From positions 172,309 to 236,308 of the forward strand of contig JAGXIU010000002.1 of the NCBI GenBank assembly GCA_024635455.1: DNA of 64,000 nt, in the 5' to 3' direction. Below are positions 1 through 64,000 of the stretch, piece after piece. The DNA is from Candidatus Saccharimonadota bacterium. Its GTDB lineage: Bacteria > Patescibacteriota > Saccharimonadia > Saccharimonadales > SLHW01. Each line of letters opens with the position of its first letter. Position 1 is the first letter of the stretch. Below the pieces are notes generated by a model. It saw nothing but the letters and a program-made list of their open reading frames with translations, ran no database searches and was not told the origin of the DNA. Made by a program: the position numbers and the translations under genes.

Positions 1-123
1 ATTAGGATGAGTGAGAAGGCGAGCGAGGCGTTGTTTTTCATCTTGGGGGTATTATAGCAACTCGTGGCTTACTTTTTTCACTAGCTGGGCAATTTACTTT
101 TCTCTAACGAGAAACGCAACCAC

Positions 124-156
124 ATAAACCCGACAGACTATAGTATGTCGGGTTTA
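124..156. repeat. Conserved palindromic hairpin element, copy 1 (ATAAACCCGACAGACTATAGTATGTCGGGTTTA)
   Basis: Inverted repeat AAACCCGACA / TGTCGGGTTT around a short ACTAtAGT centre. Near-identical copies at 9843, 35976 and 51600. Confidence 0.8.
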
Positions 157-181
157 GAATAGCCGTAGATATGTAACTCAA

Positions 182-210
182 TTGACAGATATGATTGCAC
201 GTGTTATTAT
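182..210 (+). promoter_or_regulatory. Sigma70-like promoter TTGACA-17-TATTAT, 9 nt before the ATG at 220
   Basis: TTGACA at 182-187, 17-nt spacer, TATTAT at 205-210. No Shine-Dalgarno fits between the -10 box and the start codon. Confidence 0.45.
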
Positions 211-219
211 AGTAGTACT

Positions 220-582
220 ATGACACATAAAAATGAAACACACGAAACACGAATGGATACCGGAGAGGGTATCCTTGGGCTTCGGGCTAGCCAACATGAG
301 CTAGAAATAGCTAAGAATAATCCCCCAGTTCCGCTTACAGAGACAGCAATTAAATCAGAAGAAGCATTTATCAGGGACGGTCAGGGAGAAATTGGTGACC
401 CAATTATCGATACACGCGCTTATTTAGCAGCTCAGAAGAATAAATATCCAAAATATATCGATACAGTTGATTTAGACCTTGAAGATGGCGAGGTTGTAAA
501 GATCGTCGACCGTGATGGTATTGAAGTACGGATCGGCGATGTAGCAGTAAACCTATCCGGCACCGATAAGCCGACTGAATAG
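220..582 (+). CDS. Hypothetical acidic protein (120 aa)
   Basis: Intact ORF with a promoter-like element directly upstream. No motif recognised. Confidence 0.5.
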   Translation: MTHKNETHETRMDTGEGILGLRASQHELEIAKNNPPVPLTETAIKSEEAFIRDGQGEIGDPIIDTRAYLAAQKNKYPKYIDTVDLDLEDGEVVKIVDRDGIEVRIGDVAVNLSGTDKPTE

Positions 583-595
583 AGTTAACCTGTTC

Positions 596-1066
596 TTAAG
601 ATGCTTCAGTCGGTAACTTATCCTTAAGCTTAGTCAGGCGTGGCAGGAAGCTTTGTGCTGCACCATCTAAGCCAAGGATCTTGAGCGCGCCGATGAGCAC
701 GTACAGTTCGTCAATGTGAGCCTGATTGATTTTTGACTCGGTTTCGACTTTTTTTATGTAATACTCGATTTTTTCTATCAGCCACTTTTCTTCACTTGGT
801 TGTATCTGGTTGGTTTGAAGTTTAGTTTGAGCATCGGTACTGACGACCTCGAGCGAACGAGCGGCGTGATCTCGCTTTTGTAGGTGCCCACGATCGATTA
901 GGTTTTTGATGTGTAGAGACACCGTGGCTATAGAGTTATAACCCATGCCGGTTTTTATCTCACGGTAGCTTGGGCTATAACCATGTTCAGTAATAAACGA
1001 TTCAATAAAGCTAAGTAGCTCTTGCTGTTTTTTGGTTGGACGAACGGTTTTGCCTGGTTCACTCAT
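596..1066 (-). CDS. LexA-like winged-helix DNA-binding protein lacking the S24 peptidase domain
   Basis: The N-terminus LLSFIESFITEHGYSPSYREIKTGMGYNSIATVSLHIKNLIDRGHL resembles the LexA N-terminal DNA-binding domain. The C-terminal 80 aa look helical, with no Ala-Gly cleavage site or Ser/Lys dyad motif. Confidence 0.6.
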   Translation of the reverse strand: MSEPGKTVRPTKKQQELLSFIESFITEHGYSPSYREIKTGMGYNSIATVSLHIKNLIDRGHLQKRDHAARSLEVVSTDAQTKLQTNQIQPSEEKWLIEKIEYYIKKVETESKINQAHIDELYVLIGALKILGLDGAAQSFLPRLTKLKDKLPTEAS

Positions 1067-1077
1067 TACATTCTCCG

Positions 1078-1578
1078 TTATTTTGAGCGTTTTTTAGGCG
1101 GACGAGTCGATAGGGTCGGCATGGCTGTTTTCCTGGCGGGGTTAATATCATGAGGCTCGGCACTCTTCTTCTTGAATACCCAGTATTTGAATAATAAATA
1201 GTTGTACACGGTAAAGAATCCAGCGCTAACAAACTGTCCAATGTAAGGAGACACGTCAGCCAGCTCGTACAAACCGCCAACAATCGCTAGGTCTATTAAA
1301 AAATTGGTGAACATGAGGCCGTAGTACTTCTCTGCAGATGCATGGATTTGCTTTTTTGACAGTCGTTTTCTACCAAAAACCCAGTAGCGCTGCAGGTAGA
1401 AGTTGACCATGACACCTAATCCATACGACAACACACGGTTTGGCCAAAACGGTACCTTAAAAACGATGTCAAACAGCGCAAAGGCGCCGTAGCCGCTCCA
1501 GAACTGGGCTCCGCCACTTATCATGTACTCAATGATGCGCTTGAGTTCTTTTTTGTATTTATATTTTAGTTTTGGCAT
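1078..1578 (-). CDS. GtrA-family membrane protein
   Basis: Four predicted TM segments. The motifs YLQRYWVFG and LFKYWVFKK are typical of GtrA-like proteins. Confidence 0.7.
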   Translation of the reverse strand: MPKLKYKYKKELKRIIEYMISGGAQFWSGYGAFALFDIVFKVPFWPNRVLSYGLGVMVNFYLQRYWVFGRKRLSKKQIHASAEKYYGLMFTNFLIDLAIVGGLYELADVSPYIGQFVSAGFFTVYNYLLFKYWVFKKKSAEPHDINPARKTAMPTLSTRPPKKRSK

Positions 1579-1691
1579 AGATGTTTTTATTGCTTATCTG
1601 ATCTTTAGGTTTAAGTATAGCAAACCATGTCATTAGTTGAGCGTGCTTTACTGGCAACTTATAATAGAGACATAATCAGGAGGTTTTAAGT

Positions 1692-2363
1692 ATGAAAACA
1701 AACCAAAACGGATTCTCTGCACTTATTGTTATTTTGATACTTATTATCATTGGCCTACTTGGCGTTGGCGGGTGGTATTTTTGGTCAAACCAAGAAGACG
1801 AGCAAGAAACTACAGAGCCGGTAGCGACTGAGCAACCTGAAGATAGCCCCAGTGAGTCGTCAGAGCCAGCTGAAGATACTCAGCTGATTCCTGATGGCTG
1901 GGTGCGGTATAGCAATACTGAAATCGGCATAACATTCCTCTATCCGCAGGATTGGGGCGAAGTTGTGCGAGCTGAGTTTGATGACCAGGGTAACAGTGAC
2001 TACTTTGGCTTCAGTGAGTTTGATCCAGTGTCAGTCGGCGGCCTGCAGGCTGATTACGAAGTTAAGCCTCGCGGTGGTACGTTAATTGATCCAGGTGGCT
2101 TTTCTGTGGCAGCTGACGGTGCTATTCAATTTCAAAATAGAGACGGCAGCGTGGCTGGCCCCGCAAGCAGTGAGTACACGCTTGTTGATGGCGACAATTG
2201 TATTATGGCGCTTGGAACACAGTTTTTCGATACGCTCGCTTACCACGCAACCTGCAATACACCGAGCGATGTAACGCCTGGATTTAACTTTGCAGCTCAG
2301 GACAGTAGCTTGGTTGATGTGGCAGTGTTTGAGCAGATGGTAGAGAGTTACGAAGTACTGTAA
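1692..2363 (+). CDS. Hypothetical N-terminally membrane-anchored / secreted protein
   Basis: AGGAGG RBS 8 nt upstream. Hydrophobic N-terminus ALIVILILIIIGLLGVGGWYFW followed by an acidic linker. Confidence 0.55.
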   Translation: MKTNQNGFSALIVILILIIIGLLGVGGWYFWSNQEDEQETTEPVATEQPEDSPSESSEPAEDTQLIPDGWVRYSNTEIGITFLYPQDWGEVVRAEFDDQGNSDYFGFSEFDPVSVGGLQADYEVKPRGGTLIDPGGFSVAADGAIQFQNRDGSVAGPASSEYTLVDGDNCIMALGTQFFDTLAYHATCNTPSDVTPGFNFAAQDSSLVDVAVFEQMVESYEVL

Positions 2364-2418
2364 TCTAGCAAATACAAAAGTTTCGGTTCTGCTATTGAGT
2401 AGCTATACTTAGACAAGT

Positions 2419-3213
2419 ATGAATATTATTGAGGCATTGCTATTGGGCTTAGTGCAAGGTGTGACTGAGTTTATTCCAGTATCAAGCTCTGGCCATTTGC
2501 TGCTCGGGCAAGAGTTATTTGGCGTGGATGGTGGTGGCTTACGTTATGATGTAGCGCTACACATTGGTACGTTAGTGGCAATACTATTGTTTTTTTGGCG
2601 GGACTTATACCAAATCATAAAAGATGTTATCTATGGCGGGGCGTACCGGCGAGTTGGCTGGTTCTTGGCTATTGCTACGTTGCCAGCGGCGTTTTTTGGC
2701 GCCTTACTGCAGGGCGCAGCTGAGTCAAGCTTCAGGAGTGGCTATTTGGTAGCTTTTAACTTAGCGTTTGTCGGACTATTAATGCTGTTGGCAGAACGTC
2801 TGGCGACGAAGCAACCGCAAGTTGATGTGAAGCAGACAAATCTCACGCAGGCACTGGTTATAGGGTTTTCGCAAGCCTTGGCGTTAGTACCCGGTGTGTC
2901 ACGTTCTGGTAGCACCATTACTGCCGGTTTGTTTATGGGGCTTGATCGGGTTGCGGCGACGCGCTTTTCGTTTTTGTTGGCAGTTCCCATAATGATTGGC
3001 GCAATACTGAAGGTCGTCGTGTTCGATAGTGGATCAGTAGTGGACAGCACTGGCAGTGGTGTACTGTTGGTTGGCATCGGTGCGTCGATGCTCAGCGGCT
3101 TGTTGGCAATCCGATTCTTGCTTCGTTTCTTAGCTCACCATAGCCTCGCTACATTCGCCTATTATCGTATTGGTTTGGCGGTGATAACGGTGGTATTTTT
3201 GACTATCCGTTGA
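2419..3213 (+). CDS. uppP: Undecaprenyl-diphosphate phosphatase
   Basis: GVTEFIPVSSSGHLLL motif. Polytopic membrane protein of about 264 aa, typical of UppP/BacA. Confidence 0.9.
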   Translation: MNIIEALLLGLVQGVTEFIPVSSSGHLLLGQELFGVDGGGLRYDVALHIGTLVAILLFFWRDLYQIIKDVIYGGAYRRVGWFLAIATLPAAFFGALLQGAAESSFRSGYLVAFNLAFVGLLMLLAERLATKQPQVDVKQTNLTQALVIGFSQALALVPGVSRSGSTITAGLFMGLDRVAATRFSFLLAVPIMIGAILKVVVFDSGSVVDSTGSGVLLVGIGASMLSGLLAIRFLLRFLAHHSLATFAYYRIGLAVITVVFLTIR

Positions 3214-3239
3214 CGTATCTGTAGCACTAGCGGTATTAT
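3210..3239 (+). promoter_or_regulatory. Promoter-like TTGACG-18-TATTAT, 10 nt before the ATG at 3250
   Basis: Hexamers read directly from the sequence. The -35 box overlaps the uppP stop codon. Confidence 0.35.
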
Positions 3240-3249
3240 AGATAAACAT

Positions 3250-3735
3250 ATGGCAAAAACATCTGTGTCGAGTAATAAAAGTAGCGCTCCAGTAGCGAAG
3301 ATAATCATTGGCGTAATTCTTCTGGCATCTCTTGCTGGCAACGGCTTTTTACTTTGGCAATATCAAGAAAAAGAATCTGAGCTAGAAACTGCTAACCAAA
3401 CTATCGAGCTTTTTAAGAGTGACCCAGGCGCAGCTGAAGAAGCCAGCGTACAAGAATACATTGATCAGGTTGGGAGAGTATATAATTTGCCGGAAGGCGA
3501 AACGCCGAGTGTTGCCACAGTTGAGGATAAAGAATTACTTGCTGATCAGCCATTTTTTGAACGAGCCGAGAACGGGGACGTTGCGTTGATCTATCCTGAG
3601 GCTCAACTCGCAGTATTATATCGGCCGAGTACTGCTCAGATCGTCAATGTGAGCAGTCTAGAGATCGATGACAACCCTGACGCCCTAGACGTTCAAACGC
3701 CAGAAGCTGAGTCAAGCGGGCCACTAGAAGAGTAG
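3250..3735 (+). CDS. Hypothetical membrane-anchored protein
   Basis: Single N-terminal TM segment (IIIGVILLASLAGNGFLLW) and an acidic C-terminus. Confidence 0.5.
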   Translation: MAKTSVSSNKSSAPVAKIIIGVILLASLAGNGFLLWQYQEKESELETANQTIELFKSDPGAAEEASVQEYIDQVGRVYNLPEGETPSVATVEDKELLADQPFFERAENGDVALIYPEAQLAVLYRPSTAQIVNVSSLEIDDNPDALDVQTPEAESSGPLEE

Positions 3736-3797
3736 TGCCTCCGTACCCTCACTTCGCTTTTTTTTGAGAATCATCGTATAATGCTCTTTAAGGGTAT

Positions 3798-4511
3798 GTG
3801 CCCATGCTAAATACATACAGACACAATCAACGAACGAGAAAAGTCAAAGTTGGCTTACTCGTGGCTAGCTTTTTATTTGGGATAGGCGGTATATTGCTTG
3901 CTGGATTTTTTGTTTATAACGATTTGCGGAACAACCAGGCAGAAGTTGTCGAAGGAGAGGGTCGCACAGTCGCGCAAGTACTCAGCGATAGTGATGTTTA
4001 CTTTGTGCATGAGCCAGATTTCGACTTTGAGCTGCCCAGTGACTGGCGAGAGATAGATAGAGTTAACTCGCCAAACGAACAAAGCATCACCTGGCAAGCG
4101 ACACTCAAGGATGAGGATAATCGGTATTTGACGTTATATATAAATACGATTCCGCAAGATCCAGTTGTCCGACTATTACCTGTCACTGTTACAGAAAATC
4201 GTTTGCAGCGAGGACAGCTATCACCAAATTGCTCGAGCTTTACTGGTAGTGAAACTTTAGATAGGGATGAGCGCAGAAATGAACCACCAGCTCAAACTAA
4301 ATGGGCGAATACTGACTTTATATGTGATGTCGGTAGAATCGTTAATGAGAACATTATTGGCACTGGTCAATCAGGCGAACCGATAAACACCATTACGATT
4401 ACAGGCGAAGAAAGCGGCACTAATAAGTACTTCTTCTTGTATGAGGATAGAAATGTGCGGCCGAATTTTGATATTTTGTACAATGCTGTGAATACGTTTT
4501 TTGCGAAGTAA
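3798..4511 (+). CDS. Hypothetical membrane-anchored protein
   Basis: N-terminal TM segment (VGLLVASFLFGIGGILLAGFFVY). The start could be the ATG at 3804 rather than the GTG at 3798. Confidence 0.5.
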   Translation: MPMLNTYRHNQRTRKVKVGLLVASFLFGIGGILLAGFFVYNDLRNNQAEVVEGEGRTVAQVLSDSDVYFVHEPDFDFELPSDWREIDRVNSPNEQSITWQATLKDEDNRYLTLYINTIPQDPVVRLLPVTVTENRLQRGQLSPNCSSFTGSETLDRDERRNEPPAQTKWANTDFICDVGRIVNENIIGTGQSGEPINTITITGEESGTNKYFFLYEDRNVRPNFDILYNAVNTFFAK

Positions 4512-4790
4512 TTATTAAGGGTTAGAAAATAGGAAGTAGTAATTAGCGAGGCTCGTTCTCGACAGGGCGAGCTACCTTTACTTTATGATGAATAAGGTCA
4601 AGGATTGACTAAACTCGAAGGCTTCTCCGCTGATGAAATCAGTTTTTTGAAGCCCGAACAGAAGACACGGGGCTTTAAGTGGGTTGAGGTTGGGTTTGTG
4701 TGATAAATCAGTTCTATGATTGCTAAAAATACTACATCTAGTGTAGGGCTTATACGCTATACTACTAGGCATAGGCAAATTACCAATTTA

Positions 4791-4925
4791 TGCTGGAAGT
4801 AGGTGAAATTCCTACACTGTGCCGCAACGGTGAAAGTCCGATACAGCAAGAAAAGACTCCCGAGCAGGAGCAACTGTTGTCACCTTCCTGGTGTGACCGT
4901 CTATTCTGCTAAAGGAGCATAGGCG
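4791..4925 (+). promoter_or_regulatory. Candidate cobalamin (B12) riboswitch, compact class-II-like core plus expression platform
   Basis: UGCUG-GAAG-UAGG-UGAAAUU-CCUA-...-GCCGCAACGGUGAA-AGUCCGAUA-CAGCA. This contains a GGUGAAAUUCC loop, a CGCAACGGU segment and a B12-box-like AGUCCGAUAC. The 5' UGCUG (4791-4795) can pair with CAGCA (4843-4847). An AAGGAG RBS (4912-4917) lies in the downstream hairpin region. Confidence 0.5.
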
Positions 4926-4930
4926 ATACA

Positions 4931-6298
4931 GTGTTACAACTAGCAACCCATCCAGAAGTAGAAAAGTTTGAGCAGGGGCCGCGCATCGATCGGTGGCTAC
5001 TTGCAGAACAGGCCCGGCCGATTGAGTCCGATATTGCTCGAAGCCGAGCGCAAAAATTACTCGGTTCTCTCGCGGTAAATAATGTAGTTGACGTTAAGCA
5101 GGCGCAAGAAGAGACCAGTAGCAACACGACGCTTTTATTTGCAACACAGGCAGCTCGTATGGGTGATCAAGAATCACGGCATGCAGTTGAGCAGAACGTG
5201 CAGACCAATGTAGCTGAGATTTTATATAAGGCAGGACACCAAACCAGCGTATTCTTGACATATGCAGATGGCCAGCTTGCGCAATCGGGTCGCTCACTTG
5301 CCGATATACAGGCAAATACCCTTCGCTACACTACATTGAACCCATTAATGCGCCGTCGTTCAGAGCAAGAGCTTGAAAACGTGTTTTCATTTGAGGAGTT
5401 GCTTGGGTCAGGGGCGCTAGAGGATTATGACGCAGTAGTGTTCTCATTAGCGCCAAATGATGAAAAAACCAAGCGTGATTATGGGTTTTTTAGCGACACT
5501 GACACTTGCTCAATTCAGATGTTGCGTCATAGGGATGGTAGCGACGTTGAGCTACAGACTGCACTGGTAGCCGGCAAGCCATCAGCATATGCTACCCGAC
5601 ATGACTCGCAGGCAGTTGAGTATATAGCACAACAAAATGGTGCTAGCTATAGTCTAGATAGCGAGGAAGACGGTCTGCGTCAGATTTTACTTATACCAAA
5701 AACAGCTGCACCAAATGGCGTTGTCGATATCGTGGCACAATACGATTGGGCGATCGGTGGTACATTTTATGGTGAGCAACAGACACATTCGCAGCCAATA
5801 GACTACGTGGCCTACGCCGAACAGTGCGAACAGAGAAATCGTGACTTTGATGTAGTGGTCCAGCAGGTCACTGACCAGTTGCTCACTGAGGCGCATAGTT
5901 TCACCTCACCGGTACAGGCAATTAAACGGCTTCATAAGCTGACCGAACAAGCTTTGGTTACGGGCGCAATCAGCGATGAATCTATCGATGTGCGGGTATT
6001 TGGAGCAGAGTCAGCAGGTTATATAGATGCCGCTCGACTTATGAGCCAGCAAGGTGATGCAGAGAAGGCACTTGACCTACAAATGAAAGCTATTAAAACA
6101 GCAGCTTCTAGCTCGTGTCCAATGTTTAATGGTGGTGAAACCGATGGTACTACCGATAATCCGTTATCGCTTAACGGTATATTTGAAGATAAGTATGGCT
6201 CGCTAGAATTTAGGTGTAAACATGGACATAATAATAAGCGACCGAGAAATAAATTGATTGAAAAATGCCAGCATTGTGGCATCAGTGTTCGGTGTTAA
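4931..6298 (+). CDS. Hypothetical protein (455 aa) with a C-terminal zinc-ribbon-like motif
   Basis: GTG start 13 nt after AAGGAG. The C-terminus reads FRCKHGH...CQHCGISVRC. No recognisable catalytic domain. Confidence 0.6.
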   Translation: MLQLATHPEVEKFEQGPRIDRWLLAEQARPIESDIARSRAQKLLGSLAVNNVVDVKQAQEETSSNTTLLFATQAARMGDQESRHAVEQNVQTNVAEILYKAGHQTSVFLTYADGQLAQSGRSLADIQANTLRYTTLNPLMRRRSEQELENVFSFEELLGSGALEDYDAVVFSLAPNDEKTKRDYGFFSDTDTCSIQMLRHRDGSDVELQTALVAGKPSAYATRHDSQAVEYIAQQNGASYSLDSEEDGLRQILLIPKTAAPNGVVDIVAQYDWAIGGTFYGEQQTHSQPIDYVAYAEQCEQRNRDFDVVVQQVTDQLLTEAHSFTSPVQAIKRLHKLTEQALVTGAISDESIDVRVFGAESAGYIDAARLMSQQGDAEKALDLQMKAIKTAASSSCPMFNGGETDGTTDNPLSLNGIFEDKYGSLEFRCKHGHNNKRPRNKLIEKCQHCGISVRC

Positions 6299-6311
6299 AA
6301 TAGAAGCAGAA

Positions 6312-6482
6312 ATGATAGATAAGCACGACCAACAGTATAAAGAGCTCGTTGATGAACGTTCGCCAGAACTGTTTTGTGATTCCTGCGGTCATTATCCGAT
6401 TATGCCATTGCACGGCCATTTCGTGTGCCCAGAATGCAAAATGCCAACGAAGTGCTGTGAGGGAATACCGGCTGATGTCTAA
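6312..6482 (+). CDS. Small zinc-ribbon protein (56 aa; alternative start at 6258)
   Basis: CDSCGH...CPECK, i.e. two CxxC pairs. Its stop overlaps the start of the next gene (ATGTCTAA). Confidence 0.45.
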   Translation: MIDKHDQQYKELVDERSPELFCDSCGHYPIMPLHGHFVCPECKMPTKCCEGIPADV

Positions 6483-7224
6483 GGCGACGACGAGTCGTGA
6501 AAATAAGGACGCCCCGCCCCGCCATTGGAGTAGTCGTTTCTTACGTATAACGTTATGGACAATCAGCGTGTTTCTTGTGTTGCATCTTGCTGGGCAGGTG
6601 CTCACGCGGTTTTTCTTTCCAGACAGTGTGTTCTGGGATGAAGTGACCTGGCGCTTCAACGTTGATTTGGAGCTGAATGTGACAACGTGGTACGCCTCGT
6701 TTCTCGCAGCGGTGGCCTCTTTGAGCGCAGTGTTTGTAGCGTCCCAGTATCGTCATTATCGAACAGACAGACTCCCGTTGACTGTCTGGGCTTTGTTGGC
6801 AGCGGCCTTGCTTGTCGTGTCTATTGGCGAAACTGCCAGTTTTCACGAGCTGTTGCTGCAGCTGTTGCACGTGCAAGCTGAGCTTGGCACTGTGCCGTCG
6901 TATAAATCAAACGCCTGGTTGTTTGTAATTCCGGTGATTGCTCTTGGGGCTGCTGCTGGCTTGGGGCTCGTGCACCGCGCCATGCCTCACCGTACTTTTG
7001 TGCGCATTACTGTCGCTGCGTGTATCTATCTGACGGGTGCTGTCGGCGTGGAGTACATTAGCATTCCGATTAGCGATGAAAGCCTTATGTATAACTTTTT
7101 CCTGACGCCCCTAGAAGAGGGCCTTGAGATGGTAGGCATGTGGTCGGTGATACGAGCGATGTCTTTACACGTTCGTGAGGCGTTGCCGGATGTCGATAAA
7201 CAGGTACAACAACTATGGCAATAA
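6474..7224 (+). CDS. Hypothetical polytopic membrane protein (about 250 aa)
   Basis: The ORF track extends to 6349, but that N-terminal extension overlaps the zinc-ribbon ORF. The ATG at 6474 (MSKATTSRENK...) precedes about six hydrophobic segments. Confidence 0.55.
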
Positions 7225-7829
7225 ATCAGCGTATTGGTATCTTTGCTGGAAGCTTTGATCCGATTCATAAGGGTCATATTATGTGCGCACAACGCGCTAT
7301 GGAGCAGCTCGGTTTGCAACGTGTGCTCTTTGTTGTTGAGCCACGGCCACGTCGTAAACAGGGAGTTAAGGCGTTTGAGCATCGTAGTGCAATGGTGCAA
7401 CGTGCGATTGCTGATTTCGAAGGCTTTCAACATATCTTGATAGACGACCCGTACTGCACTACCACCGAGACACTACCGATGTTACGTGAGCGTTTTCAGG
7501 GCAGTGAACTATATGTACTGATGGGGGATGACGTAGCCGAGCACATAGCTCAATGGCCACAAGTTACCGAACTCCTCAGCAATGTTCAGCTTGCCGTTAT
7601 ATTGCGCACACTAAAAAGAAATCAGCTTGAGCAGCGCTTAGAGAAGCTGGCTACTGTGACCAATCAGAAGCCTCGAGTGCACATCATAGACGGAATAGGC
7701 GCACCAATTAGTTCAAGTAAAATACGAGCGCAACTAAAGCACGAGGGCACCTCAGATATGGTACAGCCACACGTCTTAGATTATATTCGAAAGCAAAATC
7801 TCTATGGATCAAGCGGCTTAGCTTCGTAG
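7215..7829 (+). CDS. nadD: Nicotinate-nucleotide adenylyltransferase
   Basis: GIFAGSFDPIHKGHI (the (H/T)xGH motif) and the C-terminal ISSSKIR motif. Confidence 0.85.
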   Translation: MAINQRIGIFAGSFDPIHKGHIMCAQRAMEQLGLQRVLFVVEPRPRRKQGVKAFEHRSAMVQRAIADFEGFQHILIDDPYCTTTETLPMLRERFQGSELYVLMGDDVAEHIAQWPQVTELLSNVQLAVILRTLKRNQLEQRLEKLATVTNQKPRVHIIDGIGAPISSSKIRAQLKHEGTSDMVQPHVLDYIRKQNLYGSSGLAS

Positions 7830-9493
7830 TGGTCCTGGAGGTAGGAAATGTGCTTATCCCGGTAGTGCTTGAATTCTCGTTTGCTAAACTTGTTTCGTTT
7901 TAGGAACGAGCTTACTTTCTCGCTACCAATAAATGCTGGCATCATGACGTAGCTAGCACCGTACCCATATAGGAGAGCAGCTTGGTCGGAATTATCAGCA
8001 TGACAGATGACCACAGCATCTTTGTTTACAAGTTCTAGGTGGCGGAGTAGCTGGACATTGGTGTCAAGGTCCGAAGCGAGACTGACCACTACCTTTACTT
8101 TGCTGAGGTCAATTTCTTCAAGTAGCTCTAGGTCAGTTGCGTCGCCGTAAATATAGGGAATGTGCTTGCGCTCTAGTTCGTCGGCGACATCTGGGTCATA
8201 GTCGATAACGACATAATTGTTGGCAATTTTCTTAAACGCTTCTACGAATTCGTTTCCACCTTTTTTGTACCCGAAAAGCACGGCATCATGTTTGCCGTGT
8301 GATTCGTGCTCGTGTCGACGTTTTTGCCGCTCGAATATGCCTAAATATGGCTCGAGCAGACTGTAGAGCTTATCGGAATAGGTGATCATATAGGTTGAAG
8401 TAGCAATCGTAATAATCGCTACAAGTGTAACTGTGGCTACAATCTCCGTCGTTATCTGGCCACTACGTTGTCCGAGTAACAAGAAAACGAGTGAGAATTC
8501 ACTAATCTGAGCAACTGCTAATCCGGCTTTGAAGCCAGTTTTCTTGGTATATCCAAGTAGCCCAAGAATAGTCATCACAATGAGCGGATTACCAAATAGC
8601 ACCAAGCTAGACATAGCGATGGCTGGTCCGATAAATTCAGTAAAGTTTACAATTTCTAGACGAGCACCAAGTGCTATAAAGAATACAATCAAGAAGAAAT
8701 CTCGTAGTGGCTTCAGGCGAGAAGCCACCTCTTGAGCATACGATATATTAGCTAACGCAACACCAGCAATAAGTGCACCAATCTCAACCGAGAATCCGAG
8801 CTCATAAAATACTGTACCGATACCAAATCCCCATGCGATGGCAAACAAAAACAGCAATTCCTGTGAGCGTGCTAGGAAGGTGGTGAGCGGGAGAACTATA
8901 AATTTGGTAACTGCTACTACTGCTGCAATAACGAACACTCCCGTTAGCACGAGTATACCAATATCGATTGGGCCGAGCTCATTACCGGCAGCCGATGCAT
9001 AAACCAAGGCGAAGGCGACGATTATATCTTGTACGAGCAAGAATCCGATTGATATTTTGCCGTAGAGTTTGTTCTGTTCCTTTTTATCACTAAGCAGCTT
9101 AAGGATAATAATGGTGCTACTAAAAGCTAAGGCGATAGAAATATAGAGCGACTCGGTGCTGCTGTAGCCAAGCAAACGCGTCAAAACACTTGCCAATAGA
9201 ACGGTGAACAGTACCTGACCACCACCGGTGAGCACTGCCGTTTTGCCTACCTCTTTAATAATTCGCGGGTTAAGGCCAAGTCCAACAATGAAAAGCAGTA
9301 GTACGATGCCAAAATCACCAAGCAGTGCGATAGTGTCGGGTGATTCTACGACACCAAAAAATGTTGGCCCAACTAAAAGCCCAGTCATAATGTGCCCAAT
9401 AATCAGCGGCTGCTTGAGCCATCGCATAAGCATAGCGATACTGGCTGCTAGGCAGATGAGTAGTGTGATCTCAGTAAATATATGTCCGTCCAT
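7802..9493 (-). CDS. CPA2-family cation:proton antiporter with a C-terminal RCK/TrkA-N-like domain
   Basis: About 12 TM segments of the Na+/H+ exchanger type, followed by a Rossmann-like domain (VLFGYKKGGNEFV...VVIDYDPD). Its 3' end overlaps nadD by 28 bp in convergent orientation. Confidence 0.85.
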   Translation of the reverse strand: MDGHIFTEITLLICLAASIAMLMRWLKQPLIIGHIMTGLLVGPTFFGVVESPDTIALLGDFGIVLLLFIVGLGLNPRIIKEVGKTAVLTGGGQVLFTVLLASVLTRLLGYSSTESLYISIALAFSSTIIILKLLSDKKEQNKLYGKISIGFLLVQDIIVAFALVYASAAGNELGPIDIGILVLTGVFVIAAVVAVTKFIVLPLTTFLARSQELLFLFAIAWGFGIGTVFYELGFSVEIGALIAGVALANISYAQEVASRLKPLRDFFLIVFFIALGARLEIVNFTEFIGPAIAMSSLVLFGNPLIVMTILGLLGYTKKTGFKAGLAVAQISEFSLVFLLLGQRSGQITTEIVATVTLVAIITIATSTYMITYSDKLYSLLEPYLGIFERQKRRHEHESHGKHDAVLFGYKKGGNEFVEAFKKIANNYVVIDYDPDVADELERKHIPYIYGDATDLELLEEIDLSKVKVVVSLASDLDTNVQLLRHLELVNKDAVVICHADNSDQAALLYGYGASYVMMPAFIGSEKVSSFLKRNKFSKREFKHYRDKHISYLQDHYEAKPLDP

Positions 9494-9842
9494 GTTTGTT
9501 TTCGCTTAACCTTATTATGTAACTTTACAACACTATACAATTGGGCACAAATTTTGGAAAAATGTCTTTACACAATTCTCATGCCTTGGTACTATTACAA
9601 GTACTTCAAGGTATGAATTATGTAATGCACATACCGAAAGAAGACAAAAACATTCAAAAATACAAAGAGTACTGTGGCGAGTGGTTTATGTGCTAGCCAG
9701 TGCTGTTTATAGGGAGGATACGGCGATATGCCTATCAAAATAAAAATAATACAACAAAAGAGGCACAAAGTGGACGTCCAAGTAAAACGCCCAAGTTGGC
9801 AACAATTCATTCACTACTAAAGAGAAGAGTGGTGACCAAAAC

Positions 9843-9875
9843 ATAAACCCGACATACTAAAGTGTGTCGGGTTTA
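9843..9875. repeat. Conserved palindromic hairpin element, copy 2
   Basis: ATAAACCCGACATACTAAAGTGTGTCGGGTTTA, located 26 nt downstream of the minus-strand DsbA-like gene. Confidence 0.8.
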
Positions 9876-9900
9876 TTACTTCTATTTTTTAAGATTATGT

Positions 9901-10641
9901 CTATTGTTCTTCGTCTGGGACGAATTCAGACGGGTCAAAACCCTCTGGTAAGGTGTCGCCCGATTGACTGCCTATGGTTGGATCAATCTCTCCATCCGCG
10001 TTCAGCGGGGAATTTTGTGACGGTTCACCAGTCTCTCGCTCAATGTATTCATCTATAACGGCGAAGAACTCACTGGCATCTTGTGGGTTTTCGATGGGCT
10101 CTTCATTAATGTAGAAGCTTGGAGTACCGGTCACGCCGTGTTCATCAGCCCGTTCACGGTCGGCATTGATGGTGGCAAGCACCTCGCTGCTGCCGACATC
10201 AGCTCGGTACTGCTCCATGTCGAGTTCCAGCTCCTCAGCATAGCCTTCAAAAATCTGCGCAGCGTTGTCTGCCTGCGACCAAGATTGTTGCCGCTCGTAT
10301 ATCAGGTCGTGCATTGGGAAGAATTGATCCTGTAGACCAGCAGCTTCGGCTGCTCGGTGGGCTGACATTGAGTTGGGCAGACTACCGATAAGAGGGAAGT
10401 GGCGGAACTGAAAGCTAATTTCGTCGCCATAGATTTCTTTGATCGAGTCAACCACAGGGAAGTATTGTCCACAAGATGGACACTGGAAGTCACCATATTC
10501 GATAAGGGTAACACCGGATGTTCCCTCGCCAATGACGTGGTTGCTCACCTCGCCGGCCTCAGGTGCGTCTTGTCGGTTGAAATAAATAATAGCGCCAAAC
10601 CCGACTACTAATATCGCCATTATTACTGCAAATCGATTCAT
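9901..10641 (-). CDS. DsbA-like thiol:disulfide oxidoreductase, membrane-anchored
   Basis: N-terminal TM segment, thioredoxin-fold CPSC active site (FQCPSCGQY), acidic C-terminal tail. Confidence 0.8.
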   Translation of the reverse strand: MNRFAVIMAILVVGFGAIIYFNRQDAPEAGEVSNHVIGEGTSGVTLIEYGDFQCPSCGQYFPVVDSIKEIYGDEISFQFRHFPLIGSLPNSMSAHRAAEAAGLQDQFFPMHDLIYERQQSWSQADNAAQIFEGYAEELELDMEQYRADVGSSEVLATINADRERADEHGVTGTPSFYINEEPIENPQDASEFFAVIDEYIERETGEPSQNSPLNADGEIDPTIGSQSGDTLPEGFDPSEFVPDEEQ

Positions 10642-10662
10642 AAAACCTCTGCTCCTCTTCCG

Positions 10663-11757
10663 TTGGATTTCTCTTTATTCACTATTTTATTGTACCATTA
10701 CTGTATGCAACTTTTTATTGGGATTATTCTGTTCCTATCAACGCTTTTTGCGGTTGGCCTACAGCGAGCCTATGAGCACGTGCCTCTTAAGGAACTGCGC
10801 CGACAGGCCAGAGCCGGCGATGCGTTGGCGCAAGGGTTATATCGAGCAGTCGCTTACGGGTACTCATTGCGCGTATTATTGCTGACGTTTTCTGTTGTAG
10901 TCAATGCACTGCTGTACGTGTTTATTGCGCGCACTGTAGATACCTGGTTTGCGGCCTTCGTGATTGTGGCTCTGCTTTGGTTTTTCTATATATGGTGGCC
11001 GGCGCAGGCAGTCCGTCAGTGGATGGTTCGGACCGCCACCTACGTTGCTCCTGCTATTGCTGGTCTACTGCAATACTTACATCCAGTAATCGACCGAGTG
11101 CATACGTTCATACGTCAGCGCAGGCCACTCCACTTTCATAGCGGAATGTATGAGGTTGAAGACATCATATCATTGCTTGAGCAGCAGAATCAGCAAGCAG
11201 ATAATCGTATACCTCAGAGCACGATTCATACAGCAATCGCAGCACTGACATTCAGCGATGTATCGGTAGCCGATACTCTAACGCCGCGTCGCGTAGTGCA
11301 CAACGTGGCAGTTGATGAGAGTGTTGGACCGGTATTATTAACCGAGCTTCATAATAGTGGTTTTTCGCGTTTTCCGGTCTATGACGGCTCTCCAGATAAT
11401 ATCGTCGGTATCTTGCTGTTAAGAGACTTAGTAAACGCACGCAAAGGCGGCAAGATAAAGGCCTATATGAAGCCCAAGGTTTGCTATGTACACGAAGAGC
11501 AAACTTTGCGAAACGCACTTGATGCCGTAATCAAGACGCACCAGCAGTTGTTTATTGTTGTTAATAGCTTCGAGGAGTATGTGGGCGTTATATCGATAGA
11601 AGATATCTTGGAGCGTGTGCTTGGTCAGCAAATTGTTGATGAGTTTGATAACTATGAAAGTATGCGTGCGGTAGCTGCCTCGCAGGCAAAAAAAGATAAG
11701 AAAAACCACGATCACCCTGCAGGTGATGCGTCATTGAGTGCAGAAGTGGTAGAATAA
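10663..11757 (+). CDS. CNNM/DUF21 + CBS-pair domain membrane protein (TlyC/CorB-like)
   Basis: N-terminal 4-TM DUF21-like region, then two CBS-like repeats (DNIVGILLLRDL and EEYVGVISIEDILERVLG). The TTG start at 10663 is uncertain; there is an ATG at 10705. Confidence 0.75.
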   Translation: MDFSLFTILLYHYCMQLFIGIILFLSTLFAVGLQRAYEHVPLKELRRQARAGDALAQGLYRAVAYGYSLRVLLLTFSVVVNALLYVFIARTVDTWFAAFVIVALLWFFYIWWPAQAVRQWMVRTATYVAPAIAGLLQYLHPVIDRVHTFIRQRRPLHFHSGMYEVEDIISLLEQQNQQADNRIPQSTIHTAIAALTFSDVSVADTLTPRRVVHNVAVDESVGPVLLTELHNSGFSRFPVYDGSPDNIVGILLLRDLVNARKGGKIKAYMKPKVCYVHEEQTLRNALDAVIKTHQQLFIVVNSFEEYVGVISIEDILERVLGQQIVDEFDNYESMRAVAASQAKKDKKNHDHPAGDASLSAEVVE

Positions 11758-11817
11758 TCTAGTAATTAAGGTAGTGCGCGAGACGTTACCAGTAAATTTG
11801 AAAAACAAGGATATTTG

Positions 11818-13128
11818 ATGAGAGTTTTGAGTAGAGACATAAAACAACATGTGGGTAAAGAAATCACCATAGCTGGCTGGGTTCACAAAAAACGTCTTTT
11901 GGGCGGTATTACTTTTATAAATGTTCGTGATAGGACGGGGCTGGTTCAGTGCGTCGTTAAGGACGCTGATGAGGTTGAGAAGTTGCGCGGTATGCAGATT
12001 GGCACGATAGTAACCGTGTCGGGCCTTGTAAATGAAGAATCACGGGCACCACATGGAGCAGAGCTACACCAGCCAAAGATAACAGTTGATGTTCCTGTGA
12101 CGGAGCAGCCAGCCATTGAGGTTGATAAGCGGATTGATCATAAGCCAGAAAACCAAGACACTTTATTCGAAAATAGACCACTTAATGTGCGAAACTTACA
12201 AGAACAGCAGATTTTTCGTTTGCGCTCAGAGCTGAACCGTTATATTCGTGAGTTTGCACACAGTCAGGAATTTGTTGAAATTCAAACACCAAAACTACTA
12301 GCTGGAGCAACTGAGGGCGGTGCGGAAATATTTAAACTTGATTATTTTGGCCAAGAAGCAACCTTAGCACAGAGTCCGCAGCTCTATAAACAGATGATGG
12401 TAGGAGCATTTGAACGAGTGTTTGAGATAGGGCCTGCTTTTCGCGCTGAGCCAAGTATGACAACTCGTCACTTGAGTGAGACAACAATGCTTGATTTAGA
12501 AATCGGCTTCATAAAGGATCATGACGAAGTCCTACAAATGGTTGAGAAGATGGTGTTCCAGGTTTTAACAAACCTATATGAAGAACACGCTGATGAGCTG
12601 CAAGAGCTTCGCGCACCAGAGCTTGTGTTGAAGCCTGACTTTCCGCGCTATACAGTGGCACAGGTACATCAAATGTATACCGAGGCGACTGGCGAGGACA
12701 CCACGCAAGAAAAGGATCTCATCCCCGCAGAAGAGCGTTGGATTTGTGACTACGCGAAGGACAAGCAGGGCTGTGAAGCCGTTTTTGTCACCGAGTTTCC
12801 AGTTGAAGCAATGAAGTTCTACCATATGATAAATCCAGAGAATGAAAAAACTGTTCTATGGGGCGACTTATTGTTCCGCGGACTAGAGATTGCGACTTGT
12901 CCACAACGTGAGCATCGCTACGATGTACTTGTTCAGCAGATGAAAGATGCTGGGCTTGACCCCAAGCACCCAGGTTATAAATACTACCTCGAGGCGTTTA
13001 AGAACGGCTTGCCGGCACACGGTGGCTGCGGCTTTGGTATTGATCGCTTGGTACAAAAAGCAATCGGACTGCATAGCGTTAAAGAGGCGACCCTATTTCC
13101 ACGCGACATCAACCGATTAGCGCCGTAG
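11818..13128 (+). CDS. aspS: Aspartate--tRNA ligase, archaeal/type-2 short form
   Basis: Class IIb aaRS. It has an N-terminal OB fold, motif 2 FRAEPSMTTRHLSE and motif 3 GGCGFGIDRLV. The length of about 436 aa is typical of the short AspRS form. Confidence 0.8.
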   Translation: MRVLSRDIKQHVGKEITIAGWVHKKRLLGGITFINVRDRTGLVQCVVKDADEVEKLRGMQIGTIVTVSGLVNEESRAPHGAELHQPKITVDVPVTEQPAIEVDKRIDHKPENQDTLFENRPLNVRNLQEQQIFRLRSELNRYIREFAHSQEFVEIQTPKLLAGATEGGAEIFKLDYFGQEATLAQSPQLYKQMMVGAFERVFEIGPAFRAEPSMTTRHLSETTMLDLEIGFIKDHDEVLQMVEKMVFQVLTNLYEEHADELQELRAPELVLKPDFPRYTVAQVHQMYTEATGEDTTQEKDLIPAEERWICDYAKDKQGCEAVFVTEFPVEAMKFYHMINPENEKTVLWGDLLFRGLEIATCPQREHRYDVLVQQMKDAGLDPKHPGYKYYLEAFKNGLPAHGGCGFGIDRLVQKAIGLHSVKEATLFPRDINRLAP

Positions 13129-13159
13129 TTTATTAGCATATGCGCTACAATAGAGAGCG

Positions 13160-13738
13160 ATGGCAACCTATCAACATCATTCGCAAAAACTAATACGCCG
13201 CAGGATTATTGCGGCCCTTATTATCGGTGGGTTATTGATGCTTATAGCAGTTGGCTGGTTTTTTATCTCGCAACTGCAAGCTGAGCGCCAGTTAACAGCA
13301 GTGAAACCACCAGAGACTTTTGTTGATGGAGAAGGTCCGGCTGCTGATATTTCGGATCGAGTGTTTTCTGAGGCTGAAAAGCCAACAATTGAACTACAAG
13401 AAGTCTATGATAACCAGCGTCGAGATAACATTGATTTGATTCATCGTAGCCTGCAGGCATACTTTGCTGAGAAAGGTGTATATCCAGACCTGACGAATAT
13501 GAATAGCAGTGGTTTTCGGCGGGGTGCTTTTCCCGATATTGAGCAGGCTGACTTTAAAGATCCAGACGATACCGACTCGCGCGTAGTCCTTACCAGGACA
13601 GCACAACGTGGCGTGTACTCCTACGAGCCAGTTGATACGAATGACTACACTTGCGAACCTGTCGACAGGCCGTGCGTAGGGTACACTGTCTCTGCTGTTT
13701 TGAGTGACGGTACTGTTTACTCATTGTCATCAGATTAG
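13160..13738 (+). CDS. Hypothetical membrane-anchored protein
   Basis: N-terminal TM segment (IIAALIIGGLLMLIAVGWFFI). TACAAT at 13146-13151 lies 8 nt before the ATG. Confidence 0.5.
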   Translation: MATYQHHSQKLIRRRIIAALIIGGLLMLIAVGWFFISQLQAERQLTAVKPPETFVDGEGPAADISDRVFSEAEKPTIELQEVYDNQRRDNIDLIHRSLQAYFAEKGVYPDLTNMNSSGFRRGAFPDIEQADFKDPDDTDSRVVLTRTAQRGVYSYEPVDTNDYTCEPVDRPCVGYTVSAVLSDGTVYSLSSD

Positions 13739-13758
13739 TTTTTCTAAAGAGGCATTAC

Positions 13759-13787
13759 TTGTAGCTTAACTAAATAGCTGGCATACT
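13759..13787 (+). promoter_or_regulatory. Promoter-like TTGTAG-17-CATACT, 11 nt before the ATG at 13799
   Basis: Hexamers read from the sequence. No SD sequence lies between the -10 box and the start. Confidence 0.3.
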
Positions 13788-13798
13788 AAGTAGTACAT

Positions 13799-14275
13799 AT
13801 GCAAAATCAACAATCAAATCTTCAGGGGCAAACTGGGCAGCCGGTGCCGAATGTACAAGACCCGCAAGCAGGGACAAACAGTAATCTACAACAAACTCTT
13901 GATTTGCAGAACATCGATAGTAGCCAAACTACCATAGCTGTACCTGGCGAAGGCTCATCTACCACGGCTTCTGTTGGTCAGGATAGCACTGTAGCTAGTT
14001 CTGATTCATCCCTACTAGGTGTAGACATTAGTGCACCACTCTTGGTAACTATTTTCGTAGCAGCTGTCGTAATCATTGGTTTGTTAGCAAAGCTAGCCAA
14101 GCCAAGGCACGAACTTTATCCTGAATCTGACCAAATTGTTGAGACTGACACTAACCTAGGTCAAGCCAGTGACGTACCTATAGACCAAACCGCACCTTAT
14201 GAGAAAAAAACTGGAAATAAAAAAATGACACGACGACAGCGTCGGAACCAAAGCAAGCGCAAGAATAATTATTAG
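13799..14275 (+). CDS. Hypothetical protein with one TM segment and a basic tail
   Basis: Gln/Ser-rich N-terminus, TM segment LLVTIFVAAVVIIGLL, C-terminal RRQRRNQSKRK. Confidence 0.5.
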   Translation: MQNQQSNLQGQTGQPVPNVQDPQAGTNSNLQQTLDLQNIDSSQTTIAVPGEGSSTTASVGQDSTVASSDSSLLGVDISAPLLVTIFVAAVVIIGLLAKLAKPRHELYPESDQIVETDTNLGQASDVPIDQTAPYEKKTGNKKMTRRQRRNQSKRKNNY

Positions 14276-14351
14276 ACATTGCTTGGGTGATTACGCTTAA
14301 GGTTTGCTACAATTATAAGAAGTAATTTTAGCGAGTAATCACGACATCTTC

Positions 14352-16358
14352 ATGAGTAAACAACGAAAACCAGATTTAGCGAAGAATAATTACAGCGACC
14401 TCGAGAAACGAGTCGATGATTTGATGGCGACTGAACGAACGCTGCAGGATAAAAAGGAGCAGCTGGCAGCCGAAGAAAGCGAACTGGTGCCTCGGCCAAA
14501 CTTACCGATGGACGACAAGAAACTTGATATAAAGGTACTACGTGAGGAGGACATCGAGGAGCCAGAAGATGTTGCACTCCCAGTCGCTGACGAGCAGTCT
14601 TCAGCTGAACAGCCGGCAACAGAATCTACGAACGAAGAAGCGCCGAAAAGCGCACCTGATGAGCTCGAGGACACCACGACCGATAAAGCCGTTCAGGATA
14701 TTATCGCAAAAGAAGGTGATACGTCGTTGGCGGTGGCCGACAAGGCAGCTCACCCTCCTGAGCCGAAGCAGTCTTTGCTGAGCAAGCTAAAGCACGCTAT
14801 TGGTAATTGGTGGCGCAGCCCAATCAAGCGAAACAGCACCTTATTTGCTGCCGCGATAGCTATTATATTAGTTGGCATTGTGCCGACTTCTCGTTATTTT
14901 GTACTTAATTCGCTCGGTGTTCGTAGCAGTACATCTGTGCGGGTGATTGACCACAGTAGTTTGCAGCCCCTACGGAATGTCGAAGTGCGGATTGGTGATC
15001 GTGCAGCATTAACTGATGAAACGGGTTACGCAACCCTAAAAGATTTACGCCTTGGCGATCGTGATCTTCATGTGTCACGCCGGGCATTTGCGAACCGAAC
15101 TCTTAATATCACACTTGGCTGGGGCAGTAACCCACTTGGCGAGTATTGGCTATACCCAACTGGTAGTCAGTATGTATTTGTTCTTGAAGATTTCTTGTCA
15201 GGGAGTGCAGTCAGTGAGGCGGAAGTTATTAGTGACGATGTCAGCGCACTTGCAGACCAGGATGGTCTGGCCCGCTTAACAATAGATGCAGAAGACGACG
15301 CTCCGCAGCTGAATGTCAATGTGTACGCTGAGGGTTACCGGACGGAGACGGTTGTTATAGATGCAAATACGACCGAACAACAGACTATACGTTTAGTACC
15401 CCACTTGAGGCACTTTTTTGTATCTGAACGCGATGCTCGGCGAGACATCTACGCGATAGATGCAGATGGTGAGAGCGAAGAGCTTATTTTAGAGGGCACA
15501 GGCTATGAGAACGATAATATGACTCTGCTTGCTCACCCTGACTATAATCGACTGGCAGTGATTTCAACGCGTGAAAATGTGCGCAATGACGATGGATTTC
15601 TCCTGAGTAACTTAACTATTATTGATGCCGATGATGACTATCAGGAGACTATTGCTACGTCAGAGCGCATTCAGCTTATCGACTGGTACGGCGATTATTT
15701 GGTATTCTTGCAGATCACCGAAGGTGCCAGCGGGACTAATCCTGAGCGCCATCGGATTGTTCGCTATAATTATCGAACTGAGCGCGTCATAACACTGGCC
15801 ACCAGTAATTACTTCAATAGCGTCATGCCGGTTGGTCCGTATGTTTACTTTGCGCCATCAAGCATATTCCAGGAAACAGAGACAAACTTGGAGCGGATAC
15901 ATGTGATTGATGATGAGCGAGAAACGGTGTTAGAGCGAGAATCTTGGAGCTTATTTAGAACTAGTCTGAATAATCTCACCATAGCAACGAATAACCAGTG
16001 GTATAACTACAGCTTAGTAGATGATACGAACCAGGCGTTGAGCGAAGCGCCAGTAAACCCGCAAAACAGGTTTTATAAACAAAACCCATGGGATGACACT
16101 ATTTTTGCTCGTGCCGAGCGGCGTGATGGTCAAGGTCTAATTGTCCTGGAGCGTACTGATCAGACTGGCGAAGAAATCCTACAAGAAGCGCCAGGTGCTG
16201 GTTATCCTCTGCGCTGGCTCAACAAAACAACCGTTGTTTATCGTGTAAATACACTCGACGAAACAGCTGATTACGTCGTTAGTACAGAAAACGGTAATAC
16301 ACAAAAAATCGTCAACGTGACACCAGCCTCAGCAACAGAACGATGGTACAGTTACTAG
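14352..16358 (+). CDS. Large hypothetical membrane-anchored protein (668 aa)
   Basis: Acidic, disordered N-terminus and one TM segment (TLFAAAIAIILVGIV). This is followed by beta-rich repeats that look carboxypeptidase-regulatory-like and TolB-propeller-like (DIYAIDADGESEELILEG). The domain assignment is tentative. Confidence 0.55.
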   Translation: MSKQRKPDLAKNNYSDLEKRVDDLMATERTLQDKKEQLAAEESELVPRPNLPMDDKKLDIKVLREEDIEEPEDVALPVADEQSSAEQPATESTNEEAPKSAPDELEDTTTDKAVQDIIAKEGDTSLAVADKAAHPPEPKQSLLSKLKHAIGNWWRSPIKRNSTLFAAAIAIILVGIVPTSRYFVLNSLGVRSSTSVRVIDHSSLQPLRNVEVRIGDRAALTDETGYATLKDLRLGDRDLHVSRRAFANRTLNITLGWGSNPLGEYWLYPTGSQYVFVLEDFLSGSAVSEAEVISDDVSALADQDGLARLTIDAEDDAPQLNVNVYAEGYRTETVVIDANTTEQQTIRLVPHLRHFFVSERDARRDIYAIDADGESEELILEGTGYENDNMTLLAHPDYNRLAVISTRENVRNDDGFLLSNLTIIDADDDYQETIATSERIQLIDWYGDYLVFLQITEGASGTNPERHRIVRYNYRTERVITLATSNYFNSVMPVGPYVYFAPSSIFQETETNLERIHVIDDERETVLERESWSLFRTSLNNLTIATNNQWYNYSLVDDTNQALSEAPVNPQNRFYKQNPWDDTIFARAERRDGQGLIVLERTDQTGEEILQEAPGAGYPLRWLNKTTVVYRVNTLDETADYVVSTENGNTQKIVNVTPASATERWYSY

Positions 16359-16400
16359 GTTATAAATCCTTAGAATTGATGTGACATACTGAGGGCTGAT

Positions 16401-17210
16401 ATGGACGCAGCTACAATCAAGGCTTTCCAGTATACGGTTATGGAATATTATCGACTGCATGGGCGTAGTCTAGCTTGGCGATCCAAAGAACCGGACGACA
16501 CACATTATGCTTATAAGGTGCTCGTATCAGAGATTATGCTCCAACAAACACAGGTATCGCGTGTGGAGCCAAAATTTCGAGACTTTCTAGATTCGTTTCC
16601 GGACATTCACGATCTTGCTAGTGCCTCACGAGCTGACGTATTGCGTCTATGGAGCGGGCTTGGCTACAATCGCCGCGCTATTTACCTACAAGAGGCAAGT
16701 AGGTACCTCGAGCAGGTCACGCAACCATGGACTATCGACCAACTCATTACTTGTACGGGTATTGGCTATAATACTGCGGCTGCAATCTGTGTTTATGCGT
16801 ATAATCAACCCCACGTATTTATCGAGACAAACGTTCGGACGGTTTATATCCATCATTTCTTTCAGGAGCAAGATGTGGTTGATGACAAGGAAATTTCACC
16901 AATAATTGAACAAACAATGGATGTGACTAATCCTAGGGAATTTTATTGGGCGCTAATGGACTACGGCTCATGGTTAAAGGCGCGCGGCAACCAAAGCCTC
17001 AGGCGGAGCAGGCAATACAGTCGACAATCAGTATTTCAGGGATCGCGCAGGCAACTACGCGGTCAAATAATACGTTTACTAACAAAAAATGGTTCGCTAA
17101 CAGTAACTGAAGTCGAAGAAATAATAAATGACGATCGCTTGCATACCGTGATTGATAATCTGAAGCGCGATGAGTTGATAACAGTTCGAAGTGGGCGGCT
17201 TTCTTTGTGA
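16401..17210 (+). CDS. MutY/Nth-family HhH-GPD DNA glycosylase-like protein without Fe-S cluster cysteines
   Basis: SEIMLQQTQVSRV and GLGYNRRA motifs as in MutY. The region where the C-x6-C-x2-C-x5-C cluster normally lies has no cysteine. There is no NUDIX-like C-terminal domain. Confidence 0.7.
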   Translation: MDAATIKAFQYTVMEYYRLHGRSLAWRSKEPDDTHYAYKVLVSEIMLQQTQVSRVEPKFRDFLDSFPDIHDLASASRADVLRLWSGLGYNRRAIYLQEASRYLEQVTQPWTIDQLITCTGIGYNTAAAICVYAYNQPHVFIETNVRTVYIHHFFQEQDVVDDKEISPIIEQTMDVTNPREFYWALMDYGSWLKARGNQSLRRSRQYSRQSVFQGSRRQLRGQIIRLLTKNGSLTVTEVEEIINDDRLHTVIDNLKRDELITVRSGRLSL

Positions 17211-17278
17211 TATATACAAAGTACTTATGCTATTATCGTATAAGATAACCAATAAACATATAAGGCACGCACGATAAT

Positions 17279-18028
17279 ATGGACCCAAAGGAACAATCAC
17301 CAGAAGCCAGTCAAAACCAAAAGCCTGCTAATCCGCAGAATCCCCCAATTGTTAATGACATTTCTACGCCCCCAGCTCAAACAAATGCTCCGCAGCCAAA
17401 CCAGCAACAACCGGATTCACAACCAGTTGCTGATCAATCTCCTGTGCCGTCAAACCCTGCTATAAAATCACCACCCCCAGAACAGGAGCAATCAGACGTA
17501 CCAGCGCAGGCAGCCGCAGCGACGGACCAATCTTCGCAAGCCAATGATTCTGCTACAGACAACCCACCTAAGCCAGCACCAACTCTCGGTGCGGCGAGTC
17601 CCGTAGAAGATACACCAGAAAAAATAGACGACTCAGAAGCGATATCGAATAAAACTGATGAAAAACCGGATAAAAAAGCCAGTAAGGCACCCAAAAAAGC
17701 AAAAAGCAATAAACCTGTTGCCTTTATAATCTTTGCAATCGTGATCGCGCTTATTCTTATGAGCTTAATCGTTATGTCTTATATGGAGCAGGCTGATGAA
17801 GACGCTGACCCGGTGCCTGCTAATCAAACGCAGCAGATTTCTGAAGTGGATAATTCAGCAGCAGAGCAGCAAATAGATGAGCTACAAAGTGAAGTAGACG
17901 CGCTAACTGAAGAATTGGCGGAATCCGAGCAAGAACTTAATACATTAGATCAAGGCTTTAACGATATAACTGAAGACCCGGATACACCCGTCAGTAATAC
18001 GGTTGATAATCAAGAAACAACCAACTAG
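17279..18028 (+). CDS. Hypothetical Pro/Gln-rich low-complexity protein with one TM segment
   Basis: PQ-rich N-terminal half, TM segment FIIFAIVIALILMSLIVM, acidic coiled-coil-like C-terminus. Confidence 0.5.
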   Translation: MDPKEQSPEASQNQKPANPQNPPIVNDISTPPAQTNAPQPNQQQPDSQPVADQSPVPSNPAIKSPPPEQEQSDVPAQAAAATDQSSQANDSATDNPPKPAPTLGAASPVEDTPEKIDDSEAISNKTDEKPDKKASKAPKKAKSNKPVAFIIFAIVIALILMSLIVMSYMEQADEDADPVPANQTQQISEVDNSAAEQQIDELQSEVDALTEELAESEQELNTLDQGFNDITEDPDTPVSNTVDNQETTN

Positions 18029-18031
18029 GGC

Positions 18032-18892
18032 TTAACTTTTCTTTTTGTTGGCAGGTTGGTGCAAAACCATTTGTGGAAATGGTATTTCGACATCGTTTTT
18101 ATCAAAGGCAGCTTTTAGGCGACGGCGAAACTCACCAGCAACTGCCCATCGTTGATCGGCTGTCGTTTTACCGAGGATTTTGATAACAACAGATGAGTCG
18201 GCGAAGGAGTCAACTCGCAAAAATGCTGGAGCTTCAATGATGGCTTCTCTCCAGTCTGCATCATGAGCCATGGTTTCACCAACATCATTGATGACTTTTT
18301 CGACCTTGTCGATGTCTGCGTTGTAGCTGACACCAATATCTATATTTACGTTAGAAAATTCCATTGTCATATTAGTAGCAACCTGGATGTACCCATTCGG
18401 TACGTGATGCACCATGCCATCAAGGTCCCGCAACACAGTCTCGCGTAGGGTAATTTTCTCGACCATCCCAACGACTTCACTATTTACCTGGACCACGTCA
18501 CCGACACGGTATTGATTCTCGAATATAATAAGCAGGCCAGTTAAGCCATCCTTCACGATAGACTGCGCCCCAAAACCAAGCGCTACACCGATAACACCTG
18601 CTCCAGCTAATAGCGGAGCTATATTGACGCCGAACTCCTCCAGGAGCATCATGCCGGCGATAATCCAGATACCGATGCGCAAGGCAGTACTGATAATGTC
18701 TATGAGGGTCTTTTCTCGCTTTTCTTCAGCAATCTTGAACGCTATATTATCGTGATGGACGGCTCGCTTCACAACACGGCTCACGAGGACCATGGCGAAC
18801 TTTCGAGAAAGATAGGCTGCGCCAACGATAAGTGCGACTGCAAAAGCATGCTGATTAAAGAATTGTTCAATTGTCTCAACTGTTGTTTCCAT
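18032..18892 (-). CDS. Small-conductance mechanosensitive channel (MscS family)
   Basis: Three N-terminal TM segments followed by the MscS beta domain (YRVGDVVQVN...GMVEKITLRETVLRDLDG). Confidence 0.85.
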   Translation of the reverse strand: METTVETIEQFFNQHAFAVALIVGAAYLSRKFAMVLVSRVVKRAVHHDNIAFKIAEEKREKTLIDIISTALRIGIWIIAGMMLLEEFGVNIAPLLAGAGVIGVALGFGAQSIVKDGLTGLLIIFENQYRVGDVVQVNSEVVGMVEKITLRETVLRDLDGMVHHVPNGYIQVATNMTMEFSNVNIDIGVSYNADIDKVEKVINDVGETMAHDADWREAIIEAPAFLRVDSFADSSVVIKILGKTTADQRWAVAGEFRRRLKAAFDKNDVEIPFPQMVLHQPANKKKS

Positions 18893-19133
18893 GAGGCGTA
18901 GTATAGCAATAATAAGAGAGAATGTCAGTGTTGTACTAGCTTATTTTATTAATGAACATAACTATATGGTAGATAATATTGTCCACAGCTTCGCAGGATA
19001 GCCACCAGGCCCGAGATTAATCAGAAAAGACAATACGCCAGGCGAGACAGCAAGTTAATTATTGCTAAAAGTAGAGTTACTGTTTTACGTAAAGGAGTTG
19101 TTATAATTGATGCAGAAAAGGGAGAAATAAACC

Positions 19134-19460
19134 ATGACATTTAACGATTATCAGCAAGCTGCGCTAAAAACTGCGAGCAATGATAAGCCACTCGAATTTT
19201 ATCACCGTGTTCTTGGTCTTGTTGGTGAGGCTGGTGAGATAGCAGAGAAGGTTAAGAAGCTGATTCGTGACGGAGACGGCAAGACGGAATCGCTCGATAC
19301 AGAAGACATCACCAAGGAGCTTGGTGATGTGCTTTGGTATATCGCTACGATTGCTGACTATCTAGATATACCACTTGAGTCAGTGGCTACGACGAATGTA
19401 GCCAAGCTAGCCGATAGACAGAAACGCAACGCACTCAAGGGTAGTGGTGATAATCGTTAG
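19134..19460 (+). CDS. MazG-like nucleoside triphosphate pyrophosphohydrolase (small all-alpha NTP-PPase)
   Basis: LGLVGEAGEIAEKVKK and ELGDVLWYIA metal-binding helices. Confidence 0.8.
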   Translation: MTFNDYQQAALKTASNDKPLEFYHRVLGLVGEAGEIAEKVKKLIRDGDGKTESLDTEDITKELGDVLWYIATIADYLDIPLESVATTNVAKLADRQKRNALKGSGDNR

Positions 19461-20758
19461 CGAGATTTAAATTGTTGCCTGAGCCATTCATCGAGTGATC
19501 CACCGCCACCAGCTGATAAACAAAGAACCAGGTCACCCGCACGGGCATGCTGCTGAATTGTTTCAAGAAGTGATTCATTGAGTTTAGCTGGTTCAGATGG
19601 TGCGCTTGCTGTGGTTATGTCGGCCAGTCGTTGCGGTGTAAGGTCTTTGAGCGTTTCGTCTTCCCGTGCACGATATGAAGGTACGATGTATAGCCGTTCG
19701 ATTCCCGTAAACAGTGTCTTGAGGTCCTCTTTTATAAAATGCTGTCTAGTGTTGTGCAGGCCCTCATAAACAACTACGACGTCTCCGTTTGCTGTTTCTC
19801 GGGCGATCTGCAACGCACCGCGGATTTTAGCTGGGGTATGTGCGTAATCACTGTAGATATTTTTGCTTATTTCCTCGAATCTCCTACTAACCCCAGGGAA
19901 ATCGTTTAATGCAGTGATAAACTCATCAGTATCAGGCTTCTGCAATAATCGACTTATGGCTAGGGCTACAATCGATGCGTTTTTACGGTTCACGCGACCT
20001 ACCAATGTGCTCGTTTGTAGGTTATCTTCTTTGATAAGTTCTACTTTGTCTGTATCTGCTAGGCTAAGTCGCTCTGCGTCATCTGGCCAGATGAGCGTTC
20101 GCTGACTTTGAGAAATAAAGCGAGAGAAAGCCTGGTTGTACTCATTCCGCGTTGGGTAGATATCTGGATGGTCCCAATCAATACCAGTGATTATACTCAT
20201 AGCTGGCTGGAAGGTCAGAAAATTCTTGTCAAACTCATCAGCCTCGTAGATGAAATACTTTGATTGTTTATCGTATTGCCCCATACTCCCGAAACTGAGT
20301 TTGGCCCCAACTGAATAACTTATAGGGATATTCAGCTGCTTAAGTAACCATATAACCATAGCTGTAGTGGTCGTTTTGCCATGCGTGCCAGCAATAGCGA
20401 TCATCTTTAGGTTATTGTCTTCTAGGAAGTTCGCGATAAATTCGTCACGTTTGCTGGTTTTTATATCGTTCTCACGGCAAAACTGTAACTCTGCACTATC
20501 CGATTGCTCCATAGCCACAGCTGAAGAATATACAAGCCAATCAATTGGGGTCTTGGCGTGAACGTGTTCGATGGCAACACGGTCCTGACCAATGCTGATA
20601 TTGGTAATTCCTTGACTTTTGAGGTAGTCAATATAATCAGAGGGCTGTTTATCAGAGCCAGATACGACATACCCAGCTTGGTGGGCTATTTGAGCGAGTG
20701 GACCAATGGCTGTTCCGCCGATACCGCTGAAGAATACGTGCATATGTATATGGTACAC
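19457..20758 (-). CDS. Mur ligase family protein (MurC/Mpl-like)
   Basis: N-terminal GIGGTAIGPLAQIAHQAGYVVSGSD and P-loop IAGTHGKTTTTAMV. I cannot tell MurC from Mpl by eye. Confidence 0.75.
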   Translation of the reverse strand: MYHIHMHVFFSGIGGTAIGPLAQIAHQAGYVVSGSDKQPSDYIDYLKSQGITNISIGQDRVAIEHVHAKTPIDWLVYSSAVAMEQSDSAELQFCRENDIKTSKRDEFIANFLEDNNLKMIAIAGTHGKTTTTAMVIWLLKQLNIPISYSVGAKLSFGSMGQYDKQSKYFIYEADEFDKNFLTFQPAMSIITGIDWDHPDIYPTRNEYNQAFSRFISQSQRTLIWPDDAERLSLADTDKVELIKEDNLQTSTLVGRVNRKNASIVALAISRLLQKPDTDEFITALNDFPGVSRRFEEISKNIYSDYAHTPAKIRGALQIARETANGDVVVVYEGLHNTRQHFIKEDLKTLFTGIERLYIVPSYRAREDETLKDLTPQRLADITTASAPSEPAKLNESLLETIQQHARAGDLVLCLSAGGGGSLDEWLRQQFKSR

Positions 20759-20795
20759 TGATTATGAGCGAAAAAGTAAAACAAAAACCCCCCTA

Positions 20796-21995
20796 ATGAT
20801 ACAAGCACTTATTAATCGATTCCTTCGGCACCGACATTTCTGGCGTCATGCCACGTTTGATGAATTGAGCCAAATTTATATTAGTAGCTTTTTTCGGATG
20901 ATGGCGTTTAGCCTAGTCGGTATATTTATACCGCTATTTCTATATGACTTAAACTATTCACTCGGTGCAATTTTTGGTTTTTATGTAGCCTATTTTGCTG
21001 CTCGTAGCTTAACGCATCTCCCAGCTGGATTATTAGTGGCTCGTATCGGCCCAAAACACTCTATGATTGTGAGTTTTTTGTTGCAGCTCGTTTCTTCAGT
21101 GATATTTCTGACGTTACCCGATTTTGCTTGGCCACTTTGGGTGGTCGCTTTGATTTTCGCTGCGGCGAACAGCCTATTCTTTACGGCATATCATGTTGAT
21201 TTTTCTAAGGTAAAACATAGTGAGCATGGCGGCAAGGAAATGGGCTTTGCCAGTATCGTTCAGCGTATCGGTGGGGCAATAGGTCCGGTGATCGGTGGAG
21301 TACTCGCTACAGTCTTTGGTCCGCAGTATATCTTCCTTGCAATGATATTGCTGCTGCTGATTGCACTTGGCCCCCTGTTAACATCACCAGAGCCAATACG
21401 AGTCCGCCAGAAAATACGGTTTCGTAATATCCGTCTACGCTCGATTACTCGGGACCTTGTATCATTCACGGGGTTGACCATATCCCACCAACTCTCAGTC
21501 TCGCTTTGGCCGCTGTATCTTGGGATATTCGCACTCGGTGCCAACGCATATTTGAAGTTGGGTGCCTTGAGTTCGGTCGGCTTTGTCGTATCGATATTCA
21601 CAGCATATGCAATCGGTAAAATCGTTGATAAAAAGCGCGGCCGAAGTCTACTAAGAATATCTGCCATGAGTGACGTGTTTATCCAGTTAGTGAAGCCATT
21701 CGTAAACACATTACCATTTGCATTTGTCGTAAACACTGCTGGTGATTCAACCGCTGTTGCTATGCGTATTTCTTTTCAGAAGGGTATGTATGATGCAGCT
21801 GACGATCAGCCCGGCAATCGAATCGTCTATATAACATTGCTAGAAACTGCCGGCTCTGTCGTAAAAACAATTATATGGGTGGCACTACTCTTAGTGGGTT
21901 ACGCAGTAAGCTTTGAAATTGCTATCATCGTCGGCTTTGTCGTAGCGGCGTTATCAAACTTCCTAACGGTGAGCGAGCGGTTCAAGGGGCTATAA
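20796..21995 (+). CDS. MFS-type transporter
   Basis: About 12 hydrophobic segments. I use the ATG at 20796 because the track start at 20706 overlaps the divergent Mur ligase gene. Confidence 0.65.
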   Translation: MIQALINRFLRHRHFWRHATFDELSQIYISSFFRMMAFSLVGIFIPLFLYDLNYSLGAIFGFYVAYFAARSLTHLPAGLLVARIGPKHSMIVSFLLQLVSSVIFLTLPDFAWPLWVVALIFAAANSLFFTAYHVDFSKVKHSEHGGKEMGFASIVQRIGGAIGPVIGGVLATVFGPQYIFLAMILLLLIALGPLLTSPEPIRVRQKIRFRNIRLRSITRDLVSFTGLTISHQLSVSLWPLYLGIFALGANAYLKLGALSSVGFVVSIFTAYAIGKIVDKKRGRSLLRISAMSDVFIQLVKPFVNTLPFAFVVNTAGDSTAVAMRISFQKGMYDAADDQPGNRIVYITLLETAGSVVKTIIWVALLLVGYAVSFEIAIIVGFVVAALSNFLTVSERFKGL

Positions 21996-22002
21996 TAGAT
22001 AT

Positions 22003-22611
22003 ATGCACAAGCGACTACTTCATCACTACGAAAAACGCCTCCGTCCAATATCTGGTTGGTATCTACTGATTGCAACAGTTTTTTTCTTGAGTATCGGGGC
22101 ATTTGCACTACGACAGAACAATTTACGTATGATCGAGCTTCGTGATCAAGTTTTCCAGGCCGATGAGTCAGGTGAGGGTGTTGAGAGCGCTTTGCGTGAT
22201 CTTCGTGCCCACGTACACAGTCATATGAACGCAGATCTTACCTCTAGCGATACGGCAATTCATCCACCAATCCAGCTGCAGCATACCTATGAGCGCCTAG
22301 TGGACAAAGAACAAGCTCGGGTTCGTGCCGCAAACCAATCAGTCTACCAGGATGCTGAGCGTATTTGTGAGGGGCGTTTTCCTGCAGGCCGCTTGGCTAA
22401 TGGGCGTGTCCAGTGCGTCGAGCAATATGTACTTGAAAACGGTATACAGGCAAAAGAGATGCCCAAAGAGCTCTATCAATTTGATTTTGTTGCTCCTCGC
22501 TGGTCACCAGACCTCGCTGGTTGGAGCTTATTGCTCGGATTCATTGCTGGATTCTTCTTACTAATTCGCACAAGTGTTGCACTGTGGTTGCGTCACCGAT
22601 TGAACCAATAA
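22003..22611 (+). CDS. Hypothetical protein with N- and C-terminal TM segments
   Basis: Intact ORF followed by a terminator hairpin. Confidence 0.5.
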   Translation: MHKRLLHHYEKRLRPISGWYLLIATVFFLSIGAFALRQNNLRMIELRDQVFQADESGEGVESALRDLRAHVHSHMNADLTSSDTAIHPPIQLQHTYERLVDKEQARVRAANQSVYQDAERICEGRFPAGRLANGRVQCVEQYVLENGIQAKEMPKELYQFDFVAPRWSPDLAGWSLLLGFIAGFFLLIRTSVALWLRHRLNQ

Positions 22612-22612
22612 A

Positions 22613-22640
22613 ATAACCCCTTGAGTTCACAAGGGGTTAT
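22613..22640. terminator. Bidirectional terminator hairpin between convergent genes
   Basis: ATAACCCCTT-gagttcac-AAGGGGTTAT, flanked by A-rich sequence upstream and T-rich sequence downstream. Confidence 0.6.
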
Positions 22641-22664
22641 TTGTTATTACGACAGGCCTAAGAC

Positions 22665-23396
22665 TTATTCGAGGTTTAGATCTTCGTCGTTTGCACTTGC
22701 ACCAGTGTCGTTTGGCGCATCAGTTCCTGTTGGAGCAGTTTGTTGTTGTCCAGCCCCGGCAGCTCCTGCCTCTTGGGATGTATCACAATCTTGTCCGTCA
22801 GGATTTTCTTCTCTGTAGGTAGCTATTGCTTCCGTTACATCACCGTCACCCTTTAGGTTTTCCCAGAAAACAACTTGCTCTCTATTTATGAGCATCTCAT
22901 CTTGTGGGCCGTGTAGCTCACAACCTAATTTCACAAGTGATATGTCATCTCCTTGGGGTAGTTGACCTTCTTCAGTTGGTTGTACTTGTTGGTTGACGCG
23001 TAAGTAGTAAATGTCTACGAGGCGTAAGAATTTGTTGTTTAGATCAGTCGTCTTACCAAAGTAAACTTGGCCACCATTTAGGAAGACTGCTTGATATGCA
23101 TCATCTTCAACGTAGCGAGCTTCGTTTTTGTTTGGTCCACCGATAACCATGTAAGTTATGAGTGCGATTACCAAAATCGTTGCAGAGAACAACAGGGCAA
23201 TTGAAGCGAACTTCATGTTTAGAAATTTTCGTTTGCTTGTTTCGCTTGGCTTCTTACCACTTGAGCTAAACAAGTCACTGTTTGATTTAGGCGCAGCTGG
23301 ATTTGCTACCGGATTGGCAGGATTGCCTTGCTGCCCACTTTGATTACTCGCGTTTGGTTGTGTTGGTCGACCACCACGATTTGCGTTTAAGTCCAT
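22665..23396 (-). CDS. Hypothetical membrane-anchored protein
   Basis: Low-complexity N-terminus, TM segment IALLFSATILVIALITYMVI, acidic C-terminus. Confidence 0.5.
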   Translation of the reverse strand: MDLNANRGGRPTQPNASNQSGQQGNPANPVANPAAPKSNSDLFSSSGKKPSETSKRKFLNMKFASIALLFSATILVIALITYMVIGGPNKNEARYVEDDAYQAVFLNGGQVYFGKTTDLNNKFLRLVDIYYLRVNQQVQPTEEGQLPQGDDISLVKLGCELHGPQDEMLINREQVVFWENLKGDGDVTEAIATYREENPDGQDCDTSQEAGAAGAGQQQTAPTGTDAPNDTGASANDEDLNLE

Positions 23397-23603
23397 AGAA
23401 TTTAACCACCTTTACATTTTCTTTATACAATCTACATTGTAATGCATAAGCATGTTTGCTTGCAACTACTTCTTGCGTTAAAGATATTTCTCCCTGTATA
23501 ACACCTTGAGAGGAGTAGATTTTACGACGACCCCTTGACAAGAGTAATCTGACAGGCGTATGGTGTAATCACTATTAGTTAAGAGAGAGGGAGAAGTCAA
23601 ACT

Positions 23604-23804
23604 ATGGCTTACAAGCACACAAATTCAAAAGGTGTCACATATTACTTGAACTCAAAGGAAGTCACACTTCGTGGCGGAAAACTTCAGACAATTTATTACT
23701 TCAGTAAGGACGAGCGTTCTGAGACTGCTACTGATCTACCAGCAGGTATGGAAGTAAACGAAAACCCACGCAACGGCTTCTTAACCGTTAAGCGAACAAA
23801 ATAG
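23604..23804 (+). CDS. Small conserved-looking hypothetical protein (66 aa)
   Basis: GGGAGAAG RBS upstream and a strong terminator downstream. Confidence 0.55.
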   Translation: MAYKHTNSKGVTYYLNSKEVTLRGGKLQTIYYFSKDERSETATDLPAGMEVNENPRNGFLTVKRTK

Positions 23805-23823
23805 TACATACTATTTCGAAGAG

Positions 23824-23856
23824 ATGCACCGGCTATACCGCCGGTGCATTTTTTTT
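23824..23856 (+). terminator. Rho-independent terminator
   Basis: ATGCACCGGC-tatacc-GCCGGTGCAT (10-bp stem) followed by a T8 run. Confidence 0.8.
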
Positions 23857-23870
23857 GATAAAATACTTCA

Positions 23871-24629
23871 ATGAGTAACGCTATTCTTGAAGTTAAAAAT
23901 CTAAAAAAAGCCTACGGCTCTAATATGGCCGTTGATGGTGTGAGTTTTAGTGTAAAGCGGGGTGAAGTGTTCGGCATACTTGGCCCGAATGGTGCTGGCA
24001 AAACGACCACGCTAGAAATGATTGAAGCTATGCGGCCAATAGATGGTGGTACGTGCGTATTGGACGGGATAGATGTGTCCAAGAACTCTCGCAAAATTAA
24101 GCAGATGATCGGTGTGCAGCCTCAAACAGCTTCATTCGAAGAAAAAACAAAATTGACCGAGCTACTAGAGTTTTTTGCCTCAACCTACGGGGAGCGAGTC
24201 GACACGACAAAGTTACTTGCTGATATGCAGCTAAGCGAGAAGGCCGACGCCTATCCAGAGAGCTTATCTGGTGGTCAGCGCCAGCGATTTTCTATCGCCG
24301 CAGCGCTGGTAAATAAACCAACAGTATTATTTTTAGACGAACCGACAACCGGGCTTGACCCTCAGGCTCGCCGCAACTTATGGGACCTCATAGAGTCGAT
24401 ACGCGATAATGGTGTCACAGTTATATTGACGACCCATTATATGGACGAAGCAGAAAAGCTTTGTGACCGAGTGGCAATTATGGACGGAGGTAAAATCATT
24501 GCACTAGACAGTCCTGACAAACTCATTAAGAAGCTCCTTAAACGTGGCTTCAAAAAAGAAAAGCAAGTCGCGCAGGCGAATCTTGAAGATGTATTCATAG
24601 ACTTAACAGGCAAGGAGTTGCGGGCATGA
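23871..24629 (+). CDS. ABC transporter ATP-binding protein (ABC-2 type)
   Basis: Walker A GPNGAGKTT, signature LSGGQRQR, Walker B LFLDEPTTGLD. Confidence 0.9.
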   Translation: MSNAILEVKNLKKAYGSNMAVDGVSFSVKRGEVFGILGPNGAGKTTTLEMIEAMRPIDGGTCVLDGIDVSKNSRKIKQMIGVQPQTASFEEKTKLTELLEFFASTYGERVDTTKLLADMQLSEKADAYPESLSGGQRQRFSIAAALVNKPTVLFLDEPTTGLDPQARRNLWDLIESIRDNGVTVILTTHYMDEAEKLCDRVAIMDGGKIIALDSPDKLIKKLLKRGFKKEKQVAQANLEDVFIDLTGKELRA

Positions 24630-25735
24630 TGAAGCAATTACGACCAGTTTTTACTTTTGCTAAGATCGATATCCGTCGACTTTTCCGAGATAAGACCGGA
24701 ATATTCTTTATCTTTGTATTCCCTCTGATTTTCTTGTTGGTTTTCGGTGGTATATTCGGACGCGAAACTGACATTTCATTCAACATTGGCCTTATCAACA
24801 ACTCAGACAGTGCGTTTTCGCAAAACTTTGTCGAGCAGCTGGAGGAAAACGAGGTCTTCACTATCAACGAAGAGGTTTCGTCAGAAGAGCAGGCGCTCGA
24901 GGAGATGAACCGCGGGTCAGTCGACGCACTGATTACGCTCCCAGAGGGTTTCGGTGCAGTATCGGATGAAGCTGGCTATCCGAGTGGCACTGCCGAAGTT
25001 CTCTATGACCGAGGTAACGAGCAGGCCGGCGTAACTCTTGGCTCCATTCTCGAGAGCGTATTTGCGGAAATTAACGCCGAGTTCGTCATTGTTGAAACAC
25101 CATTCACTGTCGCGGTTGAGGCGACGGAGATAGAGGGTTTAACCACGCTTGATTATATTTTCTCTGGTTTGCTCGGGTTTACTATCCTCTCACTCGGGGT
25201 ATTCGGTCCAACAACTGTTTTCCCACGCATGAAGGAACGAGGCATCTTGCGTCGTTATCACACGACGCCTATTCGTGTATGGCAGTACTTTGCTGCTAAC
25301 GTGTTGTCTAACTCATTCGTTGGCCTTATGGCGGTCGCCTTGATGTTCGTTGTAGCAGTGATGCTGTTCGACGTGTCCATGAGGGGTGACTACATTAGCT
25401 TAATACTGCTGACTATTCTTGGTACCATCGTGTTGTTTGGTGTTGGCTTGGCTGCCGGTGGTTGGGCAAAAAATGAGAATCAGGCAGCACCATTGGCTAA
25501 CTTAGTAGCGTTTCCAATGATGTTTTTGAGCGGTGTTTTCTTCCCGCGATTCCTTATGCCTGAGTGGTTACAGACAGTTTCGAACTTCTTCCCGCTAACA
25601 CCACTTATCGATGGACTACGACTGATTATTACAGAAGGGCGAACGTTGCTTGAGCTTGGGCCGGAGCTTGCCATGCTCGGTGGTTGGTTGGTGTTGATTT
25701 ATTTGGTGGCCTTTCGGGTATTTCGCTGGGAATAG
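24626..25735 (+). CDS. ABC-2 family transporter permease
   Basis: ATGA start/stop overlap with the ATPase gene. One N-terminal TM segment, a large extracytoplasmic loop, then five TM segments. Confidence 0.8.
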   Translation: MMKQLRPVFTFAKIDIRRLFRDKTGIFFIFVFPLIFLLVFGGIFGRETDISFNIGLINNSDSAFSQNFVEQLEENEVFTINEEVSSEEQALEEMNRGSVDALITLPEGFGAVSDEAGYPSGTAEVLYDRGNEQAGVTLGSILESVFAEINAEFVIVETPFTVAVEATEIEGLTTLDYIFSGLLGFTILSLGVFGPTTVFPRMKERGILRRYHTTPIRVWQYFAANVLSNSFVGLMAVALMFVVAVMLFDVSMRGDYISLILLTILGTIVLFGVGLAAGGWAKNENQAAPLANLVAFPMMFLSGVFFPRFLMPEWLQTVSNFFPLTPLIDGLRLIITEGRTLLELGPELAMLGGWLVLIYLVAFRVFRWE

Positions 25736-25907
25736 CGACTGGAAACTAGGGGTCAGGATCTAGTAATTAGGGATTTGTCTTTTGCTTTGCAAAAGAAAAC
25801 ATACTTTTGTCTCCAGCTACAAAAGTATGCAAAAGAGCCGCAGGCAGCTCATCACATGCCTACTAAGCCGATAGTCAAAAATAGGCTCGCTGTGGAACTC
25901 ACAAAAA

Positions 25908-25932
25908 CAGTGCCACCAGCACTGTTTTTCCT
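25908..25932. terminator. Bidirectional terminator-like hairpin
   Basis: CAGTGC-cacca-GCACTG, with an A-run upstream (acaaaaa) and a T-run downstream (TTTTT). Confidence 0.5.
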
Positions 25933-26139
25933 CAAACAGTCCTCGCGACCAAGTACGCCTCTTTTTCACATCGTCTTAATCGGTTGCAATGAGAGCCTGA
26001 GCACCCAGGATTGGTAACAGTCAACTATTGTCTGTGCGGCTCACCAATCAGTTCGGTCAAAGCCTGTAATTAGCGGCTAGGGATTAATAAGCAGGGGTTA
26101 GGGTTGAACGCGCACATCGATGTCCGTGTTGGGTTCTGG

Positions 26140-26168
26140 TTGCTGATTATGCTTAAGTGTGATATAAT
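26140..26168 (+). promoter_or_regulatory. Promoter TTGCTG-17-TATAAT, 7 nt before the ATG at 26176 (leaderless configuration)
   Basis: Hexamers at 26140-26145 and 26163-26168, read directly. Confidence 0.45.
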
Positions 26169-26175
26169 ATATTAC

Positions 26176-26499
26176 ATGTCAGAATTTAAAAGTAATCCTA
26201 ACAAGAATATGCGCGATGATATGAATCGTGGCGTAAGCCCTGATTCTTTAGAGGATTTAGGTTATGATGTTCCTAAACATATGTTGAGAGATGACTTTGC
26301 CCCAGATATTGAACAGACTGAATATCCATTTGATGATACAGAGCCTCAGTCAGAAGACGAGCCACAAACTCGTTCGACGCGTCAGCAGCTTGGTAGAGTG
26401 ACAATTGCTCAGGCCAGGGAGAACGCACGTAAGCACGAAGCACAGCACCGCCAACGTCGTGGTGAAGAGCGTCGCATCAATCTGCCCCGCCCAGAATAG
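26176..26499 (+). CDS. Hypothetical charged protein (107 aa)
   Basis: Internal ATG of track ORF 26104..26499, placed right after the promoter. Acidic centre and an Arg-rich C-terminus. Confidence 0.4.
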   Translation: MSEFKSNPNKNMRDDMNRGVSPDSLEDLGYDVPKHMLRDDFAPDIEQTEYPFDDTEPQSEDEPQTRSTRQQLGRVTIAQARENARKHEAQHRQRRGEERRINLPRPE

Positions 26500-26536
26500 T
26501 AACGTAATTTTTCTATACACAACTCTCGAGTAATAG

Positions 26537-27811
26537 ATGTCTAAAATTGAGCAAGAGCAACTTATTGTGAGTAATGAGCGCACGCAGCACTATGCGGTGC
26601 GTGACTTCTCTGAGAGCGGTCCGGCAGTCAATCTGCTGGAGCGTAATATTCGACTGCAAAACGTGCTTGATCTGCTCAAAGAAAAACAGCGTCTAGAGAA
26701 TTACCGCTGGGTGCTGGGTCGAGACACTGATTTAGACGATGAGGTTCGCGACGCCCGAGTGGAGTCGACCAGTGCATCAATAATAAATGTCACCAAGCAC
26801 ACGAAAGAGCAGTTCGCCCACGCTGCTGGTATGTATGCCTTAATCGATAGTGGTGTCGATGAGCACATCGCCCGCCGAACCACACGCTCGGCTTTTTCAG
26901 ATTTTTTGCAGCGTGGCTCAGGAATTCGTGATGATAAGAAGGCAAAAGCGTTGCGCACCAGGCTAGAGGAGGCTTATCCGCTGATTGAAGCGACGACACC
27001 GATAGATATTCCTATGAATGAAGCTGAGGCAACTGCTGAAGAGCCGCCAGGTACGAGCAGGGTATCACGTGAACGACGAGCCGCTCGAGAAGATATTATG
27101 CGAATCCGCAGCGATGACCGGGCAGGTTTTTTGCCGGCAACTCACAAGGAAAAGAACTTGGTCTTGCCATGGCTTGATTACCTCGATAATCCGGATCGTC
27201 CGCGGGGAGTCTGGCACCAACTTGAAGAAGTCTTTGCTCATCAGCAAAAGCATCACCACGGCATCAGCGGCGGAGTTGAGGCGTTGCGCAGCATTGTCTA
27301 CGAGGTTACGGATTACGCGAACAACGCTGGAGCATCGGTTCATGCACTAGAAGATCTTCAAGCGCGCATCGACGACCTTGTGCACTATCGCTACAGTTTA
27401 GCGGAAGAGTTTGGCGATAGCCACGATGCCTACGCGGTACTGGCACGGCATATCGATATCACAGGCTTGTTGCGCCAGAATCCACGTAGCACGGCAGATA
27501 TGATGACAACCAAAGAAGTTCGGTGGGAGCACGAAGGTTCAGGCAAGCACAAGCGTATCGAAGACCAATACACGACCGAAACACCCACCGAGGCTTATCA
27601 GAAACGAATCGAAACAGTAGCCGCAACGCCAATTGTGGAGGTTCGTTCCGTTATCGCTGCTGCGCTGTTATCAGAACGTCGTCGCGCCGGATTTTATACA
27701 GCGCGACTGGAGGAGATTGTCTCGCACGCTCCACGCAGTCGTTATATGCAAGAAGTGACACGTATTGCCCAAGAGGCGCTTGGTACGTACACTGATAAAG
27801 ATGAAAAATAG
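26537..27811 (+). CDS. Hypothetical protein (424 aa)
   Basis: Long intact ORF with no recognisable motif and no TM segment. Confidence 0.55.
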   Translation: MSKIEQEQLIVSNERTQHYAVRDFSESGPAVNLLERNIRLQNVLDLLKEKQRLENYRWVLGRDTDLDDEVRDARVESTSASIINVTKHTKEQFAHAAGMYALIDSGVDEHIARRTTRSAFSDFLQRGSGIRDDKKAKALRTRLEEAYPLIEATTPIDIPMNEAEATAEEPPGTSRVSRERRAAREDIMRIRSDDRAGFLPATHKEKNLVLPWLDYLDNPDRPRGVWHQLEEVFAHQQKHHHGISGGVEALRSIVYEVTDYANNAGASVHALEDLQARIDDLVHYRYSLAEEFGDSHDAYAVLARHIDITGLLRQNPRSTADMMTTKEVRWEHEGSGKHKRIEDQYTTETPTEAYQKRIETVAATPIVEVRSVIAAALLSERRRAGFYTARLEEIVSHAPRSRYMQEVTRIAQEALGTYTDKDEK

Positions 27812-28802
27812 TTGGCGTAAGTTACCAAAGCCCTACTTTATTTTGGCACCAATGGATGATGTGACCGATACGGTGTTTCGCCGTGTGGTTGGTGGTTGCG
27901 CTGCACCAGATATGTACTTTACCGAATTTGTGAATGTCGATGGCTTGCAGAGTCCCGGTAGACCTCGGCTACTCAATCGATTACAGTTTAGCGCATCTGA
28001 ACAACCACTTATTGCACAAATTTGGGGCAGGACACCTGAAAATTACTACAAGACAGCAAAAGAACTGGCTGACGGCACATTTGCGCGTGAATCAAGCGGA
28101 TTAGAAGATATCAACTACGCAGGCATTGATATTAATATGGGGTGTCCTGATAAGGCCGTCGTGAAGAACGGTTGTTGTGTCGCGCTTGTCAACGATCGAC
28201 CACTTGCCAAAGAAATAATTCAAGCGACGCAAGAAGGCGCTGGGGGTAAGCTACCCGTCAGCGTCAAAACACGTCTTGGGTTTAATGAAGTCGATTATTC
28301 TTGGCCAGAGTTTTTGCTTCAGCAGAAGCTTGACGTGTTAAGCATTCACGGTAGAACACGAAAGCAGATGAGCAAAGTCCCGGCAGACTGGGGTGCTATC
28401 GGTGCTATACGCCAGCTACGAGACGATATGGACATCGAGACACACATAGTAGGTAACGGAGATGTCATGAGTCGAGAGCATGGTCTGGCTCTTGCCCAGG
28501 AGCATCAGTTGGACGGCATTATGATTGGTCGCGGGATTTTCCAGGATCCGTTTGTGTTTGCCGAGCAGTCGCCGTGGGCCGAATACAGCAAACAGCAGAA
28601 GCTCGACTTATATGAGAAGCATGTGCGCTTATTTCAAGAAACGTGGGGCACTAGCGGTCGTCATATACGTGTGCTTAATAAGTTTTGTAAGATATATATC
28701 AATGAGTTTCCTGGCGCCAAAGAAGTTCGCGACATGTTAATGAACGCAAAAGATGCAGACGAACTCTTACATATAATCAAAGAAGCAGGTCAGAATGGCT
28801 GA
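27801..28802 (+). CDS. dus: tRNA-dihydrouridine synthase
   Basis: ILAPMDDVTDTVFRR and DINMGCPDKAV (catalytic Cys), with a TIM-barrel-type sequence. I use the ATG at 27801 because the track start at 27765 overlaps the upstream gene. Confidence 0.85.
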   Translation: MKNSWRKLPKPYFILAPMDDVTDTVFRRVVGGCAAPDMYFTEFVNVDGLQSPGRPRLLNRLQFSASEQPLIAQIWGRTPENYYKTAKELADGTFARESSGLEDINYAGIDINMGCPDKAVVKNGCCVALVNDRPLAKEIIQATQEGAGGKLPVSVKTRLGFNEVDYSWPEFLLQQKLDVLSIHGRTRKQMSKVPADWGAIGAIRQLRDDMDIETHIVGNGDVMSREHGLALAQEHQLDGIMIGRGIFQDPFVFAEQSPWAEYSKQQKLDLYEKHVRLFQETWGTSGRHIRVLNKFCKIYINEFPGAKEVRDMLMNAKDADELLHIIKEAGQNG

Positions 28803-29289
28803 GCAGGAACCAGCATTATCCGTAGAAATCGAACCAGGCTTCTCTGATGATAGAAAGAAGCGCCTAAACCATGTACTACAGGGCGTGAGGGAGCTCTTAC
28901 ACGAACAGCAGCTCGATGTTGAGTCTGAGCATGTTGGCGCACGAGTTCGTTTACAGGATGGTGTTGAACTGTATATACACGCTGGTAGCGAAAACTTTTC
29001 ATTGGAGCAACGCTGGGAGGTCCTGACACCTGACTCTTGGTTGCTTATATCTTTTGCCGCGCACTCACTTGATGAGGATGCCCCTCTTGGCCGGTTGAAG
29101 GGCTCATTGTTGAAGCTTGGGGCAAAAGGTCTGCACGTTGCTAAGGACGCAGCTGGTATTCGGGATGAGCCTGAGCAACTTAGTGTTTTGCCTGAAGTGC
29201 CAGCCAGCCATCAACAACACCTTGAGTTGTCAGTATTTTTAAGTCGAGCCATTGCTCGTGTTCGAGGGAAGTCGAACCTGGATCAATAA
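28795..29289 (+). CDS. Hypothetical protein (164 aa)
   Basis: Intact ORF overlapping the dus stop. No motif recognised. Confidence 0.45.
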   Translation: MAEQEPALSVEIEPGFSDDRKKRLNHVLQGVRELLHEQQLDVESEHVGARVRLQDGVELYIHAGSENFSLEQRWEVLTPDSWLLISFAAHSLDEDAPLGRLKGSLLKLGAKGLHVAKDAAGIRDEPEQLSVLPEVPASHQQHLELSVFLSRAIARVRGKSNLDQ

Positions 29290-29302
29290 AGCATCGGGTT
29301 GG

Positions 29303-30187
29303 TTACAACCGGTGTTGGTATAAGAAGTTCCACATTTCTTGCGTAGACGGAGGTACTGAATCAGGTAATTGCCATATACGCCATTGTGGCCATCGGTGCG
29401 AGGTATCATAAATCCGCTGTACAAGTTGATTATTATTGTCTGATTCCCACGTATATTCATCGTACGCATCTGTTTGCTGAAGTTGCTTATCGCGTAGTCC
29501 GTAGTGTGTTGCCCATATCTCAGCGGTATCATTTGCTGGCAAAAAGTTGAAGCCGGCACTGGAAAGCTGTTCATTTAGCGGTACATAATTATCAGTGGTG
29601 CCTTGCACAAGTAGCAGAGGTGCTTGTGCATCGCTGATATCTAGCGTTGTCTCGCGGTCGCCGACGCCGCTCATGACACTTACTCCCGCTGCAAATAAAT
29701 CTGGCCGTTCGTGTAACAGTCGCTGAGCTAACATGCCGCCGTTTGAAAACCCGACAACATAGATGCGCTGGCTATCTATTGCATTATCTTTACGTATGTC
29801 GTCTATCATAGCGGTAATAAAAGCGATGTCATCTATGTCGTTTTGGGATGCCCAGCCACAGCAGAATTTTCCGTTCCAAGATTGTTTTTGGCCAGAAGGG
29901 AGCGCTAGGGTGACGTCCTCTTTGTCCGCTAGTATATGGAGTCCTGAATAAGCACTCATCCACCATGCACGATCATGAAAGCCATGGAGCCCTATTAGCA
30001 GTGGTCTCGCTTCATCATTCGAGCCATTAACCAGTCGATATGAGCGCTCTTCATTCTGCACCGAAACGGTTTTTACCGGTGTAAATAGCAGCTTTCTATC
30101 GCTGGGAGCGAGGATAAAGAAAAACAACACAACAGCTGAAACCAGTGCTACAAACAGCACAACAAAGGTGAAGAGAATTATCCGCAT
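29303..30187 (-). CDS. Secreted alpha/beta hydrolase, PHB-depolymerase/LpqC-like esterase family
   Basis: N-terminal signal/anchor, nucleophile elbow GFSNGGMLAQ, FCCGWAS and DDIAFI motifs. Confidence 0.7.
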   Translation of the reverse strand: MRIILFTFVVLFVALVSAVVLFFFILAPSDRKLLFTPVKTVSVQNEERSYRLVNGSNDEARPLLIGLHGFHDRAWWMSAYSGLHILADKEDVTLALPSGQKQSWNGKFCCGWASQNDIDDIAFITAMIDDIRKDNAIDSQRIYVVGFSNGGMLAQRLLHERPDLFAAGVSVMSGVGDRETTLDISDAQAPLLLVQGTTDNYVPLNEQLSSAGFNFLPANDTAEIWATHYGLRDKQLQQTDAYDEYTWESDNNNQLVQRIYDTSHRWPQWRIWQLPDSVPPSTQEMWNFLYQHRL

Positions 30188-30269
30188 ATGTTTCAGTATG
30201 ACACTTTTCGTATTTTTTGACTACGAGTTACCTCTTGTATCTGGTAAAATGAGGCAGTCTGACCCATAT

Positions 30270-30345
30270 GGGGGTGTAGCTCAGGGGTTAGAGCAGTCGG
30301 CTCATAACCGATTGGTCGCTGGTTCAAATCCAGCCACCCCCACCA
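30270..30345 (+). tRNA. tRNA with CAU anticodon (elongator Met or Ile2/lysidine type), CCA encoded
   Basis: Cloverleaf read by eye: acceptor GGGGGTG/CACCCCC, D arm GCTC/GAGC, anticodon arm GTCGG-CTCATAA-CCGAT, T arm GCTGG-TTCAAAT-CCAGC. The variable and T-arm sequence resembles E. coli tRNA-Ile2 as I recall it. Confidence 0.9.
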
Positions 30346-31895
30346 GTTTGGAATGACGGTAACGCAACTAATGACGCAACTGGCTCTTTAAAGGAGTAAT
30401 GCGTCATTTTTTGTTGGTCAAAATAGAGTTTCAAAAACAAATTACTGACAATGATGTCCTTTTGAACCACATCGGCAGCTTTGAGCTTTTGAGCCATTTC
30501 TTTTAGGGTAGCCTTAAACTCATCTTTATCAATGGCAGGCAAGGTACTGCGCTCAATACTCCTCTGATATTTCTCAATGAGTTGCTCTTGCTGTTGTACG
30601 ATTTGCGATGCCTCGCCAATCTGCTCGGTGATAGTTTGCAGGGCGCGTTCGTGCTTGACGATTGATAGGCTCGGTGACAGTTCTGCTATTTTCTTTTCGT
30701 ACCCAGCTTTGGTTGTTCTTGCTCTGCTAAGGTCTGAACGCAATTTTGTTTTAGCTGTATCGCTATAAGACTTAATCTCTTTGAGGTACTCATCGTATGC
30801 ACTATCAGGCAGGCTCAGTAGCTTTTCTTTTATTACTCTATCAATCTCGCTAAACACCAGCTTGCCGCGAATACTCTTGTAGCCCCTTTCTCTCGGACAA
30901 TCCTTGTTTAAGCAAGCGTAGTTGAGGCGATGAACTTTATCCCTGCCTCGCGTGCGTCCGACTTGCATCGGTTTATCAAACTTACATACATCGCAATAAA
31001 CCATATAGCGAAGTGGCAAGATTGGCTTACGATTTTTCTTGCCAGCACGCCGCCTAGTTCTGCTAAGCTCTTGGACCATAAAGAATGTATCTCGGTCAAT
31101 CATTGGCTCAAATGGTACTGGCGCTGTTATCAAGTCAATGGTCTGACCAGCTTGGTTCAGCTCACCATAATAAAAGGTGTCTTTGAATAAGTTGCTCAGC
31201 GTACTGTCAGCCATCGTAAATGTAGTATGACCGCCGCGTTTTGCTATGAACTTCTGATAGCCCTGAGAGTTTATGTAGTCGCAAATCTCTTGCTGGTTTA
31301 CGCCCTTAGCCCGCATATGCCACGCCGTCTGTATGATAGTGAAGTTATCGCCGTCTTTGCGGTAGATGCCCTCAGTGTCGCGTATATAGCCGTGTTTTGG
31401 CGTGCCACCTGATTTATAGTCGCGCAGGTTGCCCCTTACGCCGCGTGTAACCTTACTAGATAAGTCATCGGAGTAGTGCTTGCTAAATACAAACAACATA
31501 CCCAAAAGCATTTTGCCGTTTGCATCGTTTGAAAACTGATGCGAAACAAAACGAATATCTTTAATAACATCCGTATCAAGCATATGAATAATTTTGCCCG
31601 CCTCAACCATATTTCTGGCAAGTCGGTCAGGATGCCAAGCAATAATACCGTCAAACTCTTTGAGCCTGATACGCTTTAGCATATTAGTAAACTCAGGGCG
31701 ATTGTTTGGTTTCTTTGCCGATTTTTGCTCGGATATAGTATCAACGATATTTAGCCCTAAGCGTTTAGCTAGGTCTCTACAATCCCGCTCTTGGTCTTTG
31801 ATAGACCTAATCTGCCTGCCCTCATCCTCTGTGGACTTACGCAGGTACAGCACATATTTAAGCGTTCTTAGGTCTAGCTCTTGCTCATCGTACAT
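30324..31895 (-). CDS. Large serine recombinase (integrase)
   Basis: N-terminal resolvase catalytic domain (YLRKSTEDEGRQIRSIKDQ...HPDRLARN), recombinase domain, Cys-rich zinc ribbon (CDVC...CLNKDC) and a coiled-coil C-terminus. The last codons are encoded by the complement of the tRNA T-arm and acceptor. Confidence 0.85.
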   Translation of the reverse strand: MYDEQELDLRTLKYVLYLRKSTEDEGRQIRSIKDQERDCRDLAKRLGLNIVDTISEQKSAKKPNNRPEFTNMLKRIRLKEFDGIIAWHPDRLARNMVEAGKIIHMLDTDVIKDIRFVSHQFSNDANGKMLLGMLFVFSKHYSDDLSSKVTRGVRGNLRDYKSGGTPKHGYIRDTEGIYRKDGDNFTIIQTAWHMRAKGVNQQEICDYINSQGYQKFIAKRGGHTTFTMADSTLSNLFKDTFYYGELNQAGQTIDLITAPVPFEPMIDRDTFFMVQELSRTRRRAGKKNRKPILPLRYMVYCDVCKFDKPMQVGRTRGRDKVHRLNYACLNKDCPRERGYKSIRGKLVFSEIDRVIKEKLLSLPDSAYDEYLKEIKSYSDTAKTKLRSDLSRARTTKAGYEKKIAELSPSLSIVKHERALQTITEQIGEASQIVQQQEQLIEKYQRSIERSTLPAIDKDEFKATLKEMAQKLKAADVVQKDIIVSNLFLKLYFDQQKMTHYSFKEPVASLVALPSFQTGGGGWI

Positions 31896-31914
31896 ATGCC
31901 AATTCTACCATTGA

Positions 31915-32061
31915 CTATAAGATGATGCGCCCACCGTTATTATCGTCTATGGACTGTTCGTTAACTTTGGCTTTTGGACTTGATGTATCTATTTCTTGCA
32001 AAACTTTAATTAGCTCTACAAAACTGCCTACTTCTTGCTCTTGTTGAGAAACGGTACTCAC
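31915..32061 (-). CDS. Small acidic ORF (48 aa) directly upstream of the recombinase; possible regulator or directionality factor
   Basis: GTG start 7 nt after GGGAG. Not in the ORF track because it is under 60 aa. Function is a guess from position only. Confidence 0.25.
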   Translation of the reverse strand: MSTVSQQEQEVGSFVELIKVLQEIDTSSPKAKVNEQSIDDNNGGRIIL

Positions 32062-32305
32062 GTTGATACTCCCAAGCCATTCGCATACAAAAGTACACTA
32101 TGGCATCGTTAGCCACGCTCGTAAGTCCGTTTTTTGCCGAGGTCGTATCTCGTTTTACTTACATTTCATGTATTGTGCTGCCCCAGACTTTTTAGCGGTC
32201 CTGTCTCCGTATTTGGCTGCTACATGAAATACATAGATTGTTAATAGTGTTTTTATTATAACTCAACTAAATTATTCCCGCGTGTAAGCGGCAACAAACC
32301 TTGCC

Positions 32306-32464
32306 CTATGTGTGCCAGTAGTGGTTTGGGGATACGGTGTAATAAATTGCCGGTATCCACAGCAGTAGCCAGCCGAAAAGAACATGCTTTACGATACTAT
32401 GACCCTTTTGCTCGCGTACATAGTTTGATTTGGGTTGTTTTGGTGCGTCCACTTTTTCCTCCAT
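32306..32464 (-). CDS. Small membrane protein (52 aa)
   Basis: MEEKVDAPK... followed by the hydrophobic stretch HVLFGWLLLWIPAIYY. The start overlaps the stop of the upstream gene. Confidence 0.4.
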   Translation of the reverse strand: MEEKVDAPKQPKSNYVREQKGHSIVKHVLFGWLLLWIPAIYYTVSPNHYWHT

Positions 32465-32465
32465 T

Positions 32466-32888
32466 TTAGTTAGTCGGTTGATGCGCAATGGTTAGCTTTA
32501 CGCTGTCGCCAGTCTGTACTAGGTCGCCTACTACAAATGCGTCTACCGATTGTCGGTCATCCGCCTTGTTTGGGTCTAGTTTCTCAAACATATCTGAGGC
32601 TTTGCCATTTATGTCGGTCAGTGCTTGCTTTTCAAAATCAGCGTCAACGGTATAGCCTTTACCCTTTAGCTCCTTGTAAACTACTAGCCCCTCATTGCCT
32701 TTGTAGTCGGCTGCGTTGAGCATTGGCAAGGTAGCAGTATTCTTATTGCTATCTGTCGTCTGTGAGCTATTAGGGTTGCTAGTGGTGTCAGTCTTGTTGC
32801 CTGATTGACCGGCTGCGCCAATCGCGCCGAGTACAACAACTACGACTAACCAAAACCACCACTTCTTAAATATCTTCTTGTCTTTCAC
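32466..32888 (-). CDS. Membrane-anchored hypothetical protein (140 aa)
   Basis: GTG at 32888 lies 8 nt after GGAGG. TM segment WWFWLVVVVVLGAIGAAG, then a Thr/Ser/Asn linker and a small globular domain. The longer track ORF (to 33053) lacks an RBS. Confidence 0.5.
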   Translation of the reverse strand: MKDKKIFKKWWFWLVVVVVLGAIGAAGQSGNKTDTTSNPNSSQTTDSNKNTATLPMLNAADYKGNEGLVVYKELKGKGYTVDADFEKQALTDINGKASDMFEKLDPNKADDRQSVDAFVVGDLVQTGDSVKLTIAHQPTN

Positions 32889-33249
32889 TATATGGACCTC
32901 CGTTTTAATTATTGTTAAGCGGTGTCCATAAAAAAGGACGACCCGCAGGTCGTCTAAAACCAGTACCAGCTTACGCCGAATACTTTTACGCGAGTCGCCC
33001 ATTTTTTGGCATAAACACGCAAAAATGCGATTGATGATACTGGTTTTAGACAATACTTATTATACTGTTTTGGCTAGAGTAGCGCCAGCTGTTAGACGAC
33101 TGATTTTTATTGCGTTTTATCCAAAATACTTGGTATTTCAATGAGAGAGACAAATATTCGGTACTCCCTATTTTTGCGAAAAAAACGCTGGCGGAATTGC
33201 TCCGACAAATAGGGTATTTAGACAGCGGAATGTCACTTTAACAGAGGTA

Positions 33250-33265
33250 GGGGGGCATGCCCCCC
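33250..33265. repeat. Perfect 16-bp GC palindrome GGGGGGCATGCCCCCC
   Basis: Read directly. It lies 17 nt downstream of the HNH gene stop and may act as a terminator stem. Confidence 0.7.
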
Positions 33266-33281
33266 GCCTTGTTTGTGTAAA

Positions 33282-34079
33282 TTAAGAGCTTATTGGAAAA
33301 CGTATCATCAGTGATTTATTGAACATTAATTCAAGTTTTATAGTTGCCGTTTGGTCATACTTATATCGCGTAAGCCACGGCGTAATATCAGCGCAATTAT
33401 TCAACCCTAGAGCTTTTGTCTCATCATTTCCAGAATAATAAAATGCGACTAGCTCGTTTTCTATACCAGCATAAGCCTGGGTGATGTATCTATCGCCGAT
33501 GTTCATTAGTGCGCCCACTGTGCCGAAGTAGGCACTATTGCCTAAATGTAGGCTCATATATAGGGCAAAATCATCAGTATTTGGCAGGTAGTCCTTATCA
33601 AGAATGGCTTTCCTAATTTCGGGGTTTCTGTCAGTTAGCCCAGGGTGTTCAACGGAGCAAAACGAAACCAGCATACGCTTAGCGATATTGAGGGGCTTAA
33701 TATCCTGTAGCACCATAGTTACAATTTCACCCTCAAGGTAACTCTCCATAGTTTGACCCTTAGGGATTGTGATTGAGGAGGTGATAATGTGGTGTACACC
33801 ATTATGAAACCGCGCAAACTCTTTATCATAAAGCGCGCCCGACAACTCATTGCACTCTTTACATAGGGTATGCTCAGCCAAACCATTCTGCTTTATTTTG
33901 CCGCGTGGCTTATAGTCGTTACCATCCTCGTCTTTGTGAAGTGTCTTTATTAGCTCATCGCCGCTATACAGTGTAATCTTTGCGCCGCCGCCAGCTGCGC
34001 GGGGTATGTAGTGTTCTTGCGAGAGCTGCTTTTCCTCACCGCAAATCCTGCATTTTCCGTATACTTTTTTCTTAGCCAT
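33282..34079 (-). CDS. HNH-family nuclease-like protein (PtuB-like) with an uncharacterised C-terminal domain
   Basis: A beta-beta-alpha-Me pattern, CRICGEEKQLSQEHYIPRAAGGG ... LCKECNELSG: two CxxC pairs flanking the His and Asn. About 170 aa follow with no recognisable motif. Confidence 0.65.
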   Translation of the reverse strand: MAKKKVYGKCRICGEEKQLSQEHYIPRAAGGGAKITLYSGDELIKTLHKDEDGNDYKPRGKIKQNGLAEHTLCKECNELSGALYDKEFARFHNGVHHIITSSITIPKGQTMESYLEGEIVTMVLQDIKPLNIAKRMLVSFCSVEHPGLTDRNPEIRKAILDKDYLPNTDDFALYMSLHLGNSAYFGTVGALMNIGDRYITQAYAGIENELVAFYYSGNDETKALGLNNCADITPWLTRYKYDQTATIKLELMFNKSLMIRFPISS

Positions 34080-34082
34080 ACC

Positions 34083-35579
34083 TCAAAGACCCGCGTCAAT
34101 CAAAGCCAACATTTCTGTGATTGATTGCCGAAACTCTGTGTCCGTGTAATCAGCATTTTGTGTATTTTCGGGGTGGTGGATTTTATTGCGGATGTAGGTA
34201 TAGAGCGTTGTGTTATATGCAGGCTGCGGTGTACCTGCGTTAACCCTAATCCAGCTTTTACTCTGCGAGATGCTTTTTGAGACAAAGTAGTTTTCTAAAT
34301 CTGCCTCCCGATAATTGCCTGTCTGTTCTTGAATAAAGCCATATAGTTCGTTATGCAGCTCAACAGTTGGTAAATCGTAGGCACTAAAGTTAACCTCGCC
34401 CCACGATGGGCTCCAAGGAAAATGCCCAAAACCACTGTCGTTAGCATCCGTTACAACTATCTCGTCATTGTTATCGCGTTTAAAAAGAAAAAGTCCCGGA
34501 CTGCTCGTAATGGCGTCTTTAAATATATATGGCGAGTGCGTAGATAAGAATATCTGTTTGTCTTTGCTTTCCTCAAGCAGTAAGCGCAATAGCTCTTTCT
34601 GCGCTTTAGGATGCAGATGTGCCTCAGGCTCATCAATGAGATATACGATTTTCCCACTTGAGGCATTGCCAATATTACGGAGCATTAGCAGGGCTATAAT
34701 CATCTCAACACCAGAACCAAGGTCTTTGGACAAAATTTGTAGTAATGAGGCGTCCTTTCGCAAGGCAAGCATACCTGTTCCGAACGGCTGTAAGTAATTG
34801 ATAATGTCTAGTTTAAGGTTCTTGTATTTTTCGTTGTCCAAGAAATCCGCAAGGTCGTCAGCAACTTTCTGACCAGCGCCGGATTGCGCGGCGTCTTTAG
34901 CTTGCTGGAAGTAGTCGCCTGTAAGGCTATCAATAATTGCCTGTTTCTTGGTCGCATCATTATTAATGGTTTTAACAAAGCGCCAATTCAAATCATCACA
35001 AATGCGCTCAAAAGTTGTTTTATAGTTACCTTGTGTGAGTTGTCGGGTACGGTTCTTGTCAAAGTAAAAAATATTAAGCTCATCACCATCTATATTTTCG
35101 GCAGAAAACATCCGAACATAATCAATGATGGGCTTGCCACTATCCTGACCACTTGCGTTCAGATAATTAGCTGCGGTGTTATTGAAGACAGATGACACCT
35201 GAAAAGGGGTGGATAATAGCTTGCCAGGCGATTTACTACCTCGGGGCTTTGCGGTAAATGTAATACCGTCAGCCTCATACGAGCAACCCCTATAAACAGG
35301 TGGCATTTTGCACTTGAAGTTAGCGCTGCTTTTATAGGACACCGATAGCTCTTGTTCCATATCCTTAAAGTCACTAATATCCATAGTGTTGTTGGTTGAG
35401 TACGAGCTTTGTGTCAGAAAGTTTATAGCCTCAAGCACTGTTGTTTTGCCATTGCCGTTTTCACCTATAAGTATATTGAGACCACTACCCGGCGTAGTGC
35501 CGTCAGGCACATTAAACTCACCAATGGTTTCATCTGCGAAACATCTTAAGTTTTTGATTGTGAGGTTTTTGATAAACAT
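34083..35579 (-). CDS. ABC/OLD-type (AAA_15/AAA_21-like) ATPase, PtuA-like, with a C-terminal RNxxxH tail
   Basis: Walker A GENGNGKTTVLEAINF, signature-like LGSGVEMII, Walker B VYLIDEPEAHLHP, H-loop LSTHSPYIF. The C-terminal 120 aa contain YIRNKIHHPEN. The stop lies 4 nt before the HNH gene start. Confidence 0.8.
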   Translation of the reverse strand: MFIKNLTIKNLRCFADETIGEFNVPDGTTPGSGLNILIGENGNGKTTVLEAINFLTQSSYSTNNTMDISDFKDMEQELSVSYKSSANFKCKMPPVYRGCSYEADGITFTAKPRGSKSPGKLLSTPFQVSSVFNNTAANYLNASGQDSGKPIIDYVRMFSAENIDGDELNIFYFDKNRTRQLTQGNYKTTFERICDDLNWRFVKTINNDATKKQAIIDSLTGDYFQQAKDAAQSGAGQKVADDLADFLDNEKYKNLKLDIINYLQPFGTGMLALRKDASLLQILSKDLGSGVEMIIALLMLRNIGNASSGKIVYLIDEPEAHLHPKAQKELLRLLLEESKDKQIFLSTHSPYIFKDAITSSPGLFLFKRDNNDEIVVTDANDSGFGHFPWSPSWGEVNFSAYDLPTVELHNELYGFIQEQTGNYREADLENYFVSKSISQSKSWIRVNAGTPQPAYNTTLYTYIRNKIHHPENTQNADYTDTEFRQSITEMLALIDAGL

Positions 35580-35975
35580 CTGTATTTATTGTACTTGATG
35601 TTGCCCTGTTTCAAACGCTTTCGTCTTATACTCCTAGCCACCTTAGAGTACATAGCTAACCTCAGTAAATGCACTAGCTCTGACCCTACCCATACAACGG
35701 CGTGTACTATCCCAGCCCTCTGCTATGTCTGCTAGAATATCCTCTAGTGGGCGAGTTTCAAATAAGGTTACTCCATCCCCACCACGTCGGAATGTACTCT
35801 GGCCAAATATCAAAAAAGCGCAATCAAGTGGCGCTTTTTTTATTTGGCCTGCATAATTCCTCCTCTTCCGCTTTATATAAAGCATTTTATAAAGCGGGTG
35901 TCGCGCGGGTTATTTGTTTGGTGGATGATACTCTATATCGGATTTGAACCAGGGAATTGCCTAGTATTGGATAAA

Positions 35976-36008
35976 ATAAACCCGACAGACTATAGTGTGT
36001 CGGGTTTA
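35976..36008. repeat. Conserved palindromic hairpin element, copy 3
   Basis: ATAAACCCGACAGACTATAGTGTGTCGGGTTTA, located 27 nt downstream of the minus-strand pyrF-like gene, at the right edge of island A. Confidence 0.8.
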
Positions 36009-36034
36009 CGATAGCTGTTATTCGGTGAAACGCT

Positions 36035-36835
36035 TTATGCGGTCATTTCTTCTTTGGCTTGGGTGACTTCACGTAGAATTTCACTGGCAGCATATTTCGG
36101 CACGCGGCGATCTTCGGCTCGTGTGACATTGCGGCCAAGCATGAGGTAGTCTGCGCCACGCTGGATTGCTTCAGCCGGTCGAGCGGTTCGTTTTTGGTCG
36201 ACTGGTATCTTGCTCCAAGCGGGAGTGATGCTGCCAACAGCGACGAGCAGGTCACTTAAGTCACGGTCTTCTCGTATGACGTTGAGCTCGTGGGCAGAGC
36301 ACAGAACGCCGTCCAGGCCACTGTCACGTGCCATTCGGGCAAATTGTAGTACTTTTTTATCAGGTCTATCACCGAATATTGATACGCTTTCACTGCCATC
36401 AAGCGAGGTCAGTACGGTGGCTCCGAGCAGCCCACCGATGAGGTGTCTTTTGGAGCGCATAAAGACATTGTCGATATTATCTCGCCCGCGGTCACGTCCG
36501 GCAACTGCTTGCTCGAGCATGGCCGGACCGCCACTGGCGTGAACAGTAATAAATGCCGCTCCTGTTTCGGTTATATTCTGGGTGTGTGCGCCAACTGCTT
36601 TCGGTGTATTGTGCAACATAGCATCAGCTACAGTCAGCATACCGAGAGATGAGATAGCCTGAACGGCCGATCGCCAGCCTTCTTTATCTGCCAGCGAGTT
36701 TATCTTTGCCATGCCGATGTATGGCTTGGTCTGGCTCATGATGGAGTTGGCTTCATCCCAGGTCATATTATCGAGCCCGAGTATCAGGTGATCTTTGGGT
36801 TCTTTTATGGCTTTTCGGTATGTTTCAGCAGACAC
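36035..36835 (-). CDS. Orotidine-5'-phosphate decarboxylase-family protein with a divergent active-site motif
   Basis: Collinear with type-1 PyrF (ILGLD..., ITVHASGG, LDGVLCSAHE, GRNVTRAED). The DxKxxD motif reads DAMLHN, so Lys is replaced by Met and the second Asp by Asn. Confidence 0.65.
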   Translation of the reverse strand: MSAETYRKAIKEPKDHLILGLDNMTWDEANSIMSQTKPYIGMAKINSLADKEGWRSAVQAISSLGMLTVADAMLHNTPKAVGAHTQNITETGAAFITVHASGGPAMLEQAVAGRDRGRDNIDNVFMRSKRHLIGGLLGATVLTSLDGSESVSIFGDRPDKKVLQFARMARDSGLDGVLCSAHELNVIREDRDLSDLLVAVGSITPAWSKIPVDQKRTARPAEAIQRGADYLMLGRNVTRAEDRRVPKYAASEILREVTQAKEEMTA

Positions 36836-36881
36836 AGTGCCTCACTTTCTCCACCAATATGTTGTAAGTAGAGTATATCAC

Positions 36882-37367
36882 CTAGAATTCGTGCACTGTT
36901 TGCACTTCGTGGCGTAGGAGCTTATTCTGAGCGTTAAAGCTAAAATCACCGATGACTTTTTTGCCCCCGAGCACTTGTGGAAGCCAATATGGATCATCTT
37001 CCCACATATCTTCATACGGAATCTCTGCTAGCTTAAACCATTTGGGTGACATCTCTTCTGTCTCAGTTGGCTCACCATCCCATTCAGTAGCAATGAAAGT
37101 CGTGACGTACATATCTGGTTGTGGCGGCTTACTCTCAGCAAAAACAAAGTTAAGCTCAGCGACTTTTTGTATGTTGCGTGGCGTTACGGTGACCTCCTCT
37201 TGGCATTCTCGCACGGCGGCTTGCTCGATTGTCTCGCCGGGGTCAAGCTTGCCTCCAACTCCGTTGTACAGGCCGGCACCGAAACCGCGCTTCTTCATGG
37301 CGAGGAGCACTTCATCGTCTTTTAGCAGGAACAGTAGGGTTACGTGTAATTTGTCAGGTTGCTGCAT
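36882..37367 (-). CDS. NUDIX hydrolase (MutT-like)
   Basis: NUDIX box GGKLDPGETIEQAAVRECQEEV. Confidence 0.85.
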   Translation of the reverse strand: MQQPDKLHVTLLFLLKDDEVLLAMKKRGFGAGLYNGVGGKLDPGETIEQAAVRECQEEVTVTPRNIQKVAELNFVFAESKPPQPDMYVTTFIATEWDGEPTETEEMSPKWFKLAEIPYEDMWEDDPYWLPQVLGGKKVIGDFSFNAQNKLLRHEVQTVHEF

Positions 37368-37421
37368 GTTCTCTTAAGTATACGAGAAGCCTCGGCTCGA
37401 ACAAACCACAATCAATTATGG

Positions 37422-38102
37422 TTATAAAAAACTATGAGCGACGAGCACTAGCAGCCACGACACTATAATTAGACCGGTTGCACTTATGAGACTGAGTGCT
37501 TGTCTGGTATTAGTGCTTATTTCTTGCTTCCGAATACGAGGTACAAGTTTAGTAGCAATAACAAGCGTGATAAATAGAGGGGCAAGCGTTGTGGCTACAG
37601 CAGCGAGCAGTAGAAGTATTGCTGGCAAGCTAATACTCAACAGTAGTTCATTCGTAAGCAACTGTTGCTGTTGCCCATAAAATATCGGTTCAATCATGCC
37701 GATCAAAAAACCGATAAGCAACATCACCCATAGTGGTATAGGGTTAGCTGCGAGTCGCCTGATATTTTCGGATAGACGAGTAAGCTCAGCAGGGAATGAT
37801 ACCTGTTTGTGCTCCATATAAGTCTGCACCATCCGTAAGTAGAGTAGGACGAGTATCAGCGTAACTAGAAGCGTAAGGTATGCTCGGATGTCACTGAGTA
37901 GTCCGGGCAAGATTGCTCCGTACGCAAGTTGACCTATGTAGGCAAGGCCTACACCAGCCACAAAAGCCAATCCAAGGGAGCGTAATAGGCTCGTTGAACG
38001 AATATACACAGTGGCGATGAGTAGCATGCAGAGCAGGGCTAATAGCTGGATCATGTGCTGGGCTACAGAGCTGATAAGTTCGGTGGTAGACACGAGTATC
38101 AT
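37422..38102 (-). CDS. Hypothetical polytopic membrane protein
   Basis: About six hydrophobic segments. The start overlaps the stop of the upstream gene (ATGA). Confidence 0.5.
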   Translation of the reverse strand: MILVSTTELISSVAQHMIQLLALLCMLLIATVYIRSTSLLRSLGLAFVAGVGLAYIGQLAYGAILPGLLSDIRAYLTLLVTLILVLLYLRMVQTYMEHKQVSFPAELTRLSENIRRLAANPIPLWVMLLIGFLIGMIEPIFYGQQQQLLTNELLLSISLPAILLLLAAVATTLAPLFITLVIATKLVPRIRKQEISTNTRQALSLISATGLIIVSWLLVLVAHSFL

Positions 38103-38992
38103 AGCGATTGCTCCTGCGGCGTAATTTCTTGGTATGAGCAGAGCTGATCATCGATGCGGCTAACGCCGAAGGCGGCGCAACGTAGGTTGTCTCGTAGGCC
38201 GTAGCTTGGGCACAGCTTGTCGGTGGTGTTCTTTGGTTGACTAAACTCAACGATAACGCAGTCTCCAGGAGGAACCGATTGATTGCTCGATAATACATAG
38301 TCAGCTGGGTTATCTAGTTTTTGCTGCCGGTAGGTTTTTGCTTGCCTATCTGCAGTGTAGACAAATACCTGTAACTCGGTTTCGTTTGTCTCGGGGCAAC
38401 GTTGACCATCTGTGATATCGAGCAACGTCGCGCCTGAATCGTCGTTGCGTAGCATATGTTGCTCGATAAATCCTATGTCTAAAGCGCCCTGCGGATCGCC
38501 GTCGATCCACTGTTGCGAGGCGAGCCAACTCGCTGAGTCGTCCTTTAGAGGGATTGTTATGCTTTCACTCTGTATCTCACCGCCAATAGCCTGCATATAA
38601 GCGCCAAGGCTGGCGGTTGACGATGTATTATCAACAAAGCCAGAAACAGATATGCGTTTGCCGTCTTGGGAGAACTGTCGGCCACTGTCTATGTAGGCTG
38701 TATTCGGTTTGATTTCTGTATTACACACCCAAAACTCAATCTCGGCTTGGCTATGGCCGTTGCCACTAGAGTCTGAGGTTGTCTGCAGCAAAATAGTGGA
38801 TAACAGTAGTACAGTGGTAGCCACGAAAGTGATTGCACTAAATCCATAGAATACAAATGCCTTGAGCTGATATTTATGATGGAGCATAAAAAATACCAAG
38901 CCGACCAACAACGTACTAGCTAAAACGATGCTGTCGGTAGATACTGACTGCATTACTGGTTCAAGCGTGTTGCCAAGTAGCCATGGATTCAC
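38099..38992 (-). CDS. Hypothetical membrane-anchored protein
   Basis: Two N-terminal TM segments followed by a soluble Cys-containing domain. Confidence 0.5.
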   Translation of the reverse strand: MNPWLLGNTLEPVMQSVSTDSIVLASTLLVGLVFFMLHHKYQLKAFVFYGFSAITFVATTVLLLSTILLQTTSDSSGNGHSQAEIEFWVCNTEIKPNTAYIDSGRQFSQDGKRISVSGFVDNTSSTASLGAYMQAIGGEIQSESITIPLKDDSASWLASQQWIDGDPQGALDIGFIEQHMLRNDDSGATLLDITDGQRCPETNETELQVFVYTADRQAKTYRQQKLDNPADYVLSSNQSVPPGDCVIVEFSQPKNTTDKLCPSYGLRDNLRCAAFGVSRIDDQLCSYQEITPQEQSL

Positions 38993-39079
38993 GTATGTTG
39001 CCCACCTTTCATTATCTATAAACTATAGCATAAGTACAGATACGTGACAGTGGTATTACTGCGCTATAATGGTAGCAAT

Positions 39080-39532
39080 ATGCTAGGAAAATTACGCGCC
39101 ATCAAGCTCAAGCCGATTATCGACGCACTCCGCGATACTAGAGTGATTGGTGCGATTGGGTTTGGCGTGATAGCGCTCTTAGTTAGCTGGAGTAGTGTTG
39201 GAGTAATCCAGCAGAACTTTACCTTGCAGCAACAGATTGCTCAGCTCGAGAACGAGATTACTATTCAAGGGCTCGAGAATGCCAATCTAGAGCTACGAAA
39301 CGAATACTATAACACCGATAAGTATCTGGAATTGCAGGCTCGACGCCAGTTTGGTTTGGCTGCTCCAGGAGAAACAGTTCTGACTGTACCGGAGCGTATT
39401 GCACTGGAGCACAGCGTAGAAGTGGCAGACGAGTCTGATGCATCTCAGCAAGTGCAAACTGACAAAGCGTGGTATCAACAAAATCTAGAAGCCTGGGGTG
39501 AATTTTTCTTTCGTGGTTTTCGCGAGCAATAG
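39080..39532 (+). CDS. Septum formation initiator (FtsB/DivIC-like) protein
   Basis: One TM segment (VIGAIGFGVIALLVSW) followed by a coiled coil (QQQIAQLENEITIQGLENANLELRNE...ELQARRQFGL). The track start at 39044 is also possible. Confidence 0.6.
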   Translation: MLGKLRAIKLKPIIDALRDTRVIGAIGFGVIALLVSWSSVGVIQQNFTLQQQIAQLENEITIQGLENANLELRNEYYNTDKYLELQARRQFGLAAPGETVLTVPERIALEHSVEVADESDASQQVQTDKAWYQQNLEAWGEFFFRGFREQ

Positions 39533-39618
39533 AAGGCAATTGACTGTTACCCTATTCTCTGGTAATATTGCTAACTGTTGCAAAAGCTGAAAACCTATAT
39601 CCGTTAATCGGATACTAA

Positions 39619-39693
39619 CGCGGGGTGGAGCAGCGGCAGCTCGCGTGGCTCATAACCACGAGGTCGCAGGTTCGAGTCCTGCCCCCGCTACCA
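39619..39693 (+). tRNA. Initiator-type tRNA-fMet (CAU), CCA encoded
   Basis: CGCGGGGTGGAGCAGC... is nearly identical at the 5' end to E. coli tRNA-fMet. There is a C1:U72 mismatch at the top of the acceptor stem. T arm is GCAGG-TTCGAGT-CCTGC. Confidence 0.9.
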
Positions 39694-39698
39694 AGAAA
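39676..39698 (+). repeat. att-like direct repeat, copy 1 (tRNA-fMet 3' end, GTCCTGCCCCCGCTACCAAGAAA)
   Basis: Identical 23-mer at 39882-39904; 14-17 nt of it recur at 45052-45068. Confidence 0.8.
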
Positions 39699-39701
39699 AA
39701 C

Positions 39702-39727
39702 GACTCACCGAATGGTGGGTCTTTTTT
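39702..39727 (+). terminator. Rho-independent terminator after tRNA-fMet
   Basis: GACTCACC-gaat-GGTGGGTC followed by T6. Confidence 0.7.
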
Positions 39728-39881
39728 CTTGTTGGACAGCCCTCGAGCCTGCGACGCAGATTTTGCCTAAGCAAAATATGCTAGTCGCAGCGTTCGGTGG
39801 AATGAAGCCACGCGCAGGAGCTGGCTCCGAGCATGGCTGAGTGGAGATGAAGCAGAGCGATATAATCGCCCGGCCTGAATT

Positions 39882-39904
39882 GTCCTGCCCCCGCTACCAA
39901 GAAA
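39882..39904 (+). repeat. att-like direct repeat, copy 2
   Basis: Exact 23-nt copy of the tRNA-fMet 3' end plus 5 nt of flank, followed by its own hairpin and T-run (GACTTTTCAGACGCTGGAAGGTCTTTTTT). Confidence 0.8.
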
Positions 39905-40328
39905 GACTTTTCAGACGCTGGAAGGTCTTTTTTAGTGGGTACGTATCTGTAGAGTGGACTCATTTCACTGGTTCCAAACTTACGTGTCTCTGGGGCGTAC
40001 ACCAAACCCTTTGGAGTCAACACACTTTGGAACCATTATACCTTAATTGCTCACGAGCTATAAGGTGTAAATTATGTATGAATTCTCGCAGTTGGGTGTC
40101 TGAGTACTTATCAGAACTCTTGCCGAGAACTCGTCTTGCTTTGCTTTTAGGGACGAACTGTTCCATAAAAAACCGCTCCTTGTAGATAAATTAATTAAAT
40201 AATTTATCGATTTCGGAACGGTATGACCCAGGCTTTACCCCTTTGGTCAGCTCTTGGCTCGATGCGCCACCTTAGCGTGTTTATCTAATAACTATAATTA
40301 TACCATATTTATTGATATAATTCATTTA

Positions 40329-41081
40329 ATGAAGTCAGCAAAAAAGAAGAAGGTCTCTACTCGTAAGAGATTAAACTCTAGACTCAAGCAAATGAATAAG
40401 ACTAAGCATCTTGCCGTAGCTGTAGCTTTAATTGTACTTTTTAGTGTCGGTATAGTATTCGGCTTAGATAAAATCCGAGAAAACAACCCTGTTACAGTAC
40501 AGAGTACAGAGATTAACGATAGTGTGCCCGAGAATGAAGTAGATATTACTTTTAACACTCCATGGCCCCCTACAGAAGCACAAAAAGCTTGTTATGTTCG
40601 TCTTGAGGAAGAACGTCTAAGAGGCGTAATTTTAGAAACTGTGTACTGCGGAGGTACTGGAGAGTATATTGCCACAGATTCAAATGGTGAACAATACATC
40701 TACAAGACCGAACAAGCTACTCCGGTAGAAAGTAGCCCTCAAAAAGATACTCAGTGTTACGAAAATGTAATTCCTCACGCGACAAAAGAAATTCCTGCTG
40801 ATTGGCTTTATGTTGGTGAGACTCTAGTCACCATTACTGGATATGACGGAGTTGAGACAATATGCATTAAAAATGGGCTCAAAGATGTTGTTTATAGCAC
40901 TCCAGTGATAGACGCACAGAAGTACATTGGTACTAAGATTCGTGAAATTCCACAAACACCGGAGACATACTCATACGAAGAGGCCTTGTCAGATGCTAAA
41001 TATGCATGTAGAGGCAATCAACCAGATTCAACTGATATGACTGATTGCATAAGAAAAAAAATGAATGAGTACGGGTTCTAA
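40329..41081 (+). CDS. Hypothetical membrane-anchored protein
   Basis: Lys-rich N-terminus, TM segment LAVAVALIVLFSVGIVFG, Cys-containing extracytoplasmic domain. I prefer the ATG at 40329 over the track start at 40254. Confidence 0.5.
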   Translation: MKSAKKKKVSTRKRLNSRLKQMNKTKHLAVAVALIVLFSVGIVFGLDKIRENNPVTVQSTEINDSVPENEVDITFNTPWPPTEAQKACYVRLEEERLRGVILETVYCGGTGEYIATDSNGEQYIYKTEQATPVESSPQKDTQCYENVIPHATKEIPADWLYVGETLVTITGYDGVETICIKNGLKDVVYSTPVIDAQKYIGTKIREIPQTPETYSYEEALSDAKYACRGNQPDSTDMTDCIRKKMNEYGF

Positions 41082-41357
41082 CACCTGAAGCCTACGTCTA
41101 GGTGTAGTTTATTCTTATATAAAGGTCCTATGGGAACCCTCAAATACTAGGGGGATGGGATAAATATATCTATCTATTCATGTTATTAATTCTCTACTTT
41201 ATTTATACGTGCTCCCTTATTGTGTGAGAGTAAACAAGTTGGTAAGCAATCTGATGCCGTGACTATCTTTTTGTCCATATAAGCATAAGGCATACCTTTT
41301 TAATCTTGTGTTAGGTATAATTTTACTAATAATTCAAAAAAAGGATTTTGTAAAATA

Positions 41358-42203
41358 ATGGCTGGCAGACATTTTTCAACGCACGAAAGCAACAGTGATG
41401 TCATTGATGCCTTGCATGATGGTGTACCCAGTTGGATGAAGCGTTCAATAGATAGCTGGATACGCGAGGAGATAGCAAAAGGCAGTGGATATGCTGGAGT
41501 GGTTGCAAACGTCAATACCATAGAGAGGCTAGAGAGGCTTTTACGTGTGAGTTTGATTGGAACAGATAGCCTATACAAGATGCTAGGAAGTTTATTTAGT
41601 CGTTTAGATGTCAATGAAGACCTCAAGCTTGATGTTGTTGACGGATTACTGCAGATTGGAACTCCTTTAACAAATAACGTCAGAGAACTGGATAATATTC
41701 TTGAGCAATCTGGCTCTAAGTGGAAAGTTGCAACAAACGAGGGTACACCTAAACTAGAAGAGAGGGTAGATGATTCTGTAATAGTCGCAATGGATGATCT
41801 AGCGACACAGACTGGAGACGCCAGTAAGTACATGAGGTTAGCTTGGAATGAAGCATTTGGGCGTAACCCGAACCCTTCGTCAGCATATAGCAATGTCGTT
41901 AAGGCTGTTGAGGCTGCTACTTGGGGAACTGTCACTCCAAATAATAGCAGGGCTACGTTGGGAACAATTATTGGGGAACTAAAAAATAATCCTGAAAATT
42001 ACAAAATTTCTATTAAGGAAGATAGTCAATACAAAGGTATAAAAACAATCACACAAGACTTGTCTTTAATTTGGAGAGGGCAAACTGACAGACACGGTAC
42101 TTCAAACCCTGTCGCACCAACCCAAGAAGCTGCAGAACAAGCAATATTTTCAGGCTTATCTACATGTCAGCAATTTACTAGAGGTCTTATTTCACACACC
42201 TAG
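41358..42203 (+). CDS. Hypothetical cytoplasmic protein (281 aa), island cargo
   Basis: Intact ORF with no TM segment. It contains WRGQTDRHG (an Rx5H spacing), but there is no firm domain assignment. Confidence 0.5.
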   Translation: MAGRHFSTHESNSDVIDALHDGVPSWMKRSIDSWIREEIAKGSGYAGVVANVNTIERLERLLRVSLIGTDSLYKMLGSLFSRLDVNEDLKLDVVDGLLQIGTPLTNNVRELDNILEQSGSKWKVATNEGTPKLEERVDDSVIVAMDDLATQTGDASKYMRLAWNEAFGRNPNPSSAYSNVVKAVEAATWGTVTPNNSRATLGTIIGELKNNPENYKISIKEDSQYKGIKTITQDLSLIWRGQTDRHGTSNPVAPTQEAAEQAIFSGLSTCQQFTRGLISHT

Positions 42204-42312
42204 AAAGCTAATTTAGGCAACTCAGAGCAGTCTTTCCAACGTTACAATTTATATACTAAGAAAAGCCCTACTAAAGTCTTGTAACTTAAAGCTTTGTGAA
42301 ATTTGGTATGAT

Positions 42313-42666
42313 TTGTATATGAGTAATGTAAATGAACTACAGAAACTAGTAACTGAGTTTAGAGATGCGCGTGACTGGAAACAGTTTCACAACCCTAAAG
42401 ACATGGCTATATCACTTGTTCTAGAAGCTTCTGAGTTTCTAGAACACTACCAATGGAAATCAGAAGAAGAAATAAATAAGCACATGCTTGAAAATAAGTC
42501 TCAACTTGCTGACGAACTTGCAGATGTTATGTATTGGGTGCTATTACTGGCTAATGATTTAAACATTGACTTGACTAAGCAGTTCAAGTCTAAACTAGAG
42601 GAGAACGCTGTTAAATACCCTGTTAATAAAGCTAAGGGCAACCATAAAAAGTACACGGAGTTATAA
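42313..42666 (+). CDS. DCTPP1/RS21-C6-like MazG-family nucleotide pyrophosphohydrolase
   Basis: FRDARDWKQFHNPKDMAISLVLEASEFLEHYQW and LADELADVMYWVLLLA helices. The stop overlaps the next start (TAATG). Confidence 0.8.
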   Translation: MYMSNVNELQKLVTEFRDARDWKQFHNPKDMAISLVLEASEFLEHYQWKSEEEINKHMLENKSQLADELADVMYWVLLLANDLNIDLTKQFKSKLEENAVKYPVNKAKGNHKKYTEL

Positions 42667-43636
42667 TGTCTAATCTGATCATACAACCTGCAAGTGATAA
42701 AAATGCTAGACAGCATTTTGTCGATACTGTACTTAACCCTGTTCCTTTAAGTCGTATTCAAAAACATCTAGATGCTGAGACGATGCAGAAACTAGAGAAA
42801 CTATACAAAGGAAATGAGATACCTGTGTGGGGATTCACTCCTGCAGGTAGCAACATAGGTAAATGGAACAGGATTGAGAAGGGTGATGTCGCTCTTTTTC
42901 TTCGGCAGAAATTTGCCTTTGCATCCAGTACCGTTGCTTTTAAGCTACACAACCACAATCTAGCCGTTGTGAACTCTGGGGTTATGACGACAAACAACGC
43001 ACGTGGGAGTACTTATATTTTCTAGATGAAGTACAAAGCCAAAAAGTATCTTATGAACGTCTAAATGAGCTGCTTGCCTATGCTGCATATAATAACTTTC
43101 AGCAATCTCTTGTGCTTAACGAAGAGAAAAGCAATCCTGTTATTTCAGCTTTAGAGTTAGAAAGTGCAGTTTATGAACCTGTCCCAACGCGAGATGAATA
43201 TCTCAAGGCTATCGAGCCCTCAGAAGACACAGCCCTGGACAAGACAGTAACAACTAAGGCTCGCACAGAGCAAGCATATCTTCGTAACATTAACTTCAAG
43301 CAAAGTAAGTATGTTGATTGCGGCATATGTCACAGAGAATTCCCTGTTACATTTCTAGTCGCTGCGCACATTAAAAAACGTAGTGACTGTTCAGACGAAG
43401 AAAGACGTGACTACAACCATATTTCTATGCCTATGTGTAAGTTTGGGTGTGATGAATTGTATGAGAAGGGTTATATCGGAGTTGATAAAAATGTATTTGT
43501 CATAAAAGACGAAAATTTATCTAGTACAGTTCTGGAGCACCTGTCTTCAGTTGATGGAAATGAATGTAATCATTGGAATTCAAATACAGTAGATTACTTT
43601 AAATGGCATAATGATCGAATGAAACTAGTCGGCTAG
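42666..43636 (+). pseudogene. Frameshifted gene: N-terminal uncharacterised beta-rich domain fused to a C-terminal HNH_2-type nuclease
   Basis: ORF 42666..43025 and ORF 43112..43636 join if one base is restored near 42962-42975. The alternate frame reads ...ELWGYDDKQRTWEYLYFLDEVQSQKVSYERLNELL... straight into LNEEKSNPV.... The HNH_2 pattern is CGICHREFPVTFLVAAHIKKRSDC...CKFGCDELYEKGYIGVD. Confidence 0.65.
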
Positions 43637-43668
43637 ATGGGTTTGCGATAGCTTGGTTTTGTCGCTCA

Positions 43669-44169
43669 TTAGTTGTCCGTAGCGTCATACACCGTATTAC
43701 CGCTTATTGCTAAATGCTTTACCACTACCTTGTCTCCCTCTGTAGCTACGTCACAAACAAACAATATACTGCTATCGGTGGTCTTATCCTTGCCATTCCA
43801 CTGTAACGATTTTGTACCGTCGCCCATATCAGTGAAGTAGGGCCTATATGAAAAAGTTACAATGCTAGTATTTTCTAGGTTTATGTAGTTTTGTAAAAAG
43901 TTAGCATCTTGGCATACGTTCTCGGCGTCAGGTTGACTAATCTCTTTAGGCTTGGGTTGCTCTTGAGCCTGTGGTTTTGGTTCTTCGACAGTTTTTTGCT
44001 CGGTCTTGGTAGTCTCCTTTGGATTATTGTCGCCGCTACCAGTAATAACACCAACAATGCCTGAAATGATAGCTAAGGCGATAAAGCCAATAATCACAAC
44101 ACCCATTAAACCTATGGTTTTTTCTACCTTGCTCATTTCGTTCCAGTTTTTACGCTTTTGTTTAGCCAT
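43669..44169 (-). CDS. Hypothetical membrane-anchored protein
   Basis: TM segment IGLMGVVIIGFIALAIISGIVGVI followed by a Lys/Glu/Pro-rich linker. Confidence 0.5.
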   Translation of the reverse strand: MAKQKRKNWNEMSKVEKTIGLMGVVIIGFIALAIISGIVGVITGSGDNNPKETTKTEQKTVEEPKPQAQEQPKPKEISQPDAENVCQDANFLQNYINLENTSIVTFSYRPYFTDMGDGTKSLQWNGKDKTTDSSILFVCDVATEGDKVVVKHLAISGNTVYDATDN

Positions 44170-44181
44170 TATATAAACTCC

Positions 44182-44463
44182 TCACTTGTTGTATTTACTA
44201 ACTCGTTTGTCATTTTTATTTTTTTTCTTTGAGTTAAGTCCAGCTAATAGTCTCGTGTTATAAATTAATCCCCCAATTACAGGGATTATCAAAAAAGGTA
44301 CTACTACAAGCCATATATTGCCGAATGCCCAAGTAATATACATTACTAAAAACATAAGAAAACGTTTGAAGTTTTTTAACAAACCCTGCGTTTTTTCGTT
44401 GTCGCTATATAGGGTCAGAGACAACACAAAAAATACTACCCATGAAATGTATACAATCTGCAT
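44182..44463 (-). CDS. Hypothetical small membrane protein (93 aa)
   Basis: Three hydrophobic segments and a basic tail. Confidence 0.45.
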   Translation of the reverse strand: MQIVYISWVVFFVLSLTLYSDNEKTQGLLKNFKRFLMFLVMYITWAFGNIWLVVVPFLIIPVIGGLIYNTRLLAGLNSKKKNKNDKRVSKYNK

Positions 44464-44604
44464 ACGCTAGCTTCTCCTTCTAACATAACTACATACTACT
44501 CCGTAAGTAATATAGGTGCCAAGCCTAATCATTCGGGCGGGGTCGTTCGGTTATACCTCTTGCTATTGTGCGAGAGTATTAATATTTACATACTTTACGT
44601 CAAG

Positions 44605-44622
44605 AAAAAAAAAAGGGGGGGG
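44605..44622. repeat. A10G8 homopolymer junction
   Basis: AAAAAAAAAAGGGGGGGG read directly. It lies about 140 nt upstream of the minus-strand gene that starts at 44463. Confidence 0.9.
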
Positions 44623-45051
44623 TTGCTGGGATAGAATGCCTAGTCGCTACGCTCGGGCAGTTCTAGTCCCAGCTGCCTGTCTAAGTAGCCAGAGGTAGAA
44701 CAACCTTAACTTGAATCCACCGTTTTAGCTCGGTACAGATTTCGTTCCAATTCGAACGTACTTGGGCTACCGGAATGACAGATCAGCCAGCCTGCTGATG
44801 AGCAAAGCTCATCACTCCGCTGGCTTTTTTATTTCTGGCGGTGTCAAAATTTCCAGTGCTCCCTCTACGTATTACTTATACGTTTCGGTCTGCGCTTCAA
44901 TTTTTCCTAGCCAGAAATAAAATCTGCTAATTCTGGTACGGAGACAGGACGAGAACCTGAAATTTTTGCGTAGCAAAAAAAAGGTTCGGGCGCCAACGAA
45001 GTTGCCCGCAGAAATGTATTTCGAGGACAACGAGTGCGTATGAGCAAAGCG

Positions 45052-45068
45052 ATTGTCCTGCCCCCGCT
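45052..45068 (+). repeat. att-like direct repeat, copy 3 (ATTGTCCTGCCCCCGCT)
   Basis: Its last 14 nt match the tRNA-fMet 3' end. All 17 nt, plus the upstream ATGAGCAAAGCGAT-like context, match copy 2. Confidence 0.7.
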
Positions 45069-45150
45069 TCATTTGAACACGCAATTCTACTTGCGTATTC
45101 ATTTTTATACCCACGCCTGATCAAGTTGAGGGTTTTGCCGCATCATGACA

Positions 45151-45178
45151 TTGACTAAAGCCGTCAATATGTTACAAT
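45151..45178 (+). promoter_or_regulatory. Promoter TTGACT-16-TACAAT, 6 nt before the ATG at 45185 (leaderless configuration)
   Basis: Hexamers at 45151-45156 and 45173-45178. Confidence 0.45.
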
Positions 45179-45184
45179 AGCAAT

Positions 45185-45454
45185 ATGAAACACTTTGCAT
45201 ACGCATTACTTAACTTTGTATTACCAGGCTCAGCCTACATATTTTTACGAGAGCGAGTTGTATTCGGCTCTCTCGTACTCGTATCAGAACTTATTTTGTG
45301 GTTTGCGGCATTACCAGCTTCGATAGAGGATGCTGTAAACCAATCACTTGATAACTTTCAGATAGCTGAATGGCTGCCGGTCATTGCTGCTATATTGCTG
45401 TTTTCAGTAGCGTTTGCAGTAGACGCATTTGCTATATCCAAAAATAAGAAGTAA
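45185..45454 (+). CDS. Hypothetical small membrane protein (89 aa)
   Basis: Three hydrophobic segments. Confidence 0.45.
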   Translation: MKHFAYALLNFVLPGSAYIFLRERVVFGSLVLVSELILWFAALPASIEDAVNQSLDNFQIAEWLPVIAAILLFSVAFAVDAFAISKNKK

Positions 45455-45517
45455 ATACAGCCTTACTCTAGTTGTCATATATTTACAAATAAGGCCTAGC
45501 CCCGTAATCTAAATCAT

Positions 45518-45817
45518 ATGTCAGAAGAAAACCAGCAACAATCACCACACCAGGCACCAGTGCCAGACGTGGTGAACAATCCTCAAGGCAGACAAACTGA
45601 ACCTACGGACATCCTAGGTATTATAAGTATTGTTATGGCTTTTGCTGGGATGCAAATCGTAGGCATTATTCTTGGTGTTATCGGTATGAAAAAAGCTAAA
45701 CAAGAGGGTTATCCGGTGACATTATCAAAAGTCGGCTTAATCCTTAACATAGCATTCATACTAGTATTTATTCCGCTCATAGTTTTCTTCGTATTTTTGG
45801 CTTTTGCTTCTAGCTGA
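45518..45817 (+). CDS. DUF4190-like small membrane protein
   Basis: Pro/Gln-rich N-terminus followed by two TM segments (GIISIVMAFAGMQIVGIILGVIGMKKAKQEG). Confidence 0.5.
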   Translation: MSEENQQQSPHQAPVPDVVNNPQGRQTEPTDILGIISIVMAFAGMQIVGIILGVIGMKKAKQEGYPVTLSKVGLILNIAFILVFIPLIVFFVFLAFASS

Positions 45818-45860
45818 GGCTACGAAACAATAGGTAGCAATTGCTTTGGTACGATACTCA

Positions 45861-47561
45861 TCACTCTAAAACGATAGCTTCATGAGAGCGAAGTTGTAAT
45901 CTATCATCGCTGAGTGATGCAGCATTATCCATGTAGCTCGTTATCAGTATTTGTTGGTGCGTGAGGTTATCTTTAATTTGCACATTTTGTAGCTCGTTGG
46001 AGAAGTTTATGACCGATATGGTGTGCTCTGATGCTTTTGTATTAATACGGGCAAAGGCGAAGACTTGGTCGTTGTCTGTTTGTAGCGGGGTATAGGAGCT
46101 ATGCTGCAGTGCTGGATGTGAATTTCGCATTTCAAGCAACGCACTATAGAGCCGCAAAAACGACTGCGGGCTGCCGGCTTGTCGTGCGAGATTCTTTTGT
46201 TTGTAGTCTTTATCAATAGGCAACCAGAGGTATTCTGGCTGGACGAGAGAAAAGCCAGCATTCTGACTGTCATCCCATAGCATTGGCGTGCGTGATTCGT
46301 CACGAAAGCCAAGGAGATCATGTCGCCTTTCAGGCGGGATGGGGACATTAGTAAAACCACCCTCTTCACCGTTATAGAGGAATATATTGCCCGGTAGCGT
46401 TAGGTTAAGCACTGCGACTGATCGAGCTGCTCGCTCTCCCATAACGTCAGGCGAGGCAATTCGTGGTCGATCGTGATTATCACATACCTGGTTGCCGACC
46501 GACTTTTCTGGCAGTAATCGGTAATATTCGTCCAAAAATAATTTATAGTCTTGCGCTTGCCAAGGAATATCTAATGGCGTGAAGTTAAACGAGCTGGAAT
46601 TATGTGGTGAAATGCAATCAATGGCGTGGAGCTTTTCTGGCGGTAAATACGCCTCATAAATGATACGTAAATCAAGCGGATACTCATCTAGCACTGAGCT
46701 TATTTCTGCAAGGTGCTGTGTAAGTTTTGGCATGTAGGCGCCACTATGCTCCAGCTGCAGTTGGTCATAAGGGTTTGGCCATTGCATAGTATCTGCGTCG
46801 CGATCATCTTCGTGATAGTCGCTATTTGGTTGTTCGTCACGAAAGGAAGGGTCTTTGCCCAGATACGGAATAGCGTCGACGCGAAAGCCATCTACTCCAC
46901 GTTGAATCCAAAAGCGCATAATGTCTTTGACGGCGTTACGTACTTCAGGGTTTTCCCAGTTCAGGTCCGGTTGATGCTCCGAAAAGCTATGAAGATAGTA
47001 TTGACCTCGCGCTTCGTGATAAGTCCAAGCTGATACTGGCGGAGTTAGCTCATCTTTAGCGACTGTAATATCACCTTTTTTGCGTCGTTCGTGCTGAATA
47101 CGAGAAAAGACACTCGCCCAATTATTCGGCGGTGAGCCATCTGGTTTTGGGTCTTTCCATATATACCAATCGGATTTGTTGCCACCATCAGCTGAATCCT
47201 GGAACCAAATATGCTTGTCTGACGTGTGGTTTGGCACCAGGTCAACCATGACATTCAGCGAGCGATTGTGCGCTTGCTCTACGAGTTCGTCAAAGTCGCG
47301 CAAACTGCCGGCCATCGGGTCTACGTCACAATGATTTTTGATGTCATAGCCACCATCAATTTGCGGCGACGGGTAGAATGGACAGAGCCACAGCGCGTTT
47401 ATGCCTAGTTTCTTGAGGTAGTCGAGCTTTTCGGTGATACCACGTAAATCCCCTTGACCATTCGGGATTGGTTTCGCGCTCTCGTTGAAGCTCTTGGTAT
47501 ACACCTCGTAAATTACTGCTTGTTGCCAAGGCTGATTATCTGCCTGATTGTTCTTATGCAT
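45861..47561 (-). CDS. GH13 alpha-glucosidase / oligo-1,6-glucosidase family
   Basis: GDLRGITEKLDYLKKLGINALWLCPFY, VDGFRVDAIPYLGK, DNHDRPR: the conserved alpha-amylase-family regions. Confidence 0.9.
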   Translation of the reverse strand: MHKNNQADNQPWQQAVIYEVYTKSFNESAKPIPNGQGDLRGITEKLDYLKKLGINALWLCPFYPSPQIDGGYDIKNHCDVDPMAGSLRDFDELVEQAHNRSLNVMVDLVPNHTSDKHIWFQDSADGGNKSDWYIWKDPKPDGSPPNNWASVFSRIQHERRKKGDITVAKDELTPPVSAWTYHEARGQYYLHSFSEHQPDLNWENPEVRNAVKDIMRFWIQRGVDGFRVDAIPYLGKDPSFRDEQPNSDYHEDDRDADTMQWPNPYDQLQLEHSGAYMPKLTQHLAEISSVLDEYPLDLRIIYEAYLPPEKLHAIDCISPHNSSSFNFTPLDIPWQAQDYKLFLDEYYRLLPEKSVGNQVCDNHDRPRIASPDVMGERAARSVAVLNLTLPGNIFLYNGEEGGFTNVPIPPERRHDLLGFRDESRTPMLWDDSQNAGFSLVQPEYLWLPIDKDYKQKNLARQAGSPQSFLRLYSALLEMRNSHPALQHSSYTPLQTDNDQVFAFARINTKASEHTISVINFSNELQNVQIKDNLTHQQILITSYMDNAASLSDDRLQLRSHEAIVLE

Positions 47562-47727
47562 TAGGTATTACTGTAGCAAATCAATTGCTCATACATGAAG
47601 CTATATAGGCAAGGACGGCTGAAGTGGGGTGGATAGATGGAGCAAAAGCGGCGTTTGTATTATAAAGATGATTGCTCTCATTGGGCGAGGACGTGGCTCC
47701 CGCAGCAGCTACACTCTTGGGTAAATA

Positions 47728-47756
47728 TTGACATAATAACAACAGCATGCTACAGT
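47728..47756 (+). promoter_or_regulatory. Promoter TTGACA-17-TACAGT with a leader of about 100 nt ahead of the DEAD-box helicase gene
   Basis: Hexamers at 47728-47733 and 47751-47756. Confidence 0.45.
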
Positions 47757-47859
47757 GGGTGCTATTGTTTGACAGATCCGAGTTTGTAGCCGAATTACTT
47801 TGATCTCATTAGAACAATCGAAGTAATTAACTAACTACATACAATAAGGATTTTTTTTT

Positions 47860-49065
47860 ATGCCATATGTTTACCGTTCCTCACGTGCCCCATCAGCGAG
47901 ACATCGCGGTGGTGGACGTAACAAAAAACAACAACGCAACAAAAACCGTGGGGCTGGTCAATACATTGACCCGCGTCGCTTCGTACAGGTTGCCACAGCA
48001 GCAAACGAAGAAGCGTATAACGCAAAGCACAGCTTTAGCGATTTTCCGTTTGCGAAAATTTTACAAGACAACCTAACGTCTAAAGGTTATGAGACGCCAT
48101 CACCGATTCAAGACCAGGCGATACCTGCAGCGATTGCCGGTAGAGACGTTATCGGTATTGCGAGTACCGGAACTGGTAAAACCGCAGCTTTTGCTTTGCC
48201 AATTTTGCAGAGACTGATTACTGAGCCGAAGTCTGCAGCGCTGATTGTTGCACCGACCAGAGAACTTGCTCAGCAAATCGAACAAGAGTGCAAGGAGTTA
48301 GCAAAGGGAAGTGGCCTATTTGGGGCATTACTCATTGGTGGCTCGAGTATGGGTGCGCAGTTACGTGATTTACGTGATAAGCCACGCATCGTTATTGGCA
48401 CGCCAGGAAGAATCAAGGATCACCTGCAGCGCGGCACCTTGAAGCTACATAACTTCAACACAGTCGTCCTCGATGAGGTAGACCGTATGCTGGACATGGG
48501 CTTTGTGCACGATGTGACTGAAATTCTCAAGCACGCGAGCAGTGATCGACAATCGTTTTTCTTTTCCGCTACGATGGATAACCGGGTCCGCGGACTGATT
48601 GAAGCTTTCACAAGTGACCCAGTTTCGATTGCTATAAAGGCAAGCGCTACAAGTGACAGTGTGCACCAAGACGTACTAGAGTTTCAGAATTCTAGTGACA
48701 AAATTGATAAATTGCATGACCTTTTGATAAAAAACGAAGTCTCTAAAGTGATTGTATTCAACGAGACACAGCGCAATGTTGAACGCCTACACAGAGACCT
48801 CAACGATAGAGGCTTCAAGACCGAAGCTATCCATGGTGGCAAAACGCAGGGTCAGCGCCAAAAAGCACTGAGTAGATTCAAAAACAACCAGGTGCCAATT
48901 CTTGTCGCTACCGATGTAGCTGCTCGAGGGCTGGACGTCTCAGATATTACTCACGTCGTAAACTACTCTATTCCGAAAACCTACGACGACTACATTCACC
49001 GCGTTGGCCGAGCTGGCCGAGCTGGTCAAATTGGCTACGCCTTCACTTTTGTGCCGCAGCAGTAA
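47860..49065 (+). CDS. DEAD-box ATP-dependent RNA helicase
   Basis: Q motif (PSPIQDQAIP), ASTGTGKTAAFALP, DEVD box (VLDEVDRML), SAT, HRVGRAGRAG. Arg/Lys-rich N-terminal extension. Confidence 0.9.
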   Translation: MPYVYRSSRAPSARHRGGGRNKKQQRNKNRGAGQYIDPRRFVQVATAANEEAYNAKHSFSDFPFAKILQDNLTSKGYETPSPIQDQAIPAAIAGRDVIGIASTGTGKTAAFALPILQRLITEPKSAALIVAPTRELAQQIEQECKELAKGSGLFGALLIGGSSMGAQLRDLRDKPRIVIGTPGRIKDHLQRGTLKLHNFNTVVLDEVDRMLDMGFVHDVTEILKHASSDRQSFFFSATMDNRVRGLIEAFTSDPVSIAIKASATSDSVHQDVLEFQNSSDKIDKLHDLLIKNEVSKVIVFNETQRNVERLHRDLNDRGFKTEAIHGGKTQGQRQKALSRFKNNQVPILVATDVAARGLDVSDITHVVNYSIPKTYDDYIHRVGRAGRAGQIGYAFTFVPQQ

Positions 49066-49092
49066 CCAGAGTGCGAAAAAATCTGTCGCAAT

Positions 49093-49127
49093 AAAAAACC
49101 TAAGGTCGTTACAACCTTAGGTTTTTT
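49093..49127. terminator. Bidirectional rho-independent terminator
   Basis: AAAAAACCTAAGGT-cgttaca-ACCTTAGGTTTTTT between convergent genes. Confidence 0.8.
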
Positions 49128-49171
49128 GTGTTTACCGCAATAGTTAGGATTAAGACCTAATACACTTTTCC

Positions 49172-49777
49172 TTACTCGTTACCTTCTTCAGTAACGCTTA
49201 GCGTATAACTTGTGGTGTCATCGGTGTCTTGGTTGATGGTTACGCCAACACGTATTCCATCGTTATGCACCGCAGACACACTACTGCTGGTACCTGACTC
49301 AAAGCTTGATTGTGAGTCCCAGTCATCGCTATCGAACTCTGACTCGTAGTAATCGTAGACCTCTTCAGCCGAACGGCTGGTCGAAAATGATACTGACCAG
49401 ATTGTGCCACCATCTTGGGTGAAGCGCGAAGAGCCGACTATATCATCACCATCAAGTAATGGTACTTGTGCTGGAAAGTTGTCTGGCAGTTCTTGCGTTT
49501 GCGTGGAGCTAAAGTTGCCATCTTCTGACTCTATGGTGACGCCGTCGTCTGAAACCTCGATGTTCTCGCTGTCAGTCACATCTTCAAGGATTGAGGTTCC
49601 AATCTTTGAACCTGCATAACCGAGCAATGCTATACCGATGATACCGAGTATAACCACTACACCAACGACGATGAGTATTATTTTAACGGTCTTTTTTTGG
49701 CTATCACTAGCTGGCTCTGGCTGTGGTGATTGTCCAGCTTGGTTATTGTTGTTTTGAGTTGGATTATTGTCTGCCAT
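49172..49777 (-). CDS. Hypothetical membrane-anchored acidic protein
   Basis: Asn/Gln-rich N-terminus and TM segment IILIVVGVVVILGIIGIALLG. Confidence 0.5.
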   Translation of the reverse strand: MADNNPTQNNNNQAGQSPQPEPASDSQKKTVKIILIVVGVVVILGIIGIALLGYAGSKIGTSILEDVTDSENIEVSDDGVTIESEDGNFSSTQTQELPDNFPAQVPLLDGDDIVGSSRFTQDGGTIWSVSFSTSRSAEEVYDYYESEFDSDDWDSQSSFESGTSSSVSAVHNDGIRVGVTINQDTDDTTSYTLSVTEEGNE

Positions 49778-49799
49778 TGCCGTACACTCCTCGCTTACA

Positions 49800-50165
49800 T
49801 TATTTTATTATGTCAAATCCGCCAATGAGGGGAAGACGTTGCATTTTCTTATTGAGTGCGTTCACGAGACCCATAACAAATAGCACCAAGGTAAATATGT
49901 TACCTAGTGGTAAGATTATGAACCAACCTATGAGCGGTATAGCAGCGCCGACAGTATTAATAATAATGCCCGCTATAAGCAGTAGTAAACCCTGATTGGC
50001 GTGGAACTTGCCAAATTGACTATCTGGATTGGTGACGAGAGGCAGGAAAAAAAGAATGCCTACATAGGCTAATGCAGCCATAACTTTTACTTGATCTATA
50101 TCCTCGGCTCCCTGATTTGTGTTGTTTGTTGTGTCATTATTACCCTTAGACGTGTCGTCTGCCAT
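49800..50165 (-). CDS. DUF4870-like membrane protein
   Basis: MAALAYVGILFFLPLV...FHANQGLLLLIAG pattern. Confidence 0.55.
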   Translation of the reverse strand: MADDTSKGNNDTTNNTNQGAEDIDQVKVMAALAYVGILFFLPLVTNPDSQFGKFHANQGLLLLIAGIIINTVGAAIPLIGWFIILPLGNIFTLVLFVMGLVNALNKKMQRLPLIGGFDIIK

Positions 50166-50304
50166 GATATCTCCTCCTTATTTATGCTATTAATTATATC
50201 ATTTCAGGCAATAGCTGCAGGAGAGGGTGCCGATACAGACATGAAAATAACAGAATAGTAACGAATGTTTTACACATCGCTTTAACCGCGCTATGATTTG
50301 AATC

Positions 50305-51564
50305 ATGTATAGCGTAAAACAAAACTCAGGGATGTTATCAGAGCGTATGCGGACAGTCCTTTTTACGTTCTTTTGGGTCATATTGCTTGGTGTGCCAAGT
50401 GGACTAGTTATCTATGGCGGTTTTTTCCAAGAGGTCCCAGCAGTAGAGGCAGATATGTACACGCTAGAAACCGTTCCAGGAGAAGCTGTGACGCTAGAGT
50501 GGCCAATCAATGGCATAGCAGCTATTGGAGCAGAAGGGTATGGCGTATTGGGAGAATCTGAGTCAGTGAACGAGTCAGTTCCGATAGCGAGCATCTCAAA
50601 GTTGTTTCTGGCTCTAGCCATCATGGAGGTGCGACCGTTTGCGCTCGGCGAGGACGGTGAACGTATTACTATGAGTCAAGCAGATGAAGACTTGTATAAC
50701 AGCTATGTTAGTCGTGGCGGATCGGCATATCCGGTAAGCGCAGGACAGCAGTTTACGCAGTATCAAGCCATGCAAGCACTGTTGATACCCTCTGCAAACA
50801 ACATGGCAGATACACTCGCCACCTGGGCATTTGGCTCCATGGAAGGATACCTAGAATATGCCGATACTATGGTGTCTGGCATGGGATTAGAGCAAACCAC
50901 ACTTGCAGATGCGAGTGGTTTTTCACCTGCGTCTGTCAGCACGCCAGCCGAACTTGTCTTAACTGGTCAGGCAGCACTTGAGAATGAAGTAATTGCAGAT
51001 ATCGTTGCCCGACAACAGGCACAAATATATCCTGGAGTAGAAACAGTCTTTAGCACAAATCAGTTGCTAAGCAATCCGAACGTTGTTGGCATAAAAACTG
51101 GAACAACTGATGAGGCAGGCGCTAACCTTTTATTCGCTGCACGTCACGCGCTTACGGAGACAAGTGAGGCAACGATTGTCGGTGTAGTAATGGGGCAACC
51201 TGATAAGACCGTGTTATATCAGGAGGCACAATCGTTGCTACAAAGCGCTTACCGAGGGTTTGGCTTCATAGAAGTACTGGCTGAGGGTGCAGTTGTCGGA
51301 GCGTACCAGGCACCATGGATGAATGAATCTGAATCTATCCCAATAGTGTCTTCTGGTGGGGCAGTTGTGCCCGCCTGGATAGGCGCAGATATAACACCAG
51401 TTGCTGAGGCGGAGTCACTTGAGTCAGGGAATGTACCCGGCGAACAAATCGGAACGGCTCGCATTGAGCATGGACCTGAAACAACGTCGGTCCCACTGGT
51501 GACACAAGGCGCAATCCCTGAACCATCATTCTGGTGGAAAGTCCGGAACATTTTCTCACGTTAA
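50305..51564 (+). CDS. D-alanyl-D-alanine carboxypeptidase (S11 PBP5/6-like)
   Basis: SxxK (ASISKLF), SxN (PSANN) and KTG (KTGTTDEAG) motifs, plus an N-terminal TM anchor. Confidence 0.8.
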   Translation: MYSVKQNSGMLSERMRTVLFTFFWVILLGVPSGLVIYGGFFQEVPAVEADMYTLETVPGEAVTLEWPINGIAAIGAEGYGVLGESESVNESVPIASISKLFLALAIMEVRPFALGEDGERITMSQADEDLYNSYVSRGGSAYPVSAGQQFTQYQAMQALLIPSANNMADTLATWAFGSMEGYLEYADTMVSGMGLEQTTLADASGFSPASVSTPAELVLTGQAALENEVIADIVARQQAQIYPGVETVFSTNQLLSNPNVVGIKTGTTDEAGANLLFAARHALTETSEATIVGVVMGQPDKTVLYQEAQSLLQSAYRGFGFIEVLAEGAVVGAYQAPWMNESESIPIVSSGGAVVPAWIGADITPVAEAESLESGNVPGEQIGTARIEHGPETTSVPLVTQGAIPEPSFWWKVRNIFSR

Positions 51565-51599
51565 GCAGTTCGTTACCAGTAGCGGTAATCCAATACATG

Positions 51600-51632
51600 A
51601 TAAACCCGACATACTATAGTGTGTCGGGTTTA
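51600..51632. repeat. Conserved palindromic hairpin element, copy 4
   Basis: ATAAACCCGACATACTATAGTGTGTCGGGTTTA, located 36 nt downstream of the carboxypeptidase gene. Confidence 0.8.
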
Positions 51633-51693
51633 TTCCAAGCTAGTAAGCTGTTTGTACTGCCGTGGAGTTACGTAGTAAAATAGAAAACAACAC

Positions 51694-51861
51694 ATGAAAA
51701 AAATTACCGACGAATCAATCAAGTCACGGCTCATGCTGATTGTTGCATTTATCGTTTCTATGGCAGTCGGCTACCTACTGGTTTCGCAATTTCAGCAATC
51801 GATACTACGTGCCTGGATTAACGGTCCTGGGACGTCACAATCTACCGAACAAGTTAATTAG
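51694..51861 (+). CDS. Small membrane protein ORF (55 aa)
   Basis: ATG ORF under 60 aa, so absent from the track. Central hydrophobic segment LMLIVAFIVSMAVGYLLV. Confidence 0.3.
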   Translation: MKKITDESIKSRLMLIVAFIVSMAVGYLLVSQFQQSILRAWINGPGTSQSTEQVN

Positions 51862-51975
51862 GGTTCGACAAAAAGCCGTAGCCACCACATAGAATCAATG
51901 GTCCACCAAACAGTGGCAGAGTTGATAGTCGACCCACTCTATCTGTCATAGATACGAAGCATTGTTTAGACGTAT

Positions 51976-52009
51976 AAAAAATACCGGGACTTTCGCCCCG
52001 GTATTTTAT
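51976..52009. terminator. Bidirectional terminator hairpin
   Basis: AAAAAATACCGGG-actttcgc-CCCGGTATTTTA. Confidence 0.65.
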
Positions 52010-52375
52010 GTGACTCGTCTGTAGCTACAAACTGTGTGCTCAGAGTTTCTTGAGTAATTTATCAATTCTCAGAAACGATGTGTTCGCTGCTGGTGCATAC
52101 TCATATGCAAGCTTTGACATGAAACCTCCTGCTGTTTTGTTTTTTTGTATGTTTGTTTTACGCGAAAAACTAATTATAATTATACACATAAATATAGATT
52201 TGTCAAGTACGTGATTGTTTTATACCGTCAGATATGCTTTAATACTAGAGCAGGATCTTACACAGTTAGTAGCAGTGGTAGTTATTGTTCCTTGTTTTGT
52301 ACAGAACAGACCATGCCAAATGAAAGCAAGACTCGTAAGAGGTCGACCTGTTCGTTACTAATTAAGGAAAAATAC

Positions 52376-52672
52376 ATGTATAAGTTATTTGTAGGTGGTT
52401 TGCCATTTAGCACAACTGAAGATGAGCTAAAAGATGCATTCGGTGCCCATGGTACTGTTGCAAGCGCAAAGATAATCACCGACCGTGACACCGGTCGTAG
52501 CAAAGGCTTTGGCTTTGTCGAGTTTGAAAACGAAGACGAAGGTAAAGAAGCTGAAAAAGCTATGAACGGCAGCGACATGGGCGGACGATCACTCACAGTG
52601 AACGAAGCTCGTCCTATGGAAAAGCGTGAACCTCGCCATGACAATGGTGGCGGCAATCGCCGAAGCTGGTAG
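52376..52672 (+). CDS. RRM-type (RNP-1/RNP-2) RNA-binding protein
   Basis: RNP-2 KLFVGGLPF, RNP-1 KGFGFVEF, Gly/Arg-rich tail. The ATG at 52376 follows an AAGGA RBS. The longer track ORF start at 52145 is unlikely. Confidence 0.85.
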   Translation: MYKLFVGGLPFSTTEDELKDAFGAHGTVASAKIITDRDTGRSKGFGFVEFENEDEGKEAEKAMNGSDMGGRSLTVNEARPMEKREPRHDNGGGNRRSW

Positions 52673-52783
52673 TTCTTCTACTGCTAAAATTACTCCTCTC
52701 ATTGCGAGAGGAGTTTTTATTTTATGAATAAAAAGTGGTAAGATGTCAAGCAACACTAGGAAAAGTGAAAGCACATCAAGCCT

Positions 52784-53347
52784 ATGCTGTATCGAGTAAG
52801 TCCTGAATACTCAAAACCACCCGTACAATTTAAACCAGAAGCGGATGATAGTCCCGATGTTATGAGTCTGCAAGTGGGGTACAGTTACGCATGCATAGGC
52901 ACAGCACTTTCATTAATTGATCTCCTGAATAACTCCGATGAAAATAGCGAGTCGATTAAGACGCAATTAGGCAACGGTTTTACCATGTGGTCAGGTACCG
53001 AAACATCTGGTAACCGATCTTTGACATTTATATACGAAGAGATGCACGATGTACAGTTCGAGAAAGACACGTTATCAATGCTCTGGGTGACGCAACCAGA
53101 TATGGGTGGCTTAAAGCCTTGCTACTTGATAACCAGAAACCAGGAGGGTGGCCCTGTTGTACACCGTTACTCGTCTCGAAAAGGCTGGCACACTCCTTCT
53201 GCTCGCAATATGAAAAAGATATTTCACAATACCATGCTCCCTCTTGATAAAAGCCAAAACGTCGTCGGCAGGCTAGCTGTATTACGAAAGCAAGACAGCG
53301 CTTACTTTCAGCGTACGCTCGAAGAGTTTCCAGAAGATCGACTGTAA
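52784..53347 (+). CDS. Hypothetical protein (187 aa)
   Basis: Intact ORF with no motif, ending at the edge of the tRNA-associated repeat. Confidence 0.4.
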   Translation: MLYRVSPEYSKPPVQFKPEADDSPDVMSLQVGYSYACIGTALSLIDLLNNSDENSESIKTQLGNGFTMWSGTETSGNRSLTFIYEEMHDVQFEKDTLSMLWVTQPDMGGLKPCYLITRNQEGGPVVHRYSSRKGWHTPSARNMKKIFHNTMLPLDKSQNVVGRLAVLRKQDSAYFQRTLEEFPEDRL

Positions 53348-53354
53348 ACAGGAC

Positions 53355-53474
53355 TAAGATTTGACTATTTTCTGCGACCTCACTGAGGTCATGGGCGTAA
53401 TCACCCATCCTCCAGCCAATGAAAAGACCCCGCAAAACGGGGTCCTTACATTGGTAGCAGGGGCGAGAATTGAA
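53355..53474. repeat. 120-bp direct repeat, copy A (23-nt tRNA 3' end plus 97-nt downstream flank including the terminator)
   Basis: 118/120 identical to 53544-53663, with an offset of 189 bp. Confidence 0.85.
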
Positions 53475-53543
53475 ACAACATACGATGGTAGACTCCGCCG
53501 GTTGGCTGATTCCACCATCTATTATAAAAAGTAAAATCTCACT

Positions 53544-53663
53544 TAAGATTTGACTATTTTCTGCGACCTCACTGAGGTCATGGGCGTAATCACCCATCCT
53601 CCGACCAATGAAAAGACCCCGCAAAACGGGGTCCTTACATTGGTAGCAGGGGCGAGAATTGAA
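53544..53663. repeat. 120-bp direct repeat, copy B (overlaps the 3' end of the intact tRNA)
   Basis: See copy A. The only difference is AG versus GA at 53414-53415 / 53603-53604. Confidence 0.85.
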
Positions 53664-53717
53664 CTCGCGACCTCAGGCTTATGAGTCCTGCGCTCTAACC
53701 ATCTGAGCTACCCTGCC
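53641..53717 (-). tRNA. tRNA with CAU anticodon (elongator Met or Ile2), CCA encoded
   Basis: The reverse complement GGCAGGGTAGCTCAGATGGTTAGAGCGCAGGACTCATAAGCCTGAGGTCGCGAGTTCAATTCTCGCCCCTGCTACCA folds as a cloverleaf. It has a G1:U72 wobble and an A31:G39 mismatch. A terminator GACCCCGTTTTGCGGGGTCTTTT follows. Confidence 0.85.
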
Positions 53718-53951
53718 ATATTATTGCTGCATGATGCGCTACTACTTGAACAGCTTGCGGGTAAGGGCTTTAGATTGTTAGTGCACCGGTGTGCACGTTA
53801 TCTATTTTTGACCTACCTTGCCGTAGCAACGATTTCATACGTCGTTTAGGTAAATGTACGAGAAAATCTCTACCGAACAGGGGAGATTGTAGCATGTTGC
53901 AGTGGGTTTATCTAGTGTCTGCGCGTCGGGGTCGTTATACTGGATGTAACT

Positions 53952-54866
53952 ATGGATATGAAGCTTCGGCCAGGGAATTATGTTATTGCGGTGAGTGGAG
54001 GTGTTGACTCTATGAGTTTACTGCATGCTTTGGCGGCTCAGTCTGATGATAAAGCGTATAGATTTACAGTGGCGCACTTTGATCACGGCATTCGGCGAGA
54101 CTCTATCGAGGACCGAAAGTTAGTCCAAGAATACGCAAAACAATATAATCTTCCGTTTGTGTATGAGGCTGGTCAGCTCGGCGCGCACGCCAGCGAGGAA
54201 GAGGCGCGCGACGCTCGCTATGTATTTCTCCGTTCAGTCATGCAAGCCTGTAATGCACAGGCAATACTTACGGCGCATCACAAAGATGACGCGCTTGAAA
54301 CAGCAGTGTTTAACATACTGCGCGGAACTGGACGGCAAGGTCTGGCGCCGCTGTCGAGTCAAGCGGATGTACAGCGGCCATTAATCGCCTATACGAAAAA
54401 AGACATCTACATGTATGCAAGAAGCCATCAACTCCAATGGCGCGAAGACGAAACCAATCAAGACAACACTTTTTCTCGTAATTATATTCGCAATCAGCTT
54501 TTACCAAGCCTGAGCGCTCAAAAGCTGGAGCCTCTGGATCGCTCGATCGCGGAAGTTCGTACATCAAATCAAGCTATCGATGAAGCCCTAGGCGAATTGG
54601 TCAATCAGCAGCCGAAAAGTGGATCATTGGACCGGGATTTTTTTGTTTCGTTACCGCACATTGTCGCGAAAGAACTGCTGGTTTACTGGTTGCGTAAACA
54701 CGGTATACGCGACTTTGACAGAAGAGGAATTGAGCGGCTTACGATTACCATAAAGACTGCTGGTAGTGGAACGCGGCACGATATAGTATCTAGTCACATC
54801 TTATCTCTCACTCCGGATGAAGCCATGATAATTACTGCCTCAGAAAAAAAGTCGCCAAAAAAGTAG
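53952..54866 (+). CDS. tilS: tRNA(Ile)-lysidine synthase
   Basis: PP-loop VIAVSGGVDSMSLLH and the conserved HHKDD region. Confidence 0.85.
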   Translation: MDMKLRPGNYVIAVSGGVDSMSLLHALAAQSDDKAYRFTVAHFDHGIRRDSIEDRKLVQEYAKQYNLPFVYEAGQLGAHASEEEARDARYVFLRSVMQACNAQAILTAHHKDDALETAVFNILRGTGRQGLAPLSSQADVQRPLIAYTKKDIYMYARSHQLQWREDETNQDNTFSRNYIRNQLLPSLSAQKLEPLDRSIAEVRTSNQAIDEALGELVNQQPKSGSLDRDFFVSLPHIVAKELLVYWLRKHGIRDFDRRGIERLTITIKTAGSGTRHDIVSSHILSLTPDEAMIITASEKKSPKK

Positions 54867-54880
54867 CTATATCAGGTATA

Positions 54881-56764
54881 ATGTTTTCGTCTATGGATAA
54901 AAAATCATTTGGGAAGAAGCCGAACAAAACACCCGGCAACAAGAAGAACTATCGAAACATCGGTTTCATCGCTTTCTTGGTACTGTTTGGCATTATTATA
55001 TTTTCTACTGCCGGTCAATCACCAGAATTAGAGGAAGTGCCGCTTTCAGAAGTTGTGCAGCGGGCCAATCGTGGCGATATCTCTCGTATTGAAATAACTG
55101 GGAATGAGCTGCTTGTCACTGAGTCAGGTGAAGAAGAGCCAAGCATCGAGTCTATTAAAGAAGAGGGAACTATCTACGAGCAAGGCCTGAACGGTGACGT
55201 AGAGGGGCTCGTGGTTGATCCACAATCAGAGTCGTCAACTGGTACTATTTTTGCCAATATCGGCATATCACTGTTACCAGTGCTTATTATCGGTGCATTG
55301 ATTCTATTTATGTTGCGTAGCGCGCAGGGTCAAGGCAATCAGGCCATGAGCTTCGGCAAGAGTAAGGCCAAGTTATATGGGAGTGACAAGGAAAAGGTCA
55401 CGTTTGATGATATCGCTGGCTCCGATGAGGCGAAACAAGATCTTGAGGAAGTGGTTGAGTTTCTTAAATTTCCTAAGAAGTTCGAAGCTCTCGGCGCAAA
55501 AATCCCGAAAGGCGTACTGCTTGTCGGCCCTCCAGGTACCGGTAAGACACTGCTTTCGCGAGCAGTGGCAGGTGAGGCTAAGGTTCCATTCTTTAGTATC
55601 TCAGGATCAGAGTTTGTTGAGATGTTTGTCGGTGTTGGCGCCAGTCGAGTTCGCGACTTATTCTCGAAGGCAAAGAAAAATTCGCCATGTATTATCTTTA
55701 TTGATGAAATTGACGCAGTTGGCCGACGACGTGGTAGCGGTATGGGCGGTGGACACGATGAACGTGAGCAAACCTTAAACCAGATTCTTGTAGAGATGGA
55801 TGGTTTTGAACAAGGCACAAACGTCATCGTCCTCGCTGCAACCAACCGAGCCGATGTGCTTGATCCAGCTTTGCTGCGACCTGGCCGCTTTGACCGGCGC
55901 GTAAACATTATTTTGCCTGACCGCAAAGACCGCGAAGCAATCCTTAAAGTGCACTTTAAGAACAAGCCAGTTGAACCAGATGTTGACTTGAGCGCGTTAG
56001 CTGCGAAGACTGCCGGTACTTCAGGCGCCGACTTGCAAAACATTGCAAATGAATCATCAATTGTAGCTGCTCGCAATAATCACAAGAAGGTTTCAGCGAC
56101 AGACATTACTGAAGCTTTCGAAAAAGTTGCAATTGGTCCAGAGCGCCGTAACAAAATAATGAATGACCACGAGAAAGAGCTTACTGCTTACCATGAAGCT
56201 GGGCACGCCGTAGTTGGTCACGTATTACCTGATAGCGACATGGTGCACAAAGTGACTATTATTCCACGTGGCGGCACTGGTGGTGTTACCTGGTTTATCC
56301 CGCCGGAAGACAAGAGCTACCATAGCATCATCGAATACAAAGATGTTTTAGCGCGCATGCTCGGTGGGCGTGTAGCTGAGGAAGTTATGTATGGCAGTGA
56401 CCGAGTTACAACTGGTGCTGGCTCTGACTTACAAAAAGCAGCTGAGTTGGCTCGAGACATGATTATTAATCAGGGCATGGGCAAGAAATTACGTGACCAA
56501 GTCTTTCACGTTGAGGAAGGTACTATGATGGATCGCATGGTACACGAAAAACAATATAGCGAAGAAACCGCAAAAATGATTGATGAAGAAGTTGAGACAT
56601 TGGTAACAGAGGCAGCAAGACGCGCGCGTGCTGTTATCAAAGAGAACACCAAGAAACTTGAAGAGCTTAAAGATGCACTTGTCGAGAAAGAAACTATCGA
56701 CGCAGATGAAGTTATCAAGATTCTTGAGGGTTCAAAAATGCCGAAATCGGCATCCTTATATTAA
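54881..56764 (+). CDS. ftsH: ATP-dependent zinc metalloprotease FtsH
   Basis: Two TM segments, AAA module ([14 protein letters not shown]) and the HEAGH zinc site. Confidence 0.95.
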
Positions 56765-56817
56765 ATCAGATATTTCTAGGTGGATATGTGTCCGTAACGC
56801 GCATATAATGTAGCGTA

Positions 56818-58398
56818 ATGAGTATATTTTCGCGCGCCAATAAACGCATTAGTTTCGGCGGCGCAGCCACGTTGTTAGTCGCTGTCGCCTTAGCTGGGCA
56901 GTTACTCGGTTTCCTACGTAACCGACTTATTAGTGCTAACTTTACTGTAACTGACCCCGGCGCATCTGATGCATTCTTCGCCGCTTTTCAGATACCAGAC
57001 TTCTTCTTTTATACAATTGCTGCTGGTGCGCTCGGCGTAGCTTTTATTCCGATATTATCGGATAGACTACAAATTGGCGATAAGAAAAGTGTCTGGGAAC
57101 TTTCCAGCAGTTTACTGAACCTTCTCTTGATAATAATGGGTGTGGTTGGGGTTATCATTTTTGCGTTTGCTCGGCCTTTGATGCAGGTATTGGCGCCAAA
57201 CTTACCGGCTGAAAACTTTGAGCAAGCAGTTACGATAATGCGCTTGATATCATTAAACCCCTTATTGTTCACCGTATCAGGAATTTTAACCAGTGTGCAG
57301 CAAATATTTGGTCGCTTTTTCTTTTATGCTGTGGCGCCACTAACGTATAACTTTGCCATTATTACTAGTATTTACCTATTGTCTGATCGTATGGGTATTG
57401 TTGGCCTTGGTGTTGGTGCGTTGGTGGGTGGTTTTTTGCAGTTAAGTATAGCTTTACTTGGCTTGGTTGGCCTTGGTTTCCGTTATACACCAACAATCAA
57501 GATGAAGAGTAAATCCTTTAAGAAAATACTCCGTCAGCTGCCGCCTCGATCACTTGACCAAGGTGTCGACCAGGTGAACAGTGTGGTCGAGGTAAACCGA
57601 GCTCAGGCGCTTGGTACTGGCCCCGTTAGTTACTACAACTTTGCTCTTACCTTGATGAACGTACCAATTATGCTGCTCGGGCATTCCATTGCCACAGCAG
57701 CTTTTCCACGCCTCTCTGAACGATTATCTCAGAATCGTCCAGATTTATTCCGAAAAGATTTCAGAAGTATTATCCGGCTGATGATATGGATGACAGTACC
57801 GGTTGTGGTCGTTTCTTACTTCGGTAGAGGCTACCTAGCTCGTTTGATATTCGGTGATGTTGCGCCTGAAGTTGCCTTAATATTCGGCTACTTAACGGTC
57901 GCTATATTCTTCCGGGTCATCTATAGTATGATCTCGCGATTTTTCTATGCCCACAAAGACACCAAAACACCGCTGTATACATCTGTGTTGGCGATTACAT
58001 TAAATATCATACTTGCGTTTACATTAGCGCGACCCGAAGCATACGGCATATCTGGCTTGGCGATGGCACAATCAATTACAGCGACCTTTGAGGTTGTCGT
58101 GCTCGGCTCAATAATGGTTATGCGTGATAAAAAGATAATCAACAGCGCCTTTTGGCTTGGGATTACTAAGATTGCATCAGTGACTGGCTTTAGTATACTG
58201 ACAGCCTTTATCATGCTTTCATTCTTGCCGTTACAGATAAGCGACCGTGGCCTGGTTACGCTCGGCTCGAAGCTGACTGCCATTAGTGGTGCCACCATAC
58301 TAGTGCACATATTTGCGTCGGCATTGTTTGGATTAGAAGAGGCAAAAATGACACTAGCTCACGCAAAACGTCTGATTTGGCGTCCGATAAAGTTCTAG
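56818..58398 (+). CDS. murJ: Lipid II flippase MurJ (MviN family)
   Basis: A 14-TM MOP-superfamily pattern. The N-terminus LLGFLRNRLISANF...DAFFAAFQIPDFF is typical of MurJ. Confidence 0.85.
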   Translation: MSIFSRANKRISFGGAATLLVAVALAGQLLGFLRNRLISANFTVTDPGASDAFFAAFQIPDFFFYTIAAGALGVAFIPILSDRLQIGDKKSVWELSSSLLNLLLIIMGVVGVIIFAFARPLMQVLAPNLPAENFEQAVTIMRLISLNPLLFTVSGILTSVQQIFGRFFFYAVAPLTYNFAIITSIYLLSDRMGIVGLGVGALVGGFLQLSIALLGLVGLGFRYTPTIKMKSKSFKKILRQLPPRSLDQGVDQVNSVVEVNRAQALGTGPVSYYNFALTLMNVPIMLLGHSIATAAFPRLSERLSQNRPDLFRKDFRSIIRLMIWMTVPVVVVSYFGRGYLARLIFGDVAPEVALIFGYLTVAIFFRVIYSMISRFFYAHKDTKTPLYTSVLAITLNIILAFTLARPEAYGISGLAMAQSITATFEVVVLGSIMVMRDKKIINSAFWLGITKIASVTGFSILTAFIMLSFLPLQISDRGLVTLGSKLTAISGATILVHIFASALFGLEEAKMTLAHAKRLIWRPIKF

Positions 58399-58449
58399 AT
58401 AGGCGACAGATTTTCTTATATACACCACCCCTGTTATACTGATGGCTGT

Positions 58450-60237
58450 ATGAAAAGAGAGCAATCCAATATCCGAAACTTCTGTATTATTGCGCATATA
58501 GACCACGGGAAATCAACGCTGGCAGACCGAATGCTTGAGCTAACCGGTACGGTTGAGAAGCGAGCCATGAAGGAGCAGTTGCTCGATAGGATGGACTTAG
58601 AGCGGGAAAAGGGCATAACTATAAAGTTAGCCCCTGTCCGCATGCAGTACAAAGAGCATCAACTGAACCTGATCGATACGCCTGGGCACGTTGACTTTAG
58701 TTATGAAGTGTCACGCAGTCTACAGGCATGTGAAGGTGCTTTGCTCGTGATAGACGCGAGTCAGGGCATCCAGGCACAGACGCTTGCGAATGTGTACCTT
58801 GCTATGGAGGCGGACCTTACAATTATTCCTGTTCTTAACAAGATAGATCTTCCGGCGGCTGACGTCGATCGGGTGAGCCGAGAAGTCATAAGCTTACTCG
58901 GTTGCAAAAAAGAAGATATTTTACTTGTGTCAGCGAAGAACGGTGTTGGTATTGATAAAGTCCTCGATACGGTAATTGACTTGGTGCCGCCACCAACTGG
59001 TACATCAGACCAACCACTGCGAGCTTTAATATTCGATAGTTATTATGATGATTATCGCGGAGTAATTCTTTATGCGCGCATAATCGATGGCAACCTCAGG
59101 AAGGAAGCGCCGTTACGGATGATGGCAACCGGAGCCGAGGGTATAGCACTTGAAGTCGGCTCGCTTTCACCAGCAATGAAACCGAATAAACAGCTAGAAA
59201 CGAGCGAAATCGGGTATATTGTTACCAATTTACGTAGTACGAGAGAGGCTAAGGTTGGCGATACGATTACTAATGCGAAAAATCCTGCTACTGCAGCCTT
59301 GCCTGGCTATAAGCACGTAAAGCCATTCGTCTACGCTGGATTATTCCCTGAGAGTAACGAGGACTACCAAGACTTAAAAGACGGTATCGAAAAATTAGCG
59401 CTGAGCGATTCAGCTTTGCAGTTTACTCCAGAGAACTCACCGGTGCTTGGCTTCGGTATGCGTGTTGGATTCTTGGGGCTGCTCCACATGGACATTGTGC
59501 GTGAACGACTAGAACGTGAGTATGATCTATCGCTGATTACTACGACGCCATCAACTAATTATCAAATAACTATGGAAGATGACACAGAGCTAGAAATAAA
59601 GTCAGCCACTGATTTACCCGATCCCGCACAGGTAAAGGAAATACGTGAACCTTGGGTGCGCGGAGAAGTTGTCGTACCAAAAACTTACGTCGGTGAAGTT
59701 ATTCAGCTAATTGCCCGTAAGCGCGGCGTGCAGAAAAATATTAGCTATATGGATGCAGAGCTCGCCTTAATTGCCTTTGATGCACCACTAGCTAACTTAT
59801 TAACAGACTTCTATGATCAACTAAAAAGCGTCACAAGTGGATTCGGCTCATTCAATTATGAACTGTCTGGATATTATGCCGAGGACTTGGTGAAGCTAGA
59901 CTTTTATGTAGCCGGTGAGCGAATTGATGCACTGAGCACCATGGTGCATAGTAGTGAAGCCGAGCCACTGGGGAGAGAGACGGTCGCAAAGCTCAAAGAA
60001 GTTATACCAAAACAAAACTTCCAAGTTGCCCTGCAGGCAGGAATCGGTGGTCGCATAATTGCTCGAGAAAACATAAAAGGCTTCCGGAAAGACGTGACAG
60101 CTAAGCTATATGGTGGTGACGTCACTCGTCGAAAGAAGTTGCTCGAGAAGCAGAAGAAGGGCAAAGCCCGTATGAAGCGGTTTGGAAAAGTAGATATCCC
60201 ATCAGAAGCGTTCACAGCGCTGTTAAAGCGGGAATAA
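58450..60237 (+). CDS. lepA: Translation elongation factor 4 (LepA)
   Basis: IRNFCIIAHIDHGKSTLADR, DTPGHVDF, NKIDLP and the LepA-specific C-terminal domain. Confidence 0.95.
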   Translation: MKREQSNIRNFCIIAHIDHGKSTLADRMLELTGTVEKRAMKEQLLDRMDLEREKGITIKLAPVRMQYKEHQLNLIDTPGHVDFSYEVSRSLQACEGALLVIDASQGIQAQTLANVYLAMEADLTIIPVLNKIDLPAADVDRVSREVISLLGCKKEDILLVSAKNGVGIDKVLDTVIDLVPPPTGTSDQPLRALIFDSYYDDYRGVILYARIIDGNLRKEAPLRMMATGAEGIALEVGSLSPAMKPNKQLETSEIGYIVTNLRSTREAKVGDTITNAKNPATAALPGYKHVKPFVYAGLFPESNEDYQDLKDGIEKLALSDSALQFTPENSPVLGFGMRVGFLGLLHMDIVRERLEREYDLSLITTTPSTNYQITMEDDTELEIKSATDLPDPAQVKEIREPWVRGEVVVPKTYVGEVIQLIARKRGVQKNISYMDAELALIAFDAPLANLLTDFYDQLKSVTSGFGSFNYELSGYYAEDLVKLDFYVAGERIDALSTMVHSSEAEPLGRETVAKLKEVIPKQNFQVALQAGIGGRIIARENIKGFRKDVTAKLYGGDVTRRKKLLEKQKKGKARMKRFGKVDIPSEAFTALLKRE

Positions 60238-60370
60238 AATACCCCAAACATTTGCATGCTTGGGGTACATATCTCAAGCTTTTTGTTTGCTTATTATTTT
60301 AGCGCATACGTCAATAACTTGCAAAGTATGTGTTCTGTACTATCTGTCTACTCTGCTATAAACTAGTTGC

Positions 60371-61102
60371 ATGAATGAGTTACAAAAACTCAGTGAGTTC
60401 CAGCAACTGCTGGCAAGCTATCACGTATCAAGCAGAGCTAAAGAAATACTACAAGCCACGCGCTTGGTGCTATTGGCCGCCCCAACCTCGAGTGGTCGTA
60501 ACACTATTATTCATCGCTTACTCTCGTCAGGAGAATACCATTTTGTTATTTCCGATACGACGCGAAAACCTCGCATTAATAACGGCGTCAAAGAGCAAGA
60601 TGGTGTTGAGTATTGGTTCCGAAGTGAAGAAGAGATGCTTCGAGATATCAAAAAAGGCTTGTTTCTCGAGGCGGCAGTCATACATAATCAGCAGGTTTCT
60701 GGCATCAGTATACGTGAGCTAGAAAAAGCTAAAAAAACAAACAAGGTTGCTATAACAGACATTGAGATAGTCGGCGTTGATAGTGTATTAGCAGTAAAGC
60801 CAGATACAACGGTGTTTTTTGTGGTTCCACCCTCATTTGACGAGTGGCATAAGCGTCTTGCCCATCGGGGGAAGATGCATGGTCACGAACTGCAGAGAAG
60901 AATGCGTAGTGCCTGCGAAGAATTTCGACATGCTCTTGAGAATGACCACTATATGTACGTAGTAAATGATGAGCTCAGTCACGCCGTCGAACATATTCAA
61001 CAAATGGTGTTTAGCGGTTATCAAGAGCCGAATTATCAACACTCAGCCCGCCAAGTTATCGAGCAATTGCTGATCGATACAGAAAAATTCCTTGCCGCGT
61101 AG
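60371..61102 (+). CDS. Guanylate-kinase-like protein with a degenerate P-loop
   Basis: SDTTRKPR...GVEYWFRSEEEM...FLEAAVIHNQQVSGISI is collinear with Gmk. The P-loop reads APTSSGRNT instead of GPSGxGK(S/T). Confidence 0.6.
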   Translation: MNELQKLSEFQQLLASYHVSSRAKEILQATRLVLLAAPTSSGRNTIIHRLLSSGEYHFVISDTTRKPRINNGVKEQDGVEYWFRSEEEMLRDIKKGLFLEAAVIHNQQVSGISIRELEKAKKTNKVAITDIEIVGVDSVLAVKPDTTVFFVVPPSFDEWHKRLAHRGKMHGHELQRRMRSACEEFRHALENDHYMYVVNDELSHAVEHIQQMVFSGYQEPNYQHSARQVIEQLLIDTEKFLAA

Positions 61103-61129
61103 CAATAAACCTGATGCAACGATAGTGTC

Positions 61130-61154
61130 TAGCACTCTTGACCTTTGACTGCTA
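61130..61154 (+). promoter_or_regulatory. CIRCE-like operator upstream of hrcA (TAGCACTC-N9-GACTGCTA)
   Basis: One mismatch to the CIRCE inverted repeat TTAGCACTC-N9-GAGTGCTAA. It overlaps TTGACC-17-TACACT promoter-like hexamers. Confidence 0.6.
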
Positions 61155-61177
61155 GAACGATACACTTGCAATAGATA

Positions 61178-61897
61178 ATGGACAGCAATATAACCCTACG
61201 ACAGGCAAAGATTCTTGGCGCTATAGTCGAGCAGTATGCAGAAGTGGCCAGCCCAGTTGGCTCTAGCTTGCTTGCAAAAGCCTTCGGTGTCTCCTCGGCA
61301 ACCATTCGTGCTGAAATGGCGCTCTTAGAAGAAGCTGGCTACATTCATCAGCCACACACAAGCGCAGGTCGCGTACCAACTGATAAAGGCTATCGTTATT
61401 ATGTAAACAAAGTAACTGATTCTGATAACCCACAACAAATTCAAGGGCGCGCTGAGCGAGCACTATCAGCCCGAGTTAGTGGTGGCGGTGAAGCCGAGCG
61501 TACTATCCGTAACGCGGTTGATACAATTGTCGAGCTGACGCATAATCTTGGTATAGCTACGATTGGTAAGCAGTTGTACATGAGCGGATTATCAAACTTA
61601 TTTGGCCAACCCGAGTTCATCAGTGGTAGCCAAGCAAAGCAGGTCGCTATATTGCTCGACAACTTAGAGCCATGGCTAAAAGAAGCTGCGCCCAATAAGC
61701 CGTTGAACGTATATATCGGTCGTGAAAATCCGATTGGTCGCTCAGCTGGCTGTTCGTTGATTATCAGTAAGTTTCGTAGCCCGTTTAGTGACAGCAGCTA
61801 CATTGGCGTGATTGGACCAACTCGGCAGAGCTACCGCGATGTCATGACATTGGTTCGCCACGCCGGAGAAGTATTAGAGGAGGAATTACATGAGTAA
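61178..61897 (+). CDS. hrcA: Heat-inducible transcription repressor HrcA (short form, 239 aa)
   Basis: N-terminal wHTH ...SATIRAEMALLEEAGYIHQPHTSAGRVPTDKGYRYYV. The stop overlaps the grpE start. Confidence 0.8.
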   Translation: MDSNITLRQAKILGAIVEQYAEVASPVGSSLLAKAFGVSSATIRAEMALLEEAGYIHQPHTSAGRVPTDKGYRYYVNKVTDSDNPQQIQGRAERALSARVSGGGEAERTIRNAVDTIVELTHNLGIATIGKQLYMSGLSNLFGQPEFISGSQAKQVAILLDNLEPWLKEAAPNKPLNVYIGRENPIGRSAGCSLIISKFRSPFSDSSYIGVIGPTRQSYRDVMTLVRHAGEVLEEELHE

Positions 61898-62420
61898 AAA
61901 GAGTACACAAGATAACCCAGATGAACATAAGCAGAAAAAAACAGCCAATAAAAGTAGTACGGGCGCTGATTTAGACAGCCTGTCTCAACAAATTGAAGAG
62001 CTGCAAGAATCGTTAAAGCGCGAGCGAGCAGACTCCGAAAATATTCGCCGCCGCCATGAGGGGCAGTTGGCTGAACTCAAGACTTATGTAACAGCTGATG
62101 TTATTCGGAGTCTACTGCCAGTTATCGATAATATTGATCGAGCACAACAACATGTCCCGGAGGACTTGGTGGACAATCAGTATGTAAAAGGCATCGAGAG
62201 CGTTATAAAGCAATTCGCAACAACATTAGAAAAGCTTGGTGTGGAGCGAATTAGTACTGATGGCGAGGAGTTCAACCCAGAACTTCATGAAGCTGTAAGT
62301 ATGGATGACTCAGAAGGTGGCAGCAAAGAAATTGTTACCGACGAGCTACAAACTGGCTACAAGTTAGGTGATCATATTATTCGCCACGCGATGGTAAACG
62401 TAAAAACGAGTAAAAAATAA
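61890..62420 (+). CDS. grpE: Nucleotide exchange factor GrpE
   Basis: Coiled-coil N-terminus, LLPVIDNIDRA motif and a C-terminal beta domain. Confidence 0.9.
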   Translation: MSKKSTQDNPDEHKQKKTANKSSTGADLDSLSQQIEELQESLKRERADSENIRRRHEGQLAELKTYVTADVIRSLLPVIDNIDRAQQHVPEDLVDNQYVKGIESVIKQFATTLEKLGVERISTDGEEFNPELHEAVSMDDSEGGSKEIVTDELQTGYKLGDHIIRHAMVNVKTSKK

Positions 62421-62421
62421 C

Positions 62422-62448
62422 TTAGCACTCTTGACTATAGAGTGCTAG
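62422..62448 (+). promoter_or_regulatory. CIRCE operator (TTAGCACTC-N9-GAGTGCTAG) upstream of dnaK
   Basis: Near-perfect match to the CIRCE consensus. The spacer begins with the TTGACT -35-like hexamer. Confidence 0.8.
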
Positions 62449-62469
62449 ATTCTGTATGCTAGAATAGTA

Positions 62470-62496
62470 TTAGCACTCTACTAAGCTTATTGCTAA
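62470..62496 (+). promoter_or_regulatory. Second, degenerate CIRCE-like operator upstream of dnaK (TTAGCACTC-N9-TATTGCTAA)
   Basis: Perfect left arm; the right arm has two mismatches. Confidence 0.5.
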
Positions 62497-62535
62497 TAAT
62501 AGTACAAGATATAGGAAAAAAGGAGATTTACTACA

Positions 62536-64000
62536 ATGGGAAAAATTATTGGAATTGACCTCGGTACAACTAACTCAGCTATGGCAGTTATGCAGGCTGG
62601 TAAGCCAGAGATTGTGGCCAACTCAGAAGGCAACCGCACAACGCCGAGCGTAGTAGCACTGAACAAGAACGACGAACGATTGGTTGGTCAAGTAGCTCGA
62701 CGACAGCAAGTTACGAATTCAAAGAACACTATTTATGAAGTGAAACGTTTAATTGGTCGTCGCTGGGAAGACAAAGAAGTTCAGCGCGACATCAAGCTGA
62801 TGGGCTATGAAATGGTCAAAAGCGGCAACGGTGTAAAGGTGAAGATGGGCGACAAAGAATATAGTGCAGAAGAAATTAGCGCTATGATCCTCGGCAAGCT
62901 AAAAGCCGACGCAGAAAGCTTCCTTGGCGATACGGTCAGTGAAGCTGTCATCACCGTACCTGCTTACTTTAACGATGCGCAACGCCAAGCTACCAAAGAT
63001 GCTGGTAAGATTGCCGGACTTGAGGTAAAGCGAATTATTAATGAGCCAACTGCAGCAGCATTGGCATACGGACTTGATAAGAAGGATAGCAACAAGGACG
63101 AGAAAATAGCTGTCTACGACCTTGGTGGTGGTACGTTTGACATATCGATTCTTGAACTAGGTGACGGCGTCTTTGAGGTCAAATCGACCAACGGCGACAC
63201 ACACCTTGGTGGCGCAGACTTTGACCGTGCTATTGTCAATTACTTTGTTGCTGAGTTTAAGAAAGAACACGGCCTGGATATCAGTGACGACAAGGCCGCT
63301 ATGCAGCGATTACGTGACGAAGCTGAGAAGGCGAAAATTGAACTTTCTACCACGAACGAGATAGATATTAACTTGCCGTTCTTGACAGCAGACTCTGATG
63401 GCCCAAAGCACTTTGAACACAAACTTACACGAGCTAAGCTCGAGAGTCTTGTTAATGAACTTATTGATAAAACCGAAGAACCATGTAAAAAGGCGCTTAA
63501 AGACGCTGGAATCAAGGCGAGCGAGATCGATGCCGTTGTACTAGTCGGTGGTATGACGCGTATGCCAGCAGTACAGCAAAAAGTTGAGAAGATTTTTGGT
63601 AAAGAGCCAATGAAGGGTGTTAACCCTGATGAAGTCGTTGCTATAGGTGCGGCTATCCAAGGTGGTGTACTGCAGGGTGACGTAAAGGACGTACTACTAC
63701 TAGACGTTACGCCGCTTTCACTTGGTATTGAAACGCTTGGCGGTGTCGCAACCAAATTGATAGAGCGAAATGCAACTATCCCAACCAGCAAGAGTGAGAC
63801 TTTCTCCACCGCAGCAGATAACCAACCACAAGTTGAAATTCACGTCGTACAGGGTGAGCGAGAGATGGTGTCTGACAATAAGTCACTTGGACGCTTTGTC
63901 CTGGATGGCATTCCATCAGCGCCACGAGGTGTACCACAGATTGAAGTAACCTTTAATATCGATGCAAACGGCATCTTGAATGTCACTGCAAAAGATAAAG
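62536..64000 (+). CDS. dnaK: Molecular chaperone DnaK (Hsp70), 3'-truncated by the window end
   Basis: AGGAG RBS. Translation begins [18 protein letters not shown].... The frame stays open to the window end, so it is absent from the ORF track. Confidence 0.95.

Follow-up and report, generated by a model that had tools for sequence, protein, structure and literature searches.

A cobalamin riboswitch consistently paired with an uncharacterised protein family of Saccharibacteria, for which a B12-related role is proposed

Cobalamin riboswitches and the proteins they control

What cobalamin riboswitches repress is nearly always one of three things: the transport of B12, its synthesis and salvage, or B12-independent isozymes. 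Two related families of aptamers belong to the same clan (CL00101) and have a conserved core in common, namely the classical family RF00174, known from Escherichia coli btuB and the AdoCbl riboswitch of T. tengcongensis, and RF01689 (AdoCbl-II, formerly "AdoCbl variant"), which is typified by the env8 HyCbl riboswitch. Among proteins acting on corrinoids, adenosyltransferases fall into three unrelated families, the CobA, PduO and EutT types. These cytosolic corrinoid-processing enzymes have several independent origins and are often encoded in B12-repressed operons, and EutT uses a Cys-rich metal site. CbtA/CbtB is a putative cobalt transporter also regulated by B12 riboswitches.

Saccharibacteria are tiny epibiotic bacteria, some strains of which are now genetically tractable. 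Together with other Patescibacteria, they represent a large and mostly uncultured share of bacterial diversity, with minimal genomes and a dependence on hosts for cofactors. To our knowledge, it is not established how these bacteria sense vitamin B12, acquire it or live without it, and a full-text search found no literature linking cobalamin riboswitches to Saccharibacteria or Patescibacteria. The locus described here lies in a 64-kb stretch of DNA from Candidatus Saccharimonadota, hereafter the window, and carries a cobalamin riboswitch ahead of a gene designated A. Taken as a whole, the reading that joins this riboswitch, gene A as its target, repression by B12 and a function of A given as a ranked guess is somewhat favoured by the evidence.

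A class-II aptamer in the leader of gene A

Scanning the whole window with Rfam cmscan returned a single riboswitch match, RF01689 at 4779-4854 on the forward strand, which covers positions 1-81 of the 81-position model and, at 42.5 bits, exceeds the gathering threshold of 36.5 (E = 7.9e-7). The aptamer (4779..4854) has the four-way P3-P6 core and the 5' leader location of class-II riboswitches. It is built from P3 (4791-4795/4844-4848), P4 (4799-4803/4811-4815, loop UGAAAUU), P5 (4818-4820/4824-4826) and P6 (4828-4830/4838-4840, loop UGAAAGU), all on the same strand. The apical insert of P6 is minimal (GAA), and the aptamer is entirely devoid of a P6 extension, as in class II and unlike RF00174. 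It departs from class II in its outer helix, which is part of the Rfam model but does not form here, non-canonical pairs being flagged. An earlier note, made from the sequence alone, had proposed a cobalamin riboswitch from a set of leader elements, all of which are present where it placed them. Indeed, L4 GGUGAAAUUCC, GCCGCAACGGU and AGUCCGA match the family consensus in the RF01689 alignment. L4 (GUGAAAUUC-like), GCCGCAACGGU and the B12-box-like AGUCCGA are invariant or nearly so in 17-21 leaders, and the core of the Rfam consensus is kept at every position without variation.

Covariation was assessed on an alignment of 17 orthologous leaders, the null consisting of 500 shuffles and of sliding the partner strand. 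In this alignment, 96.4% of cells pair and both sides have changed in 11 of the 20 pairs, a level reached by none of the 500 shuffles (0/500), and sliding the partner lowers pairing to 26-49%. The both-side changes are found in P3 (3/5 pairs), P4 (4/5) and P6 (1/3), with P5 invariant. The score above threshold and the covariation bear out the earlier proposal, and a genuine cobalamin riboswitch upstream of gene A is hardly open to doubt. Together with the P13 regulatory hairpin described below, the class-II aptamer without P6 extension makes of 4779-4870 a functional-looking cobalamin riboswitch.

Among orthologues, the apical insert of P6 can be as short as 3 nt or as long as about 174 nt, and it measures about 100 nt in relatives whose A protein is 78% identical. 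Large class-I-like insertions occur in the leaders of loci L001-L003, L022 and L023, and the orthologous leaders of L005, L010 and L011 score as RF00174. With no P6 extension in the window aptamer but inserts of 14-174 nt in its orthologues, the class varies from one member of the orthologous group to another, and the orthologues of a single locus span class-I-like and class-II-like architectures. Such swapping in one orthologous leader bears on the evolution of ligand selectivity.

Expression platform and switching logic

Downstream of the aptamer stands the regulatory hairpin P13 (CUCC-CGAGCA-GGAG, 4857..4870, forward strand). Covariation is seen in 3 of the 4 pairs of its stem, and its loop is near-invariant across loci. 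As in class-II riboswitches, P13 lies downstream of the aptamer, where it could take part in an L5-L13 kissing loop. L5 (GCCG, 4821-4824) is complementary to CG(A)GC of the P13 loop (CGAGCA, 4861-4866) with one A bulged. Both loops are invariant, so covariation is uninformative, and complementarity makes the kissing contact a candidate. A spacer hairpin, GUCAC-CUUCCUGGU-GUGAC (4879..4897, forward strand), is predicted by folding, and its pairing is preserved in L022 through a C-to-U change (GUUAC/GUGAC). These two hairpins, as well as AAGGAG ahead of the GTG start of gene A at 4931, had also been pointed out in the earlier note and are found again here.

The third element is a sequestor hairpin (CGUCUAU...AUAGGCG, 4898..4925, forward strand) predicted with ViennaRNA, the corresponding elements of sister loci being either terminators or sequestors. 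It encloses both the switch sequence UUCUGCU (4904-4910) and the Shine-Dalgarno sequence AAGGAG (4912-4917). The window leader has two near-isoenergetic folds in ViennaRNA. In the free minimum-energy fold (-25.5 kcal/mol), UUCUGCU pairs with AGCAGGA (4863-4869) of P13, whereas enforcing P13 gives -24.3 kcal/mol and lets the sequestor hairpin form. The 3' half of P13 mimics a Shine-Dalgarno or terminator arm located further downstream. In L006, L009, L014 and L021, GAGCAGG occurs in P13 and again in the 3' arm of a hairpin followed by a U-run directly before the AUG, and related terminator hairpins with a U-run before the AUG are found in L019, L007, L008, L012 and L005. This arrangement departs from class-II riboswitches, as the window P13 itself holds no ribosome site and imitates the arm of a separate hairpin.

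A mechanism can be proposed on these grounds. Binding of cobalamin would lock P13, probably through the kissing contact between L5 GCCG and L13 CG(A)GC. AGCAGGA, the 3' half of P13, is a near copy of the downstream Shine-Dalgarno or terminator arm. Once P13 is locked, UUCUGCU would be free, and the hairpin 4898-4925 would then close over AAGGAG, lowering translation of A and of the genes presumed to be translationally coupled to it (B, C and nadD). Without B12, AGCAGGA would pair with UUCUGCU and the ribosome site would be largely open. In sister genomes, the same three-part logic would work an intrinsic terminator abutting the AUG. A B12-dependent OFF switch is considered probable. The free fold also has UCC of P13 paired to GGA within the Shine-Dalgarno sequence, so ON-type or more complex behaviour is possible for the window leader.

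Pairing of the riboswitch with gene A

Every A locus for which upstream DNA was available carries the riboswitch (39 sources, with some redundancy). A leader model built in this analysis, R1, was tested on 23 A-carrying sources, L017, 16 metagenome loci and the window. It gives one match in each of the 23 A-carrying sources, 6 of them outside its building set, matches all 16 metagenome loci retaining upstream DNA (16/16), and gives one match in the 64-kb window and none in L017, a source without A. The pairing extends to the most divergent members of the family, P0032 and P0033. The earlier note had made its proposal depend on homologues of its genes standing behind such riboswitches, and for the first gene this is the case without exception in the loci examined. 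The RNA and gene A are thus an obligate pair across the phylum in every locus examined, and that A is the conserved target of the riboswitch is close to certain. Within the window and the DNA of these loci, A is the only target of a cobalamin riboswitch seen, and no transporter is co-encoded at any A locus examined. Judged from sequence, the riboswitch may serve as a built-in functional label, suggesting that a family of microbial dark matter responds to B12.

Gene A and its family

Gene A (4931..6298, forward strand, GTG start) encodes a predicted cytosolic protein of 455 aa that combines an alpha/beta with a helical domain, contains an invariant SSCP motif and ends in a basic C/H zinc ribbon. 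Neither a TM-like segment nor a signal peptide is found. The body of the protein is acidic (pI 4.7) and the ribbon has a pI of 9.4. The AF2 model is confident (pLDDT 86, pTM 0.78) and places the putative ribbon, C429-x2-H432...C446-x2-C449, in beta strands. Among 175 members, E96, K100, Q118, N129, R143, E147, N150, S172, Q196, D225, D272, Y292, C299, R369, C396 and C429 are conserved in at least 95%. Many invariant residues are polar, and two invariant Cys fall outside the ribbon. These features are consistent with a cytosolic, probably metal-binding enzyme or ligand-binding protein.

The family comprises at least 507 clusters at 50% identity (E<=1e-3), and all taxon-named members belong to Saccharibacteria or to the Patescibacteria group. 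Protein A has no match in Pfam, NCBIfam, PHROG, PADLOC, PDB or BFVD, and 32 family members have none in Pfam or NCBIfam. Foldseek against the PDB finds no fold match (best E = 0.04, TM about 0.1), and a profile search of the PDB returns zinc-ribbon noise only. The ribbon gives weak eL43/L37ae profile matches (E 0.014-0.05); a basic, weakly eL43-like ribbon would equally suit a nucleic-acid-binding protein. The universal pairing in the examined loci, the at least 507 clusters and a confident model without detectable relatives make A a well-defined target for biochemistry and genetics.

Operon partners of gene A

Gene B (6312..6482, forward strand) encodes a 56-aa zinc-ribbon or rubredoxin-like peptide (CxxCG...HGH..CPxC...CCEG), whose CxxCG...CPxC pattern is that of a zinc ribbon and which has sub-threshold matches to Zn_Ribbon_TF and YjdM. 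Its homologues form 48 clusters (57-85% identity). Gene C (6475..7224, forward strand) encodes a polytopic membrane protein of 249 aa with 5-7 hydrophobic helices, an accessory member of the operon, in which E66, E119, H124, E125, E193, E214, E215, E218 and H232 are invariant. It has no Pfam or NCBIfam match above threshold, the sub-threshold match being Acyl_transf_3 in Pfam (21.3 bits vs a cut-off of 31). Foldseek of C against the PDB yields generic helical bundles (best E = 0.75) and no BtuM, ECF S-component or BtuC fold. The last gene, nadD (7215..7829, forward strand), encodes nicotinate-nucleotide adenylyltransferase (TIGR00482, 121 bits vs a cut-off of 112.45; PF01467, E = 1.4e-19).

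The earlier note had proposed a three-gene system simply followed by nadD. The gap between A and B is 13 nt, and B and C overlap by 8 nt. As for nadD, it is directly downstream and more than a neighbour: its first 10 nt overlap the end of C, which most likely puts it on the same transcript, of which it is very probably the last gene (A-B-C-nadD). The essential gene nadD would then be co-transcribed with a B12-repressed gene, a point that the reading given at the outset does not account for.

The three-gene system itself does not hold across lineages, as A-B-C is not a conserved unit. C was found at 5 of about 40 loci, its homologues numbering 11 in all, and is missing from L022, L023, L025 and most lineages; the closest relatives (A 78% identical) carry A-B-nadD without C. 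B is present at about a third of A loci and stands alone in L017, where neither A nor the riboswitch is found. In long-form lineages, the switch controls A alone, A and nadD, or occasionally A-B-nadD (L012), and C is found in none of them. At about two thirds of loci, nadD lies directly 3' of A, B or C on the same strand and often overlapping. About a third of lineages have no nadD at the locus and retain the switch-A pair.

Possible functions of A

Some B12-related role of A is quite likely. It is also reasonably probable that A founds a Saccharibacteria-wide family, of a fold without neighbour among solved structures, that serves such a function by new means, either as a non-homologous, intracellular corrinoid-processing enzyme or chaperone (e.g., an adenosyltransferase or a dealkylase) or as a new B12-independent bypass. 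If so, A would represent a new enzyme or chaperone class in cobalamin metabolism or a new way to live without B12. Protein A offers a concrete lead to how Saccharibacteria deal with this vitamin.

The best single guess, though a tentative one, is that A acts on or with imported corrinoid in the cell, which it might process, adenosylate or chaperone, B and C being lineage-specific helpers. End-product repression of A synthesis would make sense for such a protein, and as three unrelated adenosyltransferase families exist, there would be precedent for one more corrinoid-processing family without relation to the others. The likeness of A to the CobA, PduO and EutT types would be one of functional analogy only. 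It differs from them in having no Cob_adeno_trans or CobA match in Pfam and no fold match in the PDB, and hhalign against E. coli EutT gives a probability of 0.2% over 17 columns. A DxHxxG motif is likewise absent from the sequence read by eye. In all, motif, Pfam, PDB-fold and EutT hhalign comparisons revealed no resemblance to known cobalamin-binding or cobalamin-processing proteins. A new adenosyltransferase or processing enzyme in the strict sense is rather unlikely.

A slightly less favoured possibility is that A replaces a B12-dependent activity, needs no B12 itself and is produced under B12 scarcity alone, like metE or nrdDG behind cobalamin riboswitches elsewhere; it could provide, for example, an alternative deoxyribonucleotide route when class II RNR cannot work, or a B12-free nucleic-acid-modifying enzyme. 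B12-independent isozymes show exactly this repression by B12. Like MetE, NrdDG and NrdEF, A is soluble and would combine conserved Cys with a zinc site and repression by B12; it is also the sole gene always behind the switch, never accompanied by a transporter, and its eL43-like ribbon suggests a nucleic-acid substrate. However, A shows no sequence or fold similarity to MetE, NrdD, NrdAB or NrdEF (Pfam, NCBIfam, PDB profile, Foldseek) or to any other known isozyme. Moreover, genomes of roughly 1 Mb would have to make room for a B12-dependent enzyme, for the protein replacing it and for a B12 importer, which is a costly redundancy, and the B12-dependent counterpart was not found in the window or the examined loci. 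The same scope yields no B12-dependent enzyme or B12 transporter for A-carrying genomes, a result that counts against the preferred reading as well.

The earlier note had favoured corrinoid acquisition or handling by all three proteins. Handling retains its place as part of the preferred reading, whereas acquisition, with C as the permease and A and B as its cytoplasmic partners, is now improbable. Transport is the target of most cobalamin riboswitches in B12 auxotrophs, and repression by B12 would be the pattern expected of importers such as BtuFCD, ECF-CbrT and BtuM. The operon includes a membrane protein, C, whose several helices contain invariant charged residues; in the window, C and nadD each begin before the stop codon of the preceding gene, and A ends only 13 nt ahead of B. 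On the other hand, C is dispensable, being rare, absent from the closest relatives and never present in long-form lineages, and the conserved protein A is soluble. Without signal peptide or TM segment, A cannot by itself be an uptake system. As the note had stated, the three proteins bear no resemblance to BtuBCDF, BtuM, CbrT, MetE or Nrd proteins. In Pfam, NCBIfam and PDB they match neither these nor any other entry, and the sole weak sequence match of C is Acyl_transf_3. A small metal-binding peptide next to a five- to seven-helix membrane protein with conserved charged residues also recalls CbtA/CbtB, but B and C have no Pfam CbtA/CbtB match, and A-carrying organisms are not expected to make B12 and hence to need cobalt.

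Equally improbable is that B12 acts as an environmental or host-derived cue through which the switch tunes a non-B12 function, e.g., envelope- or NAD-related physiology. This would fit the co-transcription of nadD, its frequent place directly 3' of the switch-controlled genes, and an envelope-polysaccharide neighbourhood of conserved synteny (Bac_transf - glycosyltransferase - Wzy - GtrA - LexA_DNA_bind-like - UppP - [switch-A]), with a conserved palindromic element at the promoter suggesting an additional protein regulator. B12 riboswitches indirectly controlling non-B12 genes have a precedent in eut regulation, but such precedents are rare. Furthermore, the switch-A pair is kept in the lineages without nadD at the locus, and small genomes often conserve synteny without functional coupling.

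Finally, a riboswitch fold retuned to another ligand (e.g., a different corrinoid, or a metabolite of some other kind connected with A or NadD) is very improbable, since the Rfam consensus core is retained and invariant and we know of no retuned cobalamin aptamer, even if P6, which influences selectivity, is extremely variable among orthologues and the regulated genes, in a difference from class-II riboswitches, have no recognised function and nothing recognisably B12-related about them.

Promoter-proximal region

A roughly 45-nt conserved, promoter-proximal block is kept 5' of the aptamer in about 28 loci. It includes the near-palindrome CTACATCTAG (4732..4741, forward strand; perfect CTACATGTAG in sister loci), of which the 64-kb window holds no second copy and which, from its conservation, may be a regulator-binding site at about -35. 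A -10-like hexamer, TATACT (4758..4763, forward strand), follows at a position conserved across loci, with TGCTACACT or TGCTACTAT (extended -10) in sister loci; a generic sigma-70 scan does not call it. The sequence GCTAYACTACTAG is unique in the 64-kb window. TATACT is a plausible -10 element, which would place the start of transcription near 4770.

Identification of the cobalamin riboswitch

The RNA leader preceding gene A, the first gene of the candidate operon, is firmly shown to be a real cobalamin riboswitch, a member of a known family whose features it displays. The earlier note had recognised it from sequence elements of the leader, all of which are present in the window, and had proposed as checks an Rfam search and a survey of homologues behind such switches. 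Run on the whole window at curated thresholds, cmscan detects one riboswitch besides three tRNAs. This riboswitch, RF01689 (AdoCbl-II), lies on the plus strand at 4779-4854 with the full model matched and a score above the gathering score (42.5 versus 36.5 bits, E = 7.9e-7). In the cmscan alignment, the L4 loop (GUGAAAUUC), the GCCGCAACGGU segment and AGUCCGA agree with the RF01689 consensus. An FMN-riboswitch match was rejected (19 bits versus a gathering score of 66) as noise from a shared GGUGAAAUUCC-like sequence. A 40-aa ORF at 4790-4912 was likewise rejected as a gene, being a translation of the aptamer. Gene callers have also translated the riboswitch elsewhere, as a 67-aa ORF in loci L022 (1354-1557) and L023 (496-699) and as an N-terminal extension (MLELGENPTLCRNG...) of the A-family protein P0017. 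Such 40-67-aa "proteins" or N-terminal extensions are annotation artefacts in public data.

Loci with A homologues were drawn from GTDB genomes (L001-L014), assemblies (L015-L023) and JGI metagenomes (L025-L044), a set that is partly redundant, L036 and L010 for example being one contig. Of the 14 leaders from GTDB genomes, only 4 pass the Rfam gathering thresholds, L007 as AdoCbl-II and L005, L010 and L011 as RF00174, and the core GCUGGAA...CUGUGCCGCAAC(G/U)GU...AG(U/C)C(C/A)GA(U/C)AC(A/G)G(C/U) is visible in all 14. Covariation was scored on an alignment of 17 orthologous leaders, covering helices P3, P4, P5 and P6 and the downstream hairpin. Pairing is found in 96.4% of cells and falls to 26-49% when the 3' partner is slid by 1-3 columns; both sides change in 11 of 20 pairs, and none of 500 shuffles reaches the covariation score. 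As regards the survey of homologues, A has a switch in 23 of 23 sources and 16 of 16 metagenome loci. Indeed, the covariance model built from the leader alignment gives exactly one strong match (52-119 bits) per A-carrying source, including six that were not used in model building, only one in the 64-kb window and one in each of the metagenome loci retaining upstream DNA. It gives none in L017, a locus without A. The switch also accompanies the most divergent A members, P0032 (26% identity) and P0033, which has 372 aa and occupies that same slot in the synteny. The riboswitch-A pairing is thus firmly shown to be obligate and phylum-wide.

The orthologous aptamers vary strongly in P6. Its apical insert consists of just GAA in the window (4828-4840), which gives a minimal class-II-like P6, and TAA in L007. 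It reaches about 100 nt in relatives with a 78%-identical A (L022, about 1400-1510) and 173-174 nt in L001 (4726-4898) and L003 (1628-1801). One orthologous riboswitch thus switches between class-II-like and class-I-like architecture, and ligand selectivity possibly changes along with it.

Expression platform and upstream block

The conservation of a three-part expression platform is firmly shown. Directly 3' of the aptamer, a 4-bp hairpin (window 4857-4870) displays a nearly invariant CGAGCA loop, with covariation in three of its four pairs, and corresponds by position to P13 of cobalamin riboswitches. The L5 sequence GCCG (4821-4824) is complementary to CG(A)GC of L13, given one bulged A; a kissing contact between these loops can be inferred, and stays at that level because both are invariant. 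The P13 loop and 3' strand, (C)GAGCAGG(A), are repeated downstream as the 3' arm of a second hairpin, the 5' arm of which reads (Y)CCUGCU(C). In L006, L009, L014 and L021, this second hairpin comes with a U-run abutting the AUG, and related terminator hairpins with diverged arms are found in L019, L007, L008, L012 and L005. The U-run hairpins look like intrinsic terminators with a 3' arm that would double as ribosome-binding site. The hairpin of L001, L002 and L004 lacks a U-run and has the Shine-Dalgarno sequence inside it.

For the window (4848-4945), the free fold has an MFE of -25.5 kcal/mol and pairs AGCAGGA (4863-4869) with UUCUGCU (4904-4910). When P13 is enforced, the MFE is -24.3 kcal/mol and a hairpin CGUCUAU/AUAGGCG (4898-4925) closes over AAGGAG (4912-4917). 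The two modelled folds are nearly isoenergetic and mutually exclusive, as a switch needs. According to the classical logic, applied family-wide, the ligand would lock P13, the sequestor or terminator would then form and expression would be off. B12-dependent repression can be inferred for the family, with less certainty about the direction in the window's own leader, as three Shine-Dalgarno bases also pair with the UCC of P13 in its free fold.

A block of about 45 nt located 5' of the aptamer (window 4715-4768) is kept across very divergent genomes and stands at the same position in about 28 loci, such as L004 (3520-3590) and L006 (4650-4716). In it, an A-rich stretch is followed by TACTACAT-N-TAGYG or CACACCAYACATGTAG, with the palindrome CTACATGTAG inside, and further on by an extended -10-like TGCTAYACT or TGCTACTAT; it includes no TTGACA-like -35. 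The motif occurs once only in the 64-kb window. This arrangement suggests that a dedicated protein regulator may act together with the riboswitch, the obvious candidate being a 150-aa LexA_DNA_bind-only protein syntenic with the locus.

Operon composition

What is conserved as a module is the riboswitch together with A. In a phmmer survey of all ORFs of all loci, A lies behind the switch in every locus that has one, in the order switch-A-(B)-(C)-(nadD), and the next gene is a convergent one, for dsbA or a Na+/H+ exchanger. The nadD gene is directly 3' in about two thirds of the loci, often overlapping the preceding gene or within 20 nt of it, B is found in about a third, and C in five (window, L001, L002, L004 and L018). 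The closest relatives (L022, L023 and L025, with A 78% identical) display A-B-nadD without C. Within the 44 Saccharibacteria loci, there are no operon partners other than B, C and nadD, and no transporter, cob/cbi, nrd, metE or metH genes as neighbours. No B12-dependent enzyme is evident among window ORFs of 430 aa or more. The three-gene system proposed in the earlier note is not a unit, because C is missing from the closest relatives and B stands alone in L017.

On the ORF map of the window, A (4931-6298, GTG start, 455 aa), B (6312-6482, 56 aa), C (6475-7224, 249 aa) and nadD (7215-7829, passing the NadD equivalog TIGR00482) are spaced by +13, -8 and -10 nt, and the gene after nadD converges from the opposite strand. 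The adjacency or overlap of A, B and C previously described is thus correct, and nadD, described as merely following them, is better read as a putative fourth gene of the unit because stop and start codons overlap. Such overlaps of nadD with the stop of the preceding switch-controlled gene are located at 7215-7224 in the window, 7433-7442 in L001, 2818-2827 in L002 and 6404-6407 in L011, and nadD starts within 20 nt of the preceding gene in L005, L029, L037, L043 and L044. An essential gene of NAD synthesis thus seems to share its transcript with a gene that B12 represses, which would imply either that an internal promoter exists or that NadD levels respond to B12.

Proteins encoded behind the switch

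A, B and C are of no known family. Scans against Pfam, NCBIfam, PHROGs and PADLOC give nothing above threshold. A word-indexed search finds 33 relatives of A. An exhaustive profile search yields 507 cluster representatives with E<=1e-3, of which 326 reach E<=1e-30; all named members are "hypothetical protein" of Saccharibacteria, Saccharimonadales or "Patescibacteria group". Pfam gives nothing consistent across the 32 aligned A-family proteins, a PDB profile search with this alignment returns only weak zinc-ribbon (eL43) matches, and Foldseek of the A model finds no match with E<=0.001 in PDB and BFVD. An identity as EutT-type adenosyltransferase, a family not known to have a solved structure, was rejected since hhalign against E. 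coli EutT is negative.

Protein A has no hydrophobic segment and combines an acidic body (pI 4.7) with a basic C-terminal ribbon (pI 9.4). Its AlphaFold2 model, based on the family alignment, is confident (pLDDT 86, pTM 0.78) and comprises an alpha/beta domain (~20-290), a helical domain (292-390), a disordered linker and a beta-ribbon. Residues conserved in at least 95% of 175 members are E96, K100, Q118, N129, R143, E147, N150, S172, Q196, D225, D272, Y292, C299, R369, C396 and C429, with C396, within an SSCP motif, reaching 100%. This pattern suggests that A is an enzyme or offers a pocket for a polar ligand.

The C-terminus of A exists in two forms. The short one, present in the window, ends in ...CxxCGxSVRC, and the long one has a CPxC...DPCA...CxDC ribbon along with a GNGG motif and a low-complexity stretch that is charged, its end being short, hydrophobic and ...LALASA-like. 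In the alignment, long tails are carried by P0012, P0014, P0017, P0018, P0020, P0025-P0029 and P0031, ending after the charged stretch in ...GSLALASA, ...GGLALGA, ...KIAVAA or ...FLLAA. These hydrophobic tails resemble ssrA-type C-terminal degradation tags, and A might be removed by active proteolysis as well as switched off at the RNA level.

Protein B is a ribbon of 56 aa with the pattern CxxCG...HGH..CPxC...CCEG and 57-85% identity across 48 clusters. In L017, a 60-aa zinc-ribbon peptide B (6001-6183) lies alone, directly 3' of a LexA_DNA_bind-like gene and with its own TATACT box. As B is present there without A and without riboswitch, its role is not confined to the B12-controlled operon. 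Only 11 homologues of C were found. The model of C (pLDDT 76) is a membrane bundle made up of 7-8 helices, and the invariant residues of C are E66, E119, H124, E125, E193, E214, E215, E218 and H232. Pfam gives a sub-threshold Acyl_transf_3 match, and Foldseek against PDB returns no match with E<=0.001, and none to BtuM, ECF S-components or BtuC.

Functional interpretation

The locus is a standard B12 riboswitch regulon with an uncharacterised lineage-specific family as effector. Tentatively, A may be involved in intracellular corrinoid handling, with a processing, adenosylation or chaperone role; this reading is ranked slightly first because a minimal genome would need fewer genes for it and because it fits end-product repression. 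Almost as likely, A may instead be a B12-independent bypass or isozyme, for which a lone soluble Cys/Zn enzyme behind the switch is the classical pattern; the basic ribbon of A would suit a nucleic-acid substrate. A transporter made of A, B and C, the uptake system of the earlier note, is improbable since A is cytosolic, C is dispensable and no transporter is ever co-encoded in the loci examined. Just as improbable is B12 serving as a cue for unrelated physiology, and a retuned aptamer is very unlikely, the least credible reading. The switch provides a concrete, testable functional label for a dark-matter family from bacteria with a poorly understood cofactor biology. Full-text literature searches on B12, riboswitches and ribonucleotide reductases in this group, also under the names CPR and TM7, return nothing on this locus or on the B12 use of the group, and no account of a cobalamin riboswitch in Saccharibacteria, Patescibacteria or CPR.

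Genomic neighbourhood and other features of the window

The wider neighbourhood (Bac_transf, glycosyltransferases, Wzy_C and UppP) is an envelope-polysaccharide cluster. In most Saccharibacteria (compared here in L015, L016, L018 and L019), the locus is preceded on its own strand by a GtrA and LexA_DNA_bind-like gene pair. In the window, this pair is inverted (596-1578, minus strand), and between it and the switch stand uppP and two membrane-anchored ORFs without annotation (3250-3735 and 3798-4511).

Further downstream, a tRNA-Met (30270-30345) abuts a large serine recombinase gene (30324-31895, minus strand), and genes for an HNH_5 protein (33282-34079) and an AAA_15/AAA_21 ATPase (34083-35579) follow. 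The region 30270-36000, in which GC skew is reversed and GC lower, is probably an integrated mobile or defence element. At 39619-39933, the 3' end of a second tRNA-Met (39676-39727) and its terminator-like tail are repeated 206 nt downstream (39882-39933) with 79% identity, and the next ~6 kb (40000-46000) have a markedly lower GC of 0.39-0.41 versus about 0.46. The repeat and the low-GC stretch may be what remains of an att site and an island, respectively. A CAT anticodon is shared by the three tRNAs of the window.
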